The notes below the pieces were generated by a model. That model was not told the origin of the DNA. It was given only the letters and a program-made list of their open reading frames with translations, and did not search any database. Shown here one piece after another: positions 1 through 64,000 of a stretch of 64,000 bases of DNA; the stretch's first letter is position 1, and each line of letters starts with the position of its first letter. The DNA comes from Craspedostauros australis (taxonomy: Eukaryota), in the NCBI GenBank assembly GCA_030167865.1, contig JALAGF010003973.1, positions 1 to 64,000 on the forward strand, read 5' to 3'. A program made the position numbers and the translations under genes.

Positions 1-698
1 GACATGACAATTGCCTTGCACTTCTGTGGATTATTTAGAAACATGAAATTATATTTCGATAAATAGCATTACCGCACCTCCCAGCGACAGCACGCGCAGA
101 TCGTGTGGCGGGTCTCCGGTCGCCTTGAAGGCGCGCCCAGAATCTGGTTGCCGTCAACATGCAACGAATACCGCAAACAAAAGATACATGTGCGGCCTGA
201 TTTAATACCAGAAGAAGGGCGCAATGAACCATTATCGTATCAGGAGAACGCGTACAAACAACAAAGGACATAGTGTACCATTCGTTATATCATGACAGCA
301 TGCAGCAGAAGGTTCACCATCGTTCGCGTTTTATCACACGTTCCCCAATCCAACTCAGTTGATGTCACAATGGATCAGCTATTCCAAGTACACGGATCAG
401 CTTCAACGAACTGAAAACCGCTTTCGACGTTGTTTCTTCGCACGCACGTACGATGGCCAGTCGTTACTTGTGTTCAATGAAAATGAAAATGCGTCGAAGA
501 CATAATAGTTATATATATGTACTATCGCAGCTTCCAATGGCACCAAACGCAACAGGAACCCACAACACTGCACACAAACTCACAACACTGCACACGAACC
601 CGTCAATCCATCAAACAACGAAGTAATCAAGCCGACAAACTACCATCCAATCCATCCAGCACAAGCAGCACGAAACCACTCGCATTCAGCCACTCAAC

Positions 699-1496
699 AT
701 GAAGTTCCGTCCGTGCATTGACCTGCACAACGGCCAGGTGAAGCAGATCGTGGGATCGACGCTGGCGACCGAGGCAGGAAAGACTGCTGAGGATGCTGCC
801 CTCAGCACCAACTTCGAGACGGACCGGCCTGCCGCCGATTACGCCAAGATGTACCAGGACGACAAGCTGACGGGTGGTCACGTTATCATGCTGGGACCCG
901 GCAACAAGGACGCGGCCCGATCGGCCCTGCAGGCGTACCCCAATGGACTGCAGGTCGGCGGCGGCGTCAACAACACCAACGCCAAGGAGTGGCTCGACGC
1001 AGGCGCATCGCACATCATCGTCACGTCCCACGTCTTCTCCAATGGCCAGATCCACATGGAACGCCTCAAGGAGCTGGTCACCATCTGCGGGGGCAAGGAG
1101 AAGCTGGTGCTGGACCTGTCCTGCCGAAGGAAGCCGGAGGAACCGGAGGGCGACTACTACGTCGTGACCAACAAGTGGCAGACCTTCACCGATTACAAGG
1201 TGACGCCGCAGAATCTGGTGGAGCTCTCCAACTACTGCGACGAATTCTTGGTGCACGGCGTGGATGTGGAAGGCAAGCAATGCGGCATCTTGGAGGATCT
1301 CGTGGAGCTGCTCGGAAATCACAGCAGCGTGCCGGTGACCTACGCCGGAGGCGTGCGCTCCATCGAGGATCTGGAGCTCATCAAGAAGATCGGAAAGGGC
1401 AAGGTGGATGCCACCGTGGGAAGCGCTCTGGATTGCTTCGGCGGAAAGCTACCGTACAGCGACGTCGTGTCATGGCACAGCAAGGAGCAGCAATAG
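699..1496 (+). CDS. HIS6: Phosphoribosylformimino-5-aminoimidazole carboxamide ribotide isomerase (eukaryotic HIS6-type HisA)
   Basis: 265-aa ORF starting MKFRPCIDLHNGQVKQIVG, with GGHVIMLG, LQVGGG, EFLVHGVDVEGKQCG, TYAGG and TVGSALD motifs typical of HIS6. Confidence 0.95.
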   Translation: MKFRPCIDLHNGQVKQIVGSTLATEAGKTAEDAALSTNFETDRPAADYAKMYQDDKLTGGHVIMLGPGNKDAARSALQAYPNGLQVGGGVNNTNAKEWLDAGASHIIVTSHVFSNGQIHMERLKELVTICGGKEKLVLDLSCRRKPEEPEGDYYVVTNKWQTFTDYKVTPQNLVELSNYCDEFLVHGVDVEGKQCGILEDLVELLGNHSSVPVTYAGGVRSIEDLELIKKIGKGKVDATVGSALDCFGGKLPYSDVVSWHSKEQQ

Positions 1497-2108
1497 AAGT
1501 TGGAGCTATTGGTACATGTGCGGTGCGAGCATTGGAAGAGAATAGCACATGTGTACTGGAGTATGCTAGGATGGAGAAGAACTGGCCTATTTATGTTCTA
1601 TTCTGATCTGCACTTCATCAACAATATAATGGCTCGTATAATAGTAGCAAAGGATTCCATCATCGAGGACGCTCCGGAGAGAGTCTCTACACAGGAACAG
1701 TGAGAGTACGAACAGACAGAGTGAGCGAGAGAAAACAAGAAAAATGATGCCTTTCCTGTTTTGGCCGAGTGTCATTTGTGATGTCTTGTGGCCGACAATG
1801 ACGCTGACGTACTGTAGTCGAATTGGTCGAAAGTGGCCACATCGGCTCAATCACCTGACACGTGGAAGAACGAAACCCAAGTTGAACCTGTTTGCGGCTA
1901 CCTCATCAACGGTCATCGCTTGAGCAACGCACAAGCAACGCAAACAACACACCTCGCGCCTCACAAGTCAAGCAAACGAGTGAGGCCACAGCAACATCAC
2001 AAATCACAGAAGGAGCAGCCGCAGCATCGTCCCTCTATTCAACCAACAAGCAACAACCAATACAAGTATTCTATAATACTATCCAAAGAAGGAAGAAGAC
2101 TAGAAAAG

Positions 2109-3086
2109 ATGGCACGCGGAGCAGAGGGAAAATTGCGTCGTCGCAACCGAAAGGAGGAAGAGAAGGCGACAGCCAACAGCTTCTTCGCGGACGCCGGCGG
2201 ATTGGGTGCTGCCACCGGCAGCCATGACTTCGGACCAGCCGACATCCCGATGCCACCGGGCATGAGCGAGGCCAACGTCGAGGAGGACGACTCCGCCGAT
2301 GAGGCCCCTGCCGAGAACGAAACCGCGGAGGATGAAAATGACATGCTCGTCCCCAAGAAGAAGAAAAAGAAGAGCAAGAAGAAAAAGATGAACGACTGCT
2401 GCGACAAGGACCTCCCACGCACACCGCAGCCAAAGGGCATCAAGTCCACCCCGCTCATCCTGCTCATCATCATGACCGGCTCCACCCTGCTGCCGGCATT
2501 GATTTTCGCCAGCGACTACCTCGGGAACTTCATGCAGCGCAACCACGTGTTGGGACAGGTCGGCTTCCGCCTCGGCATGGGCTCCGTGCCACGCAAGCGC
2601 GTGCTCAGCTTTTACGAGAAGCACGATCCCTCCAAGCTCGAGGACGTGCCCAAGATCCTCTCCAAGCACTACGGCGACTACCCCCTCCTCGTCAAGAAGC
2701 TCGAGCGCAAGTACCACGACTACGGCTACTTTCTGGGCTGGGAGGAAGACGAGGCGCCCATCACCCTCGCCAAGGAGACATTGCAGGAAACGTATGACAT
2801 TTGGATCCAGCAGTACTGGAACAGATACGCCCCGCAGCCCCTCAAGACGGCAGCGCGCAACGTCCGGTACAACCTCACCTTCCTCCAAAAGCGCCTGCGC
2901 AAGGTCTGGAAAAAGACCGTGTGGCCCATTTTGGAGCCCATCTTTGGGGTTCCTGACGGTGCGGCAGCGCAGAAGCGCAAGGACGCCGCCGAGGCCAGGA
3001 AACGGAAGCAGGAGGCATCCCGCACCAGCGGTGGGGGAGGTGGTGGACGACGCCGCAACACCGACTTCCGAGACGACGAGGACTAA
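2109..3086 (+). CDS. Hypothetical membrane protein (acidic/Lys-rich N-terminus, one TM segment, helical FY..HDPSK..V..IL.K..G....L...LERKY domain)
   Basis: Coding-like C/G third-position bias starts at ATG 2109 (MARGAEGK), inside ORF 1833..3086. Hydrophobic stretch PLILLIIMTGSTLLPALIFA. Confidence 0.8.
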   Translation: MARGAEGKLRRRNRKEEEKATANSFFADAGGLGAATGSHDFGPADIPMPPGMSEANVEEDDSADEAPAENETAEDENDMLVPKKKKKKSKKKKMNDCCDKDLPRTPQPKGIKSTPLILLIIMTGSTLLPALIFASDYLGNFMQRNHVLGQVGFRLGMGSVPRKRVLSFYEKHDPSKLEDVPKILSKHYGDYPLLVKKLERKYHDYGYFLGWEEDEAPITLAKETLQETYDIWIQQYWNRYAPQPLKTAARNVRYNLTFLQKRLRKVWKKTVWPILEPIFGVPDGAAAQKRKDAAEARKRKQEASRTSGGGGGGRRRNTDFRDDED

Positions 3087-3490
3087 ACCAGAGGACAGTA
3101 GAGCACTCTGTGCATTGCAGCGAGAATGGTAATGGAAATAATGATAGTCCACTCGAATACATACGTGCAACTGCAAGTAGAACAGCAATGGCATGGTGCT
3201 TACATGACGCTGTCCGGGAGCACAGCACAGAATCCGCATCGTAATGTTTGGATCAATGTAGACCAACGTTGCGAATGTCTCGGAGTGATCAACTGCTTCT
3301 CGCTTCATCAGCGAACACGCTGTGTACACGTTTGTGGATGCTGCTTCCTAAACGAATAGAATAGTCATCCATGAGCGTGTCATGGGACCAAGTATTGTTG
3401 CCGTCGTTGAGGAAGAATGAAGTTGCTCGTCAATGTGCAAAAGGAAGCTTGCGTTGGACGAATTCGTAAGTTTGGACATATTTCACAGAT

Positions 3491-3501
3491 TATAAGCCCA
3501 A
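3491..3501 (+). promoter_or_regulatory. TATA-like element (TATAA) overlapping a degenerate A-box-like GCCCAA upstream of the permuted tRNA
   Basis: TATAAGCCCAA lies about 35 nt upstream of the tRNA 3' half, with a CAA at 3512-3514 where a Pol III start could lie. Confidence 0.4.
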
Positions 3502-3526
3502 GTATGACCTGCAACATCACTCAGCG

Positions 3527-3603
3527 ATCAGAAGATTCCGGGTTCGAATCCCGGGCAGGTTTCTGGTGACCTGTTGGCCCAACGGCAAGGCGTCTGACTA
3601 CGA
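3527..3603 (+). tRNA. tRNA-Arg(ACG): Circularly permuted tRNA-Arg(ACG): 3' half 3527-3562, spacer CTGGT 3563-3567, 5' half 3568-3603
   Basis: Swapping the halves gives a 72-nt cloverleaf: acceptor GACCTGT/GCAGGTT, D arm GCCC-AACGGCA-AGGC, anticodon stem TCTGA/TCAGA with loop CT-ACG-AA, variable loop AGATT, T arm CCGGG-TTCGAAT-CCCGG. Confidence 0.92.
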
Positions 3604-3607
3604 AGTA

Positions 3608-3615
3608 TTCTTTTT
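3608..3615 (+). terminator. RNA polymerase III terminator (TTCTTTTT)
   Basis: T5 run at 3611-3615, following a 7-nt trailer after the end of the tRNA 5' half. Confidence 0.7.
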
Positions 3616-4503
3616 GGTCCGTGCTGCGAGAAAACTGCGCCGTTGAAATGTGCTCATTTTTTGGATATGTCGTCAGTGTTGGAAGTGTTTGTAACAGGAT
3701 ACATCATCAGAGAGGCAACTCGAGGCCGTCCCTTGAATTGGAATGGAATGCTCTGGTCTTGTTTCATTGCTTTTCCATGCCTGTTTGTTGGCAATGGTGC
3801 ACTACACCTGCAATTACATGTGAGAAAGGACTCGAGGAGCCAGCTTTTCTTTCTTCGCCGCCGTCAATCATGGAAGGCCAGTCTGTTTCATACATTCCGG
3901 GGGGTTACAGCTGTGGCAGAGCTGCGGGTTGCTTCAAATCGGGATGGAAGGCCATTGAGTGGGACATTGAGTGGGAGACACCTTTCCTGTCACCACTGTG
4001 ATGTTCTAAGAGTGTCGTATCCAACTAGCGACCAGCGACAATATTTCTTCAAGAGGGTTGAGATCTCAGATTCTCACAGTTTCGTATGATCGCCAATGGG
4101 AGCCGATCAATAGCATCAATCCCTTCCGTATAACTCTGCTATATCCAATATTAACTCATCGAACATGGGATGCTCTCCATCCTGTCGTAACCTTCCCTCC
4201 AGTGGAATGTTGGTGTTGGAAGAGAACCCACGTTCGTGCGTTTTGTTTTGGATCCACGAGGTCTCACAGAATGCCAGAGAAGCCAAAAATGATGACGCCA
4301 ACAAGATAACACGATCGTCAGCCACCATCAACAGATCCATTCGCCGATGCAATCGCCGATCCGATCATCAGTCAAAAGTCACACACACACATAGCCAGCG
4401 AGAAAGCAACCAAGAAGCTCTCCCTTCCTCTTTGCTCATCCATTGCCAACCCAACCCAATCCCAACGCGATAGATCATGACAAGAATGACAAGATCCCCA
4501 ACC

Positions 4504-4968
4504 ATGATGAGGACCGCCACACTCTGCATGTCCATGCTGCTGCTCCTCGCATCCTGCAACGGCCTCTCTCCCAACATGCCCAAAACCACAAATGCCAACG
4601 CGGCATGCCAGACCCGACGCAACATCTTTGTGTCGGGCTTGACGTTCGCTGCGGCAGCCACATGCCTCCCCAGCGACGCCAACGCCGCCGTGGACTGCTT
4701 CAAGGACTGCCTCAAGAACTGCAAACTGATCGCGCCAAAGGACACAGCCTACTGCACCACGCAATGCACCGAGTACTGCAACCAGGACGATCGCAACGAC
4801 GGCCTCTCGGGCAGCGTCAGTTCCTCCGGCGGTGAGGTCGGCATCCTCGGTGGGACCTTCGGGCAAGGGACCGTGCCGAAGGGCGAGGACAAGCCACCGT
4901 CCTTCTCGATGCCAGGTTTGGACTTCTCCTCCGACAAGGGTCGCAAGCTGTTGGGCTACGGAAGCTAG
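4504..4968 (+). CDS. Probable plastid thylakoid-lumen Cys-rich protein
   Basis: Signal peptide (MMRTATLCMSMLLLLASCNG), then a twin-Arg lumen-type signal RRNIFVSGLTFAAAATCLPSDANA, then a CX3CX3C-X10-CX3CX3C motif. The start could be 4477, 4486 or 4504. Confidence 0.75.
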   Translation: MMRTATLCMSMLLLLASCNGLSPNMPKTTNANAACQTRRNIFVSGLTFAAAATCLPSDANAAVDCFKDCLKNCKLIAPKDTAYCTTQCTEYCNQDDRNDGLSGSVSSSGGEVGILGGTFGQGTVPKGEDKPPSFSMPGLDFSSDKGRKLLGYGS

Positions 4969-5536
4969 AGCGTCTCCATCCACACGCACAACACTCGTAC
5001 TTGAGGATTGGTATGTAGTCGTAGGTCGTACTAATAGACACCAGTTCACCACGTGCAGGCTCAGGTGATGATCGACAAGCGACAAGCTCTGGTGCTTTTG
5101 GCCCCATCAGTTCGTTGTGCGAGCACTGTGCAGAGCACACCCGCACGCTTCTACGCTACATACATGCTCCATACATGTGTAGTACTGGTACTGGTACGAG
5201 TGGCATACATTTATTGGATAGTTCTATTATACATAGTTATGCAATTCGGGAATGGTTCATGTTCTGTCGTTCATGTCCACCCTCGCCGTTGTTTATTCTT
5301 GCTCTTGTTGTCGCCTTGCTTCTGTTTTGCCTTTGCTTTCGCTTGCCTCTTGGAATGTGCTTCGTTCTATCTTCTCTTTGTGTTGTATTGGCGTTGGTCT
5401 TGATGCAGTTGTTGCTTTGGCGGGGTGCCATAGCATGGATGGAAGACGATACACAGTTATGAGGTGATGTACCCCCATGCAATGCATGCGACTCCATCTC
5501 TCTCTGTCTGTGTATTAGCATGGTATGCGCGCCTGT

Positions 5537-8500
5537 CTAAATGGTCTTGTAACCTTCGGCGATCTCGGCGCTGTTGGTCTGGAAGTCCGTCTCCATCGTC
5601 GTGACGTTGTTGATGGCGAACAGCAGCTTGCTCTTCAGGATTTCCTTGCTGGAGTACTTGGGTAACGCCAACGAGAAGAAGCAGGTGCTTGCGCTGGGAA
5701 GCGACACGTCCTTGTTCTCGCCTTGGGCCTTCACGTCTTCTTGGATCTTGAAAGGCGCATCGAAGTCGCCTTCCTTCTTTGGCAGCCGGTTACGAGCCCA
5801 CACGAACTGGAGGAAGAGCTTCTTCTCGTCGTTGCTCAGCTCTTCCAGAGTCTCCCAGAAGTACTGGATGGTAGGCTCGTCTCCCTTGTACCCTTCATAC
5901 TCCACGACGCGTCGGAGCAGATCCACATCCACCTCGTGGCTGCCGCAAATCACGTCTCGTAGCTCGCTGCCTGTGAACAGTGAGAGGAGTTCGACTGGGA
6001 TGACGTTGCACAAGCCCTCCACGAAGGCATTCAGCATGCGCTGTTGCCACCAGAGCAAGACTGGCCGTGAAGAATCGTCAGCCTGCTTGTTCGACAGCAG
6101 GTCGATCTCCTCCATGCACCTCTCCTTCGTCGTCTGCTCCTCGGTGATCGCTTTCCACACCGATTCCAACGGAAGGGGCAGATCGAGGGCAATGCCATGA
6201 CGGAATGCTGTTCCCACAATACGCCCAAGGAACACCAACGATTCCTCCACCTCTCTGACGGTCTCGTCTCGGACGGTCATGAGGCTGGAGAAAGCATCGC
6301 GGATGCGTCGTTCCGTGGCGGACACATCCTTCGTGTCTCCGTCGAGAACCTTGCCGTTGAGGGAGAACATGAACAGGTCCTGCTGATCGCCGACGCCTGT
6401 CACGTTGTTGGGAGTTGGATCGAACACTCCCAGCCAGCCGGATCCGTTCTCATCGCGCTGCTGCGTCTCGTGAATCGCGTCCGCGAAGGCCTCACGGTAA
6501 GGTCCTGAGTAATCATTCACACCTTCGCCGATCAGCTTCACCTTGAATGCTCTTCGCTGTCCTCCATGTCCCTTGGCAACGAAGCCTCGGCGGAGGGCAT
6601 TTCCACCCCACCCCTTCGTTTCGTTCTGCAGCTGTGAGAACACGCTGTACTTGCGTATCATGCCGCTGTTTGAACTGTTCATCACACGTCTTGCCTTCAG
6701 GCGGTTGAGACGGACGGTGCGAATCTCTCGCGGCAGTTCGTACTCATCGTGCGACAGCGGAGTTGGCGTGGCCGTGATGCTGGTCACTGAGCGGAGGAAT
6801 TCATTCTTCACGCTCGGGAGAATGAGCTCTCGGAACTGACGGATCTTACCGGCGATCGATGGCACAACCACCCAGTTGGCAGGGCTCGCAAGATGCCGGC
6901 TGCGTCCTGCACGATCAACCGGGGCGCCGGTTCCGCACAGCCCACCCAAGATACCTGTACCTTCCTGGCTTGGGCGGACAGGCATCCATGGCAGCGCGAC
7001 TCGGCAACGCTTGTTCAAGCAACGAATGATGGACAGCCTGGCCATGATGGCAGTGGCATGTGGGATCGGGGTGGCCAGCATACCAAGCGACTTCACGGCT
7101 GCCTCGTTGCAAGTAGAGTCACCGTCGCCTGACGGATCATCGGGTTGGCCCTGCTTTGTGCTGATGGCATGCTTGACCGCTGCGAGGACGATGTGGTATG
7201 GCGAATTGAGCGCATCACCCTCCTTCCAGCAGTCGCTGATCAGACTCAGCGCGTTGGCCAATATCGTGTCCGATTCCACGTCTCCCAGTCCACCGATCTT
7301 TCCATCTTCGATGAGTTTTTCAAATTCGGCTATGGTGGGGCCGGTGTCACCCTGGTCCATCCCCGCATCTCCGTGCGCTTGTTTGTACTTCTCGAACCAC
7401 TGCAGCGCACATTGGATTGGCGATTTGGGAAGCTCCTCGTCGTTCCTGGTTTCGCCGTCTGCGTCTGTTTTGACAGGGAGCACGATCGGCTCTTCCTTCC
7501 CTCCTCTGATTCTGCTGCTGATCCAACCTTCGCCGAGAGGTTCGTACCTCACGCGGTAACGGACCACTCCGCAAGAGTTGACGCGTCTTTCGAGGACGTC
7601 GCACTTGGGAATGACGGTGTTCACGGGGATCGTTCCGCGGTTGGCCGATCCCTCGAAGATCTCAAGGTCGGATCTGACGACCGCGCCGTTGGAGAAAACA
7701 ATCTTCAGCCCTCCAGGCGACACGCATCGGAATCGAGCCATGATCGGCAGCTCGATATCCCGAGCGCGATTGTGCTCGACGCTTGGGAGGCCGTCGACGA
7801 CCTCGCTTTCGTCAAAGTACCATGCGCGTCCACCGCCTTCGGTCAGACTACCACCTTCGCTCTTCTGCAATGCGATTCTGTAGTACAATCGGCCCTGGCA
7901 AGTTCCAAGTATGGTGGCCTCTTCGGCTAATTCGAGAACGCGGCCCGCGCTCCTCTTGAGATGGACTCTGTCACCTGGCAGCAGCGCATGGGGCAATCCC
8001 AGAAGTGCGCTGGCAGACGCACAGGCAAGCGGCGACCGGTCAAGTTCCACGTCAAGGCCGAAAGATGCCAGCTTGTAGGGTCCGCTGCCTCGTGTTTGGG
8101 AGTAGCATGTGGACGCCGACAACCACCTTCGGTAATCGGCAAATGCTTCTTCCACGAACCATCGCGGGAAGGCGATGCCCTTGCTGTCCTTCGGAATGGC
8201 ACTGGTACTGGTGCTGTCGTTGTTGTTGCTGCGACTGATGCGGCGTGGTATGCACTGCTTGTACAGAGACAGGACTTCGTCGGCAGCAAGGATGTTATCC
8301 ACGATGGCGCGCCCGTCGATGCCGTAGCTTGTGGACCACTTCGATGATATCGTCACCCTGTCACCCACGTTCCTGAGACCGATGACAGGCCAGAGCGCCT
8401 TCGGACGCACTGCGCCTTGTGCGGGGTACCGCCCGCTTCTTCCAATGTCAATTCCGCTTGGAGCGCCTTGCGCAGCACCGCCGCTGCCGCACCCATCAAC

Positions 8501-11500
8501 GTTGAAGCCAAATGGCGAGAGGTTTTCGAATGCACACCCGAGATCGTTCATGATGTGCTCTCCGTACTTCAGTCCATCGAAAAAGAAGGAGATCCTGCCT
8601 GTGTCACAATCCAGCAACACGCCAACCGTGTCGCCGCTGTGGCAATGGGCACCGTACACACGTTCTGCCCCTGCCGTGTAGGTCGCTCGGAAGTTGACGA
8701 AGCCCCACCCGTGCCATCGGTTGAGACGCGGTTGGCTTTCGTAGCCAAAGGAAGATCCAGACCCACCAGACCCGGATGGCTTCTCGGCAACACCGATGAA
8801 GACGCTGCCCGTGTCAGCTTGTTCGATCTTGACCTCCCAGTAGTGGACGCCCTTGGTGAAACCGACAGAGGCGAATGCGGTGCCTCGGCTGTCGGATGAA
8901 GTGCACGAGACTGTCCGCCCGTCCCTTGACAGGGACAGAGATGGTGCATGGAATGACCTGTCGAATCGGATCGGAGCAGCCGGTATCGTCTGAAGATCGG
9001 ACGCGACCTCGCCGATGCTCTTTGGATGTCGCAGCGATCGAGCGAGTTTCATCTCGCTGAGGACCTGGATCTTGCTGCCGCCACGTTCTCGGTTGCGCAG
9101 GTTCGGGACGACGTAGGTGTTGCCTCCCGCGAGGTCCTCGTACAGAGACTGGTGCGGCGAACGTGCATCAATCTCAGACTGCGAGCTTGTTCGATTGCTT
9201 GGTTTGAGAATGTAGGTCGTCCCAGCGACGAAGGATGGGTGCCCGAATCGTGCTTCCCACCCGGAGTCCCTTGCACCATACACCAGGTCTTGTTCCGTAA
9301 TGGAGAGGGAGCCATCGGCGTGGACAACGCATTGCACCTGAACCCCGGCACCAAAATCTGGCCACTCCAGAATACCGTGATGGACCGAATCCTCCTCCTT
9401 TTCCTCTTCCTTGCCAGATCTGGATGCTGCACGTGACAGTCGCAGAAGCACATTGTGACGCTTGGCGACGCCGAACCCGTGCCTGGATACGCATTGCTCG
9501 GAGCTTTCTGGCAGTGGGTGGCGCTTGCGAACGCGCGTTGCCTTGTCGTTGACTTCGACATGGCTGATGTCGTACCTTCCTCCATCTCCTCCATATCTGT
9601 ACACGCCTTCCTTGCCTGTCAGATGCCAACGGACACGACGCGCCATGCCCTCGACTCCATTCCACGGCTCGATTCCTATCACCGTACCAAGAGCGAGCTT
9701 CGGGTTTGGAATCCTCTTCTTCTTGTTCTTTTCCTTGCCCTTGCCTTCGGTTGTAGTTTCTGGAAGATCTGCTTGTGCCGAATCATCGGCGGGATCGGGG
9801 GTGTCGCTGGAGATCTGATTCGCATCATCTTTGGTTCCGTCATCGTTTCCGCTGCTCTTGTGCTCACCGGACTTGGTCCCCGCGCCATCATCGTCTCCGT
9901 CTTCAGAGTCTCCTTTCGTCTTGTCATCCGGATCTTCGCGAGCTGCCTTCTTCTCGTCGTCGTGCAGCTGTTTCTTTTGTTCTCCTCTCTTCACCTTCGC
10001 TGCTTCGTAGATGTCCTTGCCATCCTCTGTGCCGTTCTTGCCCGATTCCTCCCAGTCAAGCCCGCGCACCACAAGGCATCCCTCCCGGAGCATCGGCGGA
10101 CCGTCGCCGCCATCCATCAGGGTTCGGACTGCGGATCTGGAGGGCGTCTTCCAGTCGACGGCCTTGCACGAGACTGTCCCGGTCAGAATCTCAAATCCTG
10201 AGTCGCTCATGAGCCATCCGCCTTCCACTTCCCAGTGGTTGCTCTGGGCAACCCCTTCCTGTCTTGCTGGGGCGAGATATTGCATGGGGGTCGCGGCATC
10301 TACCTCTGCGGTGCGCCATGACTCCATGAAGCTCGCAGGGAATGTGGCCGGGTCAACCGCTCTGTGCACGACGGAGACGAGCTCGATCAATGCCTGCACG
10401 TATCTCGAGCAGACCGGCACTGCAGCACGCTCGGCCCAGACACGCCGGCTTACCGTATTCTTCAGTCTCCCGAAGTAACGGCCTAGTGTTGGCACCGATT
10501 CCACAACCTGCTTCAAGGCAGCAGGATGAGTGTTCAAGATCCCTGCAGCGGTGAATGCCGATATCATTCTCCATGGCAGCGAGGCTGATAGCAAACCGAT
10601 GCTCCAAGCTTCGAACAGTCCGGTCTTGATCTCATCGTGCGACTCGACGCCATTCTCCACTTGCGGACTCAGCAACAGACCCGAAAGCAACGAAATCAAC
10701 CGAGCATCGGGGAATGCCACAGTCTCCCTCGCATTTTTCTTGGATTCGCTCTTCTTCTTCGCAGCAGATGACTTGCGCTGTGACGAATCGCCCTTGTTGG
10801 CGTTTTCTGCTTCTTCGTCGTCGTTTTCTTCATCATCCTCATCATCTTCATCCCGAGGAGAATCTATCGATGCCGAATCGTCGCCGTCGTACTCAACCAC
10901 AGAGAGAAGGCGCACGCCTCTCCTCACCGCTGCAACGACAATGTTCCGGAACGTGGCAGATTTGCACACGGCACTTTGGATGCCATCTTGCAAAAATACC
11001 ATGATCCCGCTGCCTCCATCCGAACCGATGACAGCCTCTGCTGCTGCAGCGATTGTCGATCCCGTGTCCATGCCCTGGGGGATTTGTTGCCACTGCAAGA
11101 GACAGGTGAGGACTTGGACAGTGCCTCCCTTCGCAATGAGCACCCCGTCGTCCAGATCTCCGATGGAGGCCACTCCTGACTTGTCGGATCCGGAATGACG
11201 CGAGTGGCCATGCTCGTTGCTTGATATGCCCAAGCCGAGAGCTTCCGCTGCAAGTGCCATCGCCCCGGCCTCTCCAACCCAGCCGGTGGAGAGGAGGCTC
11301 GAGCTTGACTCAAGCAGCTCCCACAGCTTCAACGCACCATCCACGTCGCCTTCTGCGAAGCAGACGGAGGGGTCAAAGTCTTGACCAAGTGTCACAATGA
11401 TGTGGAGCACAAGTTTTTGAGCGAGCAGAGCGAGGAGAGCCTTGCTTTCTTTGTTGAGCTCCTCAACGATCTGCAACCCCACTGCGTCAAGTGATTTGCG

Positions 11501-14500
11501 CATCCTAGCATGCGGTGATGCCATCACTCCGTCCTCCTGATTCGCTTCTTCCGTCGACAGACCATCAAGCTTCGGTAGGTGGCTCTTCAGTCGACGACCG
11601 ACGCAGTTGGCAGGCGTCATGGTCCCGGTGGAGATGATGCTTGATGATTTCTGGCTGCCACTGGACTGCTTCGGACGCCCTGAACCAAGATGCACAGATG
11701 CGTCAGATCCATAATACCTGTGCGCCCATGCCATGAGCTCGTGGCCGTGTTCACCGTCGGAGAAATCGCAGAGGAAACGGTGGTCATCATCCTGGGCGAT
11801 CCCATCAAGGATCTGTTCCTTGCGGACAAGAGCGCTGCGTTCTTGGACTGAATCGAGGACAGCGTCTCCAACTCCACGGTACCCCTCTGGTGGCGGGTAC
11901 CTGAAGTGCTCATTGTCCTTGCCTCCGAGAATGAGACGAAGCTTTTCACGTTTGTTGAAACTCACGCATGCGTATACACCCCCGCACGGACGGAAACCCG
12001 TTCCCGAGAATGCAACACCCATGCCAATCTCTTCACCGCGTCCATTCAAGGTGAACGACATGGTCTTTTCATCCATGTCCACCAAGCAACCAACCACGTC
12101 GCCTTCCTTCCACCGGCAGCCCCATTCGGTTGCAGAAGAATGCCAACGGTACCGTCTCCACCCGTCGTATGCCCACGAACTTGGCCCATCGCCACAGCCG
12201 TCTCCCCTGTCGGCGTGGCAGTGGCCAGCAAAGCTACCATCCGCCCAGCCGATTTGCAAGCACCCAGCTGTCTCCAGAATGGCCTCATAGTACCACTTTC
12301 CTTTGGTCAGAAGGATTCCCTTGGTCCCAACGGACGAAAACCCACCAGACGGAAGGCCGGAAATGGCCAACGTCTTGGGATCAATGATGGATCTTCCGGA
12401 AATGAATCGCAACGGCGTGACTGATCCCTTCCAATGTGGCTTCATATCTGCCTTAGTGTCATCACTCTCTTCGCCAGCACTTGTCCTTTTGAGTTTCGGA
12501 TCGCATTTGTCGCTCTTGCTGTCATCATTTCCTTCAACGTTGGAGGCATCGACGTCGCTGCCTTCGTTCTGGCTGTTGTCATCGTCATCGTCATCCTCAT
12601 CTTCGTCGTCCTCTTCTTCTTCATCGTCGTCGTCGTCATCATCGTCGTCATCATCATCAGCGTCATCCTCATCTTCCATGGCCTCGTCTTCCGCAGTCAG
12701 GCGTTCGCCGTGGGTGAGGATCCATGTCAGTGCTTCGTCGACGTTGTTACCGTTTGCTGCCAATGCTTCAGCGCACCATCTGCTGGGGAATCCCATCTCG
12801 AGCAGTTGCTGGAGAAGATGGTTACTGGTTCCATCAGACCGTCCGCCGCGGCCTCTTCCGCCAGAACTTGATCTTCTCTGACTGGATCGCTCTCTGTCCC
12901 GTTCTTCCGCGAGAAGCCGATCCATGTCGCCACCATGTTCCAGACAGAAGTGTACCGCAGCCTCGATGTTGGTGCCGCCGGTGCGTCGAAGTGCAAGCTC
13001 CGACCACTGCCTTGGCAAACCAAGCTCTGCCATCTGCACAATAGCAGCTTCTCTCAGGTGTGCTGCGGCGGCTGCGGCGACCTCGCTCTCATCTTCGTCG
13101 CTGTTTTCGCTTCCCGCCGTCGATTGGGAGATGCCACGAGGCTCATCGCCACGCCCAGCATCGGCATTGCCTCTGCTGCTCGTGCTTGAGGTTTGCGGCG
13201 GCGTTCTGAGCCTTCCACCCTCGGAATCATTGTGCCCGTCTCCGCCAGAGTTCTGGTTGTTGGACTCAGCATGAGCGTCGGCAGCGTTCGCTGATGTCAG
13301 CTTGCCACGAAGTTCTGCAATTCTTGACTCCCACTCAGAAGACGCCACGTCGTCCAGAGTTGATATGCGGAGTGAGAGTTCATTAAGGAGAGAAAGGAGA
13401 TGTGTGCACCGCGCCTCCAAAAGATTGATTGAGGATAAGAAAACGCCAACGTTGTTCCCGTCAGGTGTGTGCAGCGGTTTCTGGCATGAGAGATTCAGAA
13501 GCTGCGAGAGGCATTTTCTGGATTCTTCTCGCTTGATGAAAGCTTCCAGATTGCGCTTGTCTGCGAGGAGTGTCATGGCTGCTCTCAGCGCCAACGTTGC
13601 GGCGCAGCATCGAGTCGTCTTTGATGTTTCATCGGCCAACGACAGATCTTCCTTTGACTCATCGCTTTTGGCGTCGGTACTCTTTTCGTCAACGTCCTTC
13701 TCTTCCGCGCATCCCGTTGCGTCGATGGGGGGTTGGATTCTCTGCAGCGTCCGCGTCAGGATCAATGTCTGCAGCTCCCCGTTCTCAGCTGGCTCGTTGA
13801 CGACGACAGGAACCTCTTGTACTTGGACGACATCGCCCAGCGGGCACCGCAATGCCCTGACTGTGAGCGCGTTGCGACTGCTCTTGCGATTCTTCGGCTG
13901 CTTTCCGAGGACGGCTTCGCTCGATTCCGCGTCCGTGTTTGCGCCGACGTCCGTATCTTGTTGACGGGAGAGGAGGACAACTTCGCAAAGACCGTTCTTG
14001 ACGTCGACGCTGCTGACAATACCGGCTGATGAATCGTCTCGACAAAGTCCTGCGATCACTCCCTCAGTGCCGTTCCCGACTACATGGTGTGGGACATTTC
14101 CCACTGACGAGCTGTTGCCGCCGGAACTGTGCCCCTTTATGCCCAGGGCCGACTGCTGATCCGAGGCGACGGCAGCAGCGGTGGGCGGTTTCATCAGAAC
14201 GTACGAACCGCACCGAATCTGATCCAGACCGCCGTTGAGGAAGGCAAGGATGCCAATCTCGGACACCGTGGCGTCCGCAGTGTCGGGCTGTGCATCTCTG
14301 AAAACGTCGAAGATGACACGATTCAGCTCGGCTCTCCAGGCCAAGTTGCCTGGTCTGTGCAAGCGACGCAACAGCGAGACGATCTCATTCCTCACCACCT
14401 GCTCTTCATTCCCGAAAGGGTTTTTGGCAAGGAGGATGGATGCTGAACCTGCCGCTTCAAACAATCCCATGAGGAGGGCATTGTCAGGATCGAGTTCTTC

Positions 14501-17500
14501 CACGATCGGAAGCACCATGCGGACAAGCCTACTCCTGTGGCGTGCAGGGAGAAGCCCTTGCGGGGAGCTTGCGACGTCGTACGCCAGAATTCTGGACGTG
14601 CCGTTCGAATCTTGAACTGGGCTCAGCCCGATTCCCTCCAGCAAGAGATGGAGCCATTCTGGACGTTCGCTGATGTACTTCGGAGCGAGCTTATCATTCG
14701 ACACCATCGACAGCATGTTGAGGATGTTGCCCATGTATTTGTTCGCAAAGCTATGCTCGGACCGACCAACGGCATCCCTCGTGGTCTTGGACGATGACGA
14801 TCTCGAGTTCTTCGTCGATGGCCTTTGGGATGTCGTCGGACTTTGTCCGTTCGAGAAAATACTCCAGCTTTCGATGTGCCGGAGCCCAGCCCCGAAACTC
14901 TTCGATGCACCCTCTGCAGTTTTTCGAGATGCCGATGAAGTCTTCCTGTCACCAGCATCCACCGAGTCGACTACGCTGGTCCATGTCGAAGTCTCTTGCT
15001 TTTTACAGTGCTCCGAGATCATGGTCTTCGTGATGTCGCGCAGAATCGGGAACGTTCGTTGGCATTCATTGTAGAGGAAGGATGTCGCTTCTTCGAACGA
15101 CCGCCCGGATGTGTTGGTTGCATTGGACAGGATTTGCGAGTGGAGGACATGAGCTGCGGTAACGGAGGATTTGAGGATGACCCGCGAGAGATCTCTTTGG
15201 CAGAGATGATCGAGGTGGTGCAAAGGATTGTCGCCGTCCGCGATCTCATCCACGGCTGCATCTTCGAATTGCACCGATCTGATAGCGGGCTCGTGCGTTG
15301 CAATGAGATTTGAGAGCCTCTTCAAGATGTCGCTTTGCGAAGCGATGGCATCTACATCGGCCGGGTACAGAGTTGTGATGAAGGAGCTGAGCACCGACAT
15401 GGTGAGCGAGTCCCATGATGCTCTATCTTGCAGCATTGCAGTCGTGATTCTTCCTGAAAGCAAATGTCCAAGGATTTCTCCAAGTTCGTAAAAGATTTTG
15501 ATCACCGCTTTGCGCAGAGACCTTCGGACAGAGGACTGGGCCCCGGACAAGGAGGAGAGGTAATGCCTGCCGACAGACCCGCCTGATGCCGTTGACTTTG
15601 GCTCGGATCCCCTCTTCAGCCCGTTGCCGTCTCTGCCAAGAATCCTTGGGATGTACACGATCATGGCTTCGAGGGAGACTGCGGAGGCTGGGCTTTGGTT
15701 CGTTCCAAGCTCTGACAGCATCTGGGTTGCTTGGGATGCCGCTACGTACTTGAGGATGCATCTCGTTGCTGACCTTTTGAACAGCAGTTTGATCCACTCC
15801 AGGTCCTCAGCAGAGTTTACCGTCTTGTAGAAAGCCTTTATGTCCGTTGTCATCATGGTCACGGAGGTCGAATCATCGTCATCGACCTCAAGACCCAGCA
15901 AGAAGAGCGACGTGTTGTTGACAAGGGAGCATACCGCCTTGCATTGATCACGGCGGCTCTGAGATTTGTGTTGGCTGATCGCGCTTCGTACACCATTCTC
16001 CATCACAAATAGTGCAGCCTGCCACACGTCAATGAGACGGATCGGAGCATCTTTCGGAGTTCCTCCTAACAGATTCCTCAGATTGCCCAACTTGACCATG
16101 GCGCAGATGATGTTGATTCTGGCCTCATTGTACTCCTGTGGGGCAAGCATGCGTAGCGAACCAGAACCGCCAGCTTGTGGGGCGATGTCGGGATCCATCT
16201 TGCGCACGGCTTCGGAAATCCAAGCGTTGATTTCACGAGTACGTTGGGGTTCAGAGGACTTGCTTGGTTCGGCTTCTTGCAAGGCATCGAGACGGAGCAG
16301 CTTCATCCAGTCTTCGTCATCCTGCTGCGACACGGTGGTTGGGGGTCGGAAGTCGCTCTGCAGAGACTCCATGATTGCATCATTGCCTTCCCAGTCCGAT
16401 GGTATGGAAAGCTTGGACATGAAGGCGCTATCGAGGCATTCTTGCAACACCGTCGTTCTCTTCGACCACTCGCTGGATGAAAAGAGGGTTTTCTCTGGCT
16501 TCGGCGAGGTCTCTGCGTCCCAGCCTTCGGAATCGCCGATCATGGCGACCAAATGGCCGTAGCTTTGGCAGAGTACCGCCATGTCGGTGAGTGTCCAGTT
16601 TGTGGTGGAAGCCACCGCGGGTTCGTCTATGGATTTGCTTGCGCGTGGGGACCAGTATCCTGATATCTGACCTTGGGTTCCGAACTGGACATTCTTGTAC
16701 ACTCCTTCGAATTTGGTGCCATCCAGGCTGGATCTGGCCGTGACAACGCACGATGATGAGATGTCGTCGTCTTGTGCCGAACTTCCTGACTGGGCCGATG
16801 TGTTGCCGGCCTCGGACCATTCTTCGACGAACGTTACCATGGAGCCTCGGGTTGTGCCCATGATTGATACCAGCCCATTTTTGGATTTGCCAGTAGTTCC
16901 AACGCCGCTACCTTGGAAGCCAAGCGTGCATGTGCCGTCGGGACCTGACCTTGAGCGCGAAATGTCCACGACGTATTCCTCGGCGTCAGTCGTTGTTCCT
17001 GATGATCCTGTGGCTCGGATGATCCATTGGCCTTCTCGGATGTTGCAGAGGGAAAGGTGCTGACCCTCTTCCTTCATGTCTTTGCATGCCTGATTCAGAA
17101 CGAGGATGCACTTCGCAATCCGAGGCAACAGCACGAGCGCTGTGCGTTTGGAGAGGTTTGGAATCCATGATGGGATGAGGCTCAACGTCGCCCCGAGCGA
17201 TGGTAGCAGTTGTGTTGTGTGAAGGTCGTCAAACTTCTTGGCCTTCACAGTCCGAACAACTTCCTCCAGCAAGTCACAGACGTACTGTGTGCCATCCCAG
17301 CTGAGGTGGTTGTTGATATCCCGAACAGCCTTCAAGCCGGAGCCATCTGCCTCATCTGCTGATGAGGTTGGGTAGAAGCAGCTGCCTCCGGATCCATCGA
17401 AGACCATTTCTCGTGTTGTCGATCTCCCCCTGCTCTCCACGGTTAGCAGGGTGACGCGGTCGTCACGCTGGTAGAGCCCCACGGCTGGGTAAAGCTTGGA

Positions 17501-20500
17501 GTCGAGAGGGAGCCCTTCGAATGCTACACCCCAATCCTCCATGGTGCCTGACGGTGTGCCTGGACGACGCGGTGACGTTGGGGTCTGCAGCAGAGGGTCG
17601 ATGGAGAACGACGAATTCGATGAACTGTCCTTCCACGACGTGAAGCTCAGTGTGCCCACATCAGTATCAAGCGTCACGATGATCGTCGATCCAGTTCGGA
17701 AGGTGGCACCGTAGTCGCCGCGGATCTTCTTTCTGTCATGCCACAATGCCTGCGTGCCGATCATTCCCCAGCCGAACTTGTCACCCCCGACGTACGTCTT
17801 GATGTTGGCTTGTGCGGTGGACACGCCGACGAAGACGTGCCCGCGTTCGCATTTGTCGAGACGCACTGCCCATCGATGGACGCCGGTCTTCGGACTGTAC
17901 GAATTGGCTGACAGGACAGCGCCCCAGGCCTTCGAGGCCCGTTGATGTGCGGATGCACCGTTCGGTCCAATGTCCAATCCATCTGCGAAGATGGCTATGG
18001 AATCGGCGCATTTTGTTGCATCGAACTGCAACACATTCGAGCTCTTCGAGCTCACGCGAATGATGTCGTTTTGTGACGAGTTTGGAGTGATGGCGTTGTC
18101 ATCATTCTCACTGTCTCCGCCCCAAAGGCCATCCCACAGAAGGAGACGGACATGGCATCGATGGCAGATCGCCATGTACAGATCGCGAAGTTCTGAAGCG
18201 CCCTCAGCGGCAAAGACAGGCGAAGCTCGGATGGAACGAACGATATCGCTGACGAAGGTCGGGTTGCCATCTCTGCCGGTGACTATTTGCGCTTGTGTGA
18301 CGTGCTCAAGAGTGTCATTTGCATTGCTCGGCGAGTGACATGCTGGACGCGGAATGATGTGATCAAGCAAGTCGCTCACTCTGAGCCGGCGACAAAGCAC
18401 CTGGAGCCGATGGAAGGACACTTCGGCACTTGTCGTGGGCAGCGCTTTCAGTTCATCGATATGGCAAGACGTGCTGCTCTCGTCTGCGTTGGAGCATTCG
18501 TCAAGGTATGTGCGCAGGAGGGCGACTTGGGATGCCCTTGAGGGATGCGACATGGGGACGAACTCGCCCCAAACTTGAAGGGCCTTTCTGTACAAATCGA
18601 GACTGACTGGCGCCAGATCTCCTGCGTGCGCGCTGCTGTGAGCGGCTCTGGGTGTCGTGCCTTGCATCAACGAGGTTAGCGCAGCTGCGATTTTCATCGT
18701 AAAAGACGGGGGCAGCTTTCCCGATTGCATCTCCAATGTTCGAGTTTTGTCGCTCAAGCACGAGCGTGCATTGGCGTGGAACCAGTGCTGCAAACTTGTC
18801 AACACCATGATGCATGACTGGGATAGCATTTTCAGATGCTGCTCCCAGCCTTCGCAACGACGTCTCAATGTCTTGGCAAGGGTTGCGGCATCATGCGCGG
18901 CGGCGGCAGCCTTGCGGCTCATGCCCTTTGCCTCCAGGGTAGAAGCGTCGTTCGAGTCGGATGCGTCATCGAGGTATTCCAATGCCTTGGCAAGTGCTGG
19001 ATCTTCCTCCTCCACAAGCAGCCCTGCCTTGTCGTCGGTGTGGTCGGACAGTTGGTTTTCGCTCGATACGGCGCTCTCCTGTTGGAGGGCCTTGTGGTAT
19101 TGTTCCGATGCTGCATCGCGTTGCTCGACAAGGACGATGATGAGGGACAGAAGGAGGTGAAAGGAGACATGGTTCTCCTCGTCGTCTTGGCCGCTGTTGG
19201 GTTTCTCGGACTTCGTTACCATCCCTGTGGGAGGGAAGAGCGCGCAGCCGAGACCTCCTGTGATTGAGTCGGGCTGTTTGACATCCTTCCCCCGCTTTCC
19301 GGACGCTCGTTCCTCATTCTGCTGTTGCCGACTTTGCTGGCGTTGCAGCTGCTTGCTTGTCAGCATTTTGATGAACTTGAGAAGCTGGATGAGCACCTGT
19401 GGTGCAGGCAGTGCACCGAACTTGTCCAACGCCGATGGGTCCAGGTACTTCTTAGATAGGGCTGCGTTGCGATCCTCTTCTTCGCCGCCATACTCGGCAG
19501 GTCGAGCCAAATCGCCACTTGGTATCAGTGGAGCGTATGGGTAGCTGCCAGGAGGTTGTGGTAGAGGGGGCAACGCCAGGTCGATGTCGTCTGATTCGAC
19601 ACCGGCCGGATTGGGACCATCGGCTGTAGCAGAGTCGGCAGTGGGTGTGATTGGACCCGTGCTTCCTTCGCTGATCAAAGACTCTCGGCTGTTTTGCACT
19701 TCGACTTCGACGGATGGGTTGGAAATCTCGACCAAACTCATAGCCAGGGCTTGTCGCAGGGCATCGCTGTCATCGTCGTTGCTGTCGCCATCGCCAGCGC
19801 TGCGAGTACCAGCGCTTCGAGTGGCGTCATTGGAGCCATTGTTCCTCGCTTGCTCGTTCTGCTCTTCGTTGTCAATGTCGTCGTCGTCCTCATCATCGGC
19901 GTCATCGACATCATCGGAGGGTGCGGCGTTTTCATTCGTGGCTTGTTGATCGTTGTTGCTCTCAGAGGATGAAGAAGATGATGAGGAAGATGAATCTGCA
20001 TTGTTGTTGCGACCTCCCAGCCCGAGATTGAGCAGCCCACTGTTCCGGACTACTTCCACAAAGTCATGTTCGGCCGCTGGGCCATCGTTGTCGTCACTGT
20101 CGTCGCTGTCATCCGACGAAGAATCGTCGTCATCATCGTCCAGGTCATCGTCGTCGTCGTCGTCTGAGGAATCCATATTGACTGTCGTTCCTCCGATGAT
20201 CTGTTGAAGGAGTGCTGCGCTGACTGCTGCGGCAATGTCTATGTCATCATCGTCGTCGTCCATGCCATCCATGTGATCGAAGTCATCGTCATCGTCATCG
20301 TCATCATCGTCGTCTGCATTGATGTTGTTGGTACCGCCAATTCTGTTGTCATCTGGGACGATCGCCGTCGCGACTGCAGTGCCTGCGTCAGCCCTGCGCG
20401 ATGTCACCAAGGAGTCTGAGAACAGCTGGAATGCTGGTGTTAGAGGCGAGGAGTGTTCACTGCTCTCCTGCTCCTTTCGGCGCTTTTCCAGAAGTCGTTC

Positions 20501-21763
20501 AGTCTGTATTTCCAATCTCTCCTCATAGACGGCGGCTGCCTCTCCGAGATACTCTAGCAACTCCATCGGGATATCAAACGAGTCGTCTTTGCCGTCGAGA
20601 TCGGAGCTGCTATCCTCATCTTTTGGTTCGTCGAGCGGGAGGATCGTTGATAGCAGCGCACCCATCTGCAGGACCGGCATTTGGGGAGGGTCAGTTTCCG
20701 ACGATATGTTGCTGTTGTTGCTGTTAGTGCCGCTGCTACTGCTGTTGACGGATGGGACTCCCAGAGGTCCATCAACGGCAGTCTTCGACGCGTCTGTGGG
20801 ATTTCTAGCTTTCGCGGAAGGGATGATGTCTTCCTCGGCATCCAGCTGCGGTCGAGACGTGAGGATGGACAGGATGGTGATGAGGAGTCCGTTGAGAAGG
20901 GTGTTGGTCTTTTCGTAATCTGCCATCATGCAGAATGATTTGGACACGAGACATTCCAAAGCATGGACACCGTCCGCGGATGGCGGGCTGGGCTCGGGTG
21001 TGTCGATGGATGATCCCGATCTCATGTCCGCATTGCGTTGATCGTCGTGGCTGTCATCTTCGGATGCGGCGTGCGATCGCGTGAGTTTGGACTTGGACTT
21101 GATCTTGTATCGCACCGGTGTCTTCATTTTGTCCATGTTGCTGCCTCCTTTTCCACAAGTGGATTCTTGAAACACGGGGTGGTTCATGACGCTCTTGAGA
21201 AGGTTGCGGAGGATGAACTGCTGATCCTTGTCAGAATCGATGTCACCGTCGCCGGCTGAAAAGGCTCTTCGCAATGCTGCCACGAGCTGAGGCGATGGTG
21301 GATTTTTGATGACGGCATCTTTCTTTGAGTTGCTCTCATCACCGCCGCTGTTGCTGTTGGTGCTGGCGTTGATGACATCAGCGTCAGCAGAAGACGATGG
21401 TGCGCTGACGGCTGGTTTGGGTTTCTTGAGCGAAAGGATTTTGGAGTGGTGCCGAAGGATGCGGCCGAGCTTGTAGGGTTCCGCCTGCGAGATCCATGCA
21501 TTGTCGTGGCGTGAGCTCTTGTTGGGTGGAGGCGACAGTCCGAATGCGCGGTCGTACTGCTTTGTCGTGTCTATCTCGTAGTGTCGAAGGGCGTACGCTT
21601 GTTCCACCAATGCGGCTCTCGTGATGAGGTTGGGGCGCGTGTGGACAGACTGAGACGTGGCTTCGTCCTGTTCATGTACAAGTAGTTGTGGAAGCGAAGG
21701 CGGATGCGTGGAAACGATACGCGAAAGAGGAACGAACGGGTACGATGTGAGAGGCTGTCGCAT
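5537..21763 (-). CDS. Giant HECT E3 ubiquitin ligase (3 SPRY, 2 UBA, MIB/HERC2, C-terminal HECT)
   Basis: 5408-aa ORF. SPRY motifs: GVHRWAVRLD, GKWYYEAIL..GDVVGCLVD, GVHYWEVKI..GDTVGVLLD. UBA motifs: MAELGLPRQWSELAL, LLEMGFPSRWCAEAL. MIB/HERC2: VVRGLDW...YRYG. HECT: FKVKLIGEGVNDYSGPYRE...LPSASTCFFSLALPKY. The true 5' end is uncertain because 21767-21668 is probably an intron. Confidence 0.93.
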   Translation of the reverse strand: MRQPLTSYPFVPLSRIVSTHPPSLPQLLVHEQDEATSQSVHTRPNLITRAALVEQAYALRHYEIDTTKQYDRAFGLSPPPNKSSRHDNAWISQAEPYKLGRILRHHSKILSLKKPKPAVSAPSSSADADVINASTNSNSGGDESNSKKDAVIKNPPSPQLVAALRRAFSAGDGDIDSDKDQQFILRNLLKSVMNHPVFQESTCGKGGSNMDKMKTPVRYKIKSKSKLTRSHAASEDDSHDDQRNADMRSGSSIDTPEPSPPSADGVHALECLVSKSFCMMADYEKTNTLLNGLLITILSILTSRPQLDAEEDIIPSAKARNPTDASKTAVDGPLGVPSVNSSSSGTNSNNSNISSETDPPQMPVLQMGALLSTILPLDEPKDEDSSSDLDGKDDSFDIPMELLEYLGEAAAVYEERLEIQTERLLEKRRKEQESSEHSSPLTPAFQLFSDSLVTSRRADAGTAVATAIVPDDNRIGGTNNINADDDDDDDDDDDFDHMDGMDDDDDDIDIAAAVSAALLQQIIGGTTVNMDSSDDDDDDDLDDDDDDSSSDDSDDSDDNDGPAAEHDFVEVVRNSGLLNLGLGGRNNNADSSSSSSSSSSESNNDQQATNENAAPSDDVDDADDEDDDDIDNEEQNEQARNNGSNDATRSAGTRSAGDGDSNDDDSDALRQALAMSLVEISNPSVEVEVQNSRESLISEGSTGPITPTADSATADGPNPAGVESDDIDLALPPLPQPPGSYPYAPLIPSGDLARPAEYGGEEEDRNAALSKKYLDPSALDKFGALPAPQVLIQLLKFIKMLTSKQLQRQQSRQQQNEERASGKRGKDVKQPDSITGGLGCALFPPTGMVTKSEKPNSGQDDEENHVSFHLLLSLIIVLVEQRDAASEQYHKALQQESAVSSENQLSDHTDDKAGLLVEEEDPALAKALEYLDDASDSNDASTLEAKGMSRKAAAAAHDAATLAKTLRRRCEGWEQHLKMLSQSCIMVLTSLQHWFHANARSCLSDKTRTLEMQSGKLPPSFTMKIAAALTSLMQGTTPRAAHSSAHAGDLAPVSLDLYRKALQVWGEFVPMSHPSRASQVALLRTYLDECSNADESSTSCHIDELKALPTTSAEVSFHRLQVLCRRLRVSDLLDHIIPRPACHSPSNANDTLEHVTQAQIVTGRDGNPTFVSDIVRSIRASPVFAAEGASELRDLYMAICHRCHVRLLLWDGLWGGDSENDDNAITPNSSQNDIIRVSSKSSNVLQFDATKCADSIAIFADGLDIGPNGASAHQRASKAWGAVLSANSYSPKTGVHRWAVRLDKCERGHVFVGVSTAQANIKTYVGGDKFGWGMIGTQALWHDRKKIRGDYGATFRTGSTIIVTLDTDVGTLSFTSWKDSSSNSSFSIDPLLQTPTSPRRPGTPSGTMEDWGVAFEGLPLDSKLYPAVGLYQRDDRVTLLTVESRGRSTTREMVFDGSGGSCFYPTSSADEADGSGLKAVRDINNHLSWDGTQYVCDLLEEVVRTVKAKKFDDLHTTQLLPSLGATLSLIPSWIPNLSKRTALVLLPRIAKCILVLNQACKDMKEEGQHLSLCNIREGQWIIRATGSSGTTTDAEEYVVDISRSRSGPDGTCTLGFQGSGVGTTGKSKNGLVSIMGTTRGSMVTFVEEWSEAGNTSAQSGSSAQDDDISSSCVVTARSSLDGTKFEGVYKNVQFGTQGQISGYWSPRASKSIDEPAVASTTNWTLTDMAVLCQSYGHLVAMIGDSEGWDAETSPKPEKTLFSSSEWSKRTTVLQECLDSAFMSKLSIPSDWEGNDAIMESLQSDFRPPTTVSQQDDEDWMKLLRLDALQEAEPSKSSEPQRTREINAWISEAVRKMDPDIAPQAGGSGSLRMLAPQEYNEARINIICAMVKLGNLRNLLGGTPKDAPIRLIDVWQAALFVMENGVRSAISQHKSQSRRDQCKAVCSLVNNTSLFLLGLEVDDDDSTSVTMMTTDIKAFYKTVNSAEDLEWIKLLFKRSATRCILKYVAASQATQMLSELGTNQSPASAVSLEAMIVYIPRILGRDGNGLKRGSEPKSTASGGSVGRHYLSSLSGAQSSVRRSLRKAVIKIFYELGEILGHLLSGRITTAMLQDRASWDSLTMSVLSSFITTLYPADVDAIASQSDILKRLSNLIATHEPAIRSVQFEDAAVDEIADGDNPLHHLDHLCQRDLSRVILKSSVTAAHVLHSQILSNATNTSGRSFEEATSFLYNECQRTFPILRDITKTMISEHCKKQETSTWTSVVDSVDAGDRKTSSASRKTAEGASKSFGAGLRHIESWSIFSNGQSPTTSQRPSTKNSRSSSSKTTRDAVGRSEHSFANKYMGNILNMLSMVSNDKLAPKYISERPEWLHLLLEGIGLSPVQDSNGTSRILAYDVASSPQGLLPARHRSRLVRMVLPIVEELDPDNALLMGLFEAAGSASILLAKNPFGNEEQVVRNEIVSLLRRLHRPGNLAWRAELNRVIFDVFRDAQPDTADATVSEIGILAFLNGGLDQIRCGSYVLMKPPTAAAVASDQQSALGIKGHSSGGNSSSVGNVPHHVVGNGTEGVIAGLCRDDSSAGIVSSVDVKNGLCEVVLLSRQQDTDVGANTDAESSEAVLGKQPKNRKSSRNALTVRALRCPLGDVVQVQEVPVVVNEPAENGELQTLILTRTLQRIQPPIDATGCAEEKDVDEKSTDAKSDESKEDLSLADETSKTTRCCAATLALRAAMTLLADKRNLEAFIKREESRKCLSQLLNLSCQKPLHTPDGNNVGVFLSSINLLEARCTHLLSLLNELSLRISTLDDVASSEWESRIAELRGKLTSANAADAHAESNNQNSGGDGHNDSEGGRLRTPPQTSSTSSRGNADAGRGDEPRGISQSTAGSENSDEDESEVAAAAAAHLREAAIVQMAELGLPRQWSELALRRTGGTNIEAAVHFCLEHGGDMDRLLAEERDRERSSQRRSSSGGRGRGGRSDGTSNHLLQQLLEMGFPSRWCAEALAANGNNVDEALTWILTHGERLTAEDEAMEDEDDADDDDDDDDDDDDEEEEDDEDEDDDDDDNSQNEGSDVDASNVEGNDDSKSDKCDPKLKRTSAGEESDDTKADMKPHWKGSVTPLRFISGRSIIDPKTLAISGLPSGGFSSVGTKGILLTKGKWYYEAILETAGCLQIGWADGSFAGHCHADRGDGCGDGPSSWAYDGWRRYRWHSSATEWGCRWKEGDVVGCLVDMDEKTMSFTLNGRGEEIGMGVAFSGTGFRPCGGVYACVSFNKREKLRLILGGKDNEHFRYPPPEGYRGVGDAVLDSVQERSALVRKEQILDGIAQDDDHRFLCDFSDGEHGHELMAWAHRYYGSDASVHLGSGRPKQSSGSQKSSSIISTGTMTPANCVGRRLKSHLPKLDGLSTEEANQEDGVMASPHARMRKSLDAVGLQIVEELNKESKALLALLAQKLVLHIIVTLGQDFDPSVCFAEGDVDGALKLWELLESSSSLLSTGWVGEAGAMALAAEALGLGISSNEHGHSRHSGSDKSGVASIGDLDDGVLIAKGGTVQVLTCLLQWQQIPQGMDTGSTIAAAAEAVIGSDGGSGIMVFLQDGIQSAVCKSATFRNIVVAAVRRGVRLLSVVEYDGDDSASIDSPRDEDDEDDEENDDEEAENANKGDSSQRKSSAAKKKSESKKNARETVAFPDARLISLLSGLLLSPQVENGVESHDEIKTGLFEAWSIGLLSASLPWRMISAFTAAGILNTHPAALKQVVESVPTLGRYFGRLKNTVSRRVWAERAAVPVCSRYVQALIELVSVVHRAVDPATFPASFMESWRTAEVDAATPMQYLAPARQEGVAQSNHWEVEGGWLMSDSGFEILTGTVSCKAVDWKTPSRSAVRTLMDGGDGPPMLREGCLVVRGLDWEESGKNGTEDGKDIYEAAKVKRGEQKKQLHDDEKKAAREDPDDKTKGDSEDGDDDGAGTKSGEHKSSGNDDGTKDDANQISSDTPDPADDSAQADLPETTTEGKGKEKNKKKRIPNPKLALGTVIGIEPWNGVEGMARRVRWHLTGKEGVYRYGGDGGRYDISHVEVNDKATRVRKRHPLPESSEQCVSRHGFGVAKRHNVLLRLSRAASRSGKEEEKEEDSVHHGILEWPDFGAGVQVQCVVHADGSLSITEQDLVYGARDSGWEARFGHPSFVAGTTYILKPSNRTSSQSEIDARSPHQSLYEDLAGGNTYVVPNLRNRERGGSKIQVLSEMKLARSLRHPKSIGEVASDLQTIPAAPIRFDRSFHAPSLSLSRDGRTVSCTSSDSRGTAFASVGFTKGVHYWEVKIEQADTGSVFIGVAEKPSGSGGSGSSFGYESQPRLNRWHGWGFVNFRATYTAGAERVYGAHCHSGDTVGVLLDCDTGRISFFFDGLKYGEHIMNDLGCAFENLSPFGFNVDGCGSGGAAQGAPSGIDIGRSGRYPAQGAVRPKALWPVIGLRNVGDRVTISSKWSTSYGIDGRAIVDNILAADEVLSLYKQCIPRRISRSNNNDSTSTSAIPKDSKGIAFPRWFVEEAFADYRRWLSASTCYSQTRGSGPYKLASFGLDVELDRSPLACASASALLGLPHALLPGDRVHLKRSAGRVLELAEEATILGTCQGRLYYRIALQKSEGGSLTEGGGRAWYFDESEVVDGLPSVEHNRARDIELPIMARFRCVSPGGLKIVFSNGAVVRSDLEIFEGSANRGTIPVNTVIPKCDVLERRVNSCGVVRYRVRYEPLGEGWISSRIRGGKEEPIVLPVKTDADGETRNDEELPKSPIQCALQWFEKYKQAHGDAGMDQGDTGPTIAEFEKLIEDGKIGGLGDVESDTILANALSLISDCWKEGDALNSPYHIVLAAVKHAISTKQGQPDDPSGDGDSTCNEAAVKSLGMLATPIPHATAIMARLSIIRCLNKRCRVALPWMPVRPSQEGTGILGGLCGTGAPVDRAGRSRHLASPANWVVVPSIAGKIRQFRELILPSVKNEFLRSVTSITATPTPLSHDEYELPREIRTVRLNRLKARRVMNSSNSGMIRKYSVFSQLQNETKGWGGNALRRGFVAKGHGGQRRAFKVKLIGEGVNDYSGPYREAFADAIHETQQRDENGSGWLGVFDPTPNNVTGVGDQQDLFMFSLNGKVLDGDTKDVSATERRIRDAFSSLMTVRDETVREVEESLVFLGRIVGTAFRHGIALDLPLPLESVWKAITEEQTTKERCMEEIDLLSNKQADDSSRPVLLWWQQRMLNAFVEGLCNVIPVELLSLFTGSELRDVICGSHEVDVDLLRRVVEYEGYKGDEPTIQYFWETLEELSNDEKKLFLQFVWARNRLPKKEGDFDAPFKIQEDVKAQGENKDVSLPSASTCFFSLALPKYSSKEILKSKLLFAINNVTTMETDFQTNSAEIAEGYKTI

Positions 21764-23619
21764 TCACCTTGGCAAGCTTGTGTCCCTTGCCTCTTGTGAC
21801 TCTTGCATCAAAACCTGAAGTTGGAAGGTAACACGCTGAAGCCACTGCCTCCTCCCCTCTGCGCACATGCACATGTGGATGAATATACGGATGCACATCA
21901 ATCAAAGCATGATCACTTACCAAAAGACGTGCAGTTCTGTACATGGCACCTTGGGGCTCCATGTCGATCAAGGTTTCGATGGCTCTTTCCCGCCCTGATG
22001 GGAGGGTTTCAGTTGGGCCTGCCATTGTTGATGTGTCCTCCTTTCGGCCTGATGAGGTGTCAGTTGTCGATCGTCGTTGCCTGTTGTGCAGCTTTGTACT
22101 CGTACGGTTGTGAGCTTATGCAGGAGAGCACAGCGCGGGTATGGGATTGTCTTGTGGAGTGCGACGTTCGTGCGCAAGGGTGATTCCTTCGGAGTTGGGT
22201 CTTCGTACTTCGCGCTTGAAGGTCACTGCTGGCGTGGCTGTCGCAGTGGTCGCCGCGGTAGCCGTAGCTGCTGCTGTGGTAGCCTGTGGTCGTTATGCTT
22301 GCGCTTGCTGTGCCGGTTGCCACTTCGCCAGTGTGGATTGCCACCAGCGCGAATACTGGTATGTCTCAAACAGTAAAGCCTTGTGCGAGGATGAGATCAC
22401 AGCACGTCTGACGTGTGCGATTGTGCAAGTGGATAGCGCAAGCGGATGCGCTGCTCTGTTCTGTTGTTTGCCAGTCTGAGTGTGCGGATATGATCCCAAC
22501 CTCGTTGGGCTGGCGATGAGATGCTTCAAGTGAAGGCCAGTGGCAGCAGTTGTTGCCGTTGTTGTTGCTGCTGGTTGACGCACAGGTATCCTTGTCTGGT
22601 TTCGCTGAGAAGGCCTGGATTTCGTCTGCGGATGGCTTCGTGGACGTTCGCCCTGAGATGGACTCCGAGCCTTCCTCAACTCTCTGATCGTTGTTCTTGC
22701 TCAGCGCGATCAATATCTTGCTGATACAACAGCTCCCCCTTGCCGTTGCCGTTGCCGTTGTCGTTGTTGCGGTACTGAGGTACGGACCGTTCGATGGAGA
22801 CTTTCGTGCTGTGTGCTTGGTTGCCTCCGCTCACAGCGCTTCTTTCTCTGTTACAATTGTGGGTCCTCGCTTTCTGTTTGTTCGTGTCTTTCGTCTTTCT
22901 CGCTGTCGGATGTTGCTCTGTTGGGGCGCTCTTCTCTCTTCTTCTTGGAGGCATCCGTCTTTGCCTCCCACCACAGAGCCACACGACTGTGTTGGATCGT
23001 CGCTGATTTGCACAGAACAACACCACGGTGGAGACCCGCGACGGCGATCCACGAAAGCGATGCAATCCGCGCAAAACACTGCAATTTCTGCGCTTCTCCG
23101 AAACACACACACACACAATCGATGAATCCCGCGTGTTGTGATTCACGATTAGTTACCCAAATGACTCTTTGACGTTCGATTCTTGTGACCGTCAACAACT
23201 CGAGCTGTTTTGGTGATGTTTGTGTTTGTCGTAGCGTATGTCGCATGCGACCCGTGGATGCATGTGTGTGGTTGTGGTCCTCTGTGTTTCAAAATGGACC
23301 AAAACGAACACATGGCGTCCCTTGAAAAAGGCTCTTTGTCGTTTGTTTGTGTTGTTGTTGTTGTCGTTGTTTTCTCCCCTTTTTGTGTGGAACAACAGCG
23401 ACAGCGTGGAGCACTCGCAGTCGTAATACGACCGCCCGTGACAGCGACGGGATGCGCCGTAGAGCGAAAGTATTGCCATCAAGAGCCACCACGAATCCGG
23501 AGAAGGTTTGCTGAAGACGAGTAAAGTCGCCGAACACAACACAGGACAGCTCACCATACGTCCACCAGCCAGTAGAGTACTTACCAACACTCACAAGAGC
23601 AGTGTGTTCCTCTCTACTA

Positions 23620-23623
<4 letters not shown>

Positions 23624-23665
<42 letters not shown>
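23624..23665. repeat. (AG)21 microsatellite
   Basis: Perfect dinucleotide run in the region between the divergent HECT and BTB genes. Confidence 0.95.
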
Positions 23666-23667
<2 letters not shown>

Positions 23668-24132
23668 ATCTGGCAACCGCAATCGCAATCACGCCTGGAC
23701 AACCAGAGCAAGTCCAAGCAAGCAACCAAGCAAGCAACCGCAGCTTGAGAGAAACAAGCAAAGAAGAATCCCAAGGAGCGAAGCTTTGCGGTGACAGTCC
23801 GTACCATCCTCCTGAATACTCCGTCGCAGTACGCATCGTCGCACTAATAGAATCTGCTCGACTCTGCTCCACTCGATTGCCGCGTCCTCGGATCATATTA
23901 TACCAACAGAGTACGTAAAGGAGTTCACTGTCTACAGAGACCTCTCAGAGACTGACTTTTACGTCTCTATCTGCATCCAGAGCACCCTGCTCTGCATTTC
24001 TTCCCAACACTCGTCTGCAATTCCCTTCGTCAACTTTGAAAGGTTCCTGCCACACAGCAACAACAGCAGCAACAACAGCAATAACAACAACAACAGCAGC
24101 AACAACAATAACTGACTCGGGAGGAGAGCCGC

Positions 24133-26908
24133 ATGAATCAGCAGGCAAGGCTCATCGAAGCTCTCATGAACCAGCAGTTGCGCCGGTGGCGCGCTGATGG
24201 GGCACAGAATGGTGCCGCAGCGCCAAATGGAGGCGCAGACGCAGCGAACATTGCAGCCGGTCTACAGGGTCTGGGATTGCCACCACAGCGCAATCGCATG
24301 AACGATGACAATGATGATGACGATGACGTCGATGTCAACATGGAAGACGAGGTAGACGCTGATGACAGCAATGCAGCCAATGCCAACGGCGCGGAAGCGG
24401 ACGACGGCGCTGCCAATGATGCAAGGCCAGGTGGAGACGCCAATGCAAATGCACCAGATGCGCCGCTGGATCTGGAGAGGGTGGAGGATGGCGCCTACGA
24501 GGGCGGCGTTGCACGCGGTTCGGAAAAGGCGCGCGACGCAACAGCCCCGACGCTCACCAAGAGCACTGAGTGCGAATTGGTAAGTGCATTCCATCTCGGC
24601 GCTTATCTTTGTATTTGTGTTGGTATTTGTGAGCTATGTACCATGCTACTGTCGTGTGATGCGATATCAAGGGTGCCAAGGATGGTGTGTGAGAGTGCAG
24701 GAATGTTGCAGTCGCTGTGGACTCTCTACAGAGTAACATCGTTGCAACAGTCTCTCGCTGTGCGCCAGGCTACATCTTGCAGCCCCCACATAATGGCATC
24801 GCGGCACATGTCACTCTGCAAACACTTCATGCTCGACCCATTTGAAGCCTGTTTTTGCTGACCACGTGTGCCTCTCTACTATCATGTATCCATCCATCGC
24901 CCTTGACCACTGCAATGTGGAATTACATGATTCCCATCCTCTCCCTGTGGGTTCACCGTATTGAACACGATGCGCAACAACACGCACGCACAAACACACG
25001 CAATGACTCGTTCAGATCTTCTACATCGAATGCGAAGAGGCGCTGGAAGCCGCACCAAACCATCCCATCATCAAGCCAGGCGTCACAGTCGCCATTGGAT
25101 CAGGTAGACACGTCAAGCTGGCCGCCGTCTTCAACAAGTACGTCGAATTTAGCAACTCTGTCGCCACCGATCAAACCGTGTCAGTGGACATGCTCGAGTT
25201 CACGCACTGCCGGGTTCTGGACAAGAACAACACTGCCGAGGTCAATGCCTTGATGAAGAATGATCGGATCATGGCCAGAAGGGTGCGCGCAGCCGAACGC
25301 GAGGCCGAAGCTGATCGAAAGCGCAGGCAGAGGGTTTCCGACAGGGAGTACTTCAAGCAGCTCAAGCATCTCATGCCCGAGCTTGGCGGCGCCAGAGTGG
25401 CGGACATCATCCTCGATTGCCGAGGTACGCTCGCTGATGAAAACGGGAGAAACCAGCAGGTGCTATGCACGACCGTCAAGGCCCATTCGGCCATTCTCAA
25501 GAAGCGCTGCAAGTGGTTTGCGGATATCATCGGCAAGGCCACCAGGGACCATGGCGAGGCGAGGAAGAAGCTCAGAGAACAGCAGGACGCTCTCAATCAA
25601 GCCAACCATGAAGCGCAAGTAGTCATATCTGATCAAGGGGTGCAGATACAACCGATGCAGCAGGGGCAGCCACAGCAACAACAACACCAGCAAGGCCAGC
25701 AGCAGCAACAACAACCGATCATCGACGATGACGGCACGGCCGCCGCTGCACGCATCGGGGATGACGTTTCTGGGACAGCCCATGCTGTTGGTGAAGATGG
25801 CATCGCCTCACTCAACTTCCAGCCCGATCAAGCGCAACCGCCGGCGCACTCGGGTGCCACGGCCATCGTCAATGACGATGATGACGACGACGACGACGAC
25901 GATGCTTCTTGCCGCGGGGTGGGCGGGGACTCGGACGATGAACACTCCGTCAACTCTGGATCACCATTGGCATTCCCACGCCACCCACATTCAATGCAGG
26001 ACGATCTTGTTTGGGTTCCCATCAACAACCATTCGCCGGAGTCAGTCAAGCTCCTGCTGGAATATTGCTACACAAACCGCGTGGCGCCACTGGGGTATGA
26101 TGCGCACGCCGCAGCCTGCATAACTCGGCCACACAAGGCTCACGATGCCAACTCTCCACGCAGCATCAACGGAAGCCAGTCCTCTTGTCTGCACCGTTGG
26201 CCGAGCAACCGGCATCCCAGCGTCACATTCGCTGTCGTGCTGGATGCAATTTCGCTGGCGGAGGAGGCCTCCATGAAGCGATTCTCGCTGATGTGCGAAG
26301 TCGCGGCGTCGCGATTACTGGATCAGTACAACGTTGTGGAAGCATTGATGATGTGCACCCTGCAGGAAAAGTTGACGGGCAACGGCCTCCCCCGCCTCCG
26401 CAAGGCTGCGATGGACATCCTCCTGCGCCATGGCTCGCACAATGTGAGCCAGATCGAGAGGGCGACATCGCTGACGAAGGTGCTGAAGGACGACTCGGCC
26501 CAGCTCTTGCCAACGCTCCTCAAGGGGATGCTCGAGACGTTGACAAAGAAGGACATGGCCAGCATGGACGTGTTGGAGAAGCGCACCACCAACGAATTCT
26601 TGCGCATCGACAAGAGAGAGCACAAGGAGAGAGAAAGGGAGCGCAAGCGCCGCCGCATGGAAAGACGGGGCTACGTCGGTTCATCCCAACAGGATTCGCC
26701 GCGTGGCGGCAACAACAGCGACCTCGACGATCGGCTGTATCAGAAATTCAAGCGCGACGTGCTTGGCAAGTCGTCGATGAACATCGAGCCCATGCACCCG
26801 AGGAGCAATTCGAGCATCGTCCCGCACGAGGATGTTCCGTCCACCACCACGTACACAAGATCTTCCTCCAAACGGCAACGGCGGAATTCAAGACGGAACG
26901 CGAAGTAG
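24133..26908 (+). CDS. BTB/POZ-domain protein with a preceding SUMO/ubiquitin-like domain (2 exons)
   Basis: Exon 1 is 24133-24579, a phase-0 intron GTAAGT..TTCAG spans 24580-25015, and exon 2 (25016-26908) joins in frame. BTB motifs: ADIILDC, VKAHSAILKKRCKWF, SPESVKLLLEYCYT. Confidence 0.85.
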
Positions 26909-27188
26909 TGTTGTTGTTCTTTTTCCAGAGAGCAGAGTACGCAACTGTACGCCAAAGGACGGTGAAGTAGGGTCGAGTAGAACAGCACTAGCTAAAGTAA
27001 TTAGTTCCATTCCTACGCTTTTCAAACTTGGTCCGCTTGAGAGGTGGAGTGTTGAGAGACAAACTAGGGTAATGCTGTCAAGTGTGGGTACTATGTTAGT
27101 ACTTGAAGCCACGATCTCTACGGTTCGATTATATATTGTATGGTCGTCATGTTCAACTCTTGCGTTGTTATCTCTATCCTCTCATGCT

Positions 27189-29637
27189 TCACTGGGATGC
27201 CTTTGGCTGCGTCTCGGTGTAAATCGCCTCCATGGTCTTGTTGTCGCATTGGTCGAGAATCGGATTGCCGAGCGTTCCGCCAAGGTATCTGTCGGCATCG
27301 AACTTGACGCCAGGCCTGCCACGGAGAAGTATCGGAGAGCTGAGCCGAGATGGCTTGTTCTTGGCTGAAACGACTCTGTGCACCGTGGCAGGCACCTCGT
27401 TCCGCGTGCACAGCTGCATGTGCTCTCCTGCCATGATGGCAACGTATCTGGCATGCCAAGGCACCGTCGATTCCGCACCCTCGCCGATCTCCGAACCGTG
27501 CTGCTTTATCCAGTGGGCACGGGCCCTGAGCTCCGGTCGGTACCACTTGTCGGCCTCCTCGTCAAATACTTCCAGACCGTTGACCGCCGCCACAGGCACG
27601 GCCGTGACGAACGACGCGTCCGTGTGCGCGCCGAATACTTCTCGTCCGTTCGCCGCTGCAGCCTCGTCCTCGGGCTCCTGCTTGTCGCTGTACCGACACA
27701 GTCGATGCGGACTCATGCTGATGGCGCTCTCGTTGCTGTCGATATCGGCGGTGCTCTTCAGCGGTTTGCCATCATCAATCAGTTCATCTGCTAGCAGGAT
27801 GGCGGCGCTGGATGCCCTCTTCGATTGCTCCTGCTCATCCGTCATCATGCCCTCCGCAAATGCGCCGTACTCGACGCTCGAAGCCGCCGTGACGATTCGG
27901 ATTACATCTTTGCCAATCTCCGCGACAACATCGAATGCGTCTCCCAGATCGTTCATCGCATCCTCGCCCAGAACAGCATGTGCATCCTCGGGATGGAGCC
28001 GCTGCGTCTCGCGGTGTCGTCTGGTCTCGAGGAATGCCATCGAATCGTTGTTGTACGAGACGAATCCCACCTTCGCATGATCCGACCCAGCTTCGGTCGC
28101 GGTCGTCAAGCCTGCCAGCGGCGTGGGCGAGTCTCCGTCGACATCTTCGAAGAATTTGGCGGTCGCATCCCACATCTTTGTGAGCACCCCTGCTGCCTCG
28201 TTGGATTCTGCCTTGTCGCCGTCAGCAACGTCCACGATAAGCACACCGTGTGATACCAATGCGTTCATGACATGCATGAGAGCTGTGTATGGGTATGTGG
28301 TGCACGTATGTAATTGTATGTTTGGAAGAGGGAGCGTTGCGTAGGTGCACGAGTACGTATGCAATGATGTGTGTTCAGCAGTGCACAACATAACGTCGAA
28401 GCGAAGAAGATGTGTACCGAATCATTCCACGATGCATGAGATGGAATGTGCTTTGAATGAGCAATGCACAATGAACATTGACTGGTGGGCCACAACGATA
28501 CATTGACCTGGATCTTCGAATTCTGTACAACACGAATTGTGGCAACGCTCTGTTTTTGTTTGCTGAATGTTGCCGAGAGACGGCACACAGCGACCATTGC
28601 ATTTTGGCACGCGATTGCCGCGGACGTCATCAACTGCTCCCGCTGTTTGCGGTCATGGTCTATGAGCACTTACTTTGCTGGTTCTCGGTCCCGTCTTCAT
28701 TTCTGGAGGAGGGCAGGAGGTCGCTGCGGGAGATGACATTGTAGCCTTTGGCGTCGAGACCGTCGAATGCTTCGTCATCAGGCGTTGCTTCTTGTGGCGT
28801 GGCCTGCACTCGTTGCGAGTTCTCGCTTGCAAGATCAGAGAGAGATGCGATTTCATCATCGTCGAAGATGGCAGCCAACGCTTCCTCCGATGGCTGAATG
28901 TCGCCACCATCACCGTCATCATCGCCACCATCACCCTTCGTGGCCTTGGCTTCTTCGCGCAGCGCACCATCGGGATCCAATGCATCGACAAGCTCCTCGA
29001 TGGACAGCTCGCGGATCTTCGCCGGAACCTGCCTGGCGACGAAGTCGAACGTCTGACCTGGCTCCCATTCCTCGACGGCGTCCTCCAGACTGTCGTATGT
29101 TGTGGAGAATGCGACGCCGCTGTCCTCATCGTAGAGACGGATGGTGTCCACATCGCCCCACATGCCCTGATCCTCCTCCTCTTCCTGAAGCACCATCTCG
29201 AGACCGTTCTGCGACAGAGCAGCCCTGGTGGCCTCCTTGGCTGTGAAATCCATGGCGCACAGCATGAAGGCATCGCGAATCTCCTCCGACATGTCCATGC
29301 TGGACCTGGATGCGATGGCATCGAACATGCGCTTGCTGAGGGGCCCCGTTTGGAACGCCTCCCCGGCGATGCCGAGGTTGTAGTCTTCCACCTTCTTGGC
29401 ATCGATCTTGTCCGTCGTTCCCACCGGGAATGACTTCTCGATCCAGTTGGGACCATCGCCGACTTCGCCGTCGGAATAGTCCTTCTTGGCCGCCTGCAAC
29501 GCGGATGTGGTGGTTAGCGTCGTCTGCGCATGTCGAGACGGAGACGGGCGTGCTGAGAATCCAAACGCTGACTCGTAGCCTGTGCAGACCAGAAGGAGCA
29601 CCATCCACGATGGCAATAGTGATGATGAAAGCATCAT
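27189..29637 (-). CDS. Plastid-targeted 2-oxoglutarate/Fe(II) oxygenase-fold protein with acidic N-terminal domain (2 exons)
   Basis: Exon 1 is 29637-28674, a phase-1 intron GTAAGT..ACAG spans 28673-28283, and exon 2 is 28282-27189. Signal peptide ends ESA-F. Oxygenase motifs: FGAHTDASFVT, NGLEV, TVHRVV, RLSSP (HxD...H, RxS). Confidence 0.85.
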
Positions 29638-31744
29638 GAACTCGTGCCTTGCTCAGGTCTTGTGCGGTACGGGTATGGGCAGTGTGAAATGGATGGAGTA
29701 TCCGTGGATTAGGAATGGATTGGATTGCTCTTACCTCCTCTTGGGCCGAGCACGTGAGACGATGATTCTTTTTGCGTGATCGCGTCGCAGATGGAATGAG
29801 CGTCATCGTGGCAGTAGCGGTGGTGGCTGTTGTGGTTGGTGATGATGTGTGTGAGTGGTGATGGGAACACAGGTGATGTGGATCTGAATCTTTTTGGTTG
29901 GGGTCCGTTACTTCCACGTGGAATTCAATGACTAACACGATCGATGCTCATAGTCTACAAGAACAAAACATAGAATAATGCAACAGGTATTTTAGTCGTA
30001 GTGTTGAAACACGACAGAAAGCTCAATCCTCCCTGTCCCGCTCTGCCTCGCCATTTGATCCTACTTTTGACATCTTGATCTCAATTGGAGTTGAGGAATA
30101 GTACTTGGCTTGCCTTCTGGTGTGTGTTTGGATTGTGGAGCTGTGCCTGTTGGCATCAAGGACATGAATGCCACTGCCAGGAGGAGGTGTGGCAGAGACT
30201 GGTCCCTGTCTTGCTCCGCGTCTGTGTCTGACACTGGTCGCAGATGAAGATGGAGACAGAGTGTAGCTCGTGAGCACTCTGGCAATGGTGTCTTGCGCAA
30301 CCGCCGTTTCAGCAACGTGGACACGAAACGAAAGCAAGCACTGCACGAGTAGACCATGATACAACCACTGGATGAATGAAATGATGAATGATGATGATGG
30401 AGCAAAGATACTCCATGAACTTGGTAACGCGCGAGAACGAATGTGATCACTGCGCGAGTGCGTCATGAACTTGGCGATCGTACCGCGAGCCACGTCCACT
30501 CTCTCTCTGCCTGTCCATTCGCATTGCTGGAAGCAACACGAGGTGAGTACCCACATCCGTGAACGATGCAATTCCTCTCGCACCATTCCCACAACGGCCC
30601 ATCCATCGTCACCACAGGCCACATTGGGAACTGCCACCAACACAAGGCACATCTTGTTCTCCGAACATTGTTTGCTGCTGGCATTTGTGATTGTTCCACC
30701 CGAAACGCCTTTCCCACCCACCAAGAAAAAGGGAGACGTCTTTTTCGTCACACAACAAGTAATCGCAACAACGCGTCGTGTGGTATTCGTGGGTGTAGTA
30801 GCCAAAAGGCAATGCATTCCCAACGTGAAGGTCACAATCGCGGACATGCGGCTATGTGGCGGTACCCGGCCGGCGCATACCAAGGGCCCAAATGAAAGAG
30901 GACGACGATCGCACAAGGACACCAAAACGCGCTGTGCATGTCTGTGTGAGTCATTGGCGTTTCGATTTCATGATTTGGTGAAGCTGTCAGTGCGAGCAAC
31001 GGAATGTCACTATGTCAGTGGTGAGGTCGTAGACATTTTTGTGCTATAATTACATCCGGCTCAACTTACAGAAGCGGACTTATAGCTTTCTCCGTCATGC
31101 GCGAGAGGAATGCAAAAAGCGAAATCCGTTGCCTCACGGCGCACGATCACCCATGTCTCGCCAGACCTTCGTGTTGCACATGTAACTTTGGGCTGCATCG
31201 CTGCTGAACGTGGCGTTGTCCGTAAAAACCAATCCAGCGAAAAAATCAAAATGCTGTGCGGACGTGTTATTTTGTGGACAGACATGCGCGCACTATGTGG
31301 CGGAGTGATCCAGCACACTCGCAGCGTGGAAGAACGTGTGCGCCATGAAAATGACACCAAACATCCGAGACCACATTCAGAAGAAGCGGAGCCACCAATG
31401 CAACGGAAGCGACAAGCGTGTGTTGGCAGCGACGGGGAATGGGAAAAGAACCTTGGAATACCGACCAAACTTCCCAACGCAACCCTGGCACATCGAAAGG
31501 CTAGACGGAGCAGTTGTTCGCGTACAACAAGCAGACACTCTGTGAGTGTACTGATGGTGTCGCGTTGTCCGCTGCTGACTTACATGGAGGTCGTGTTCCT
31601 TCACAACAACAACTGAAGCTCCCACAATTTCGTCTCAGCCACACCTGTCACATCTTCCCTCGCCAAGAATTCCATCAACAACAACAGCTACAGCTACTAC
31701 ATCTACATCTACAATCAACACCCGCAACCGCAATAATCAACAAG

Positions 31745-32374
31745 ATGCCTCCTTTCTCCAACTACGCCGACGAATGCCCTGCGCTCACCCTGAGCGACAG
31801 CGTCTCGAGCTTCGGCGATTCCAGCTCCGCATCAAGTGACTCCTCCACCGGAAGCACTCAGACGAACTGCGCACGGAAACAACCCCAGGAGAAGCAAGGT
31901 GGAACTGAACAACAACAACAACAGGAGCAGCAGCAGCAGCAACGGCAGAAGAAGCCAAAGAAGAAAGTGGGCTTCGCCATGTACGCGGAAGTGGTCGAGA
32001 TCAACAACGTGGATGACATCACGAGGGAGGAGAAGGCATCCATGTGGTTCAGCCGCCCGGAACTCAAGGCCATCAAGCGATCGGTCGTGGTCACAATTTT
32101 GGCGGTAAATGCCAATAAAAGCAGCGCCAACGGCGTCCACCAAGATGCGCATTACGCACGAGGCTTGGAGAAGCTCTTCACCGCCAACGTCGCCCGCATG
32201 CGCCAAACACGCCTTGCCGCCAAGGAGGCCGTCTTCGGACTGCAGAAGCTGCACCGGCTCAAGGGCGTCGAAGTGTCGGCCCTCATGGCGGACATGTACG
32301 GCTCCATCTCCACGTCTGCGTTGGATGAGGCAAGAGTCCTCGCAGCGAACGATTCTATCGAGGCCATCGTCTGA
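31745..32374 (+). CDS. Hypothetical protein of the diatom-type VxF...WF...RGLE family
   Basis: ATG at 31745 (MPPFSNY), Ser/Gln-rich N-terminus, then KKVGFAMYAEVVEI..EEKASMWFSRPEL..RGLE. Coding-like codon bias. Confidence 0.75.
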   Translation: MPPFSNYADECPALTLSDSVSSFGDSSSASSDSSTGSTQTNCARKQPQEKQGGTEQQQQQEQQQQQRQKKPKKKVGFAMYAEVVEINNVDDITREEKASMWFSRPELKAIKRSVVVTILAVNANKSSANGVHQDAHYARGLEKLFTANVARMRQTRLAAKEAVFGLQKLHRLKGVEVSALMADMYGSISTSALDEARVLAANDSIEAIV

Positions 32375-33591
32375 GCGACTCGCGTCTTTCTCACCAACAC
32401 AGCACGAAACAAACAAGCATGGCTCAACGATGGCACCAGTGATGACGTTGGACGTCACTTCACTGGCTGGCTAGAGCACGCTCCTTCGCCTGCCCGCAGC
32501 ATCGTCCCAGCGCGCTCGACGCACCCGCTCGGCAATGAACGGTGGAGCAAGAAGGATCCATCGCTCACGGCCGTCCCCCAAGAAGCAGTCGTGCTGCGGC
32601 ACGCGAACGAGAACGCTTCGGCACAACGGCAGCACTCCAACCAACAAGTCAGAAACACGCCGCAGGAGAGCAGCCAACTCGAGGCAACAGAACTGCATCA
32701 CCATGAACGTGATGCATATTCCTCTTCTCTATTTCAAAGAGCAACGGAGCACCATACCTGGATCGCGATGATTCAAGCTCCGATCATGGCGGGAGCACGG
32801 CAAAGGCGAACAAGCGCAAACACGACCACTTTGCTGTTTCAACTCCGTTGGAACTACGCCACCACGACTGATCAAAGCGTTGCTTCTTGCCTCTCCTGAC
32901 GCACCGCGGAACTCACCACCACCACAGCCGCACAGCTTGACAACATAATTCAAACATCCCACACCACAGGTGTGGCAGCTACTCTCAGTTTTCCAGCATG
33001 TCACTGTCTTTGAACAAGCCCCAGGGCATACATTATAATATCATATTATAGAAGAATAACTGAACCATATCATACAATGCAATCACCATGGCACAAACTC
33101 TAATCAATCAACACTTTACGAAGTATCAGCATAGTATTCATGTCATATGCATAGATGCGACATGCTTCATCCAAATTATGCATTGTCCCAGCAAGACCAC
33201 TGAAAGATGATCGTGATCATGCCTGCGCGCAAATAGGAAAACAGAAGTATCACGATGCTGGCAGTCGTCAGATTCATCCATGGAGTACACGTAGTCGTTG
33301 AGCACTCCAGCTCGTACGCATCTCATCGCAGTATCCATCATGCCAGATCATGCAGAATAGTAGAGCAAAGTGCACCAGAGGAACACAATCAGTCCATCCA
33401 TCCATCCACACATACAGTACATGCAACAGGAGTATAGCACAACAGAGGCCTTGCCTCGTCTCGCCTGCGCAGTACGGACACATTCATTTTGTTTATGTAG
33501 CAGCAGATTCGCTATGAATGTTCGACAACCCTACTCTATGCAAAGATTCCTCTCTCTGTTTCTTACGCCAACTTCCGCACATGCGAATCGC

Positions 33592-34224
33592 CTACGACCG
33601 CGCATCTTCGAGATCCAATGTCAAAGATTCCGCCCCGTGGAACTGTTTCTGCAACACGATGGTCGTCGTTCCATCCGCGCACTCGACATGGAACGGCGTC
33701 AACTGGGAATGCCCCAACGGCGACAGCAGATCCATCGTGAGCTGCAAATCCACTGTATCCTTCGCGATGGAATCAGGCAGCGAGCTCTCCACGCTGGACG
33801 CGGATACGTAGCTGTGAATGATGCTGCCGCTGCTGAAGCCGCCATTGGACAGGCTGGATCCCGACACGTTATCCCGCTGCCGTGTGCATTCGGATTTCAA
33901 GCTGCTCTCAATGCTGCTCTCGTCGTCGCTGGTGCTGTCGTCGTGTGCGCCGACGAGCTCTTCGAAGAGCAATGACACTTCTTCATCATCATTGGCGGCA
34001 TGCCGCACGACGCCAAGCGTCTTGCCGAGGGAGCTTTCCACGGTCAATCGATCATTCAGGTCTTCGTACTCGGATGAATCATCCTCGGTTGGGATGTGAT
34101 GGTTGATTGGGAACTTGCGATGTATCGGACGGCCGAGCGCGACCTCGCCTTTGCGATTACTGACTTGGTTGGCTTGACTCGCGTCATCGTCGTTGCTGCT
34201 GCTGATGATGGTGTTGTCATCCAT
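33592..34224 (-). CDS. Hypothetical acidic Ser-rich protein
   Basis: ORF of about 210 aa from ATG 34224 (MDDNTII) with protein-like composition. No recognisable domain. Confidence 0.55.
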   Translation of the reverse strand: MDDNTIISSSNDDDASQANQVSNRKGEVALGRPIHRKFPINHHIPTEDDSSEYEDLNDRLTVESSLGKTLGVVRHAANDDEEVSLLFEELVGAHDDSTSDDESSIESSLKSECTRQRDNVSGSSLSNGGFSSGSIIHSYVSASSVESSLPDSIAKDTVDLQLTMDLLSPLGHSQLTPFHVECADGTTTIVLQKQFHGAESLTLDLEDARS

Positions 34225-35138
34225 CTCTGATTGAGTCTTCGAGAACACAGATAGAGTACGATGATAACCTGTTGCTCAACTGCGTTGCTTCCTTTCAGTC
34301 TTTATGGTGATCGTGCGTGTCACGATGCTGCAATTTGGCGAGTGGATACTTGGCTCGTTGATACTTGGCTCGTTGACTGGCTGTCCCAACAGACTCGATG
34401 GTGGTCCTGATTGTGATTGTGTCAACCCAGACGGTGCAAACAGCGATGCAATCAATAATGGTCTGTCCAACGTGTATGCTCAGAAGATGAAGCGGAGTGT
34501 GTGAAGATGAGTTGTGTCATCACACAACATGCAGAATCCTCTTGTGCATCCTCGGTGGTCGTGTAACACCCATAGCTGTTGTTCCTATTTGCCCTCTCCT
34601 GCTCATGCCACACCCTTCATCTTGGTCGTTGATGGATCATTATGTTCGCACAGAACAGCTGAAGCCTTCACACACACGGACAGGACAGCCACAGCGGAGA
34701 AGTCTGTTTTCTCCTTCGGTGTCGTGGCGACAGTTTGTGGTGACACCACACACGGATCTGTGGTTGGCTCTTCCCAGTCACGACACAAATCGATTCACAA
34801 CCACCGAACAAAAGATCCATCCAAGCAACCACCTCGTGTGGCTCGTCCGAACAGAACCACAGCAACAACCACCTCCACAATCAGATCAGATCCTCCCATC
34901 TCTCCCACCACGATCGTCACCATAGTTGCCACCGTCTTCATCGCGGTGGTCCACTGTTGCCCACCTCTCCTAATCGCATTCTGGCACACTCTCTGCAAAG
35001 CTCCATCGATAGCCACGCTGCGGTCGAACGTTCTTCCCAGATACTCACTCACTCGCTCACTCACGGACGTACACATGCACAAGCGCATGCGTTCGGGTAC
35101 ATACAAGCCACAGCGCCATTTGGCTCGCCTACCATCGA

Positions 35139-35549
35139 ATGGAGACTCCTCGCGACGCTGCGAGCATTCGCGCAAACCTCGATGACGAAGACATCGTGAA
35201 ACTGCTGGAGGATCAGTACAGATACGTGGAGCGGTATTGCAACGCGCAAACCGCACTGTGGAACCAATGCACGTCGAGCAACCCCACGTCGCATTGCGTC
35301 ACATCGCTGGCGCGTTGCCTCGATGCGGTGCGTGCCAACTTTCGGGCATTGCGGCAACTGGATGCACGCGCGCTGCAGCGGCATGTGGAGATCAGCCGCC
35401 GCGTGTTGCAGACGATTGGGAACAATCCCGGGTGGACGGCCGAAGGACTGCCGTCGTCGAGCAATGTCAGCAGCGTGGCGGCCAACACGGTGGCATTGGC
35501 AACGCTCAAGGCCTCCATGGAGGCGGTGCTCGATGCGTTGGTGTTGTGA
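35139..35549 (+). CDS. Hypothetical helical protein (136 aa)
   Basis: ATG-initiated ORF with an amphipathic helical pattern, GC-richer than its flanks. Confidence 0.55.
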   Translation: METPRDAASIRANLDDEDIVKLLEDQYRYVERYCNAQTALWNQCTSSNPTSHCVTSLARCLDAVRANFRALRQLDARALQRHVEISRRVLQTIGNNPGWTAEGLPSSSNVSSVAANTVALATLKASMEAVLDALVL

Positions 35550-36622
35550 GATGAGATGGTGGGGACATGGTTGGTGTGGTGTGGTCTGGTCTTGGAGTGG
35601 GGTGGAGTGGAGTGCAGTAGGGCTGGTCTGAATGGCTCCTTCCATCCTTGCATTCGCCCATGGTTGTATTCGCCCCCATCAAGTACAATCGGTCAGCATG
35701 TGAACAAAGGCAGACACCCGGGCGGGTGTATCACGCAATCAACCGAAGACTCAAAGATGGAACAGAGCAGCATGTGGCCACGAGTGAATCTGCGAATATT
35801 GTACTTTTGTTGCTTAGAGTAGTGCTCTACCATGCCGCACACTACAATACTCAATCCACATCTGATAGAAGGATGAAGCCTTCGCTATTGCGCAAATGAA
35901 GGGCTCTCGACACCGCAAGCAGTCAGTGCGGTTCAATGAATCGAGATTCAAGGTACAAAATACAAAGCGATCATTTGTGAATGCGCTGCGACCTATGCCG
36001 TACAATTCGAGTGGAGCACGATCTATCTTTCCTTCTTCCATTCTGCCAACAAGCAATAGTGTCACAATGGGCGGCAATCGACGCAGCTCGCACAACTCCA
36101 TACCCATACAGCAGAGTGTTAGAGTAGGACAGTAATGGTATGAAGCAGTCTACACCTACTCTACACACCACGAGTACTCACTCCTGTCATGTTTGTGCAA
36201 AGTCGTCTGGAGTGGAGTGGGAAAATAGGGGTACATACGACTACAACGATTCGTAGGCTGCGCGAGCCACAGATGCACAGCTCAAGTGCCGATCATGGAA
36301 GCAGAAATAAATCCGACGTGATCATCTTTTCGCATCGTTTCTCATTTCAATTTTTGTAAAGTGTTCTGTGAGGAGGAGTGACGTCTTCGACCAATCTGGG
36401 TTCTCCCTTCAGGTGGAAGAATCTTTTGCCTCCGTGTGTGCAAGGAGAGGAGCGATGCCCTTCCGCATCGGAACAGACACAACAGCAACACAACCATGCG
36501 CATGCGTACTATACGATCTTTGTACCATACCAATACGCACCTGCAACAGTAGCTTGGACCATAAAAACATAAACCAGCAACACACGCAACCACACAAAAC
36601 GCACCAACAAGATTCGCCCACG

Positions 36623-37438
36623 ATGACCATCCTCCGAATCCTGCAGCGCTCTGTTCTGCGCACCAACTTGCGATCGACAGCGTCTCGCGCTGTCGGCGCC
36701 TCTGGGATGCTATCCAACCAGCAGCACGGCATCGGAGCCACCGCTTCCTTCTCCGCACTCTCCACGGCAGGCCGCGTTTGGTACCAGCCAACATCAACTC
36801 CAGCCGCAGCAACCAACACCACCATCACGACGCGATCGTACACCACCCCAGAGTACAGCATCCCAGGATACCCATCCTTGATCGGCGAAATCGTGGATGC
36901 CAACGAGCGTTTCGAAGACAAGATCAAGATCCAGCCATGGTCCGAAACGTCCAACGCCGTCGATGAGTCCAGGACCGACGAGGAGCTCGCCACCCTCAAC
37001 GCCGACGACCACGACTGGTGCGTCCTCGCCAAGACCACGTACCAACCTGGCGATGTCGTCATCCAGACGCGAATCATGGACGTTTCCGACTCACGCCATT
37101 CCCACACTCTGCAGGCCGGCCGCGACAAGCACGTCCTCATCGATCTGCCAAGCCGATTCATCAATCACTCCTGCGATCCCAACATGGACATCCACGTCAA
37201 GACGCACGAGGACTCCACCACCACCATCCACTTCACGGCGGCCAAGACCATCACGCCTGGTGAGCACTTGTCGTGGGATTACGAATGCACGGAGGACGAA
37301 CTCGACAACGCCTTCGACTGCTGCTGCGGTTCCGTGACGTGCCGCGGCAAGATCAGCGGCTTCATGGTTCGTCCCGAGGAGCTTTTGGCCATCAAGAAGG
37401 ACAAGATCTCGCCGCATCTCCTGGAAATGTTGGCGTAA
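36623..37438 (+). CDS. SET-domain lysine methyltransferase with post-SET Cys cluster and likely mitochondrial presequence
   Basis: RFINHSCDPN, ITPGEHLSWDY and post-SET FDCCCGSVTCRG. ATG at 36623 (MTILRILQRS) begins an Arg/Ser/Thr-rich leader with no acidic residues. Confidence 0.88.
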   Translation: MTILRILQRSVLRTNLRSTASRAVGASGMLSNQQHGIGATASFSALSTAGRVWYQPTSTPAAATNTTITTRSYTTPEYSIPGYPSLIGEIVDANERFEDKIKIQPWSETSNAVDESRTDEELATLNADDHDWCVLAKTTYQPGDVVIQTRIMDVSDSRHSHTLQAGRDKHVLIDLPSRFINHSCDPNMDIHVKTHEDSTTTIHFTAAKTITPGEHLSWDYECTEDELDNAFDCCCGSVTCRGKISGFMVRPEELLAIKKDKISPHLLEMLA

Positions 37439-38630
37439 ACCGGCTGTTCTGCGGAACGTTTGCGTGGTACGTACGGCACCCCGACGATACATTCGATTGC
37501 CCCAATGCATCGGCGGCGTGGTCGCATGTCCAGCGAAACACTGGTGGCCGCAGCAGTTCAATGCAATCGGAATGACAACGGGATTGTTGGAATCAGGTGC
37601 TTCAATGTGTTGCTCATCAACCGTGGATGGCGATACGTTGGGAGAGCAAACTCTGCCACAGCACTAACACAATATTATAATGTAATGCAATGAAAGGTAG
37701 CACACGAGCTTTCATGCTCCAACATACCAATCCACATGCGTCTCGCAGCAAACATCGCAATCATTTGGATGTCTCCAAAGTGAGAGGTAGCAGCGATTGC
37801 ATTTGTACAACATGAGCGAACCGGAGACATCTCCAAACGATTTTACAGTTTCACATAATGTCGGTTGATGCCTTTGCAGCGTTCCGGCCTTCCGCGCTGT
37901 ACCGACCGGGTTGGAAGCCTTAGCAAGGTTGCATGCAACTGTCCTCTCGATTGGAGCAACGAAGGTGGAGTGGAGTACGACCTTGGCGAACTCGTTGCAA
38001 TGCCCATGGCCAAATCGTGGCAAGCAAATTCAAAAGTCTACGACTACGTTTGGGAGAGAGTCTACTTCGATGAGGTTCGTTTCTCATCGACGAACAACGT
38101 ACACATGACGGACTTCAATGGAGTCGTGATTGAAGAGATGGAAAGCGAATCACGATTCTGACAAGAATCGGATCAGAGGAGTCGATCGCGAAAACAAAGA
38201 CCCAACTGACCAACGTTTCGCCCATCGAATCTCTCCGAACAAATGACGACAGCACGCTGGTGCCGGCTGTGTTTCGCACGCGGTACAGCAGCCACGTAAT
38301 TCAGTGCGAAAATGCCCGCAAGAGACATGGCGAAAAAGACCACGACAGGAACGACTCACGCAAAACCCCACCAACCAGGAACCAGCAATCGTCGATTCAT
38401 CGACCGCCTTCCGACAAAGCCGGAAGACCAGCAAGAACGATCTTGCGCATTGCCGCCCAACACTCACCCACAAACAAACAGACCAAGAAGCACAACGTTT
38501 GGATCATCGTCGTACTTGTGTAGCGCAAGCGAAGACGACAAGAAGACGAACACGAACGGCAGCAGCATCATAACAACACATCCCATCACAACATATCGCC
38601 ACACAGCACAACAGCAAGCAAGAAAGCAAG

Positions 38631-41600
38631 ATGAGCGTCGTCGGAGTAGACTTGGGTTTGCAGAACTCCCTCATCGCGGCCGCCGGTCGTGGTGGAGTGG
38701 ATGTCATCCTCAATGGTAACTCGCAGCGTCTCAATCCGTAAGTCCTATACCATGCCATACACCACTCTATACCACTTGTGCATATGATACTCCACGATAC
38801 GCGGCGATATCCGTTCAATGTGATCCAACCAGCATGGGAGCTGCGATACCTCCCTCGTCAGCGCGTCGTGAACAATCGATTGCGTATGCTCTGATGCGTT
38901 GTGTGGTGGCAGCAGCTGCCCCCGCGCTTCGAGAAAGGCTTTGGATAATTGACCTGTTTTTGGAACATCGTGACCGTCTGCGCACTATTCATCACACCAC
39001 CGCTCACCACTCCTCGCTTTCAAACTTTTAAATCAATCCAATCTCCTTCTGAATGACACACATGCCTGTACGGCCAAGCATGTACACGGACGCTTCCATA
39101 CCCACCATCCTTCAACAATGCTACTCCGCTACTGACGACGACAATGGGAATGTCCGGCGCTGTGACAATTTGGGAAAACATTTGTTGACGATGCGGATTT
39201 TGGAAATCATCCAACGGTCTCAAATCGATGGCACGTTCATCCATCACTCTCCGCCAATCGATCAATCGATCAATGGATACACCAACGATGGGCTGTGGCG
39301 ACGATTCAAACCATCTTGTCAATCAATTCACCTCAATCCAACCCAACCAAATGAACGAATGGATGAATGAATGAAATGATGAACCAATTCATCCAAACGG
39401 AAATGCAATCGGTATCATCATGTGGTCCCAACAACCCATTGCTGCCAACCACCACCAACAACAAATGCGATCATGGCCGTACTTTCTCATTCCGTCATGT
39501 TATGCTGTATCACAATTGTGCACGAGCAGATCCATGGTTGCATTCGGAGACGCACGAAAGGTGGGAGAGCAGGCCGCCATGAGCGCCTCCTCCAACTACA
39601 AAAACACAATCAAGCACATGAAGCGACTTGTGGGTCTGGCATTTGATGATCCACGCGCGCAGGAGGAGCTCAAGACAGTTCCATTCACCTGCGTTCCCGT
39701 CGAGCACAAGCTCGGAGGCCCAGCCTCCGTCGGAGTCAAGGTCACGTACAACCACGAGGAGACCGTCGTTCCAGTCGAGGCCGTCTGCGGTATGATGCTT
39801 CACCACATGGGAATTATCGCGGCCGAGAAGGCGGCAGCAACCGCGGGCACCACCGACGCCAAATCCGTCAAGGAGCTCTTCCCGCAGGACTGGGTCATCG
39901 CCATCCCATCCTACTACAACGACGCCCAGCGACGGGCCCTGCTCAGCGGCTGCGAAATTGCTGGAATCACCGGCGTGCAGAGACTCATGCACGAGAGCAC
40001 AGCCACCGCGCTGGCCTACGGAATCTTCAAGGACATCCGCAAGGAATTTACCAAGGAGGACCCAACCAACGTCATGTTCATCGACATGGGCGCATCCGCC
40101 TACACCGTCTCCATCGCCGCATTCGAGCCAGGCAAGCTCTCCGTCAAGTCCTGCCATTGCGATGCCTACTTGGGAGGTCGTGATTTCGACAAGGTCATCT
40201 CGGAGAGCGTCGCCGCCAAGTTCGTGGAGAAGTACTCCAAGAAGCTCTCTGGCAACCCAATGGAGCGCCCAAAGGTCGTGCTCAAGATCTACAAGGCCGC
40301 CGAGAAGGCCAAGAAGACGCTTTCGCCGCAGGGAGTCAAGGAGGCTTCCATCAACCTCGAATGCTTGATGGACGACCTCGATTTCAACACCAAGGTCACA
40401 TCCTCGGAGTACGAGAAGCTGTGCGAACCATTGCTCGCCAGACTCGAAGCACCCGTCAAGGCAGCCTTGGCTGAGGCCAAATTGAGCGCGAGCGACCTGT
40501 CTTCCGTCGAGATCGTCGGAGGATCCACCCGTATCGGATGCGTCAAGAGAAAGCTGCAGGAGATTTTGGGAACCACCCTCTCCACCACCATGAACGCCGA
40601 CGAGGCCGTGGCCCGCGGAGCCGCCTTGCAGTCCGCCATCCTCTCTCCACGATTCAAGGTCCTTCCATACGAAATCGTCGAGTGCCAGCCAACACCAGTT
40701 AAGCTGGCCTGGGAGGAAGACGAAGCGGAGAAGGCCGCCGCCAAGAGCGAGGGATCTGGCGAGCCAACCAACTCGGTCATCATGTTCGACCGCGGCCTCA
40801 ACTTCCCCATCGTCAGACGCGTCACGCTCCGTCGAAAGGGAGCATTCACCGTCAAGGCGAGCTACGATGATGGCGCCACAGCATTCGGCATGCCCGCCAG
40901 CGCCCCAAGAGATATCGTCTCCTTCGACATCAAGGCACCGACGGATGAGGCCAAGAAGGTCCGCGTCAACGTCAAGCAGGACATCCACGGCATCATCAGC
41001 CTCAGCTCCGCGCAGATGGTTGAGGAGATCGAGGAGGAGGCCAAGCCAGCAGAGGCAGGCAAGGAAGAGGCCAAGGCCCCCGAAGGCGAGAAGCCAGCGG
41101 AAGAGAAGAAAAAGGTCAAGGTCAAGAGAACGAACCTCGAATACACCCTCACCAGACCAATGGACTGGAGCCAGGAGGAGATGACCAAGGCAAACGAGCA
41201 GGAAGTTGCCATGGCCAACAATGATAGAGTCGTCAAGGAAACCGCCGACATGCGCAACGAGCTGGAGTCGTACATCTACGACATGCGTGACAAGATCTCG
41301 TCGGAATCCCAGCTGGGAGGCTACGCCACATCCGCAGAGAAGGAGGCCTTCCTCGCCAAGAACACCGAGATTGAGAACTGGCTGTACGAAGATGGATTCG
41401 ATGCCACCAAGAAGGTTTACGCAGAGAAGCTCGGCGAGCTGAAGGCTCTGGGTGGCCCATCCGAGATGCGTGCTTCGGAGGCCAAGGCCCGCCCAGCAGC
41501 CACCACGGCGCTGCAGCAGAACATCGAGAAGTACAAGACGTGGTTCTCAAACGCTCAGGGTGACGAGAAGTACGCCCACATCACCGATGAGGAGTTCACC

Positions 41601-41915
41601 AAGTGCCACGCCAAGTGCGACGAGGTGTCGAGCTGGGTGTACGAGATGCTGGACAAGCAGGGATCGCTGGCCGCCAACGCCGATCCGGCCTTCAAGGTCG
41701 TCGACATCAACAACAAGAACATCGAGCTCACCAACTTGTGCAGTCCCGTGATGCACAAGCCAGTGCCAAAGAAGAAGGAAGAGCCAAAGGAGGAAGCGAA
41801 GAAGGAGGAGAAGCCAGCAGAGGATGCCCAGCCAATGGACACTGAAGATGCCAAGCCAGAAGAGGGGGATGCTCCTGCGGCGGATCCACCGGCTGAAAAC
41901 ATGGACGTCGAGTAA
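38631..41915 (+). CDS. HSP110: Hsp110/SSE-type Hsp70-family chaperone (2 exons)
   Basis: Exon 1 is 38631-38737 (MSVVGVDLGLQNSLIAAAGRGGVDVILNGNSQRLNP), a phase-2 intron spans 38738-39529, and exon 2 is 39530-41915. Motifs: TATALAYG, LGGRDFD, VEIVGGSTRI, TMNADEAVARG, RNELESYIY, NWLYEDG; C-terminus MDVE. Confidence 0.95.
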
Positions 41916-43161
41916 GGCACGCATGTGGGCAACTGTAGGCACGCATGAGTGCGCATCATCACTTACAATCTAGTCTAGCACAAACACCTTTTTTAGGCTT
42001 CATCTCATGGCAGCAGCAGTAGCAGCTGTTTGTAGGCGTACTGTATGCACACTCGTATGGTGGAGCAGATACTCGTAGTTACATAGAATAGAATACGAGA
42101 ACATAGGAGCGACATTCGTAGCACTATGGTGTATGCAGCGCTACAAGAGAGGAGTGAGAGAGGGTGGCTGTACGGAGTACCAAAGAGTGGATTACTTGTG
42201 CCATCCTCGTACATTCAGGAGGTCTGATGCGTTATATGATGCATTTGTATGGCATGACATGCCGGAGCAGAGTCGACTGTATCGGAATCACTCGCACCTG
42301 CCGACCATCCCCGTCTTTTGCAGCACCACCGATCCATGGATGTGAGATGGTGATGTTTGGTTACTCCCCAATGCCACAGAGGCGTATGGTCGATCGCCGC
42401 AGATGCGGAGACCATGACAGCACATGCTGATGGTTTCAATCGTTCCACACTCACGCTCATGTACACGCTCACAACACGACATGCGCCGCACGACAGAGGG
42501 TGGGGCTGAATGAATGAGTTTGGTACGACTACTCTACTAGGTACAGAGAGCAGATGCATCAATTGCGTCGCGCACAAAAGATGGAGCAGGGCATCCTGTT
42601 GCAATGTAGGCATGCATTATGTAATACGGATGAAGAGTGCAACGAGTGCGGGCATGTATGGTGTTGTGTTGTGTTCTGTTTTTGTGTTTATCATTGCTCC
42701 CGATATATGCATTGAGACATGTCGCCATGGGAAGTGACGTGCGCACGCGGATACTGATGGCGTTGCATGTCGGTTTGATTTGTCCGCTGTGTGGCTTGAA
42801 CGCAGCAAAAATGATGGTGGAGACAAAGTTCGACGGACCGGAAGGCATGAAGAGCGCCTCGATGTTCTTGCAGACGTTTGTGTGCGTTGTGGATGAACTG
42901 ATGGTGGAGTCTCGAGAGCAGGTCGTATGGAGGTTTTGTGGGTTCTATCGCCATGATTGCGACTTGTACCGTACCATAGTCGTACTCTGCCATTGTCGTC
43001 ATGTGCTTCGCTGCTCCTCGTGGCCGTCACGAGCCCTGGTCTCTGTGTCTATGTCTCTCTCTCTCTCTTTGTTATCATGTCATGAAATAGTTCTCTCCCA
43101 TTTCCTGCACTCTGCTTGTTGTGCTGTGTCATGGTCTGCCGATAGTCAAGTCGAGTCTGGT

Positions 43162-43554
43162 CTAATCAAAATCTGCGGCATTCAAACCACACTCCTCCAT
43201 GAAGGCCTGATGCCGAAAGTCCGCCAGCTCTTCATCCGTCCAAAAGCACTTGTCCGCCACCGAGTTGCTCATGAAGGAGATGCGCATGACGTCGATGTCG
43301 TCGCTGAACTTGATCCCCGCCTTGGCCATCTCCTTCTTCATGGCGATGGACTTGCGTAGATTGCGCAACGAGTCGCGTGTGTGGACGGAGCCTCGCACCG
43401 GTTTGCCTGGATCATCTCTCAGGGGAGCATCCTCCATGAGGCTGCCGAGGGTGATGCTTTGATCTCTCTTGGTGCGCTTGGATTTCTTGAGGATGGATTG
43501 CGGGCTGCCCATCGGCGGCGTCGACTGTGAGGATGTTTCTGTTGTGTCTGCCAT
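43162..43554 (-). CDS. Hypothetical 130-aa protein with SILKK and IKF...FW...E motifs
   Basis: ATG-initiated ORF containing QSILKKSK and GIKFSDDIDVMRI...CFWTDEELADFR. Confidence 0.7.
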   Translation of the reverse strand: MADTTETSSQSTPPMGSPQSILKKSKRTKRDQSITLGSLMEDAPLRDDPGKPVRGSVHTRDSLRNLRKSIAMKKEMAKAGIKFSDDIDVMRISFMSNSVADKCFWTDEELADFRHQAFMEECGLNAADFD

Positions 43555-44957
43555 GGTGCTTGTTGTATTCGTATGTGTTCGTATGTATTATTATACTATG
43601 ATAGGATATATAATATTATACTATTGTATTCTATTCTATTGTATAATAATATAATGTGGTAATATACGAAAGCTGATGGTGGTAGGCAATCGTATGGTAT
43701 GAGTGTTTCGTAACGTTCTCTGTATCGCGATGCGTTTTGTTGGCGTGCTGCTGCTTTTGTGAGGGTGCGGATGAGTGAGGATGGGACCTCACCGCGTTGC
43801 GACCACCTCCGCACTCTGCCTTCCCTGGTTGCTTCATCTTGTTCCTGTGTTCGTTCCCGGTGTTGGTTGGCCCTGCCATCAAACCGCATGGACCATGCAA
43901 ATGTCATGCACCACCAGTCTTCGGACACCATGGATCCAAGTACTACACACCGTTCTGTTTCTCATCTTGCCCAAAATCGTGATCTCCCTCTTCGTTTTAC
44001 GATCACGGGCACGCTGAGAGATTTCGCAATGATCCCCCCACACGTACATGAACGACATAACAGCATTTCTGTCAATCACGGACTCTTATGAAGGCCAATT
44101 ATGTCAAAGACGACGTTCCTGAGGCTTCGATGCGAATCAGTTGGATCTATCTCAGAACCTGATACGGAGGCTATGTGTCGTTGTCCTCCGTCTTCTGGCT
44201 GGAACGAGAGCCACCGCAAATCCAGGTAGAAGCGCAAACCACGGCTTGTCCGTGAAGTCAGGGACAGTCGACATCTCCGATTAAAAACATGGGCAGAAAT
44301 AGTCTCTACGTGTCGAAACAGAACATACCGGATGGATGACAGACACAGTACCTGCCTATTAGAAATTGTGTGTTTTTATCCTTCGGAGAAATAATCACGG
44401 ATAAATATGGTTGTTCGTATCGCCCAGCTTGCCTCGACGTCATCGTGACATCATGATGACATAGCTGAGCGCAGTTTCATCCAATGAAACTGGTTGGGGA
44501 ATGACAGCAACTGTCCACGCGTCAGACGTCAACACGAAAAAACAAACACAGAATCGAAGCAAAAGAAGAAAGAAGAATGAAGAGATACGTTCGTGAACAT
44601 CCACCTGTCGCTGGTTGGGTGAGGGCGTCGCCTCTTGCTTCAACCTCTGTCAGCCACACCCAAGTGCCGACCCCAAATCCAAACAGGAGAAGAAGAATAA
44701 CGAATAGAACAAGCACAAGCACAACAAAAGCACAAGCACAACTACAAGGCAGAAACAGAACAGTGAAGAGGAGAGAAAGGGAACTGTTGTCGTGATCACA
44801 ATCTTCATCCATCCATCCATCCATCCATCCAAACAAGCAAGCAAACAAGCAAGCAAAGTCAGAGAGGAAGAGTTGACCATTGTCAAAGCACCAATAGAGC
44901 ATTTCTTCGCGCCAGTCCTCTCATTCATCTCTTGCACAGCACAACGTCGCCAACGAG

Positions 44958-46540
44958 ATGAGGCAATACTCAATTGCGTTCTGCGTGCTGTCTTCAGCAG
45001 GTTTGCTGTCCATGACACCGAACAACGGCGGTTGCGTTCTGGGGTGGGTGTCAACGTCAACGTCAACGGTGATGCCAAGACAGACACCAGTTGTCAACTG
45101 CCCTCAATCCTCGTCCTTTGCATTATCACCATCCGCAAATGCACGACAATGGCAAGGCAGAAGGACGACGGCGCTGCAAGGCTGGGGTCAGAGGCAGACC
45201 GCCGTTTCGAAATCTACCACCAAGAACACCGGTAGTATCAATGGCAATAGCGGGAATGATCAGAGGAAGACCTCCACCACAGCGTGGAGCAAGCCGTCGC
45301 TGGCATGGATGTCGGATGATGCCACTCTGGATGCTGCTGAATCAGACGCATCGTCATCATCTGCATCGTCATCTTCTTCAATCATGACGAACAAGAATGA
45401 CTACCTGCAAAACCGAAGGGTGGGCATACCGAAGAGCAGCAGTCGCAGCACACAGAAGGAACTGGAAGTCGCAGCACTGGACGTTGTGGATGCTGACGCA
45501 GATGGCAACAGCAATGCAGCACCCATGGCCTTGGTGGGTGCTTTCGTCGTGGGTTCTGTCGCGGTTCTCGCCAACTCCTTCGATCTCAGGTGAGTTGGAT
45601 GATGTTGTGTTCTGTTGCATGTTGTGTATGTGCTGTGCGTATATGAGTATGTGCTGTGCGTATATGAGTATGTGCTGTGCGTATATGAGTATGTGCTGTG
45701 CGTATATGAGTGTGTGCAATGCAGCAACTGCAACAGCAGTAGCAAGCACAACCGATCACAGCGATCGTGTGTCACCGAACCATCCATACGCACCCACGCC
45801 TCTTTTCTCATCATCATCAACATCTGTCACTACATGTACTTGTCCTTGTACTTGCTCTCCATCGTACCTTCCCAAAACGCAGCCCAAATGATGTCATCCA
45901 AACCGCGCAGACCGTCATGGACGACCCCACCATGGCACTGGAACGAGTGGTCGATGCAGTGGCGTCGATGGGCCCGCTGGGCGCCGTCTACTTCGGCGTT
46001 GCATACACCATCGCAGAGATCCTGGCCATCCCGGCCATACCTCTCACAGCATCGGCCGGATACCTCTTCGGCCCCGTCCAAGGCACCGGCGTCGTCCTCG
46101 TCAGCGCCAGCATCGCGGCGGCCATCAGCTTCCTCATCGGACGCACCCTACTACGGGACTACGTCGAGGGCGTCCTGCAGGACTTTCCCAAATTCGCCAA
46201 GATCGACAAGGCCATCGGCAAGGAGGGATTCAAGCTCATGTTCCTGCTGCGGTTGAGTCCCGTCTTTCCCTTCGCATTGAGCAACTACCTCTACGGCGCA
46301 TCCTCCATCAACTTCAGCGCCTTCTTTTGGGGCACGCTGCTGGGCTTTGCGCCGGGTACCATGGCCTACGTCTACACGGGCTACGTGGGCAAGGCCCTCA
46401 CGACGGAAGGCAGCGAGGTGTATCCTTGGTACTTCTACGTCGGCGGATTGGCGTTGCTGTCGGGATTGATCAAGGTCTTGGCGGATACGGCGACGAGGAT
46501 CGTCGACGAGTTGGATGATGAGGATGCGAATGTTCCTTAG
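44958..46540 (+). CDS. TVP38/TMEM64 (DedA/VTT, SNARE-associated) membrane protein, probably plastid-targeted (2 exons)
   Basis: Exon 1 is 44958-45589, a phase-2 intron GTGAGT..GCAG spans 45590-45882, and exon 2 is 45883-46540. Motifs: AIPAIPLTASAGYLFG, LLRLSPVFPFALSNYLYG, GTLLGFAPGT. Confidence 0.88.
45626..45709. repeat. Intronic minisatellite: 4 perfect copies of the 21-mer GTATGTGCTGTGCGTATATGA
   Basis: Directly visible head-to-tail tandem array without spacers. Confidence 0.95.
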
Positions 46541-47161
46541 AGTAGAGGTCTGTGCATGTCGGTGCGAAAACGAAGCGAGTTTGGTGCGCATGCATGTTCT
46601 GGCTCGGGCGCATCTCTTGAGAATGCTCGGGCATACGCACGTATGTGTGTGCGCATGCACAGCTAACGAGACCTGAGCTGACCTGGCCACTCAATTGCAT
46701 GTGCACTCGTAGAGTAAGCTCAAATAAGGAATGCATCACAGTTAGCAGAAGAATGAGTGGAGTCATCGATGGGAGTCGAGACGTATTTGTACTTCGCCAC
46801 GAGATCCATTGGTTGCCTTTCAATGTGCACATTGAAAGCACGTATGTGTCGTGCTCCGACTATGATGGTTGTCGTTCGTCTCATCATCAATGCGATGTGG
46901 TTGACCACGTTGCTCTACATGCGCGACCGTGCTCTATTCTACTCGTACGCTGTCGTTCCATTAATGCTTCTCTCGTTCAATTTATATTTACAGTGCAGTC
47001 ACAACCTTATGGTCTGCAGGTAGGATTATAGACACCCCATGTTTACTTCTGGAGTGTGCGTGTGTGTGCGATTGCTGGTGCTTGATGTACCATAGCTGTT
47101 GTTGCTGTGGCCGTTACGTTCGTACGTTCGCGGCGTATTGTGCGTACGTGTCTACCAATGC

Positions 47162-49158
47162 TTACTCATCGTCCAAATCACGTGCATTGAACTTATCCTT
47201 GGTGGCACCGCATTCGGGACACTTGAATCCCTCTCCGTAGAACTTGTCCTCGCGACCCTTGGCAATGAACAGCGTGAATCCGCACTCGCCGCATTCGTAC
47301 ACGTTGCTGGTGACTTCGTTGTCGTCGCTTCCATTTCCACCCTCGTCCTGGCCGATGGCGTTTTCTGGGTCCTTGAGCTCTCCTTCCTTGGTGATTGGAT
47401 TTCCCTTGGCATCGTACTTCTGCGACTGTCCTCCGTACATGATCTCTCTCATGGACTTGAAGCCGGTCTTGGCCTCCTCTTCGAAGATGGCCGTGGCGGT
47501 CTCTTCATCCAAACCAAGCACCTTCCAACCTGGGGTCAACGATGTCTGGTCGTGTCCAGCTGCCTGGATGGTGGCTCTGTAGGCTGCCTCACCCATGGCC
47601 CTGCAATTGCAAATACAGTTGTGTGGAGTAGATCAGAATCATACACATGCGAACACACACGAGCGCATGCCAACGTGTTTGTACACGACCGCATTGAATG
47701 TCCCGTGACAGTAACAGTAACATTGACAAAGGCAGAAGCAAGAAGAATGGATGAGACAGCGAATTGCAGGATGAGATGAATTGTCCACGAAATTTGTGCG
47801 CAAGTATCACACAGAGCACGCATCAAGCATCATGACGCGTGTGCACTTACTGCTGGGAAGTCTCGACAAGTGTTTCCGCCACCGTCTGTTCTCTGTAGGT
47901 GGCCTTGATCATGTCCTTGATCGGCTCCAGGGCGGCCAAACCCTCTGAACTTTGCAGGATGCGGGATCCGAGGAAGAGGAGCTTGCCGGAGCTGGAAATC
48001 TTCTCTCCGCCGAGGGCACGGCACAGCGAGACGAGGATTTGGGCTGCGCGTTCTTCGGAGAGGTCGAAGAGGCTGAAGACTGTGGAGAGGGATCTGTGGT
48101 GATATTGAGTTGAGTTGGGGCGTTGCGCGTTGTCGTCGTCATCGATTCATCATTTTGATCGGTACAATGAATGGATGAATGGCAGTGATGGGAATGAGAA
48201 TGATGTGCAGAGCAAGGAGGAAAGTGGAGAGAATGTGAGAGAATGCTGTGCCCAAAGCGACCATTGATACACGCACAGGCTTCATTGAAAAGAAATAGTT
48301 GACGAATACAACGATGCAATGGCGCATGAATGCATGCTGAACCCACTTGATTGCCTGTGGCGAGACGGTCTTCTTCTTGGCGTAGAGCTGCAAGTACCGC
48401 TTGAGCATGACCTCTGCCTTCTTGGGTCCCAAAAACATGAGCTTCTTGCTGTACGTGTTGAAGCATAACCTCATCTCGTCATCGTTGCCATCGTGGTGCA
48501 CCATCTCGCTGGCGAAGCTGTCGAGAGTGGTGTCGAGGGATGCCGTGGCGCGCTCGGCGGCGCGGTTGAAGACCCATCGCGAACCGGCAAAGACCAGGAT
48601 GGATGGCAGGATGAAGGTGCCGATGACATCCTGCAGGTCCATCTTGCGCAGACGGGCCTCCATGTTCTCCGAGAAGGTTCCCTGGTTGGGATTCGCCAGG
48701 CGCTGGGCCTGCGCCTTGACCTCGGCGAGGCCCATGTCGGCGTAGGGATCCGCATCGGGCGTGGCGGCGTCGGTGTCTGCGTCTCCGACGATGGCGTTGT
48801 AATCCTCCATGTTGTCGGGGCTGGCGGCGGCCGTGCTGGCGAGGAGGACCTGCTTGGAGCCCGCACCGCCGACGAGGATCTGACGTCTGGAGGGGGTGGG
48901 GGTGAATGCAGGCTTCTGCTGCGATCCGTCGAAGTTTCCCTCGCCGAGGAGGTAGTCGAATTCATTGAGATCGAACGCCTCGCCCCCTTGCTGCTGCTGT
49001 TGCGACATGAAGAGACCGACACGCTGCTGCACCATCTGCCGCTGGGACGTGGCGGTGAAGGCGGCTGGCGCGAAGGCCTCCACTCCGACGCGGTTGGCAT
49101 CATCGTGGATGGCAGCGGCGGCCATGAACAGGACGACGGCAGCGCTCGATTTTCTCAT
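47162..49158 (-). CDS. Plastid-targeted membrane-anchored helical protein with C-terminal rubredoxin-like domain (3 exons)
   Basis: Exons 49158-48347, 48093-47851 and 47600-47162 join in frame through GT-AG introns. Leader has VEA-FAP. One TM segment (VIGTFILPSILVFAG). C-terminus YECGECGFTL...FKCPECGATKDKF. Confidence 0.85.
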
Positions 49159-49262
49159 TGTGGCTTGCTGTTGGATGTTGGATGGAGAGACGCAAAGTTG
49201 CTCTGTCTATTCGTCTGTGTGAATCTTGCTTGCTTCGCTTCTTGTGTTGTTATAATATAATA

Positions 49263-49307
49263 TTTGTGATTGCGACTACTGTTTGTGATTGCGACTACTG
49301 TTTGTGA
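49263..49307. repeat. Short tandem duplication (19-mer TTTGTGATTGCGACTACTG x2.4)
   Basis: Directly visible, upstream of the rubredoxin-fusion start codon. Confidence 0.8.
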
Positions 49308-50633
49308 GTGGGATGGAGGTTGTGATCGATCGGCCTTGGTTGGCTTCGTTTGCGCAAAGGAAGATCGGCTTCGGCACTGAACTCTATTTTGTGATGATGG
49401 TTGCGTAGCGTTGTCGTGTGTTGCACGATCCGATACGTTGTGATTGTGCGTGTGCGATTTTCTTGTCGGTGTTGATGTTGCGTGAGTTGCGCTTTCTTGA
49501 TTGGTTCCACCTGGACGTCACGCAGCTGAATAGTCGACTCGAATGATCAAAAGTCCCTCCTTCGACCGCCAAACCAAACACCACGTCTGTCTGTCTATCC
49601 GCCCGTCCACCGAACGAGAAAAGTCCCACGAGGTTTGTGTCGTCGTGGTCATGGCAAGCGAACGTTGTGTTGCTGTACTGGGCAGCGACAACACGAAGCA
49701 TCGTGACGAAACAGCAACAAAGACGAGGAACAGGAGGTGGGAGCAGAAGGGCGCGTAAGAGCGCAGTGCGGGGACTCGTGCTGTGGTGGCGCAGTGACTG
49801 GCAACGACGGCACTGTTGAGAGGCAACAGCAACAGCAGCAGCAGCAGCAGCAAGAACAGGCACAGAGAAGACAGAGACTGTGCATGAATCACAACAACTT
49901 ATGTGTTGTGTCGATCGCCAGACATTCTCAAACGTTGGCAGAAGACAAAGCAGATAGAGAGACCGATAGAGACCAAGAGATCGAGGGTTGGACTTGGGGC
50001 CTCTAGAGAGAGAGAGAGACCAGAAGCACGATACCCACCTGTGCTCTTGGGGCCTGCTCGATCCTTGCCCAATCCGTCCATCCACAGCTTTGATCACATC
50101 TGAAACACAGACACAGCCACAGATACAGCCACGGATACAATCGCAAGCAGAGTCGCGGACACGCCAAGCAGGCACCTGCGATCACTGCGTTGCCTGCTGC
50201 GGCCTGCGAGATAAAGACAGAGACACAGCGGCAGGGGCACCACCATCGTCCGCTGACGCATCTTCCAACGGAAGGAGACTCACCCCAAAAACAGAAGCGC
50301 GAGTCTCCCTTTGTTCTTCGTGCTTTGCTTGTGCTCGCCTCTTGACCCACGCGCGCTTCGCTGTCAAAGATCGTTCTCAATTTCGGTGATTCAGCACCAA
50401 GGGACAGCAGAGTTGCCCACGAGAAGGAGTCTGCACAAGCACCCAAACAGGTCGACAGAAGACAAAGGACGGAGGACAGAGTGCAGTGCCACGCACGATA
50501 GGCCATTGGTCGCAGACCGTCCACGTCCGCGCACATCGCGTTGGCACCGTTCGCCCACACACGAACCCCGCGCACTACATAGTGCACCATAGTACAGCGC
50601 AGCTCGCTCAGCTCCGCCTGCAGCTATCGCACC

Positions 50634-53600
50634 ATGAAACGCGCACTCGCAGAACGTGCGAAGCAGAGCAGCATGTCCAACGGCATCGGTTCCATGGACC
50701 ACTCTGGGCCCTCTAAGAACACGCCAACGGCCAAACAGCCTCTCGCCAGAAAGTCCCTGCAAAAGATGCCCAAAGCGGCATTGGCGGACAACGTGTCCTC
50801 CTCCAGATCTGCCATCGCGAACGGCTCATCATCATCGTCGCGATCCAGATCATCGCCGGTTCCCACCAGAACCAAGTCTTCCACATCCCCGTCCCGTTCC
50901 ACTTCAAACGCCACATCAAGGACCTCGTCGAGGGGAACCAAACGGCAGCGCGAAACCTCCGCACCTTCGATTGCGAACCTGGAATCGGAAGATGACGATG
51001 ACACGGACAGGTCCGCGTTCTACCTGCGCCAGCAGAACAGAGCCTTGGGCTCCGAGCTCAGACAGATCAAATACCAGCTGCGCCGCTTGGAAAGAGAACG
51101 GGATCACCGGAGGAACCAGTGCTACCAGGCATGCCAATCGATTGGCGCTCTGCAAACGACCTGGGCACAGATGGAGACCTTGCTGTCCAAAGACCCCGCC
51201 ACCGCATCAACGTCACTGTCACTGTCGACACCCACGCTATCGTCTCCATCGTCCTCATCAACACCAATGCAAACGGCATCGCAGAATGACGCGGACGGTG
51301 CCATGAACACCGACACGCCCATGAGCACAGGCGAGGGTCCGTCAGTGGAGATGGTCGGGGCCTTGCTCTCTTCGATTTCGGAACTGGGGGAGGCACCGCA
51401 ACCCGCGGGGGATGCGAATGGCGGCGCCAACGGCCGTGGCCGGAAGAACAATCGTGGCGATGGTGATGACGACGATGACTTTGACTCATTATCTGATTCG
51501 GACCAAGTCGCCTCGGCGTCGCAGCTATCGAGCAACGCGTTCGCCATGCCAGAAATGGACGCCATGTTGCGCACGAGTGACAACATTGCTCAGAGAGCCG
51601 GCCTGCTGCAAAAGTGGATCTGGGCCGTGCTTTGCCGCGTCAATGAAGCGAACGGTGTCAACGGCGCCGTTTCCATGGAGGACACGCACGTCACCAAGCT
51701 ATCGACGCAGGTTTCGAAGATCAAGGCCAAGTACAAACGGCAGAAACAGCAGCTCGAAGAGCTTTCGCGAACCCGCGATGCGCTCAAGGAGTCCGACAAA
51801 CGCGTCAGGCGCGGTCTCTACCGTTTGGCGTCAAAGCGTGATCCGCTAGCGGAGATTTTGAAGGACATTGAACGCACAGACAACGACAAACAGCTGGCCG
51901 CCAAGTGGATGGCAGAAGACGCGGCTCGCAACATGCTGCCCGGCGCATCATCTATTGCGGACAGCGCGATCAGCCCGGATGGCACCGTATCATCTGCCAG
52001 TCCCGATGCGCCCACTTCCGCATCGTCGACCGCCATGGAAAAGCAGCTGGCGAATCTGGAGGAAATCTCCAAGTCAAGACAGGAGCTCATCGACAAGGTA
52101 CGCCCGCACAGGCATGCGCAGCGAAATGAGAATCCGCGCGAATCCGACCTCATGCTATGGTTGCTCTTTGCGACAAAGAGCACTTTGCAATTGATTTTCA
52201 ATTGGTCTGAAAGGTGGAATGATGCATGATTAATCATGGTGCATGGAAATGGACGGGAGTTGTGTTGTTGCGCTCGCTTCAAGGGTGCAGATCGTCGTTG
52301 TCGATGCTGAAATCATGCATGGTGTTGCTCACTCATTGCTCATCGCTTTTTCCGCTGCATTACGATTCCATCCATCCATCTTGGTGTCGCATCTGGGGGG
52401 TATTTCGACCACTGTACGTACACGTACGCAATGCTCTGCTCGAATTCGTGGTGGATGGAATGTCTCGTCCCGCTTGGGATTCTGGCAATGCCCTGGTTAT
52501 GCCCGTGGCTTCGGTATCACGATGACGATCAATTCGACGCATTTTCGCTTTCGTTGTCGGCTGTAAACCGATTGCACGGCATTGTATTGCAATGCACTGC
52601 ACGGTCCGCGCACATTATCAATCGTACAGATGTTGGAGGAAAAGAGAGAGCGAGAACTCAAGCTGAATGAATTGACATTGAAGCTTTCGCAAGGCGAGAA
52701 GAGCAAGGGATCAGATATTGGAGATAAGGACAAAGAGAAGCTGGTGCGGGAGTCGAAAGTATTCATTCAGCAGACAGCGGACCTCACAGCAGCGAAGCAG
52801 GACATCGAGGAGATGAAAAGTGCGCTGCAGAAGCTGCGAAAGATATGTTCGGAGGTGATGGCGAATGAGGAGTTGGTGTCCAAATCGGTGGAGGAGATCA
52901 TGGGGAAGCACGAGAAGAAGTGGTCAGAATTGGCCGGGAGCTACGAGGTCGACGATGATGAAAACAACAACGACAACGGTACTGTTGCTGCTGATGGCAG
53001 CAGTGGGAGCGGCGTCGCGCAGATGGAGACGGATGGAAATGGAACTGGTGCCGCTGTCAGCGCGAATGCCAAAAGACGGCCCAACCCAGGAAGCATCCAG
53101 CTGGCCGAACGAGTTGTGGTGCTGGAGCACAAGCTCACGCAGGTCCTTGAGAACGTGAGGCAGGCCGAAACGACGAGGCAGCTACTGAGCGAAGCCATTG
53201 CAATGAACGATAGCTTGCAGAACAAGATCGACGAAGTCAAGACCAAGTACTCCGTCCTGCAGCAGGCAGCGAAGGAGAGCAAGGCCGCGAGCTCGAATGC
53301 TGCAGCATCCGGGACTCCCAACGGCGCTGGTGCGTCTGCCGCTGAATCATCGAATGAATCGGGATCGTCGACTCCGAAGCAAAAGTCGCTGTCATCATCG
53401 GCGCTGCCACCCGCGGAGAAACTGTACAAGGACAACAAGAAGCTGCAACGAGATGTGGAGAAGTACAGAGCCGCACGCGACTCGCTGAGGGCAAAGTACG
53501 AGCGAGCGGAGAAGGAACGGGAGGGCATGTTCCAGACCAACGCCAAGCTGCTGAAACAGACTGCCGAGAAGGACGAGATGAATGCGAAGTCGCTGTCCAC

Positions 53601-54267
53601 GATCCTTCACCTGAAGCAGGTCACGGAGAAGCTGTCTGCGGAGAGGATCAATCTGGAGCATCAGGCCAAGAACGCCAACCAGATTGCCCTGGCTGCGCGG
53701 TTGGCAGACAACGCCCGCGTCCGCGTCATGGAGGAGTTCCACAAGGCAAAGAATGCGATGCATGCGAGCGTTTCGGGGTGGGAGGCAAAGTGCTCCGCCA
53801 TCCGAGCCGAGAAGAATGCCATTGAATCCAAGATGCTGAAGCAGCACAGCATAATGTCCTCGCATGCCGCGGATCTCGCAGCCAGCAAAGAACGCTGCGA
53901 TGAACTTGCGACGGAGATGACGAAGCTGGAGCGGGAGAAGCAGGAAATCACCGAGCTCCTCTCTATCGCCCAGACGGAGGCTGCTGATGCCCGCAAGAAC
54001 GCGCCTTCGTCATCGGGCCCATCGTCAGGAAGCAGCACGAACGCAGGAGGGTTCACCGTGGATCAGCTCAACACGCAGGTGTCGGTTCTCAAGGGACGCT
54101 TGACATGCCCCGTGTGCAACCACAGGGACAAGAAGTGCATCCTGCTGAGGTGTCGCCACATGTTCTGCAGGGAATGCGTCGACATCAACATCAAGAACCG
54201 CAGCCGCAAGTGCCCAGCATGCGGCATTCGTTTCGACACGAAGGACGTGGCCGATGTCTGGCTGTAG
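50634..54267 (+). CDS. BRE1: BRE1-like RING E3 ubiquitin ligase (histone H2B monoubiquitination; 2 exons)
   Basis: Exon 1 is 50634-52097, a phase-0 intron spans 52098-52629, and exon 2 is 52630-54267. N-terminal LRQQNRAL, long coiled coils with LLKQTAEKDEMNAK, and a terminal RING LTCPVCNHRDKKCILLRCRHMFCRECV...RSRKCPACGIRFDTKDV. Confidence 0.88.
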
Positions 54268-55036
54268 CATCGTCTTCACAGGTGTGGACGGGTACGGATA
54301 CGATCACCAGTATTGGTACTGGCACTTCGCCACAAAACGGATCGTCCTCGGGCCTTCTCTGAGCACCTAAGCATCAAAGCCATCTTTGCTCTTGACAATA
54401 CGTACTCTGGACATCCCCAGTTCCCAGTTCAATTCATCTGATTTCTGCAATGACTTACATGCATAGGGCAAGTAGTGCAATGCCCATCGTGGCAATGGTG
54501 CTATAGGCGCTTCTTCCATTGCCTGTCTTGATTTGGATTGGTTCGGTTTAAGTTGCTGCAGCAGTTGGACCATGAGAGAGTGAAGAGCATAGCAGAGACC
54601 GATGAAGTGAACAGAACGGACCAATCAAATAGAGTGTTCCGGATGCGTTGAGACAACATCATGGGAGTTGCGACAAGTTAATCCATTACAGATATTTATG
54701 TTGTCCTGCTTTCGTTCTGTCCGTGTTCGTCAACATTCTTTCAATCGAACGCGCACGTTTGGAGCTCAGTCACATGAGGACGTTATTTAGTAACCGTCCA
54801 TTGTCGCGGACATCGCCAAAACACGACATCATTCGTTCGTCACAAAATGAGCGTTGATCCATCGCACCGCCGCTTGTCTTGTTGATGTCGACGATCAGTG
54901 AGCCACAGTCAGCGCAACGTTGGGACGGACTGTCGTGCACTTGCTCCAGCATTATTATGCAGTCCATCAGTCTACAATCCACTTCGTTGCATTCCTTCCC
55001 GTTGAATTGGGCCGACCGTGACAGCTGGACGACAAC

Positions 55037-56356
55037 ATGCAGATCAACACTGCGACGACCGTGACAGCAGGAAATGGCACAGCCAGAAAAGGAGTGAAAC
55101 GATTGCAGCATCTCAAGCAGCGAGAATGGAATGCCACGGCGATGTCAGAGAAGAAACGAAACCTGGCTCTGGCCTTAATGCTGGGCATGATGGTGGTGCT
55201 GTTGAATTTCCAGCTCAGCACGCTGAAGCCGTTGCTCTTCGCCAATGATGGCAGGGGCATGCACAATGCTGTGATAGCTGATGGCTTGGCCAACGTCAAC
55301 ATCAACGTCAATGTCAACGCACAGACACAAGCACAAGCACAAGCACAACTGGGAGCAATACATGCGTTGCAACCGCAATCTTCCTCGCGCAATGGGACAG
55401 CTGCCACACAGCGGCGAGCCATTGTGCTGATTTCCATGGGCAAGGAAGCGCGAGAAACCAAGATCGTGGAACGGTGCTTGATGTCCATCCGGCGACGTGG
55501 GAACTGGGCGCAAGGACTGGTCGTGTTGCTGACCGACGCGCCCGAGGCTCGATACAGGAACATCGCAGATCCAAACTTTGTCGTCATCCATCCGCGTGCG
55601 GAAGACTTCAACTGGGAGACCAAGAACGACATGCCGTACAAGAGATTCAAGACGATGATACTGGACTACGCAGATCGTGAACCTCGCATGGAGGCTGTGG
55701 AATTGCTGTACTATCTGGATGTGGACATTGTGGTCGGCGGTGACTTGGAGACTTTCTTTGAATACATCGAGGACAGATATGACATTCGTCATCAGCGGTC
55801 GTTGGCATTGGCCTCTCAAGACAGAAGGGAAGTGTCAGAAATGTACTTCTTTCGTGGCAACTACGACCGATTGCCGGTGCAAGGCGGACAGTTCATTTTG
55901 CATCGGCACCGATCGCGGCAGTGCTTGCAAAGGTGGAGGCATTTGATCGATGCCAACCCCCGTGAGAGCAAAGATCAGAAATCATTGCGCACAATGTGGA
56001 ATCAAACGCAGCAAGCGAATTGGCAGGCAGATCCCAACGTGGATTGCCGCATCGTCGTGATGGAGCAGGAACCCCATCTGTGCTTCCCGAACACGAAGCG
56101 CATCACGGAGACCTTGAAGAAGACGAAGACGAAGAAGCAAAAGCAGATACAATCGACGAAAATGACGACGGCAAAGCAAGCCCACGAGCACGAGCACGAC
56201 TCGGAGTTCGTTACGTTGAATCACATCAAGAATACGCACCACGCGCAGAACATCGATCGAAAACTGCAGCAACGATTCATCGCGGCATTGCTCAATTTGA
56301 CTGCCGCAGAGATTCACGACCTTGGAGTTGCCGATAAAATGATCTTTGGAGCATGA
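55037..56356 (+). CDS. Type II membrane glycosyltransferase-like protein (GT-A, DxD)
   Basis: Basic tail plus TM segment (KKRNLALALMLGMMVVLLNF), a stem region, then VVLLTD, KRFKT and YYLDVDIVV motifs. The start could be 55037 or 55142. Confidence 0.7.
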   Translation: MQINTATTVTAGNGTARKGVKRLQHLKQREWNATAMSEKKRNLALALMLGMMVVLLNFQLSTLKPLLFANDGRGMHNAVIADGLANVNINVNVNAQTQAQAQAQLGAIHALQPQSSSRNGTAATQRRAIVLISMGKEARETKIVERCLMSIRRRGNWAQGLVVLLTDAPEARYRNIADPNFVVIHPRAEDFNWETKNDMPYKRFKTMILDYADREPRMEAVELLYYLDVDIVVGGDLETFFEYIEDRYDIRHQRSLALASQDRREVSEMYFFRGNYDRLPVQGGQFILHRHRSRQCLQRWRHLIDANPRESKDQKSLRTMWNQTQQANWQADPNVDCRIVVMEQEPHLCFPNTKRITETLKKTKTKKQKQIQSTKMTTAKQAHEHEHDSEFVTLNHIKNTHHAQNIDRKLQQRFIAALLNLTAAEIHDLGVADKMIFGA

Positions 56357-56652
56357 TGAACAATCACTTGAGCTTGTTGTATACGATTCCTTTCCATGGA
56401 ACAACAACACAACGCAGCAATCACATCACACAACATCCAGAGGCAAGTCGGCAATATGATGCCGGTTGGCCTGAGGTGGTGAATGACAATAGACAATTAT
56501 AAACGGAATAGATCTGTACCATAGAAGAGTAGAATACGAACGCATCCCTAGCATGGCAATGCAGCTTCCCATAGCTCTCTATGAACATGAGAGTCACACC
56601 CATATTCACACCCATCTTCTCGCTCCCGTTGACATCCACTCGGTCATTCAAT

Positions 56653-57459
56653 TCATATCTTCTTGGCCTTGTCGTATCCTTTGGATCGCAGCATGGTGAC
56701 GGTCTTTTCTGCATGCGCACCCTGCAATTCCAGCACTCCATCGACGAAGGCCCCGCCTCCGCCAATCTTCTTCTTGAATTCCTTGAGCAACGCCTTACGA
56801 TCGTCCATGGGGGATGTCATGCCACGGATAATGGTGACGACCTTGTTGCCGCGCTTGGCCTCCAGTACTTGGACGGGTTCGTTCGCCTTGGTCTCGGCGT
56901 CGCTCAGCAGAGTCTGCTTGGAGCTGTCGATCTGGCCATTCCCCGTCCTCTGCTTCTCCTTCTTGGTCAGTGGACGGTCGGTGGGCAATGATGACGACAT
57001 CTTTTGTCTCTGCTTTTGCTGACGCTCACTTTTGAACTTCTTCGACTTGACTCCCAAGCTTCCCGTGCTGCGTGGCTTGTTTTGATCGCCATCTGGGTTG
57101 GATGATATCGTTCCCACAAGGTTGGTGTTGATCACGAAGGCTGGTTTCTTCTTTTTCTTCTTCTTTTTGGGCTCAAGAGCATCAGAAGCTCCGTCTCCAT
57201 TTGCGTCCTCGCTCACTGCATTCCTCAATACCGTGAATGGAGATTGGCCTGCTGCACGATCTGCACTGCCTATCCGCGTCGTTGGGATGGCGAAGGCATG
57301 AACAGTCGTACTTCCACTCGTGCCGATGGTGGCAACATTGGCAGTGTTAGCATAGCGCAAAGCCAGGACCAACAAGCAGCAGAAGCTGAATCGGAGCTCG
57401 TGGCAGCAGCTGAATATACGAGTATTCGTGCTTGCACGAGTCGAAGGAGCGGCACCCAT
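56653..57459 (-). CDS. SUI1/eIF1-family protein of bacterial YciH type, probably plastid-targeted
   Basis: C-terminal KRGNKVVTIIRGM...LLKEFKKKIGGGGAFVDGVLELQGAH. N-terminal hydrophobic segment followed by VHA-FA. Confidence 0.85.
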   Translation of the reverse strand: MGAAPSTRASTNTRIFSCCHELRFSFCCLLVLALRYANTANVATIGTSGSTTVHAFAIPTTRIGSADRAAGQSPFTVLRNAVSEDANGDGASDALEPKKKKKKKKPAFVINTNLVGTISSNPDGDQNKPRSTGSLGVKSKKFKSERQQKQRQKMSSSLPTDRPLTKKEKQRTGNGQIDSSKQTLLSDAETKANEPVQVLEAKRGNKVVTIIRGMTSPMDDRKALLKEFKKKIGGGGAFVDGVLELQGAHAEKTVTMLRSKGYDKAKKI

Positions 57460-57871
57460 GATGCGAGCTTCTGGAGTCGCAGGCTGAACTGAACCGAGCC
57501 GGATGGTGAAGGTCGTACGGGTGGATAGGAATGGACGGGGCTGTCCCGAGTACCTTGCTGTCGCTGTCTCTCTTGTTCCGCCCTGATTGATGATCAGGTT
57601 AAGCGTGCTCTAGAGTGTTCGTGCCTTGGCTCTGGATACACCGCCGAATGTTGATGGATGAGGATAGTGCTCTCGCTGGAGGAATGAATGAATGGTTGGA
57701 TGGTGCTGGTGGTGATGGCGATGGTGGCGGCGGTGGCAATGGTGATACAGATCTACCCACTCCGTAGATCGTCCTCGCAGCTCGCTCCAACTTCCAGCGT
57801 GCCCGTGACTGCGACTACTCCAGTGATGATGATGCCCCATGACGCCGACGACGCCGACGATGCCAACGATG

Positions 57872-57911
57872 ATCACATCACATCACATCACATCACATCA
57901 CACCACATCAC
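57872..57911. repeat. (ATCAC)n pentanucleotide microsatellite
   Basis: Six perfect units, then ACCAC and one more ATCAC. Confidence 0.9.
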
Positions 57912-58522
57912 TTGATGCGGAACAAGAGAGGCGAAGCGGAAGCGATGACGGTCAGATCCTTGTTCTGTCAGTGGTTTCTCGTTTGGTGATTGGTGGCCTG
58001 TTGGCACACCACATCTGCGTTTTGGACATCTGGTGTTCTTGATGACGTCATCAATAGTGTCAAATCGACCCATTCGACCAAGAGTTGAAGAAGAACCGTG
58101 TCGAAGAATCGTTCTTCAGTGCTGGTTGACACGGGAATGGGACACTTCGCTTTTTTCTCTCGCTGTTCGCTCACCTCACATCACGATGTCACGTCTTGCA
58201 TCGCTTCGGAATGCATAGCTCGTATCTTTCTTTTCGCCTCTCTCCGCCCGATCAACCCATTGTCAACGAGAACCCAACACTCGGACTCGCGCGCAGCAAC
58301 CGCGCCAACGACAGCAACGGCCGCGGCCGCAGCCGTGATGACAGAACAACGATCTCAATCCCAACAGGAACAACGCGGGCGTCAGAACAACACACAAGAG
58401 GTCAGACACAAACACAAACAAGAGCCCACAAGTCATCGACCAACAGCCACAGCATCAGCCACAGCATCAGCCCCGGCTTCATCCCATTCTCACTACTCGT
58501 ATTCTGATACATCACCTGAATC

Positions 58523-60219
58523 ATGCGTCTCTCCCTCTTCCTCGCTTCCCTCATGGCGACGTCCTCGTCCGCCTTCAATGTCGGCAAGCCTGGCGCCAAT
58601 TTCGGCCTCCCAGCCACATCAGCAGCAGCATCTGCGACTGCCATCGGAGTGTCTGCCTCCGACGTCGGAGCCGAGGTTCCCTTGGTTGTGACAGGGAACA
58701 ACATCGACCTCACGCCCTCCATCAACGACTACATTGACAAGCGCATCGGAAACCCACTGAGAAAGCTTGCCAGCGGCGGATTCGTCCGAGACTGCGACGT
58801 CCACCTTTCCGTCAACAAGAATCCAAAGGTACGTCCTGTCTGTCACGTTCTACTGCGATGCGGAGCGGAGCGATGTGCTTGCATGTTCTGAGTTGAGGAT
58901 ACGCAAGCTGGTTCTGCTTATGACCGTTGTGACCACGACGACAGCAAGAGCGCCGATGCTGAGCTCAAGAGGAGTGGCCTCGATTTGGATCCAACAAGAA
59001 ACTGCGGCAATGGCGGCAATAAGTGTTGTATCGGACCCCCAGCTGCGACGTATCATTAGAATTGCCCATCACAACAAAGGCGAATATCCTCAAGGGTGAA
59101 GAATACACAAGCAATGGAAAAACGTTGGCAGGCTGCTTTTGCCATCATCAACACATTGCGCCGACGCATTGTGCATCGCAACTGGTAGAGGTCAAGCTCC
59201 AGCACAGCTATCAAGGACGTCATTTCGCTTGCTCCATCAGGCATGGCGACAGCTGCGAGCGTGATGGCCTTCAGCACGCTGTTGTGTCCAACTGCGGCAA
59301 TGAACGATCGCGATTTGACCCAACTCTCACAGCAATCTGCGTATTCTCTTTTTGGTTGATTGGCATCCGCCGACCGTTGCGACGCGCATTTCGTCCTTTC
59401 TGCAAACGCAACTGGACGTCATGCTGCACCGTTTGTGATTGCAATGGTGGTTGCAATGGCATTTGTGTTTGTGTTTGTCGTCAAATCTTGCGCACGCGCC
59501 CACCATAAATGCATACGGCAACGATGACACCTGGTGGATACAAACCGGCGCGGCACCACGACATCACGGCACCATGATGTATTCCCTGGAATCTCTTCAA
59601 TTGTGATCGTTTTCCTCGACTGCCATTTTTCATCATTGGCACCGCCTGCAACACCATAATCAATTCTCTATCTTGATGGCCGTTGCCGCTCATGCTCTGA
59701 TGTCAATGACGTCGCCATGGTCCCGACCGCTGCCCCCGCCAATGCTGTTGCCATCAACAGGTCAAGAATGCTCACCGTGTTGACCTCACAGCCAACCTCA
59801 AGGGCCTCACCATCCACTGCAAGGAGGAAACTCCTGATATGTACAACACCATCGACTCTATCGCCCACGCTCTCAACAGAAAGCTCCTCAAATACAAGGA
59901 GCGCCGCCAGAAGGGATACCACTCAGGAAACAGCATGGGTGAAGACCTCATGGTTGCCATCGAGGCCATGGAGGAGGAGCTCGCCGTTGTCAACGGCAAT
60001 GCCCTCGAGGCTGCCGTCGAAGACTTCATCGACCCAGAGGCGCCATCCATCACCAAGATCGACAGCTTCGATCTGGAGACCCCTGTCCCAATCAAGGAGG
60101 CCATCTTCGCCCTGGACTACGTCGACCACGACTTCTACGTCTTCAAGAATGAGGACTCTGGCAAGCTGAACATTGTTTACAAGAGAAACGCCGGTGGCGT
60201 CGGACAGATCGAATTGTAA
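58523..60219 (+). CDS. PSRP1: Plastid ribosome hibernation factor (long HPF / PSRP1, S30AE family; 2 exons)
   Basis: Exon 1 is 58523-58828, a phase-0 intron GTACGT..ACAG spans 58829-59760, and exon 2 is 59761-60219. Leader SSA-F. Motifs: VTGNNIDLTPSINDYIDKRI, DMYNTIDSIAHALNRKLLKYKER, EAIFALDYVDHDFYVFKN..NIVYKRNAGGVGQIE. Confidence 0.93.
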
Positions 60220-61386
60220 TTGCATGCGGGGATAGCAGCGCAAGTGCACGCCACTCAACCACCCCGCGAGGAGCAACTGAAGGGGGATGGCCAATGGTAC
60301 TCAAGTACTACTCGTGCTCCATACGAAAATATGTTCATCCGGCGACATGTTGAATCCTCCTTTGCTTCGCCACGCCCAAACGAACAACGCCAACAACAAT
60401 CGCTGCAAGGAGGATGTGTCGATGTTCCTCCTTTGCCAGCGCCTTTCATCAGAGCCATGGCCATGCATACCACTCCACATCTGCGAACTGCTGCCCGTGG
60501 CGTTCCTGATGTGAACTAGGTCTTGCTTTTACTCAATGTTGACAACGAGTCTTGGCTGCTCCGTACTCTCACTAGCAACAAGCAAACAAAAACAGACAGA
60601 CGCATCCATAGATACACACAGCTATCAAAGAAGATCGATCTCATTCACTTTTGTTTTGTCGGATGTCTAATTCCTATTGGCTGATGTGTCTGAGCAGAGG
60701 CCACGCTTGTAGGCGCCATGTTATGACTTGTCACGCCGTAGCCTTCAACCCTCCGCCGTCAGCACGACTTTGCGTGACTAATCTCTGGAGATGCCGAAGC
60801 TGCGCTTGCATCATTGCGCCACCACAACGACACAATAAGGTCAATGGTGACGAAAAATACTGCTTGCGATTTCTACTTCTACCAGGCGCAAACCTACATC
60901 TCCGAAGGACCAGCCAACATGGTGTGTCATGGCACAAACGTCAAGGACGATGCCAGGGGCAAGAAGCAGCAGCAGCTCGAGCAGATAGGTGCATTCGCGC
61001 CATGGCGCTCTTGGCATCAGCGTCCGGATACGATGCGCTGCAACAGCAATGTACACTTCGTTGCGCACTCTATCGTGCACAGTTTGATCAGGTTGCGATT
61101 GATTGGTTCTACTGTACGAGTATCGTTGCTTCTGTGTCGTTGAAAGACTGTTATTCCAGAGTACTCCAAGAATCGGCATCTCTCTACACAGAGAGAGAGA
61201 GAGGCTTTGTAGACCATGAACACACTGACAAATAGGTTATTTATGTTGCTGCAGGTTGGCCGCCGGTTGCATGGCAGCCCTTCGTGGAGCACCGCAACCG
61301 TTGAGAGGGTGGGCGTCTTGTCGTCACCTTCGCCTTGCCTGACTTTGCGATCAGGCTCACGAAGTGTCTGATCTTGCATCATGTTT

Positions 61387-62883
61387 TCACTGCGCGACGT
61401 TGGAACGGCGTGCCCTGGCTGGGTTGTTGGGCGACAGGGGCGAGTTGGAATTGTTGGTGAGAGTGACGGAGGCCGTGTCGCGCTCCGCCTCCCTCTCGGC
61501 CTCGTCCTCTTTGCCTCCACGAGCGGCAAAGTTGGCGACCTGTAACCTGAAGCAGAGGGCAGAGAAGCCCTCCATGAGGACCTTGCATTGGTCCGCCGTG
61601 ACGGAGGTGATGTCGACGGTTCTCTTGGGGAAGATGAGGGCGAAGGACTTGTGGGCGTTGGCGGCCTCGCACTTTTGTCTGAGGATGGGTGTTCCTGTGT
61701 ACATGGGGTTCTGCGGATCGGGGCTCCAGGCATGTCTGACTTCAAGGCAAGTCGTCAAGTCTAGCTTCGGCGGTCTCTTCGAGGAGGTGGGCTCACCTTG
61801 CGCCGGCTTCCAGCTGAGGGACTTTCCGTCAGGGTGGATGTGGAGGACGCGCAGCCGGGACTTGCACCATCTGGAGCGGCCGTGCTTGACGACGTTGACG
61901 CCAGATCTCAGGCGGGCCGCGAAGCAGCGGACGATAAAGTCCGACGCGTTGGTGCAGCCGGTGGCAGGCTTGAAGTTGGGCAGGTACATGGGCATGCGGA
62001 TCTCATGGGTCTGCGTTGCGGTGGTGAGAGACTGCGCCGACGAGATGTTGTTGTAGGTCTCGCCGGAGAAGCCCACGTCGTTGCCGAGCTCGTTGGGTGG
62101 GCGTGGCGTGCTCTGGTGGCTGTCGTCGTCGAGGGCTTGGTCGGAGTTTGCGTCCGCAGCGGGCAGACCGTCGTCCTTGCCGTACAGGATCTCGTCGACG
62201 TCCTTGTCGGCCATGTCTGGATCATCTCCGTCGGAGCTGGACATGTCGTCGGCGTGGGCAGACGCGAAGGACTTGCTCTTTGTTGGTATTCGTGCTGGCG
62301 TGCCACCGTCGGACTCGTTCGTCGCGGCTCCGGTGTCTGTGCCTGCCTCCGCGTTCGCATTGGTGCCCTTGGCTTTCGTTGCGGCTGGTTTTGTGTCTGG
62401 TGCGTCCGCCTCTGCGTCCACGTGCTCGGCAGCTGCATCCGCGCCATCTCCCGCGGCTTCGGAGGCAGCAAGGAGGGTCATGCCATTCCCGTTCTTGAGG
62501 GAGTGCTTCCTGGACTTGAGGTCCGGCACGAGTTCGGAGAGCGCCTCCAGACCACCATCATCGGTGGACTCCGCTTTGGTTGGCGTTTCCGTGTCTGCCG
62601 CTGCTGGCATTGCTGTTTGTTCTGCTGCTGGTGTCTCGTCGTTGTGTTCCTCTTCCTTTCCTTGAGCTGGAGCATCAGTATCAGCTGCAGCTCCGGCGTC
62701 AGCGTGGACGTCTGGAACGGCCTCCTCATCATCCGTCACGGCGGCTGCGGCAGCCTCTTCCGTTGCTGGCGATGGTTCTGCCTCTGCGGTTGGAGACGCA
62801 GGCGTAGCGGCCTCCACAACAACAGCAGCAGGAGCGTCAGCAGCGGTGATCTCGATTGCGGGGCTCTCTGTTTCGGTCGTCAT
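61387..62883 (-). CDS. PH-domain protein with long acidic disordered N-terminus
   Basis: 498-aa ORF. LRSGVNVVKHGR..RVLHIHPDGKSLSWK..LDLTTCLEVR..SFALIFPKRTVDI..LMEGF resembles a PLC/Mcp5-type PH fold. Confidence 0.82.
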   Translation of the reverse strand: MTTETESPAIEITAADAPAAVVVEAATPASPTAEAEPSPATEEAAAAAVTDDEEAVPDVHADAGAAADTDAPAQGKEEEHNDETPAAEQTAMPAAADTETPTKAESTDDGGLEALSELVPDLKSRKHSLKNGNGMTLLAASEAAGDGADAAAEHVDAEADAPDTKPAATKAKGTNANAEAGTDTGAATNESDGGTPARIPTKSKSFASAHADDMSSSDGDDPDMADKDVDEILYGKDDGLPAADANSDQALDDDSHQSTPRPPNELGNDVGFSGETYNNISSAQSLTTATQTHEIRMPMYLPNFKPATGCTNASDFIVRCFAARLRSGVNVVKHGRSRWCKSRLRVLHIHPDGKSLSWKPAQGEPTSSKRPPKLDLTTCLEVRHAWSPDPQNPMYTGTPILRQKCEAANAHKSFALIFPKRTVDITSVTADQCKVLMEGFSALCFRLQVANFAARGGKEDEAEREAERDTASVTLTNNSNSPLSPNNPARARRSNVAQ

Positions 62884-63457
62884 GTTGGAGATGTTGGTTG
62901 TATGGAGTAGCGACGAGGGTTCTGTTGCTGTTGCGTATGAGTATGTGTCTGAGCGTGTTTGTGCGTGGCCGTGTTTGTGCAGCGGTGGTGGGTTGATCGC
63001 TCGATTGCTTTGCGCTCGCTGTGGGTGTTAGGGGGGTTGCTCAACTCAGTGAATGTTCCAAATGGTCGTTTGTGGTGGCACTCCTCTGGTGTTGTTGTTG
63101 TTGTTGTCGTCGTTGATGTTGGCTTTGCTTGCGTCTTGCCTTGCGTTCAGAGAATGACAGCGACGATGCTTGCGATCTGATCCCCAGCAACTGCGTGTGT
63201 TTGCTTGCTGCTGAAGCGGCGTTTCGTGCTTTCGCTGACTGCTGCTTGTTACGAGTGCGCGGGACGAACGTGTCTGGTCGTGTTTTCTTGCTGCGCCTGG
63301 GTTTGCCCGACGTCCAAAAAATTCCTTTGCGGGACGACGACCAAGAGTTCGCTGCCTTTCCCAAGGAGGTGTTTCGCTGCGAAAACTGGAGACTGAAGCA
63401 GAGTGTCGGAAGCCGAAACGATGGTCTCTCACGCGTTCTCTTGCTGGTCCTGCTGCC

Positions 63458-63488
<31 letters not shown>

Positions 63489-64000
63489 GCACTGCCGTTA
63501 ACGTGTTTGGCTGTGTCTTGATGCGAGCTGCGAGATGGCAGTTGATGTGGGGATGCGAGCTTGAGGGGGTTGCAAAGGATGTGAGGAAGAAGATGGTAAA
63601 AGAGTGTTGGTATACGGAGGAATCGAAGCTCCAATTGGCTTTGCCGTCCTCGCAGTCGTTGATGATGTTGACGTTGATGATACCAGTGAGTGTCTGTGAT
63701 GATGTTGGTAGCAATGGTAGCAGACAAGGATGATGATGGTCGTGGTAATGGTAATGGTAATGGTAATGGTAGTGGTGGAAGTGGAAGTGGGAGTGGGAGT
63801 GCCTTTGTTGTTGCCAAATCAGAGATGCATCTGTGCGAGTGAGTTGACGTTGGAGTGATGACGATGGCGGAGCCGTGGCGCTGTGTGGTGTGGCGTGATA
63901 CGCTCCCTCTCTCTTCCTCTCTTCCCAACTCTCGTTGTTTGTCCTTGGGGTGTTGTGCCTGTTGCGGCTTTGGTTTCCGTCTCTGGGTTTGCTGGCGCTG

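Follow-up and report, generated by a model that had tools for sequence, protein, structure and literature searches.

A probable circularly permuted tRNA-Arg(ACG) gene with a degenerate bulge-helix-bulge junction in nuclear DNA of a diatom-like alga

Anatomy of the locus

Near one end of the window, by which we mean the whole 64-kb stretch of DNA analysed here, the two halves of a tRNA gene lie on one strand in permuted order: the 3' half comes first, followed by a 5-nt spacer and then the 5' half, which is the order of a type II permuted gene. The parts of the gene and its flanking elements are set out below, with leader positions numbered backward from the base before position 38 (-1) and trailer positions forward from the base after position 37 (+1).

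3491-3495, + strand: TATA-like box TATAA, read from the sequence, 36 nt before position 38
3516-3526, + strand: 5' leader of the precursor, ending at G3526 (-1)
3519-3520, + strand: leader strand of the outer helix h' (A3519 = -8, C3520 = -7), pairing with T3606 and G3605
3521-3524, + strand: leader strand of the central helix H (-6 to -3); A3523:U33 and G3524:C32 pair, T3521 and C3522 are mismatched
3525-3527, + strand: 3-nt bulge with the 3' cut site (C, G, then A38); geometry from sequence, cut predicted from conservation
3527-3562, + strand: tRNA 3' half (positions 38-73), from ARAGORN on the rejoined halves and helix counts; anticodon-stem 3' strand, variable loop, T arm, acceptor 3' strand and discriminator T
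3563-3567, + strand: spacer CTGGT, between the mature 3' and 5' ends
3568-3603, + strand: tRNA 5' half (positions 1-37), from ARAGORN on the rejoined halves; acceptor 5' strand, D arm with C20, anticodon-stem 5' strand, then C32 U33 A34 C35 G36 A37
3602-3604, + strand: 3-nt bulge with the 5' cut site (G36, A37, then A+1), in the family register; cut predicted
3604-3615, + strand: 3' trailer AGTATTC (3604-3610), then a T5 run (3611-3615)
3605-3606, + strand: trailer strand of the outer helix h' (G+2, T+3), in the family register

By this numbering C32 is 3598, U33 is 3599, A37 is A3603 and A38 is A3527. A script that rejoined 3568-3603 to 3527-3562 by their coordinates gave a sequence that ARAGORN called tRNA-Arg(ACG), with a canonical cloverleaf and a sense anticodon; on the raw window, neither ARAGORN nor Rfam gave any match. 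The 64-kb window was also scanned for permuted tRNAs by running ARAGORN on 130-nt segments duplicated head to tail, and this recovered Arg in four of the five overlapping segments at the locus, with the break after position 37, the fifth segment being called Ala(agc). No further credible permuted tRNA emerged from the duplicated-segment scan of the 64 kb; a call of Val(GAC) near 39226-39355 was rejected as a false positive with poor stems and a length of 92 nt. We read 3527-3603 as a working circularly permuted (37/38-type) nuclear tRNA-Arg(ACG) gene of a diatom-like alga, and would put the probability of this at about 0.7.

The window is nuclear eukaryotic DNA, carrying an Hsp110-type gene, a RING-finger gene and an intronless frame of 5408 codons, the last of which runs uninterrupted through 5537-21763 on the minus strand and adjoins the tRNA locus. 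Among the best 120 matches of the Hsp110 protein, all those with a named organism are pennate diatoms at 60-67% identity (Pseudo-nitzschia, Cylindrotheca, Nitzschia, Seminavis and Bacillariaceae), while the top match overall is a transcript, 75% identical. Diatom nuclear tRNA-Arg is described as having C20 or U20 (Igloi 2022, PMC8975779), which the C20 read in the window tRNA fits.

The motif TGACCTG at 3505-3511 recurs at 3567-3573, where it takes in the acceptor 5' strand and the T preceding it. The upstream copy lies 21 nt upstream of the 3' half, probably upstream of the transcription start, and when 3505-3615 is folded without constraint it pairs with the acceptor 3' strand. The repeat is absent in 28 of 28 relatives (see below), and the idea that it is a relic of tandem duplication was dropped in favour of chance.

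Relatives in metagenomes

Metagenomes were scanned for a pattern in which the 5' strand of the anticodon stem, together with the anticodon, comes 45-75 nt after the 3' strand of that stem. The scan yielded 41 matches at 38 loci, nine of them chance matches without a T arm and 32 of them permuted Arg(ACG) genes, 28 of which are distinct. Together with the window gene these make a family of 29, every member of which rejoins to a 72-nt tRNA-Arg(ACG). Seven different acceptor 5' strands occur among the 29 genes, each matched by its own 3' strand; pairing is complete (100%) in the acceptor, T and anticodon helices and stands at 75% in the D helix, and the acceptor and T helices contain changes on both sides of pairs. 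Spacers in the family range from 4 to 20 nt, that of one relative (L010) being identical to the spacer in the window, and the window gene differs from L010 at 1 base over 76.

In blastn and tblastx comparisons of window 1-6000 with the 38 loci, the match was to the tRNA alone; because their flanks share nothing with the window beyond the tRNA, the relatives are not copies of one locus. The family genes are nonetheless related, falling by eye into about 22 leader/trailer groups, so the counts given for the family overstate independence. As to the taxon of the relatives, an ORF in the flank of one locus (L033) has 26 homologs, of which the one that is named is a Chaetoceros transcript at 56% identity; this may be a hint at most. 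Three loci (L020, L023 and L035) carry two permuted Arg(ACG) genes each, in tandem and about 130-520 nt apart, and L007 contains a second, partial look-alike of the permuted gene at 162-229.

Leader, trailer and transcription signals

A promoter-like element stands upstream of the gene and a T run downstream, and neither is found in the spacer; promoter function is here a prediction. The TATAA at 3491-3495 is likely a Pol III upstream promoter element, and the T5 run at 3611-3615 likely a Pol III terminator. Both have counterparts in the family: the AT content of the 29 genes reaches its maximum, 0.83-0.90, at -42 and from -39 to -36, and 28 of them have a run of at least four T that begins between +4 and +27, the sequence of the 29th locus being cut off. 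Phaeodactylum tRNA genes are described as having an AT-rich region at -30 to -40 (PlantRNA 2012).

The leader would start at about 3513-3519, judging from the distance to the TATA box and from a recurrent (C)ATCA motif of the family, about -14 to -10. Its segment 3518-3526 reads CACTCAGCG and is followed by A3527 (position 38). We estimate that the precursor probably measures some 100 nt, of which the leader would take up roughly 8-13 nt and the trailer 7 nt plus U's. In three relatives (L005, L019 and L027) the T run begins at +4, and the U's of the terminator join the outer helix with A's of the leader.

Junction geometry in the window gene

The sequence-only reading of this stretch had described the leader and trailer as a relaxed, intron-like splice substrate rather than a strict bulge-helix-bulge (BHB), and every letter and coordinate on which it built (G3524, ACT at 3519-3521, AGT at 3604-3606, and CGA at 3525-3527 and 3601-3603) is correct. 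For a break at 37/38, the strict BHB register has positions 32-35 paired with leader -3 to -6 and +2 onward paired with -7 onward, leaving (-2, -1, 38) and (36, 37, +1) as bulges. G3524 does lie three nucleotides before position 38, where it can pair with C32, and A3523 can pair with U33, whereas A34 and C3522, like C35 and T3521, are unable to pair. Two of the four central positions (C32:G3524 and U33:A3523) can thus pair in the window, and the 4-bp central helix of a strict BHB is incomplete, as had been claimed. The pair C3598:G3524 is a proximal anticodon-intron pair that closes the 3-nt bulge, as in an anticodon-intron substrate. Ordinary eukaryotic introns have a purine three nucleotides ahead of the 3' splice site that pairs with a pyrimidine at position 32, and the same is seen here.

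Both 3-nt bulges of a strict BHB are present in the window, with helices on either side (the anticodon stem and a 2-bp h'). Together with the family comparison given below, this makes the window junction a degenerate BHB whose anticodon-intron pair is conserved. The contrast drawn earlier between a relaxed substrate and a BHB consequently holds for the weak helix and not for the spacing, because the family keeps that of a BHB, with a 3-nt 5' bulge made of 36, 37 and +1 and a helix from +2. The pairing proposed between leader ACT and trailer AGT divides in a similar way: C3520:G3605 and A3519:T3606 fall on an outer helix that covaries across the family, but T3521:A3604 would place +1 in a helix, off the family register.

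Junction rules across the family

Conservation bears first on where the halves meet. The base before T39 is A in all 29 genes, and in all 29 a purine (23 G, 6 A) follows G36. By contrast, the leader base at -1 is variable (C9 T9 A5 G6), as is trailer +1 (A20 T8 C1). Because positions 37 and 38 are conserved, whereas -1 and +1 vary, we assign them to the 5' and 3' halves, respectively, and the comparison favours a junction at 37/38 with A rather than G at position 37. The CGA shared by the two sides had been thought to leave the exact junction ambiguous; this does not survive the family comparison, and the two readings would give different products, one with A37 and one with G37. With a join at 36/37 instead, position 37 would be filled by G3526 of the leader, the base that most of the family has there, and -1 is indeed G in the window, L038 and L035b. 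However, given the composition of -1, such a join would often put a pyrimidine at 37, although the 5' half already supplies a purine after G36 in every gene. The six A37 genes have G at -1 in three cases, A in one and C in two, and the ARAGORN break falls after position 37. We give a 36/37 join hardly any chance and proceed with the junction at 37/38.

A check of G3524 conservation, set in advance, bore out the importance that had been attached to this base, with one qualification as to its place: 18 of the 29 genes, the window gene among them, have a G able to pair with C32 at -3 (class A), and the remaining 11 have it at -4 (class B). Of the 18 class A genes, 14 have A at -4. Two or three of the four central pairs form in this class, never all four (0/18); the pattern of the window, with pairs at 32 and 33 followed by two mismatches, is that of 10 class A genes. 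Class B leaders (L001, L008, L010, L011, L015, L016, L025, L028, L031, L032 and L034) carry GTAG or GTGG, which pairs with all of C32-C35 and leaves a 4-nt 3' bulge. One of them, L016, has an otherwise perfect hBHBh' with a 5-bp outer helix. A strict 3-4-3 bulge-helix-bulge occurs in none of the 29 genes, and the class B geometry, with G at -4 and a 4-nt bulge, is a variant that the canonical rule does not predict.

Since only the position of the G was used to assign class, the outer helix provides an independent test of the register. In 17 of the 18 class A genes and in all 11 of class B, the leader base next to the H strand on its 5' side forms a pair with trailer +2, five pair types being seen in each class, and the next pair outward (-8:+3 in the window) can form in 14/18 and 6/11, respectively. 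The contiguous outer run averages 2.5 bp in the BHB register, against 0.2-0.4 bp when the register is shifted by -1 to +3, and when trailers were reassigned among loci, none of 5000 reassignments reached the observed run. Like the gene anatomy, the conservation of the G, the covariation of the outer helix and the failure of any family member to form a strict BHB are read directly from the DNA. They suggest a family junction in which the spacing, the outer helix and the pair proximal to the 3' site are conserved and the rest of the central helix is dispensable. It is important to note that the key C32:G pair shows conservation only and no covariation, because C32 is invariant, and the conservation of the G could have another cause.

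The comparison also bears on whether the window copy might be a decaying or poorly processed paralog, with the working tRNA supplied by another gene. Its A37, in place of the usual G37, its central helix, the weakest in the family, and its outer helix of 2 bp, compared with up to 5 bp elsewhere, might be taken as signs of decay. Yet all four stems are intact and match the family consensus, the gene is a single base away from L010, and both the TATA box and the T5 run are in place. Moreover, the nearest relative to share both the AGCGA leader end and A37, L038, has an outer helix of 5 bp, and the window's central pattern is a common one in class A. Decay is in our judgement very unlikely, and we retain the reading of a working gene.

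Energetics of leader and trailer pairing

Folding with the cloverleaf constrained had been suggested as a check on the proposed pairing, and on energy the pairing proves negligible. With the cloverleaf enforced, leader and trailer contribute -1.2 kcal/mol, compared with a mean of -1.42 for shuffled leaders and trailers, and 45% of 200 shuffles do as well as the window; ViennaRNA, moreover, pairs G3524 with C35 and not with C32. An unconstrained fold of 3516-3614 has a z of 0.04. Across the family, 2 of 28 loci beat 95% of their own shuffles, with a mean z of -0.56, so that these energy tests do not separate real leaders and trailers from shuffled ones. Pairing in the window gene taken alone is no better than chance, and it rises above chance only across the 29 homologous genes.

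These figures are an argument for supposing that leader/trailer pairing plays no part at all: the mature body alone would position the endonuclease, any single-stranded ends would serve, and G3524 and the outer pairs would be kept for some other reason or by descent. Eukaryotic enzymes are in addition described as tolerating relaxed sequence around splice sites (PMC10485636). Against this, none of the 29 genes lacks the G at -3 or -4, whereas the leader positions around it vary freely, and the +2 pair is present in 28 of 29, in five pair types and only in the BHB register; descent alone does not give changes on both sides of a pair. We consider it unlikely that the pairing is without a role, and continue to regard the junction as a degenerate BHB whose spacing and proximal pair matter.

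The leader segment TCAGCG (3521-3526) repeats the TCAG of the anticodon-stem 3' strand, and in the minimum-energy fold of 3516-3614 it pairs with the anticodon-stem 5' strand and displaces the 3' strand. Such a fold, as modelled, is a possible competitor in the precursor.

Comparison with known permuted and intron-containing tRNAs

The degenerate-BHB reading agrees with the published picture of eukaryotic substrates, in which the proximal anticodon-intron pair is the only one that is conserved and critical, the mature body serving as a ruler (2023 JBC review, PMC10485636), and with the 37/38 junctions of green-algal permuted tRNAs, described as hBH motifs that suit the eukaryal enzyme (Soma 2014, PMC3978253). 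The suggestion made earlier for the window, that an ordinary ruler-type eukaryotic endonuclease may suffice, restates a view already published for 37/38-type permuted tRNAs (Soma 2014, PMC3978253) and is not new. As described in the same review (PMC10485636), ordinary eukaryotic 37/38 introns have their 3' site in a 3-nt bulge, an anticodon-intron helix that may be imperfect and a mature body that serves as ruler, all of which apply here. They join two exons of a linear RNA, however, whereas the 'intron' of the window consists of the two ends of a transcript, and its excision and ligation would close a circle. Compared with the strict archaeal hBHBh', the window has the same two 3-nt bulges set four positions apart, flanking helices, and predicted cuts after the second base of each bulge, but the archaeal motif needs four central pairs, where the window has two and no family gene meets 3-4-3.

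The closest known counterparts are the type II (37/38) genes of Ostreococcus, Micromonas and the nucleomorph of Bigelowiella natans (Maruyama et al. 2010, via PMC3978253), which share the order of the halves, a short spacer and a junction in the anticodon loop, predicted at 37/38 in the window gene, and which likewise have a relaxed BHB (hBH), an AT-rich region upstream and a T run downstream (PMC3978253). The present genes differ from them in showing two junction forms among 29 genes, either a central helix of 2-3 bp with a 3-nt bulge or one of 4 bp with a 4-nt bulge. Like the window gene, those of Cyanidioschyzon merolae that are permuted (Soma et al. 2007, via PMC3978253) have a TATA-like box upstream, a T stretch, a signal-free spacer and a proposed maturation through a circular RNA. 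Their junctions fall at 20/21, 37/38, 50/51 and 59/60 with varied BHB types, implying an unusually tolerant enzyme, while all of those described here are placed at the canonical 37/38.

Permuted tRNA genes have been listed only from one red alga, a few green algae, a nucleomorph and one archaeon (Soma 2014, PMC3978253), to which a 2026 EMBO J review and a 2025 Auxenochlorella preprint add only green and red algae. The window departs from the list of 34 genes in Soma 2014 (PMC3978253) both in its host, which matches diatoms, and in its isoacceptor, Arg(ACG), neither of which the list contains. Full-text searches of the literature brought up no permuted tRNA from diatoms or other stramenopiles and none for Arg(ACG). 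The host lineage and the isoacceptor are possibly new.

It is plausible, as the sequence-only reading proposed, that BHB-based search tools overlook genes like this one. Going further, we tentatively raise, as rather less probable than its negation, the idea that the permuted layout is the standard and perhaps the only form of the tRNA-Arg(ACG) gene across diatoms and allied algae, overlooked by annotation pipelines, with its junction kept off a strict BHB in two ways, one of which (a 4-bp helix, a 4-nt 3' bulge and the C32 partner at -4) would be a substrate geometry that the texts consulted do not describe for the eukaryotic splicing endonuclease. If an essential tRNA-Arg is indeed conserved in permuted form in diatoms, the phenomenon would extend to an ecologically dominant and genetically tractable group, and standard tRNA annotation of diatom genomes would be without a required isoacceptor. 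The 29 junction variants would then form a natural series suggesting that the endonuclease needs a partner for C32 and the bulge spacing, not a perfect central helix.

A proposed route to the mature tRNA

The limits of transcription, the cuts, the ligation and the circular intermediate are modelled on Cyanidioschyzon, green algae and work on nucleomorphs. We hypothesize that the TATAA at 3491 directs Pol III to a start that probably lies about 8-13 nt ahead of A3527, and that transcription ends within the T5 run (3611-3615). In the resulting precursor of about 100 nt, the short leader and trailer would lie on the anticodon loop with BHB spacing, giving in order the anticodon stem, a bulge of C3525, G3526 and A38, the four central positions, a bulge of G36, A37 and A3604, and the outer helix. 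The tRNA splicing endonuclease, placed by the ruler of the mature tRNA body and by the anticodon-intron pair C32:G(-3), would cut after A37 and before A38. A perfect central helix would be unneeded. A tRNA ligase would then join A37 to A38 to form a circular intermediate, from which RNase P and tRNase Z would remove the CTGGT spacer, opening the acceptor stem for the addition of CCA. Homologs of Trl1-type ligase have been reported in diatoms (PMC4090602).

The order of these events is not fixed by the sequence, and the spacer is just 5 nt long and flanked by a normal acceptor stem. One could thus imagine a route with no circle, in which RNase P and tRNase Z cut out the spacer first, the halves stay paired, and the endonuclease and ligase act on a nicked substrate of two pieces. 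Circular intermediates have, however, been shown for the permuted tRNAs of C. merolae and the B. natans nucleomorph (Soma 2014, PMC3978253), and we hold the nicked route to be highly improbable beside maturation through a circle.

Among the sequencing runs matched to the window stretch, the best has a share of 0.06. Four runs, X5 (an RNA library), X1, X4 and X14, have one or two contigs each over 3527-3602; these are relatives' genes in genomic order, with leaders like that of L010 and no joints, and the window organism is in none of the runs. A 170-nt contig of X5 holds a relative's gene in unprocessed order and extends 86 nt past position 36, beyond a T run; it could be read-through, a precursor or carry-over of DNA.

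Follow-up and report, generated by a model that had tools for sequence, protein, structure and literature searches.

The question raised by this locus is whether a tRNA-Arg(ACG) whose two halves stand in the wrong order is a working gene and, if so, how a tRNA would be made from it. The window, that is, the whole stretch of DNA analysed here, is 64,000 nucleotides long, and the initial annotation had read the locus as a circularly permuted tRNA-Arg(ACG) gene, a reading borne out by the cloverleaf that the swapped halves form and by 29 metagenome loci with covarying stems. We consider it highly likely that the locus is a functional, circularly permuted nuclear gene of type II, broken at 37/38, for the cytosolic tRNA-Arg(ACG) of a diatom, and our verdict is that of a known kind of gene in a new major lineage.

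Both halves lie on the same strand, the 3′ half being 5′ of the 5′ half, with a short spacer joining the acceptor ends (Table 1). The 3′ half opens with A38 TCAGA and holds the 3′ strand of the anticodon stem, the variable loop, the T arm with GGTTCGAATCC, the 3′ strand of the acceptor stem and the discriminator U73; CCA is not encoded. The 5′ half contains the 5′ strand of the acceptor stem, U8, the D arm (A14, G18G19, C20), the 5′ strand of the anticodon stem and the loop nucleotides C32 U33 A34 C35 G36 A37, closing with CTACGA (nt 32-37). The anticodon loop is interrupted after nt 37, where the RNA would presumably be cut; the 5′ half stops at nt 37 and the 3′ half starts at A38, just as the initial annotation had it, and the coordinates and letters that it gave for the halves, CTGGT and TTTTT all match the window sequence. 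Directly 5′ of the 3′ half stand the bases ctcagcg, which are not a 5′ half. Read from the sequence, the locus has TATAAG upstream and TTTTT downstream, and the spacer CTGGT carries neither promoter nor terminator. By the precedent of Cyanidioschyzon merolae, TATAAG would be an upstream Pol III promoter element. Each half occurs once in the 64-kb window, as does the B box.

Table 1. Features of the permuted tRNA-Arg(ACG) locus in the window
Feature	Position	Strand	Evidence or remark
TATA-like box TATAAG	3491..3496	+	36-31 nt 5′ of the 3′ half; putative Pol III promoter element
Putative 5′ leader	3515..3526	+	Constrained fold and two-strand cofold
3′ half, tRNA-Arg(ACG) nt 38-73, 36 nt	3527..3562	+	Sequence, ARAGORN, alignment A1
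Intervening sequence CTGGT	3563..3567	+	Predicted to cap the acceptor stem in the precursor; would need excision
5′ half, nt 1-37, 36 nt	3568..3603	+	Sequence, ARAGORN, alignment A1
Trailer AGTATTC, then TTTTT at 3611-3615	3604..3615	+	Putative Pol III terminator

The host is most likely a pennate diatom, judging from the genes around the locus. GC content in the window is 52-58%, and its long ORFs encode proteins of eukaryotic type (Hsp70 family, SET, RING, 2OG oxygenase and His_biosynth). The 831-aa Hsp70-family ORF has an MMETSP transcript as its top match (75% identity), and its best named matches, Cylindrotheca fusiformis, Pseudo-nitzschia multistriata, Seminavis robusta and Nitzschia, are all diatoms with 64-67% identity, in keeping with the diatom-like host first proposed; none of these named organisms is closely related to the host. 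In six window ORFs, CGT, CGC and CGA together make up 256 of 438 Arg codons, so an Arg(ICG) decoder is needed; CGT and CGC account for 172 of the 438, which agrees with the earlier remark that these two codons are common in the neighbouring genes. An uninterrupted ORF of 5408 codons lies about 2 kb downstream of the tRNA, at 5537-21763 on the - strand, and its end is crossed by a transcript-like contig (5206-5815) of run X1, a set of Logan contigs whose kind is guessed as RNA. Five contigs of this run are 100% identical to the window (1500-1666, 2615-3150, 4698-5122, 5206-5815 and 6020-6244), and the interval 3170-4672, with the tRNA locus, lies outside them.

Joining the 5′ half to the 3′ half is enough for ARAGORN to call a tRNA-Arg(acg) over the full 72 nt, so the tRNA scan of the swapped sequence that the initial annotation had suggested returns the 72-nt cloverleaf with four stems that it had described, the D stem being short. 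The acceptor stem has 7 bp, including the wobbles G1.U72 and U7.G66, and the D stem has just three Watson-Crick pairs plus C13.A22; the anticodon stem has 5 bp with the loop CUACGAA, the variable loop 5 nt, and the T stem 5 bp with UUCGAAU. The consensus elements U8, A14, G18G19, U33 and U54U55C56 are all in place. When the whole window is read in its native order, ARAGORN finds no tRNA with introns either off or on, and no Rfam family reaches its gathering score, a silence that had been foreseen for standard tRNA scanners.

As a chance control, the window was cut at every third base, the two 56-nt arms were swapped and ARAGORN was rerun, a tRNA being counted if its "intron" spanned the cut. 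In the 64 kb, a junction-spanning tRNA was called solely for cuts at 3560-3566, and the same control on the reversed window and on five block shuffles gave zero calls. An unconstrained minimum free energy fold of the native 131-nt stretch did not recover the cloverleaf and was about as stable as shuffles (z -0.05); such an outcome is expected for a tRNA, and it was therefore set aside. We also considered a tandem array of ordinary tRNA-Arg(ACG) genes in the window and rejected it, as native-order ARAGORN finds no complete colinear genes flanking the gap.

The same layout recurs in metagenome contigs. A single scan of a metagenome contig collection, with a pattern made of the 3′ half start and T loop, 30-60 free bases and the anticodon stem-loop of the 5′ half, yielded 35 matches at 32 loci (labelled here with an L). 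The permuted layout is found at 29 of these 32 loci, in 32 copies, with 24 loci non-redundant (near-duplicate contigs are L001/L006, L003/L018/L031, L004/L010 and L022/L028), and a search for B-box-before-A-box loci, which had been proposed for diatom genomes, thus gave 29 loci of the same kind in metagenome contigs. Nothing tRNA-like was found 5′ of the 3′ half or 3′ of the 5′ half at the 29 loci, where native ARAGORN finds no ordinary tRNA gene and makes four calls with "introns" of 50-1143 nt. Swapping the halves gives a 72-nt Arg(acg) cloverleaf in all 33 copies, that is, the 32 from the metagenomes and the one in the window.

The spacers between the halves are 4-20 nt long in the 32 metagenome copies, and their sequence is not conserved. 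The 20-nt spacers of L004:1501-1592 and L029:1500-1591 hold a short palindrome (AGTGATATCACT in L004 and a related one in L029), which in the precursor would form a hairpin and so lengthen the acceptor stem, and the remaining spacers (4-19 nt) have no common motif.

The other three of the 32 loci (L002, L016 and L025) are bacterial-type tandem arrays in which native ARAGORN finds complete Arg(acg) genes; the match spans 100 nt in L002 and L016. Among 185,579 prokaryote species genomes, the same pattern matched four MAGs, of Sphingobacterium and Catalinimonas (L033-L036), and these matches, judged by their span of 100-101 nt, are typical of tandem ordinary genes. No match was found with this pattern in viral contigs. 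The bacterial tandem tRNA-Arg(ACG) genes (L002, L016, L033-L036) stand about 27 nt apart and offer a natural contrast to the permuted layout.

Two permuted copies are present in each of L017, L019 and L030. These tandem copies are about 50-450 nt apart (L019:18-273 on the - strand, L017:1500-2097 and L030:1500-1706). In L019, the 5′ half of one copy and the 3′ half of the copy that follows are read together by ARAGORN as an ordinary gene with a 100-nt intron at 37/38, which is what the model of an origin by tandem duplication would lead one to expect.

Pairing was examined in an alignment (A1) of 33 copies, with 27 distinct rows and the cloverleaf written in permuted order. Standard pairs are found in all 540 stem cells (27 distinct rows by 20 pairs), and changes on both sides were seen in four pairs (50:64, 5:68, 2:71 and 12:23), amounting to 16 cells. 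Pair 50:64 is CG in 22 rows, UA in 4 and GC in 1; pair 68:5 is AU in 12, GU in 11, GC in 3 and CG in 1; pair 71:2 is UA in 21, AU in 4 and GC in 2; and pair 12:23 is CG in 26 and GC in 1. In 500 shuffles, the paired share, the count of double-changed cells and the covariation score of the real alignment were never equalled, and its number of pairs with double changes was equalled once; since the copies share ancestry, such counts overstate significance and are not probabilities. Pairing fell to 27-49% of cells when the partners were slid by 1-3 columns. Of the 20 pairs, 14 were left free by the search pattern, which prescribed the anticodon stem, a single T-stem pair and one partner of a D-stem pair; that the anticodon, its stem and the T loop do not vary is therefore not evidence. 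The halves are intact across the copies while the spacers and flanks cannot be aligned, a pattern expected of neither a relic nor a misassembly.

Nucleotide 20 is C or U in every copy of A1, and C20/U20 has been described as a peculiarity of diatom nuclear tRNA-Arg (Igloi 2022). Nucleotide 37 (column 92 of A1) is mostly G, with A in the window, L019, L030 and L032, and the A37 copies of L019 and L030 also have the leader CAGTTG and the discriminator A73. This A37/G37 split suggests sub-lineages with differing modification at position 37.

Flank signals were counted in 29 distinct copies. In all 28 copies with a trailer that the contig does not cut short, a run of at least four T begins 4-27 nt past nt 37; the distance is no more than 14 nt in 25 of them. 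No copy of A1 has a T-run inside its spacer. Upstream, 27 of 33 occurrences of "TATA" in the 29 distinct copies start at -50 to -36, and AT content is 0.75-0.83 at -45 to -36, peaking at 0.83 at -40 to -36, compared with 0.49-0.61 nearer the gene. Permuted genes of C. merolae have similar upstream and downstream signals, and those of green algae have them less sharply (PMC3978253). By this analogy, a single Pol III transcript would start about 10-15 nt before the 3′ half.

The sequences flanking the two halves would meet at the anticodon loop of the precursor. In the window, the leader bases A3523 (-4) and G3524 (-3) can pair with U33 and C32, forming an anticodon-intron pair, and T3521-A3519 of the leader can pair with A3604-T3606 of the trailer in a 3-bp helix; the cofold energy of this junction, with its two loop-leader pairs and 3-bp helix, is no better than that of shuffles (z +0.32). 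In ordinary intron-containing tRNA genes, C32 reportedly pairs with intron position -3, an anticodon-intron pair that Baldi et al. are said to have described in 1992. Three leader forms able to pair with C32-C35 account for all 29 distinct copies. The first, AG at -4/-3, is found in 14 of 29 copies, the window included, and leaves a bulge of 3 nt (-2, -1 and A38); the second, GTRG at -7 to -4 (11 of 29), makes a 4-bp helix that is shifted by one nucleotide from the canonical register and leaves 4 nt bulged; and the third is GTTG at -6 to -3 (4 of 29). G stands at -3 in 18 of the 29 distinct copies, again with the window among them, and A or U at -4. In these 18 copies the 3′ cut site would fall in a 3-nt bulge, as it does in a 37/38 intron, whereas here the "intron" is open and its ends are the transcript's own leader and trailer.

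At least three of four leader pairs with nt 32-35 are available in 18 of 28 copies, compared with 13.5% of 4847 control 12-mers from the same loci, and all four in 10 of 28 copies, compared with 1.0% of the control 12-mers. In many AG-type copies, leader positions -7 to -10 pair with trailer positions +2 to +5, at the canonical spacing of a bulge-helix-bulge. Two-strand folding energies were hardly better than those of shuffles, with a mean z of -0.46 over 28 copies and 8 of 28 below -1. Across the copies, the bulge-helix-bulge motif is supported at most in its relaxed form, and the window copy is weak. Eukaryotic splicing endonuclease measures from the mature domain (PMC3978253), so a relaxed junction motif would suit it.

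How such a gene would be expressed can be proposed by analogy with C. merolae, from which the transcription, circularisation, order of cuts and A34 editing given here are taken. RNA polymerase III, directed by the TATA-like box at -36, would make one RNA with the 3′ half, CTGGT and the 5′ half, and would stop at TTTTT. This precursor would fold into a cloverleaf whose acceptor stem is capped by the 5-nt spacer and whose anticodon loop remains open, the leader being attached at 38 and the trailer at 37. The tRNA-splicing endonuclease would trim leader and trailer, and a tRNA ligase would link A37 to A38, closing a circle; homologues of Trl1-type ligase occur in diatoms (PMC4090602). RNase P and tRNase Z would then cut out the spacer, and, after CCA addition and deamination of A34 to inosine, the product would decode CGU, CGC and CGA.

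The main rival to this scheme keeps the gene functional and does without the circle: RNase P and tRNase Z would remove the spacer first, and the paired halves would then be trimmed and ligated at 37/38 like a split tRNA, or both routes would be used. The DNA does not fix the order of cuts, spacers of 4-5 nt form a tight loop that may be cut early, and archaeal split tRNAs are joined from paired pieces (PMC3978253). However, circular intermediates were found in the sole eukaryotes tested, and Bigelowiella natans, with its 5-nt spacers, has been placed in the same class (PMC3978253), so we regard maturation by the linear route as unlikely.

A second possibility is that the locus is the dead remnant of a tandemly duplicated, intron-containing Arg-ACG gene and that an ordinary gene elsewhere does the decoding. 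Such a remnant would fit the tandem permuted copies in L017, L019 and L030, and L019, readable as a gene with a 100-nt intron, fits an origin by duplication, but the "intron" of L019 holds a T-run that should halt Pol III. Moreover, a dead gene would hardly keep all 540 stem cells paired, with compensatory changes, over 27 distinct sequences, nor would it keep a T-run after all 28 uncut copies and an upstream TATA peak while spacers and flanks diverge completely, and we therefore judge a relic very unlikely.

It is still more improbable that the product is a tRNA-shaped RNA that is never opened at its acceptor end and serves as a regulator or decoy, with no role in decoding. An unprocessed transcript would indeed be a capped cloverleaf, but the features of an elongator tRNA (U8, G18G19, U33 and TTCGA) are kept, C20/U20 is typical of diatom cytosolic tRNA-Arg (Igloi 2022), the acceptor stem covaries as in charged tRNAs, and CGU and CGC codons require such a decoder. 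An assembly artefact, in which a tandem pair of ordinary tRNA genes was collapsed or misjoined, has a negligible probability even though the contigs of run X1 do not span the locus, as the same half order is found in 29 metagenome contigs with differing spacers and flanks, true tandem arrays (L002, L016, L025) differ in spanning 100 nt and in having a complete gene on either side, and the sequence upstream of the 3′ half in the window is not a 5′ half; the 29 permuted loci with covarying stems thus remove the collapsed pair that the initial annotation had named as the scenario against its own reading.

Read as a functional permuted gene, the locus is closest to the type II genes of Ostreococcus, Micromonas and B. 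natans, in which, as in the window, the 3′ half comes first on the same strand and the junction is at 37/38; both B. natans genes also have a 5-nt intervening sequence (PMC3978253). Type II genes and the diatom copies have in common an AT-rich upstream region, a T stretch downstream and no CCA, and a relaxed bulge-helix motif at the junction may be a further common trait. However, the type II hosts are green algae or a green-derived nucleomorph, whereas here the gene lies in a stramenopile nucleus, and the tRNA species that are permuted vary by organism (PMC3978253), whereas here Arg(ACG) is permuted across many species.

C. merolae, the sole eukaryotic system in which both a circular intermediate and aminoacylation have been shown, likewise has a TATA-like box within 50 bp upstream, a T stretch downstream and a spacer free of signals (PMC3978253). 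Its junctions lie at 20/21, 37/38, 50/51 and 59/60 and its genes carry extra introns, in contrast to the one junction and no extra intron seen here, and it appears to be without the box-binding subunits of TFIIIC (PMC3978253). In Auxenochlorella the halves are also in reverse order, and its permuted genes surfaced through an incomplete tRNAscan-SE tRNA set (bioRxiv 10.1101/2025.02.07.637104; PMC12633428); that organism is a trebouxiophyte green alga (PMC12633428), whereas the host here is a diatom.

The 34 permuted genes tabulated in PMC3978253 come from C. merolae, two Ostreococcus, two Micromonas, the B. natans nucleomorph and Thermofilum pendens. Arg(ACG) is absent from these 34, Arg is represented in the table by Arg(TCT) in O. 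tauri and Arg(CCT) in C. merolae, and permuted tRNA species are stated not to be conserved among organisms (PMC3978253). The available text of that article (Soma 2014) has no mention of diatom, Thalassiosira, Phaeodactylum, heterokont or stramenopile. A 2026 review of the tRNA genes of photosynthetic organisms names, in its accessible part, the same eukaryotic hosts and brings in Phaeodactylum only for its small tRNA gene number, and PlantRNA 2.0, in the part available, annotates two heterokontophytes and mentions permuted genes for C. merolae alone. We found no report of a permuted tRNA in diatoms or other stramenopiles in the full-text literature searched, most of it from outside subscription journals.

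Some of the metagenome loci can be tied to hosts or to each other through their neighbours. The locus L020 adjoins a CRAL/TRIO gene whose best full-length named matches are an MMETSP organism with a name beginning "Chae" (52%) and Attheya septentrionalis (48%), with partial-length matches in Eucampia, Odontella and Trieres, followed by pennate genera; the gene also has near-identical relatives. From these matches, we take the host of L020 to be a diatom, probably a centric one, and its tRNA is the most divergent of the set (G5:C68, C7:G66, D-stem G12:C23 and T-stem G50:C64). The ORF adjoining L030 has 74% identity to a Craspedostauros transcript, its sole named match, which places this locus in a diatom as well. 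Other neighbours of the permuted loci are of eukaryotic types (PP2C, TLC, MFS, NUDIX and GNAT). A TLC-domain gene adjoins both L003 and L017 with 76% identity, and the flanking DNA of L005 and L015 is 80% identical, so at least some of the loci are orthologous between species. A tblastx comparison of window positions 1-9000 with the metagenome loci found the tRNA alone in common and no synteny. In the ESM Atlas, the L014 ORF had no usable match and the L021 ORF gave glycosyltransferase-like leads without useful taxa.

Two of the 29 metagenome loci were placed taxonomically, and a diatom-wide spread of the permuted Arg(ACG) gene would be an extrapolation from these. That the permuted layout is the sole source of cytosolic tRNA-Arg(ICG) in all diatoms, fixed before pennates and centrics split, is a bolder proposal, which we put forward tentatively as a real possibility that falls somewhat short of probable.

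Permuted tRNA genes are on record from a red alga, a few green algae, a green-derived nucleomorph and one archaeon, with differing tRNAs affected from species to species (PMC3978253 and the 2026 review). The finding widens this range to a major, ecologically dominant lineage, where one essential isoacceptor is permuted in many environmental diatoms, apparently both pennate and centric. The tRNA sets obtained for diatoms with standard scanners are probably incomplete for Arg-ACG, and studies of codon adaptation and tRNA identity that build on them would be affected. In genetically tractable diatoms one could ask what makes a cell hold on to a permuted gene and by what means Pol III reads a B box that precedes the A box, and the loci with two copies provide material for the tandem-duplication model of origin. 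If the permuted gene is indeed the sole source in all diatoms, it would be the first permuted tRNA in a stramenopile nucleus and the first to be conserved as one isoacceptor across a large lineage, and it would have been missed because standard tRNA finders are blind to it. One of the main groups of primary producers in the ocean would then rely on a route of cutting, circularising and reopening an RNA to read CGU, CGC and CGA, which in this window exceed half of the Arg codons.
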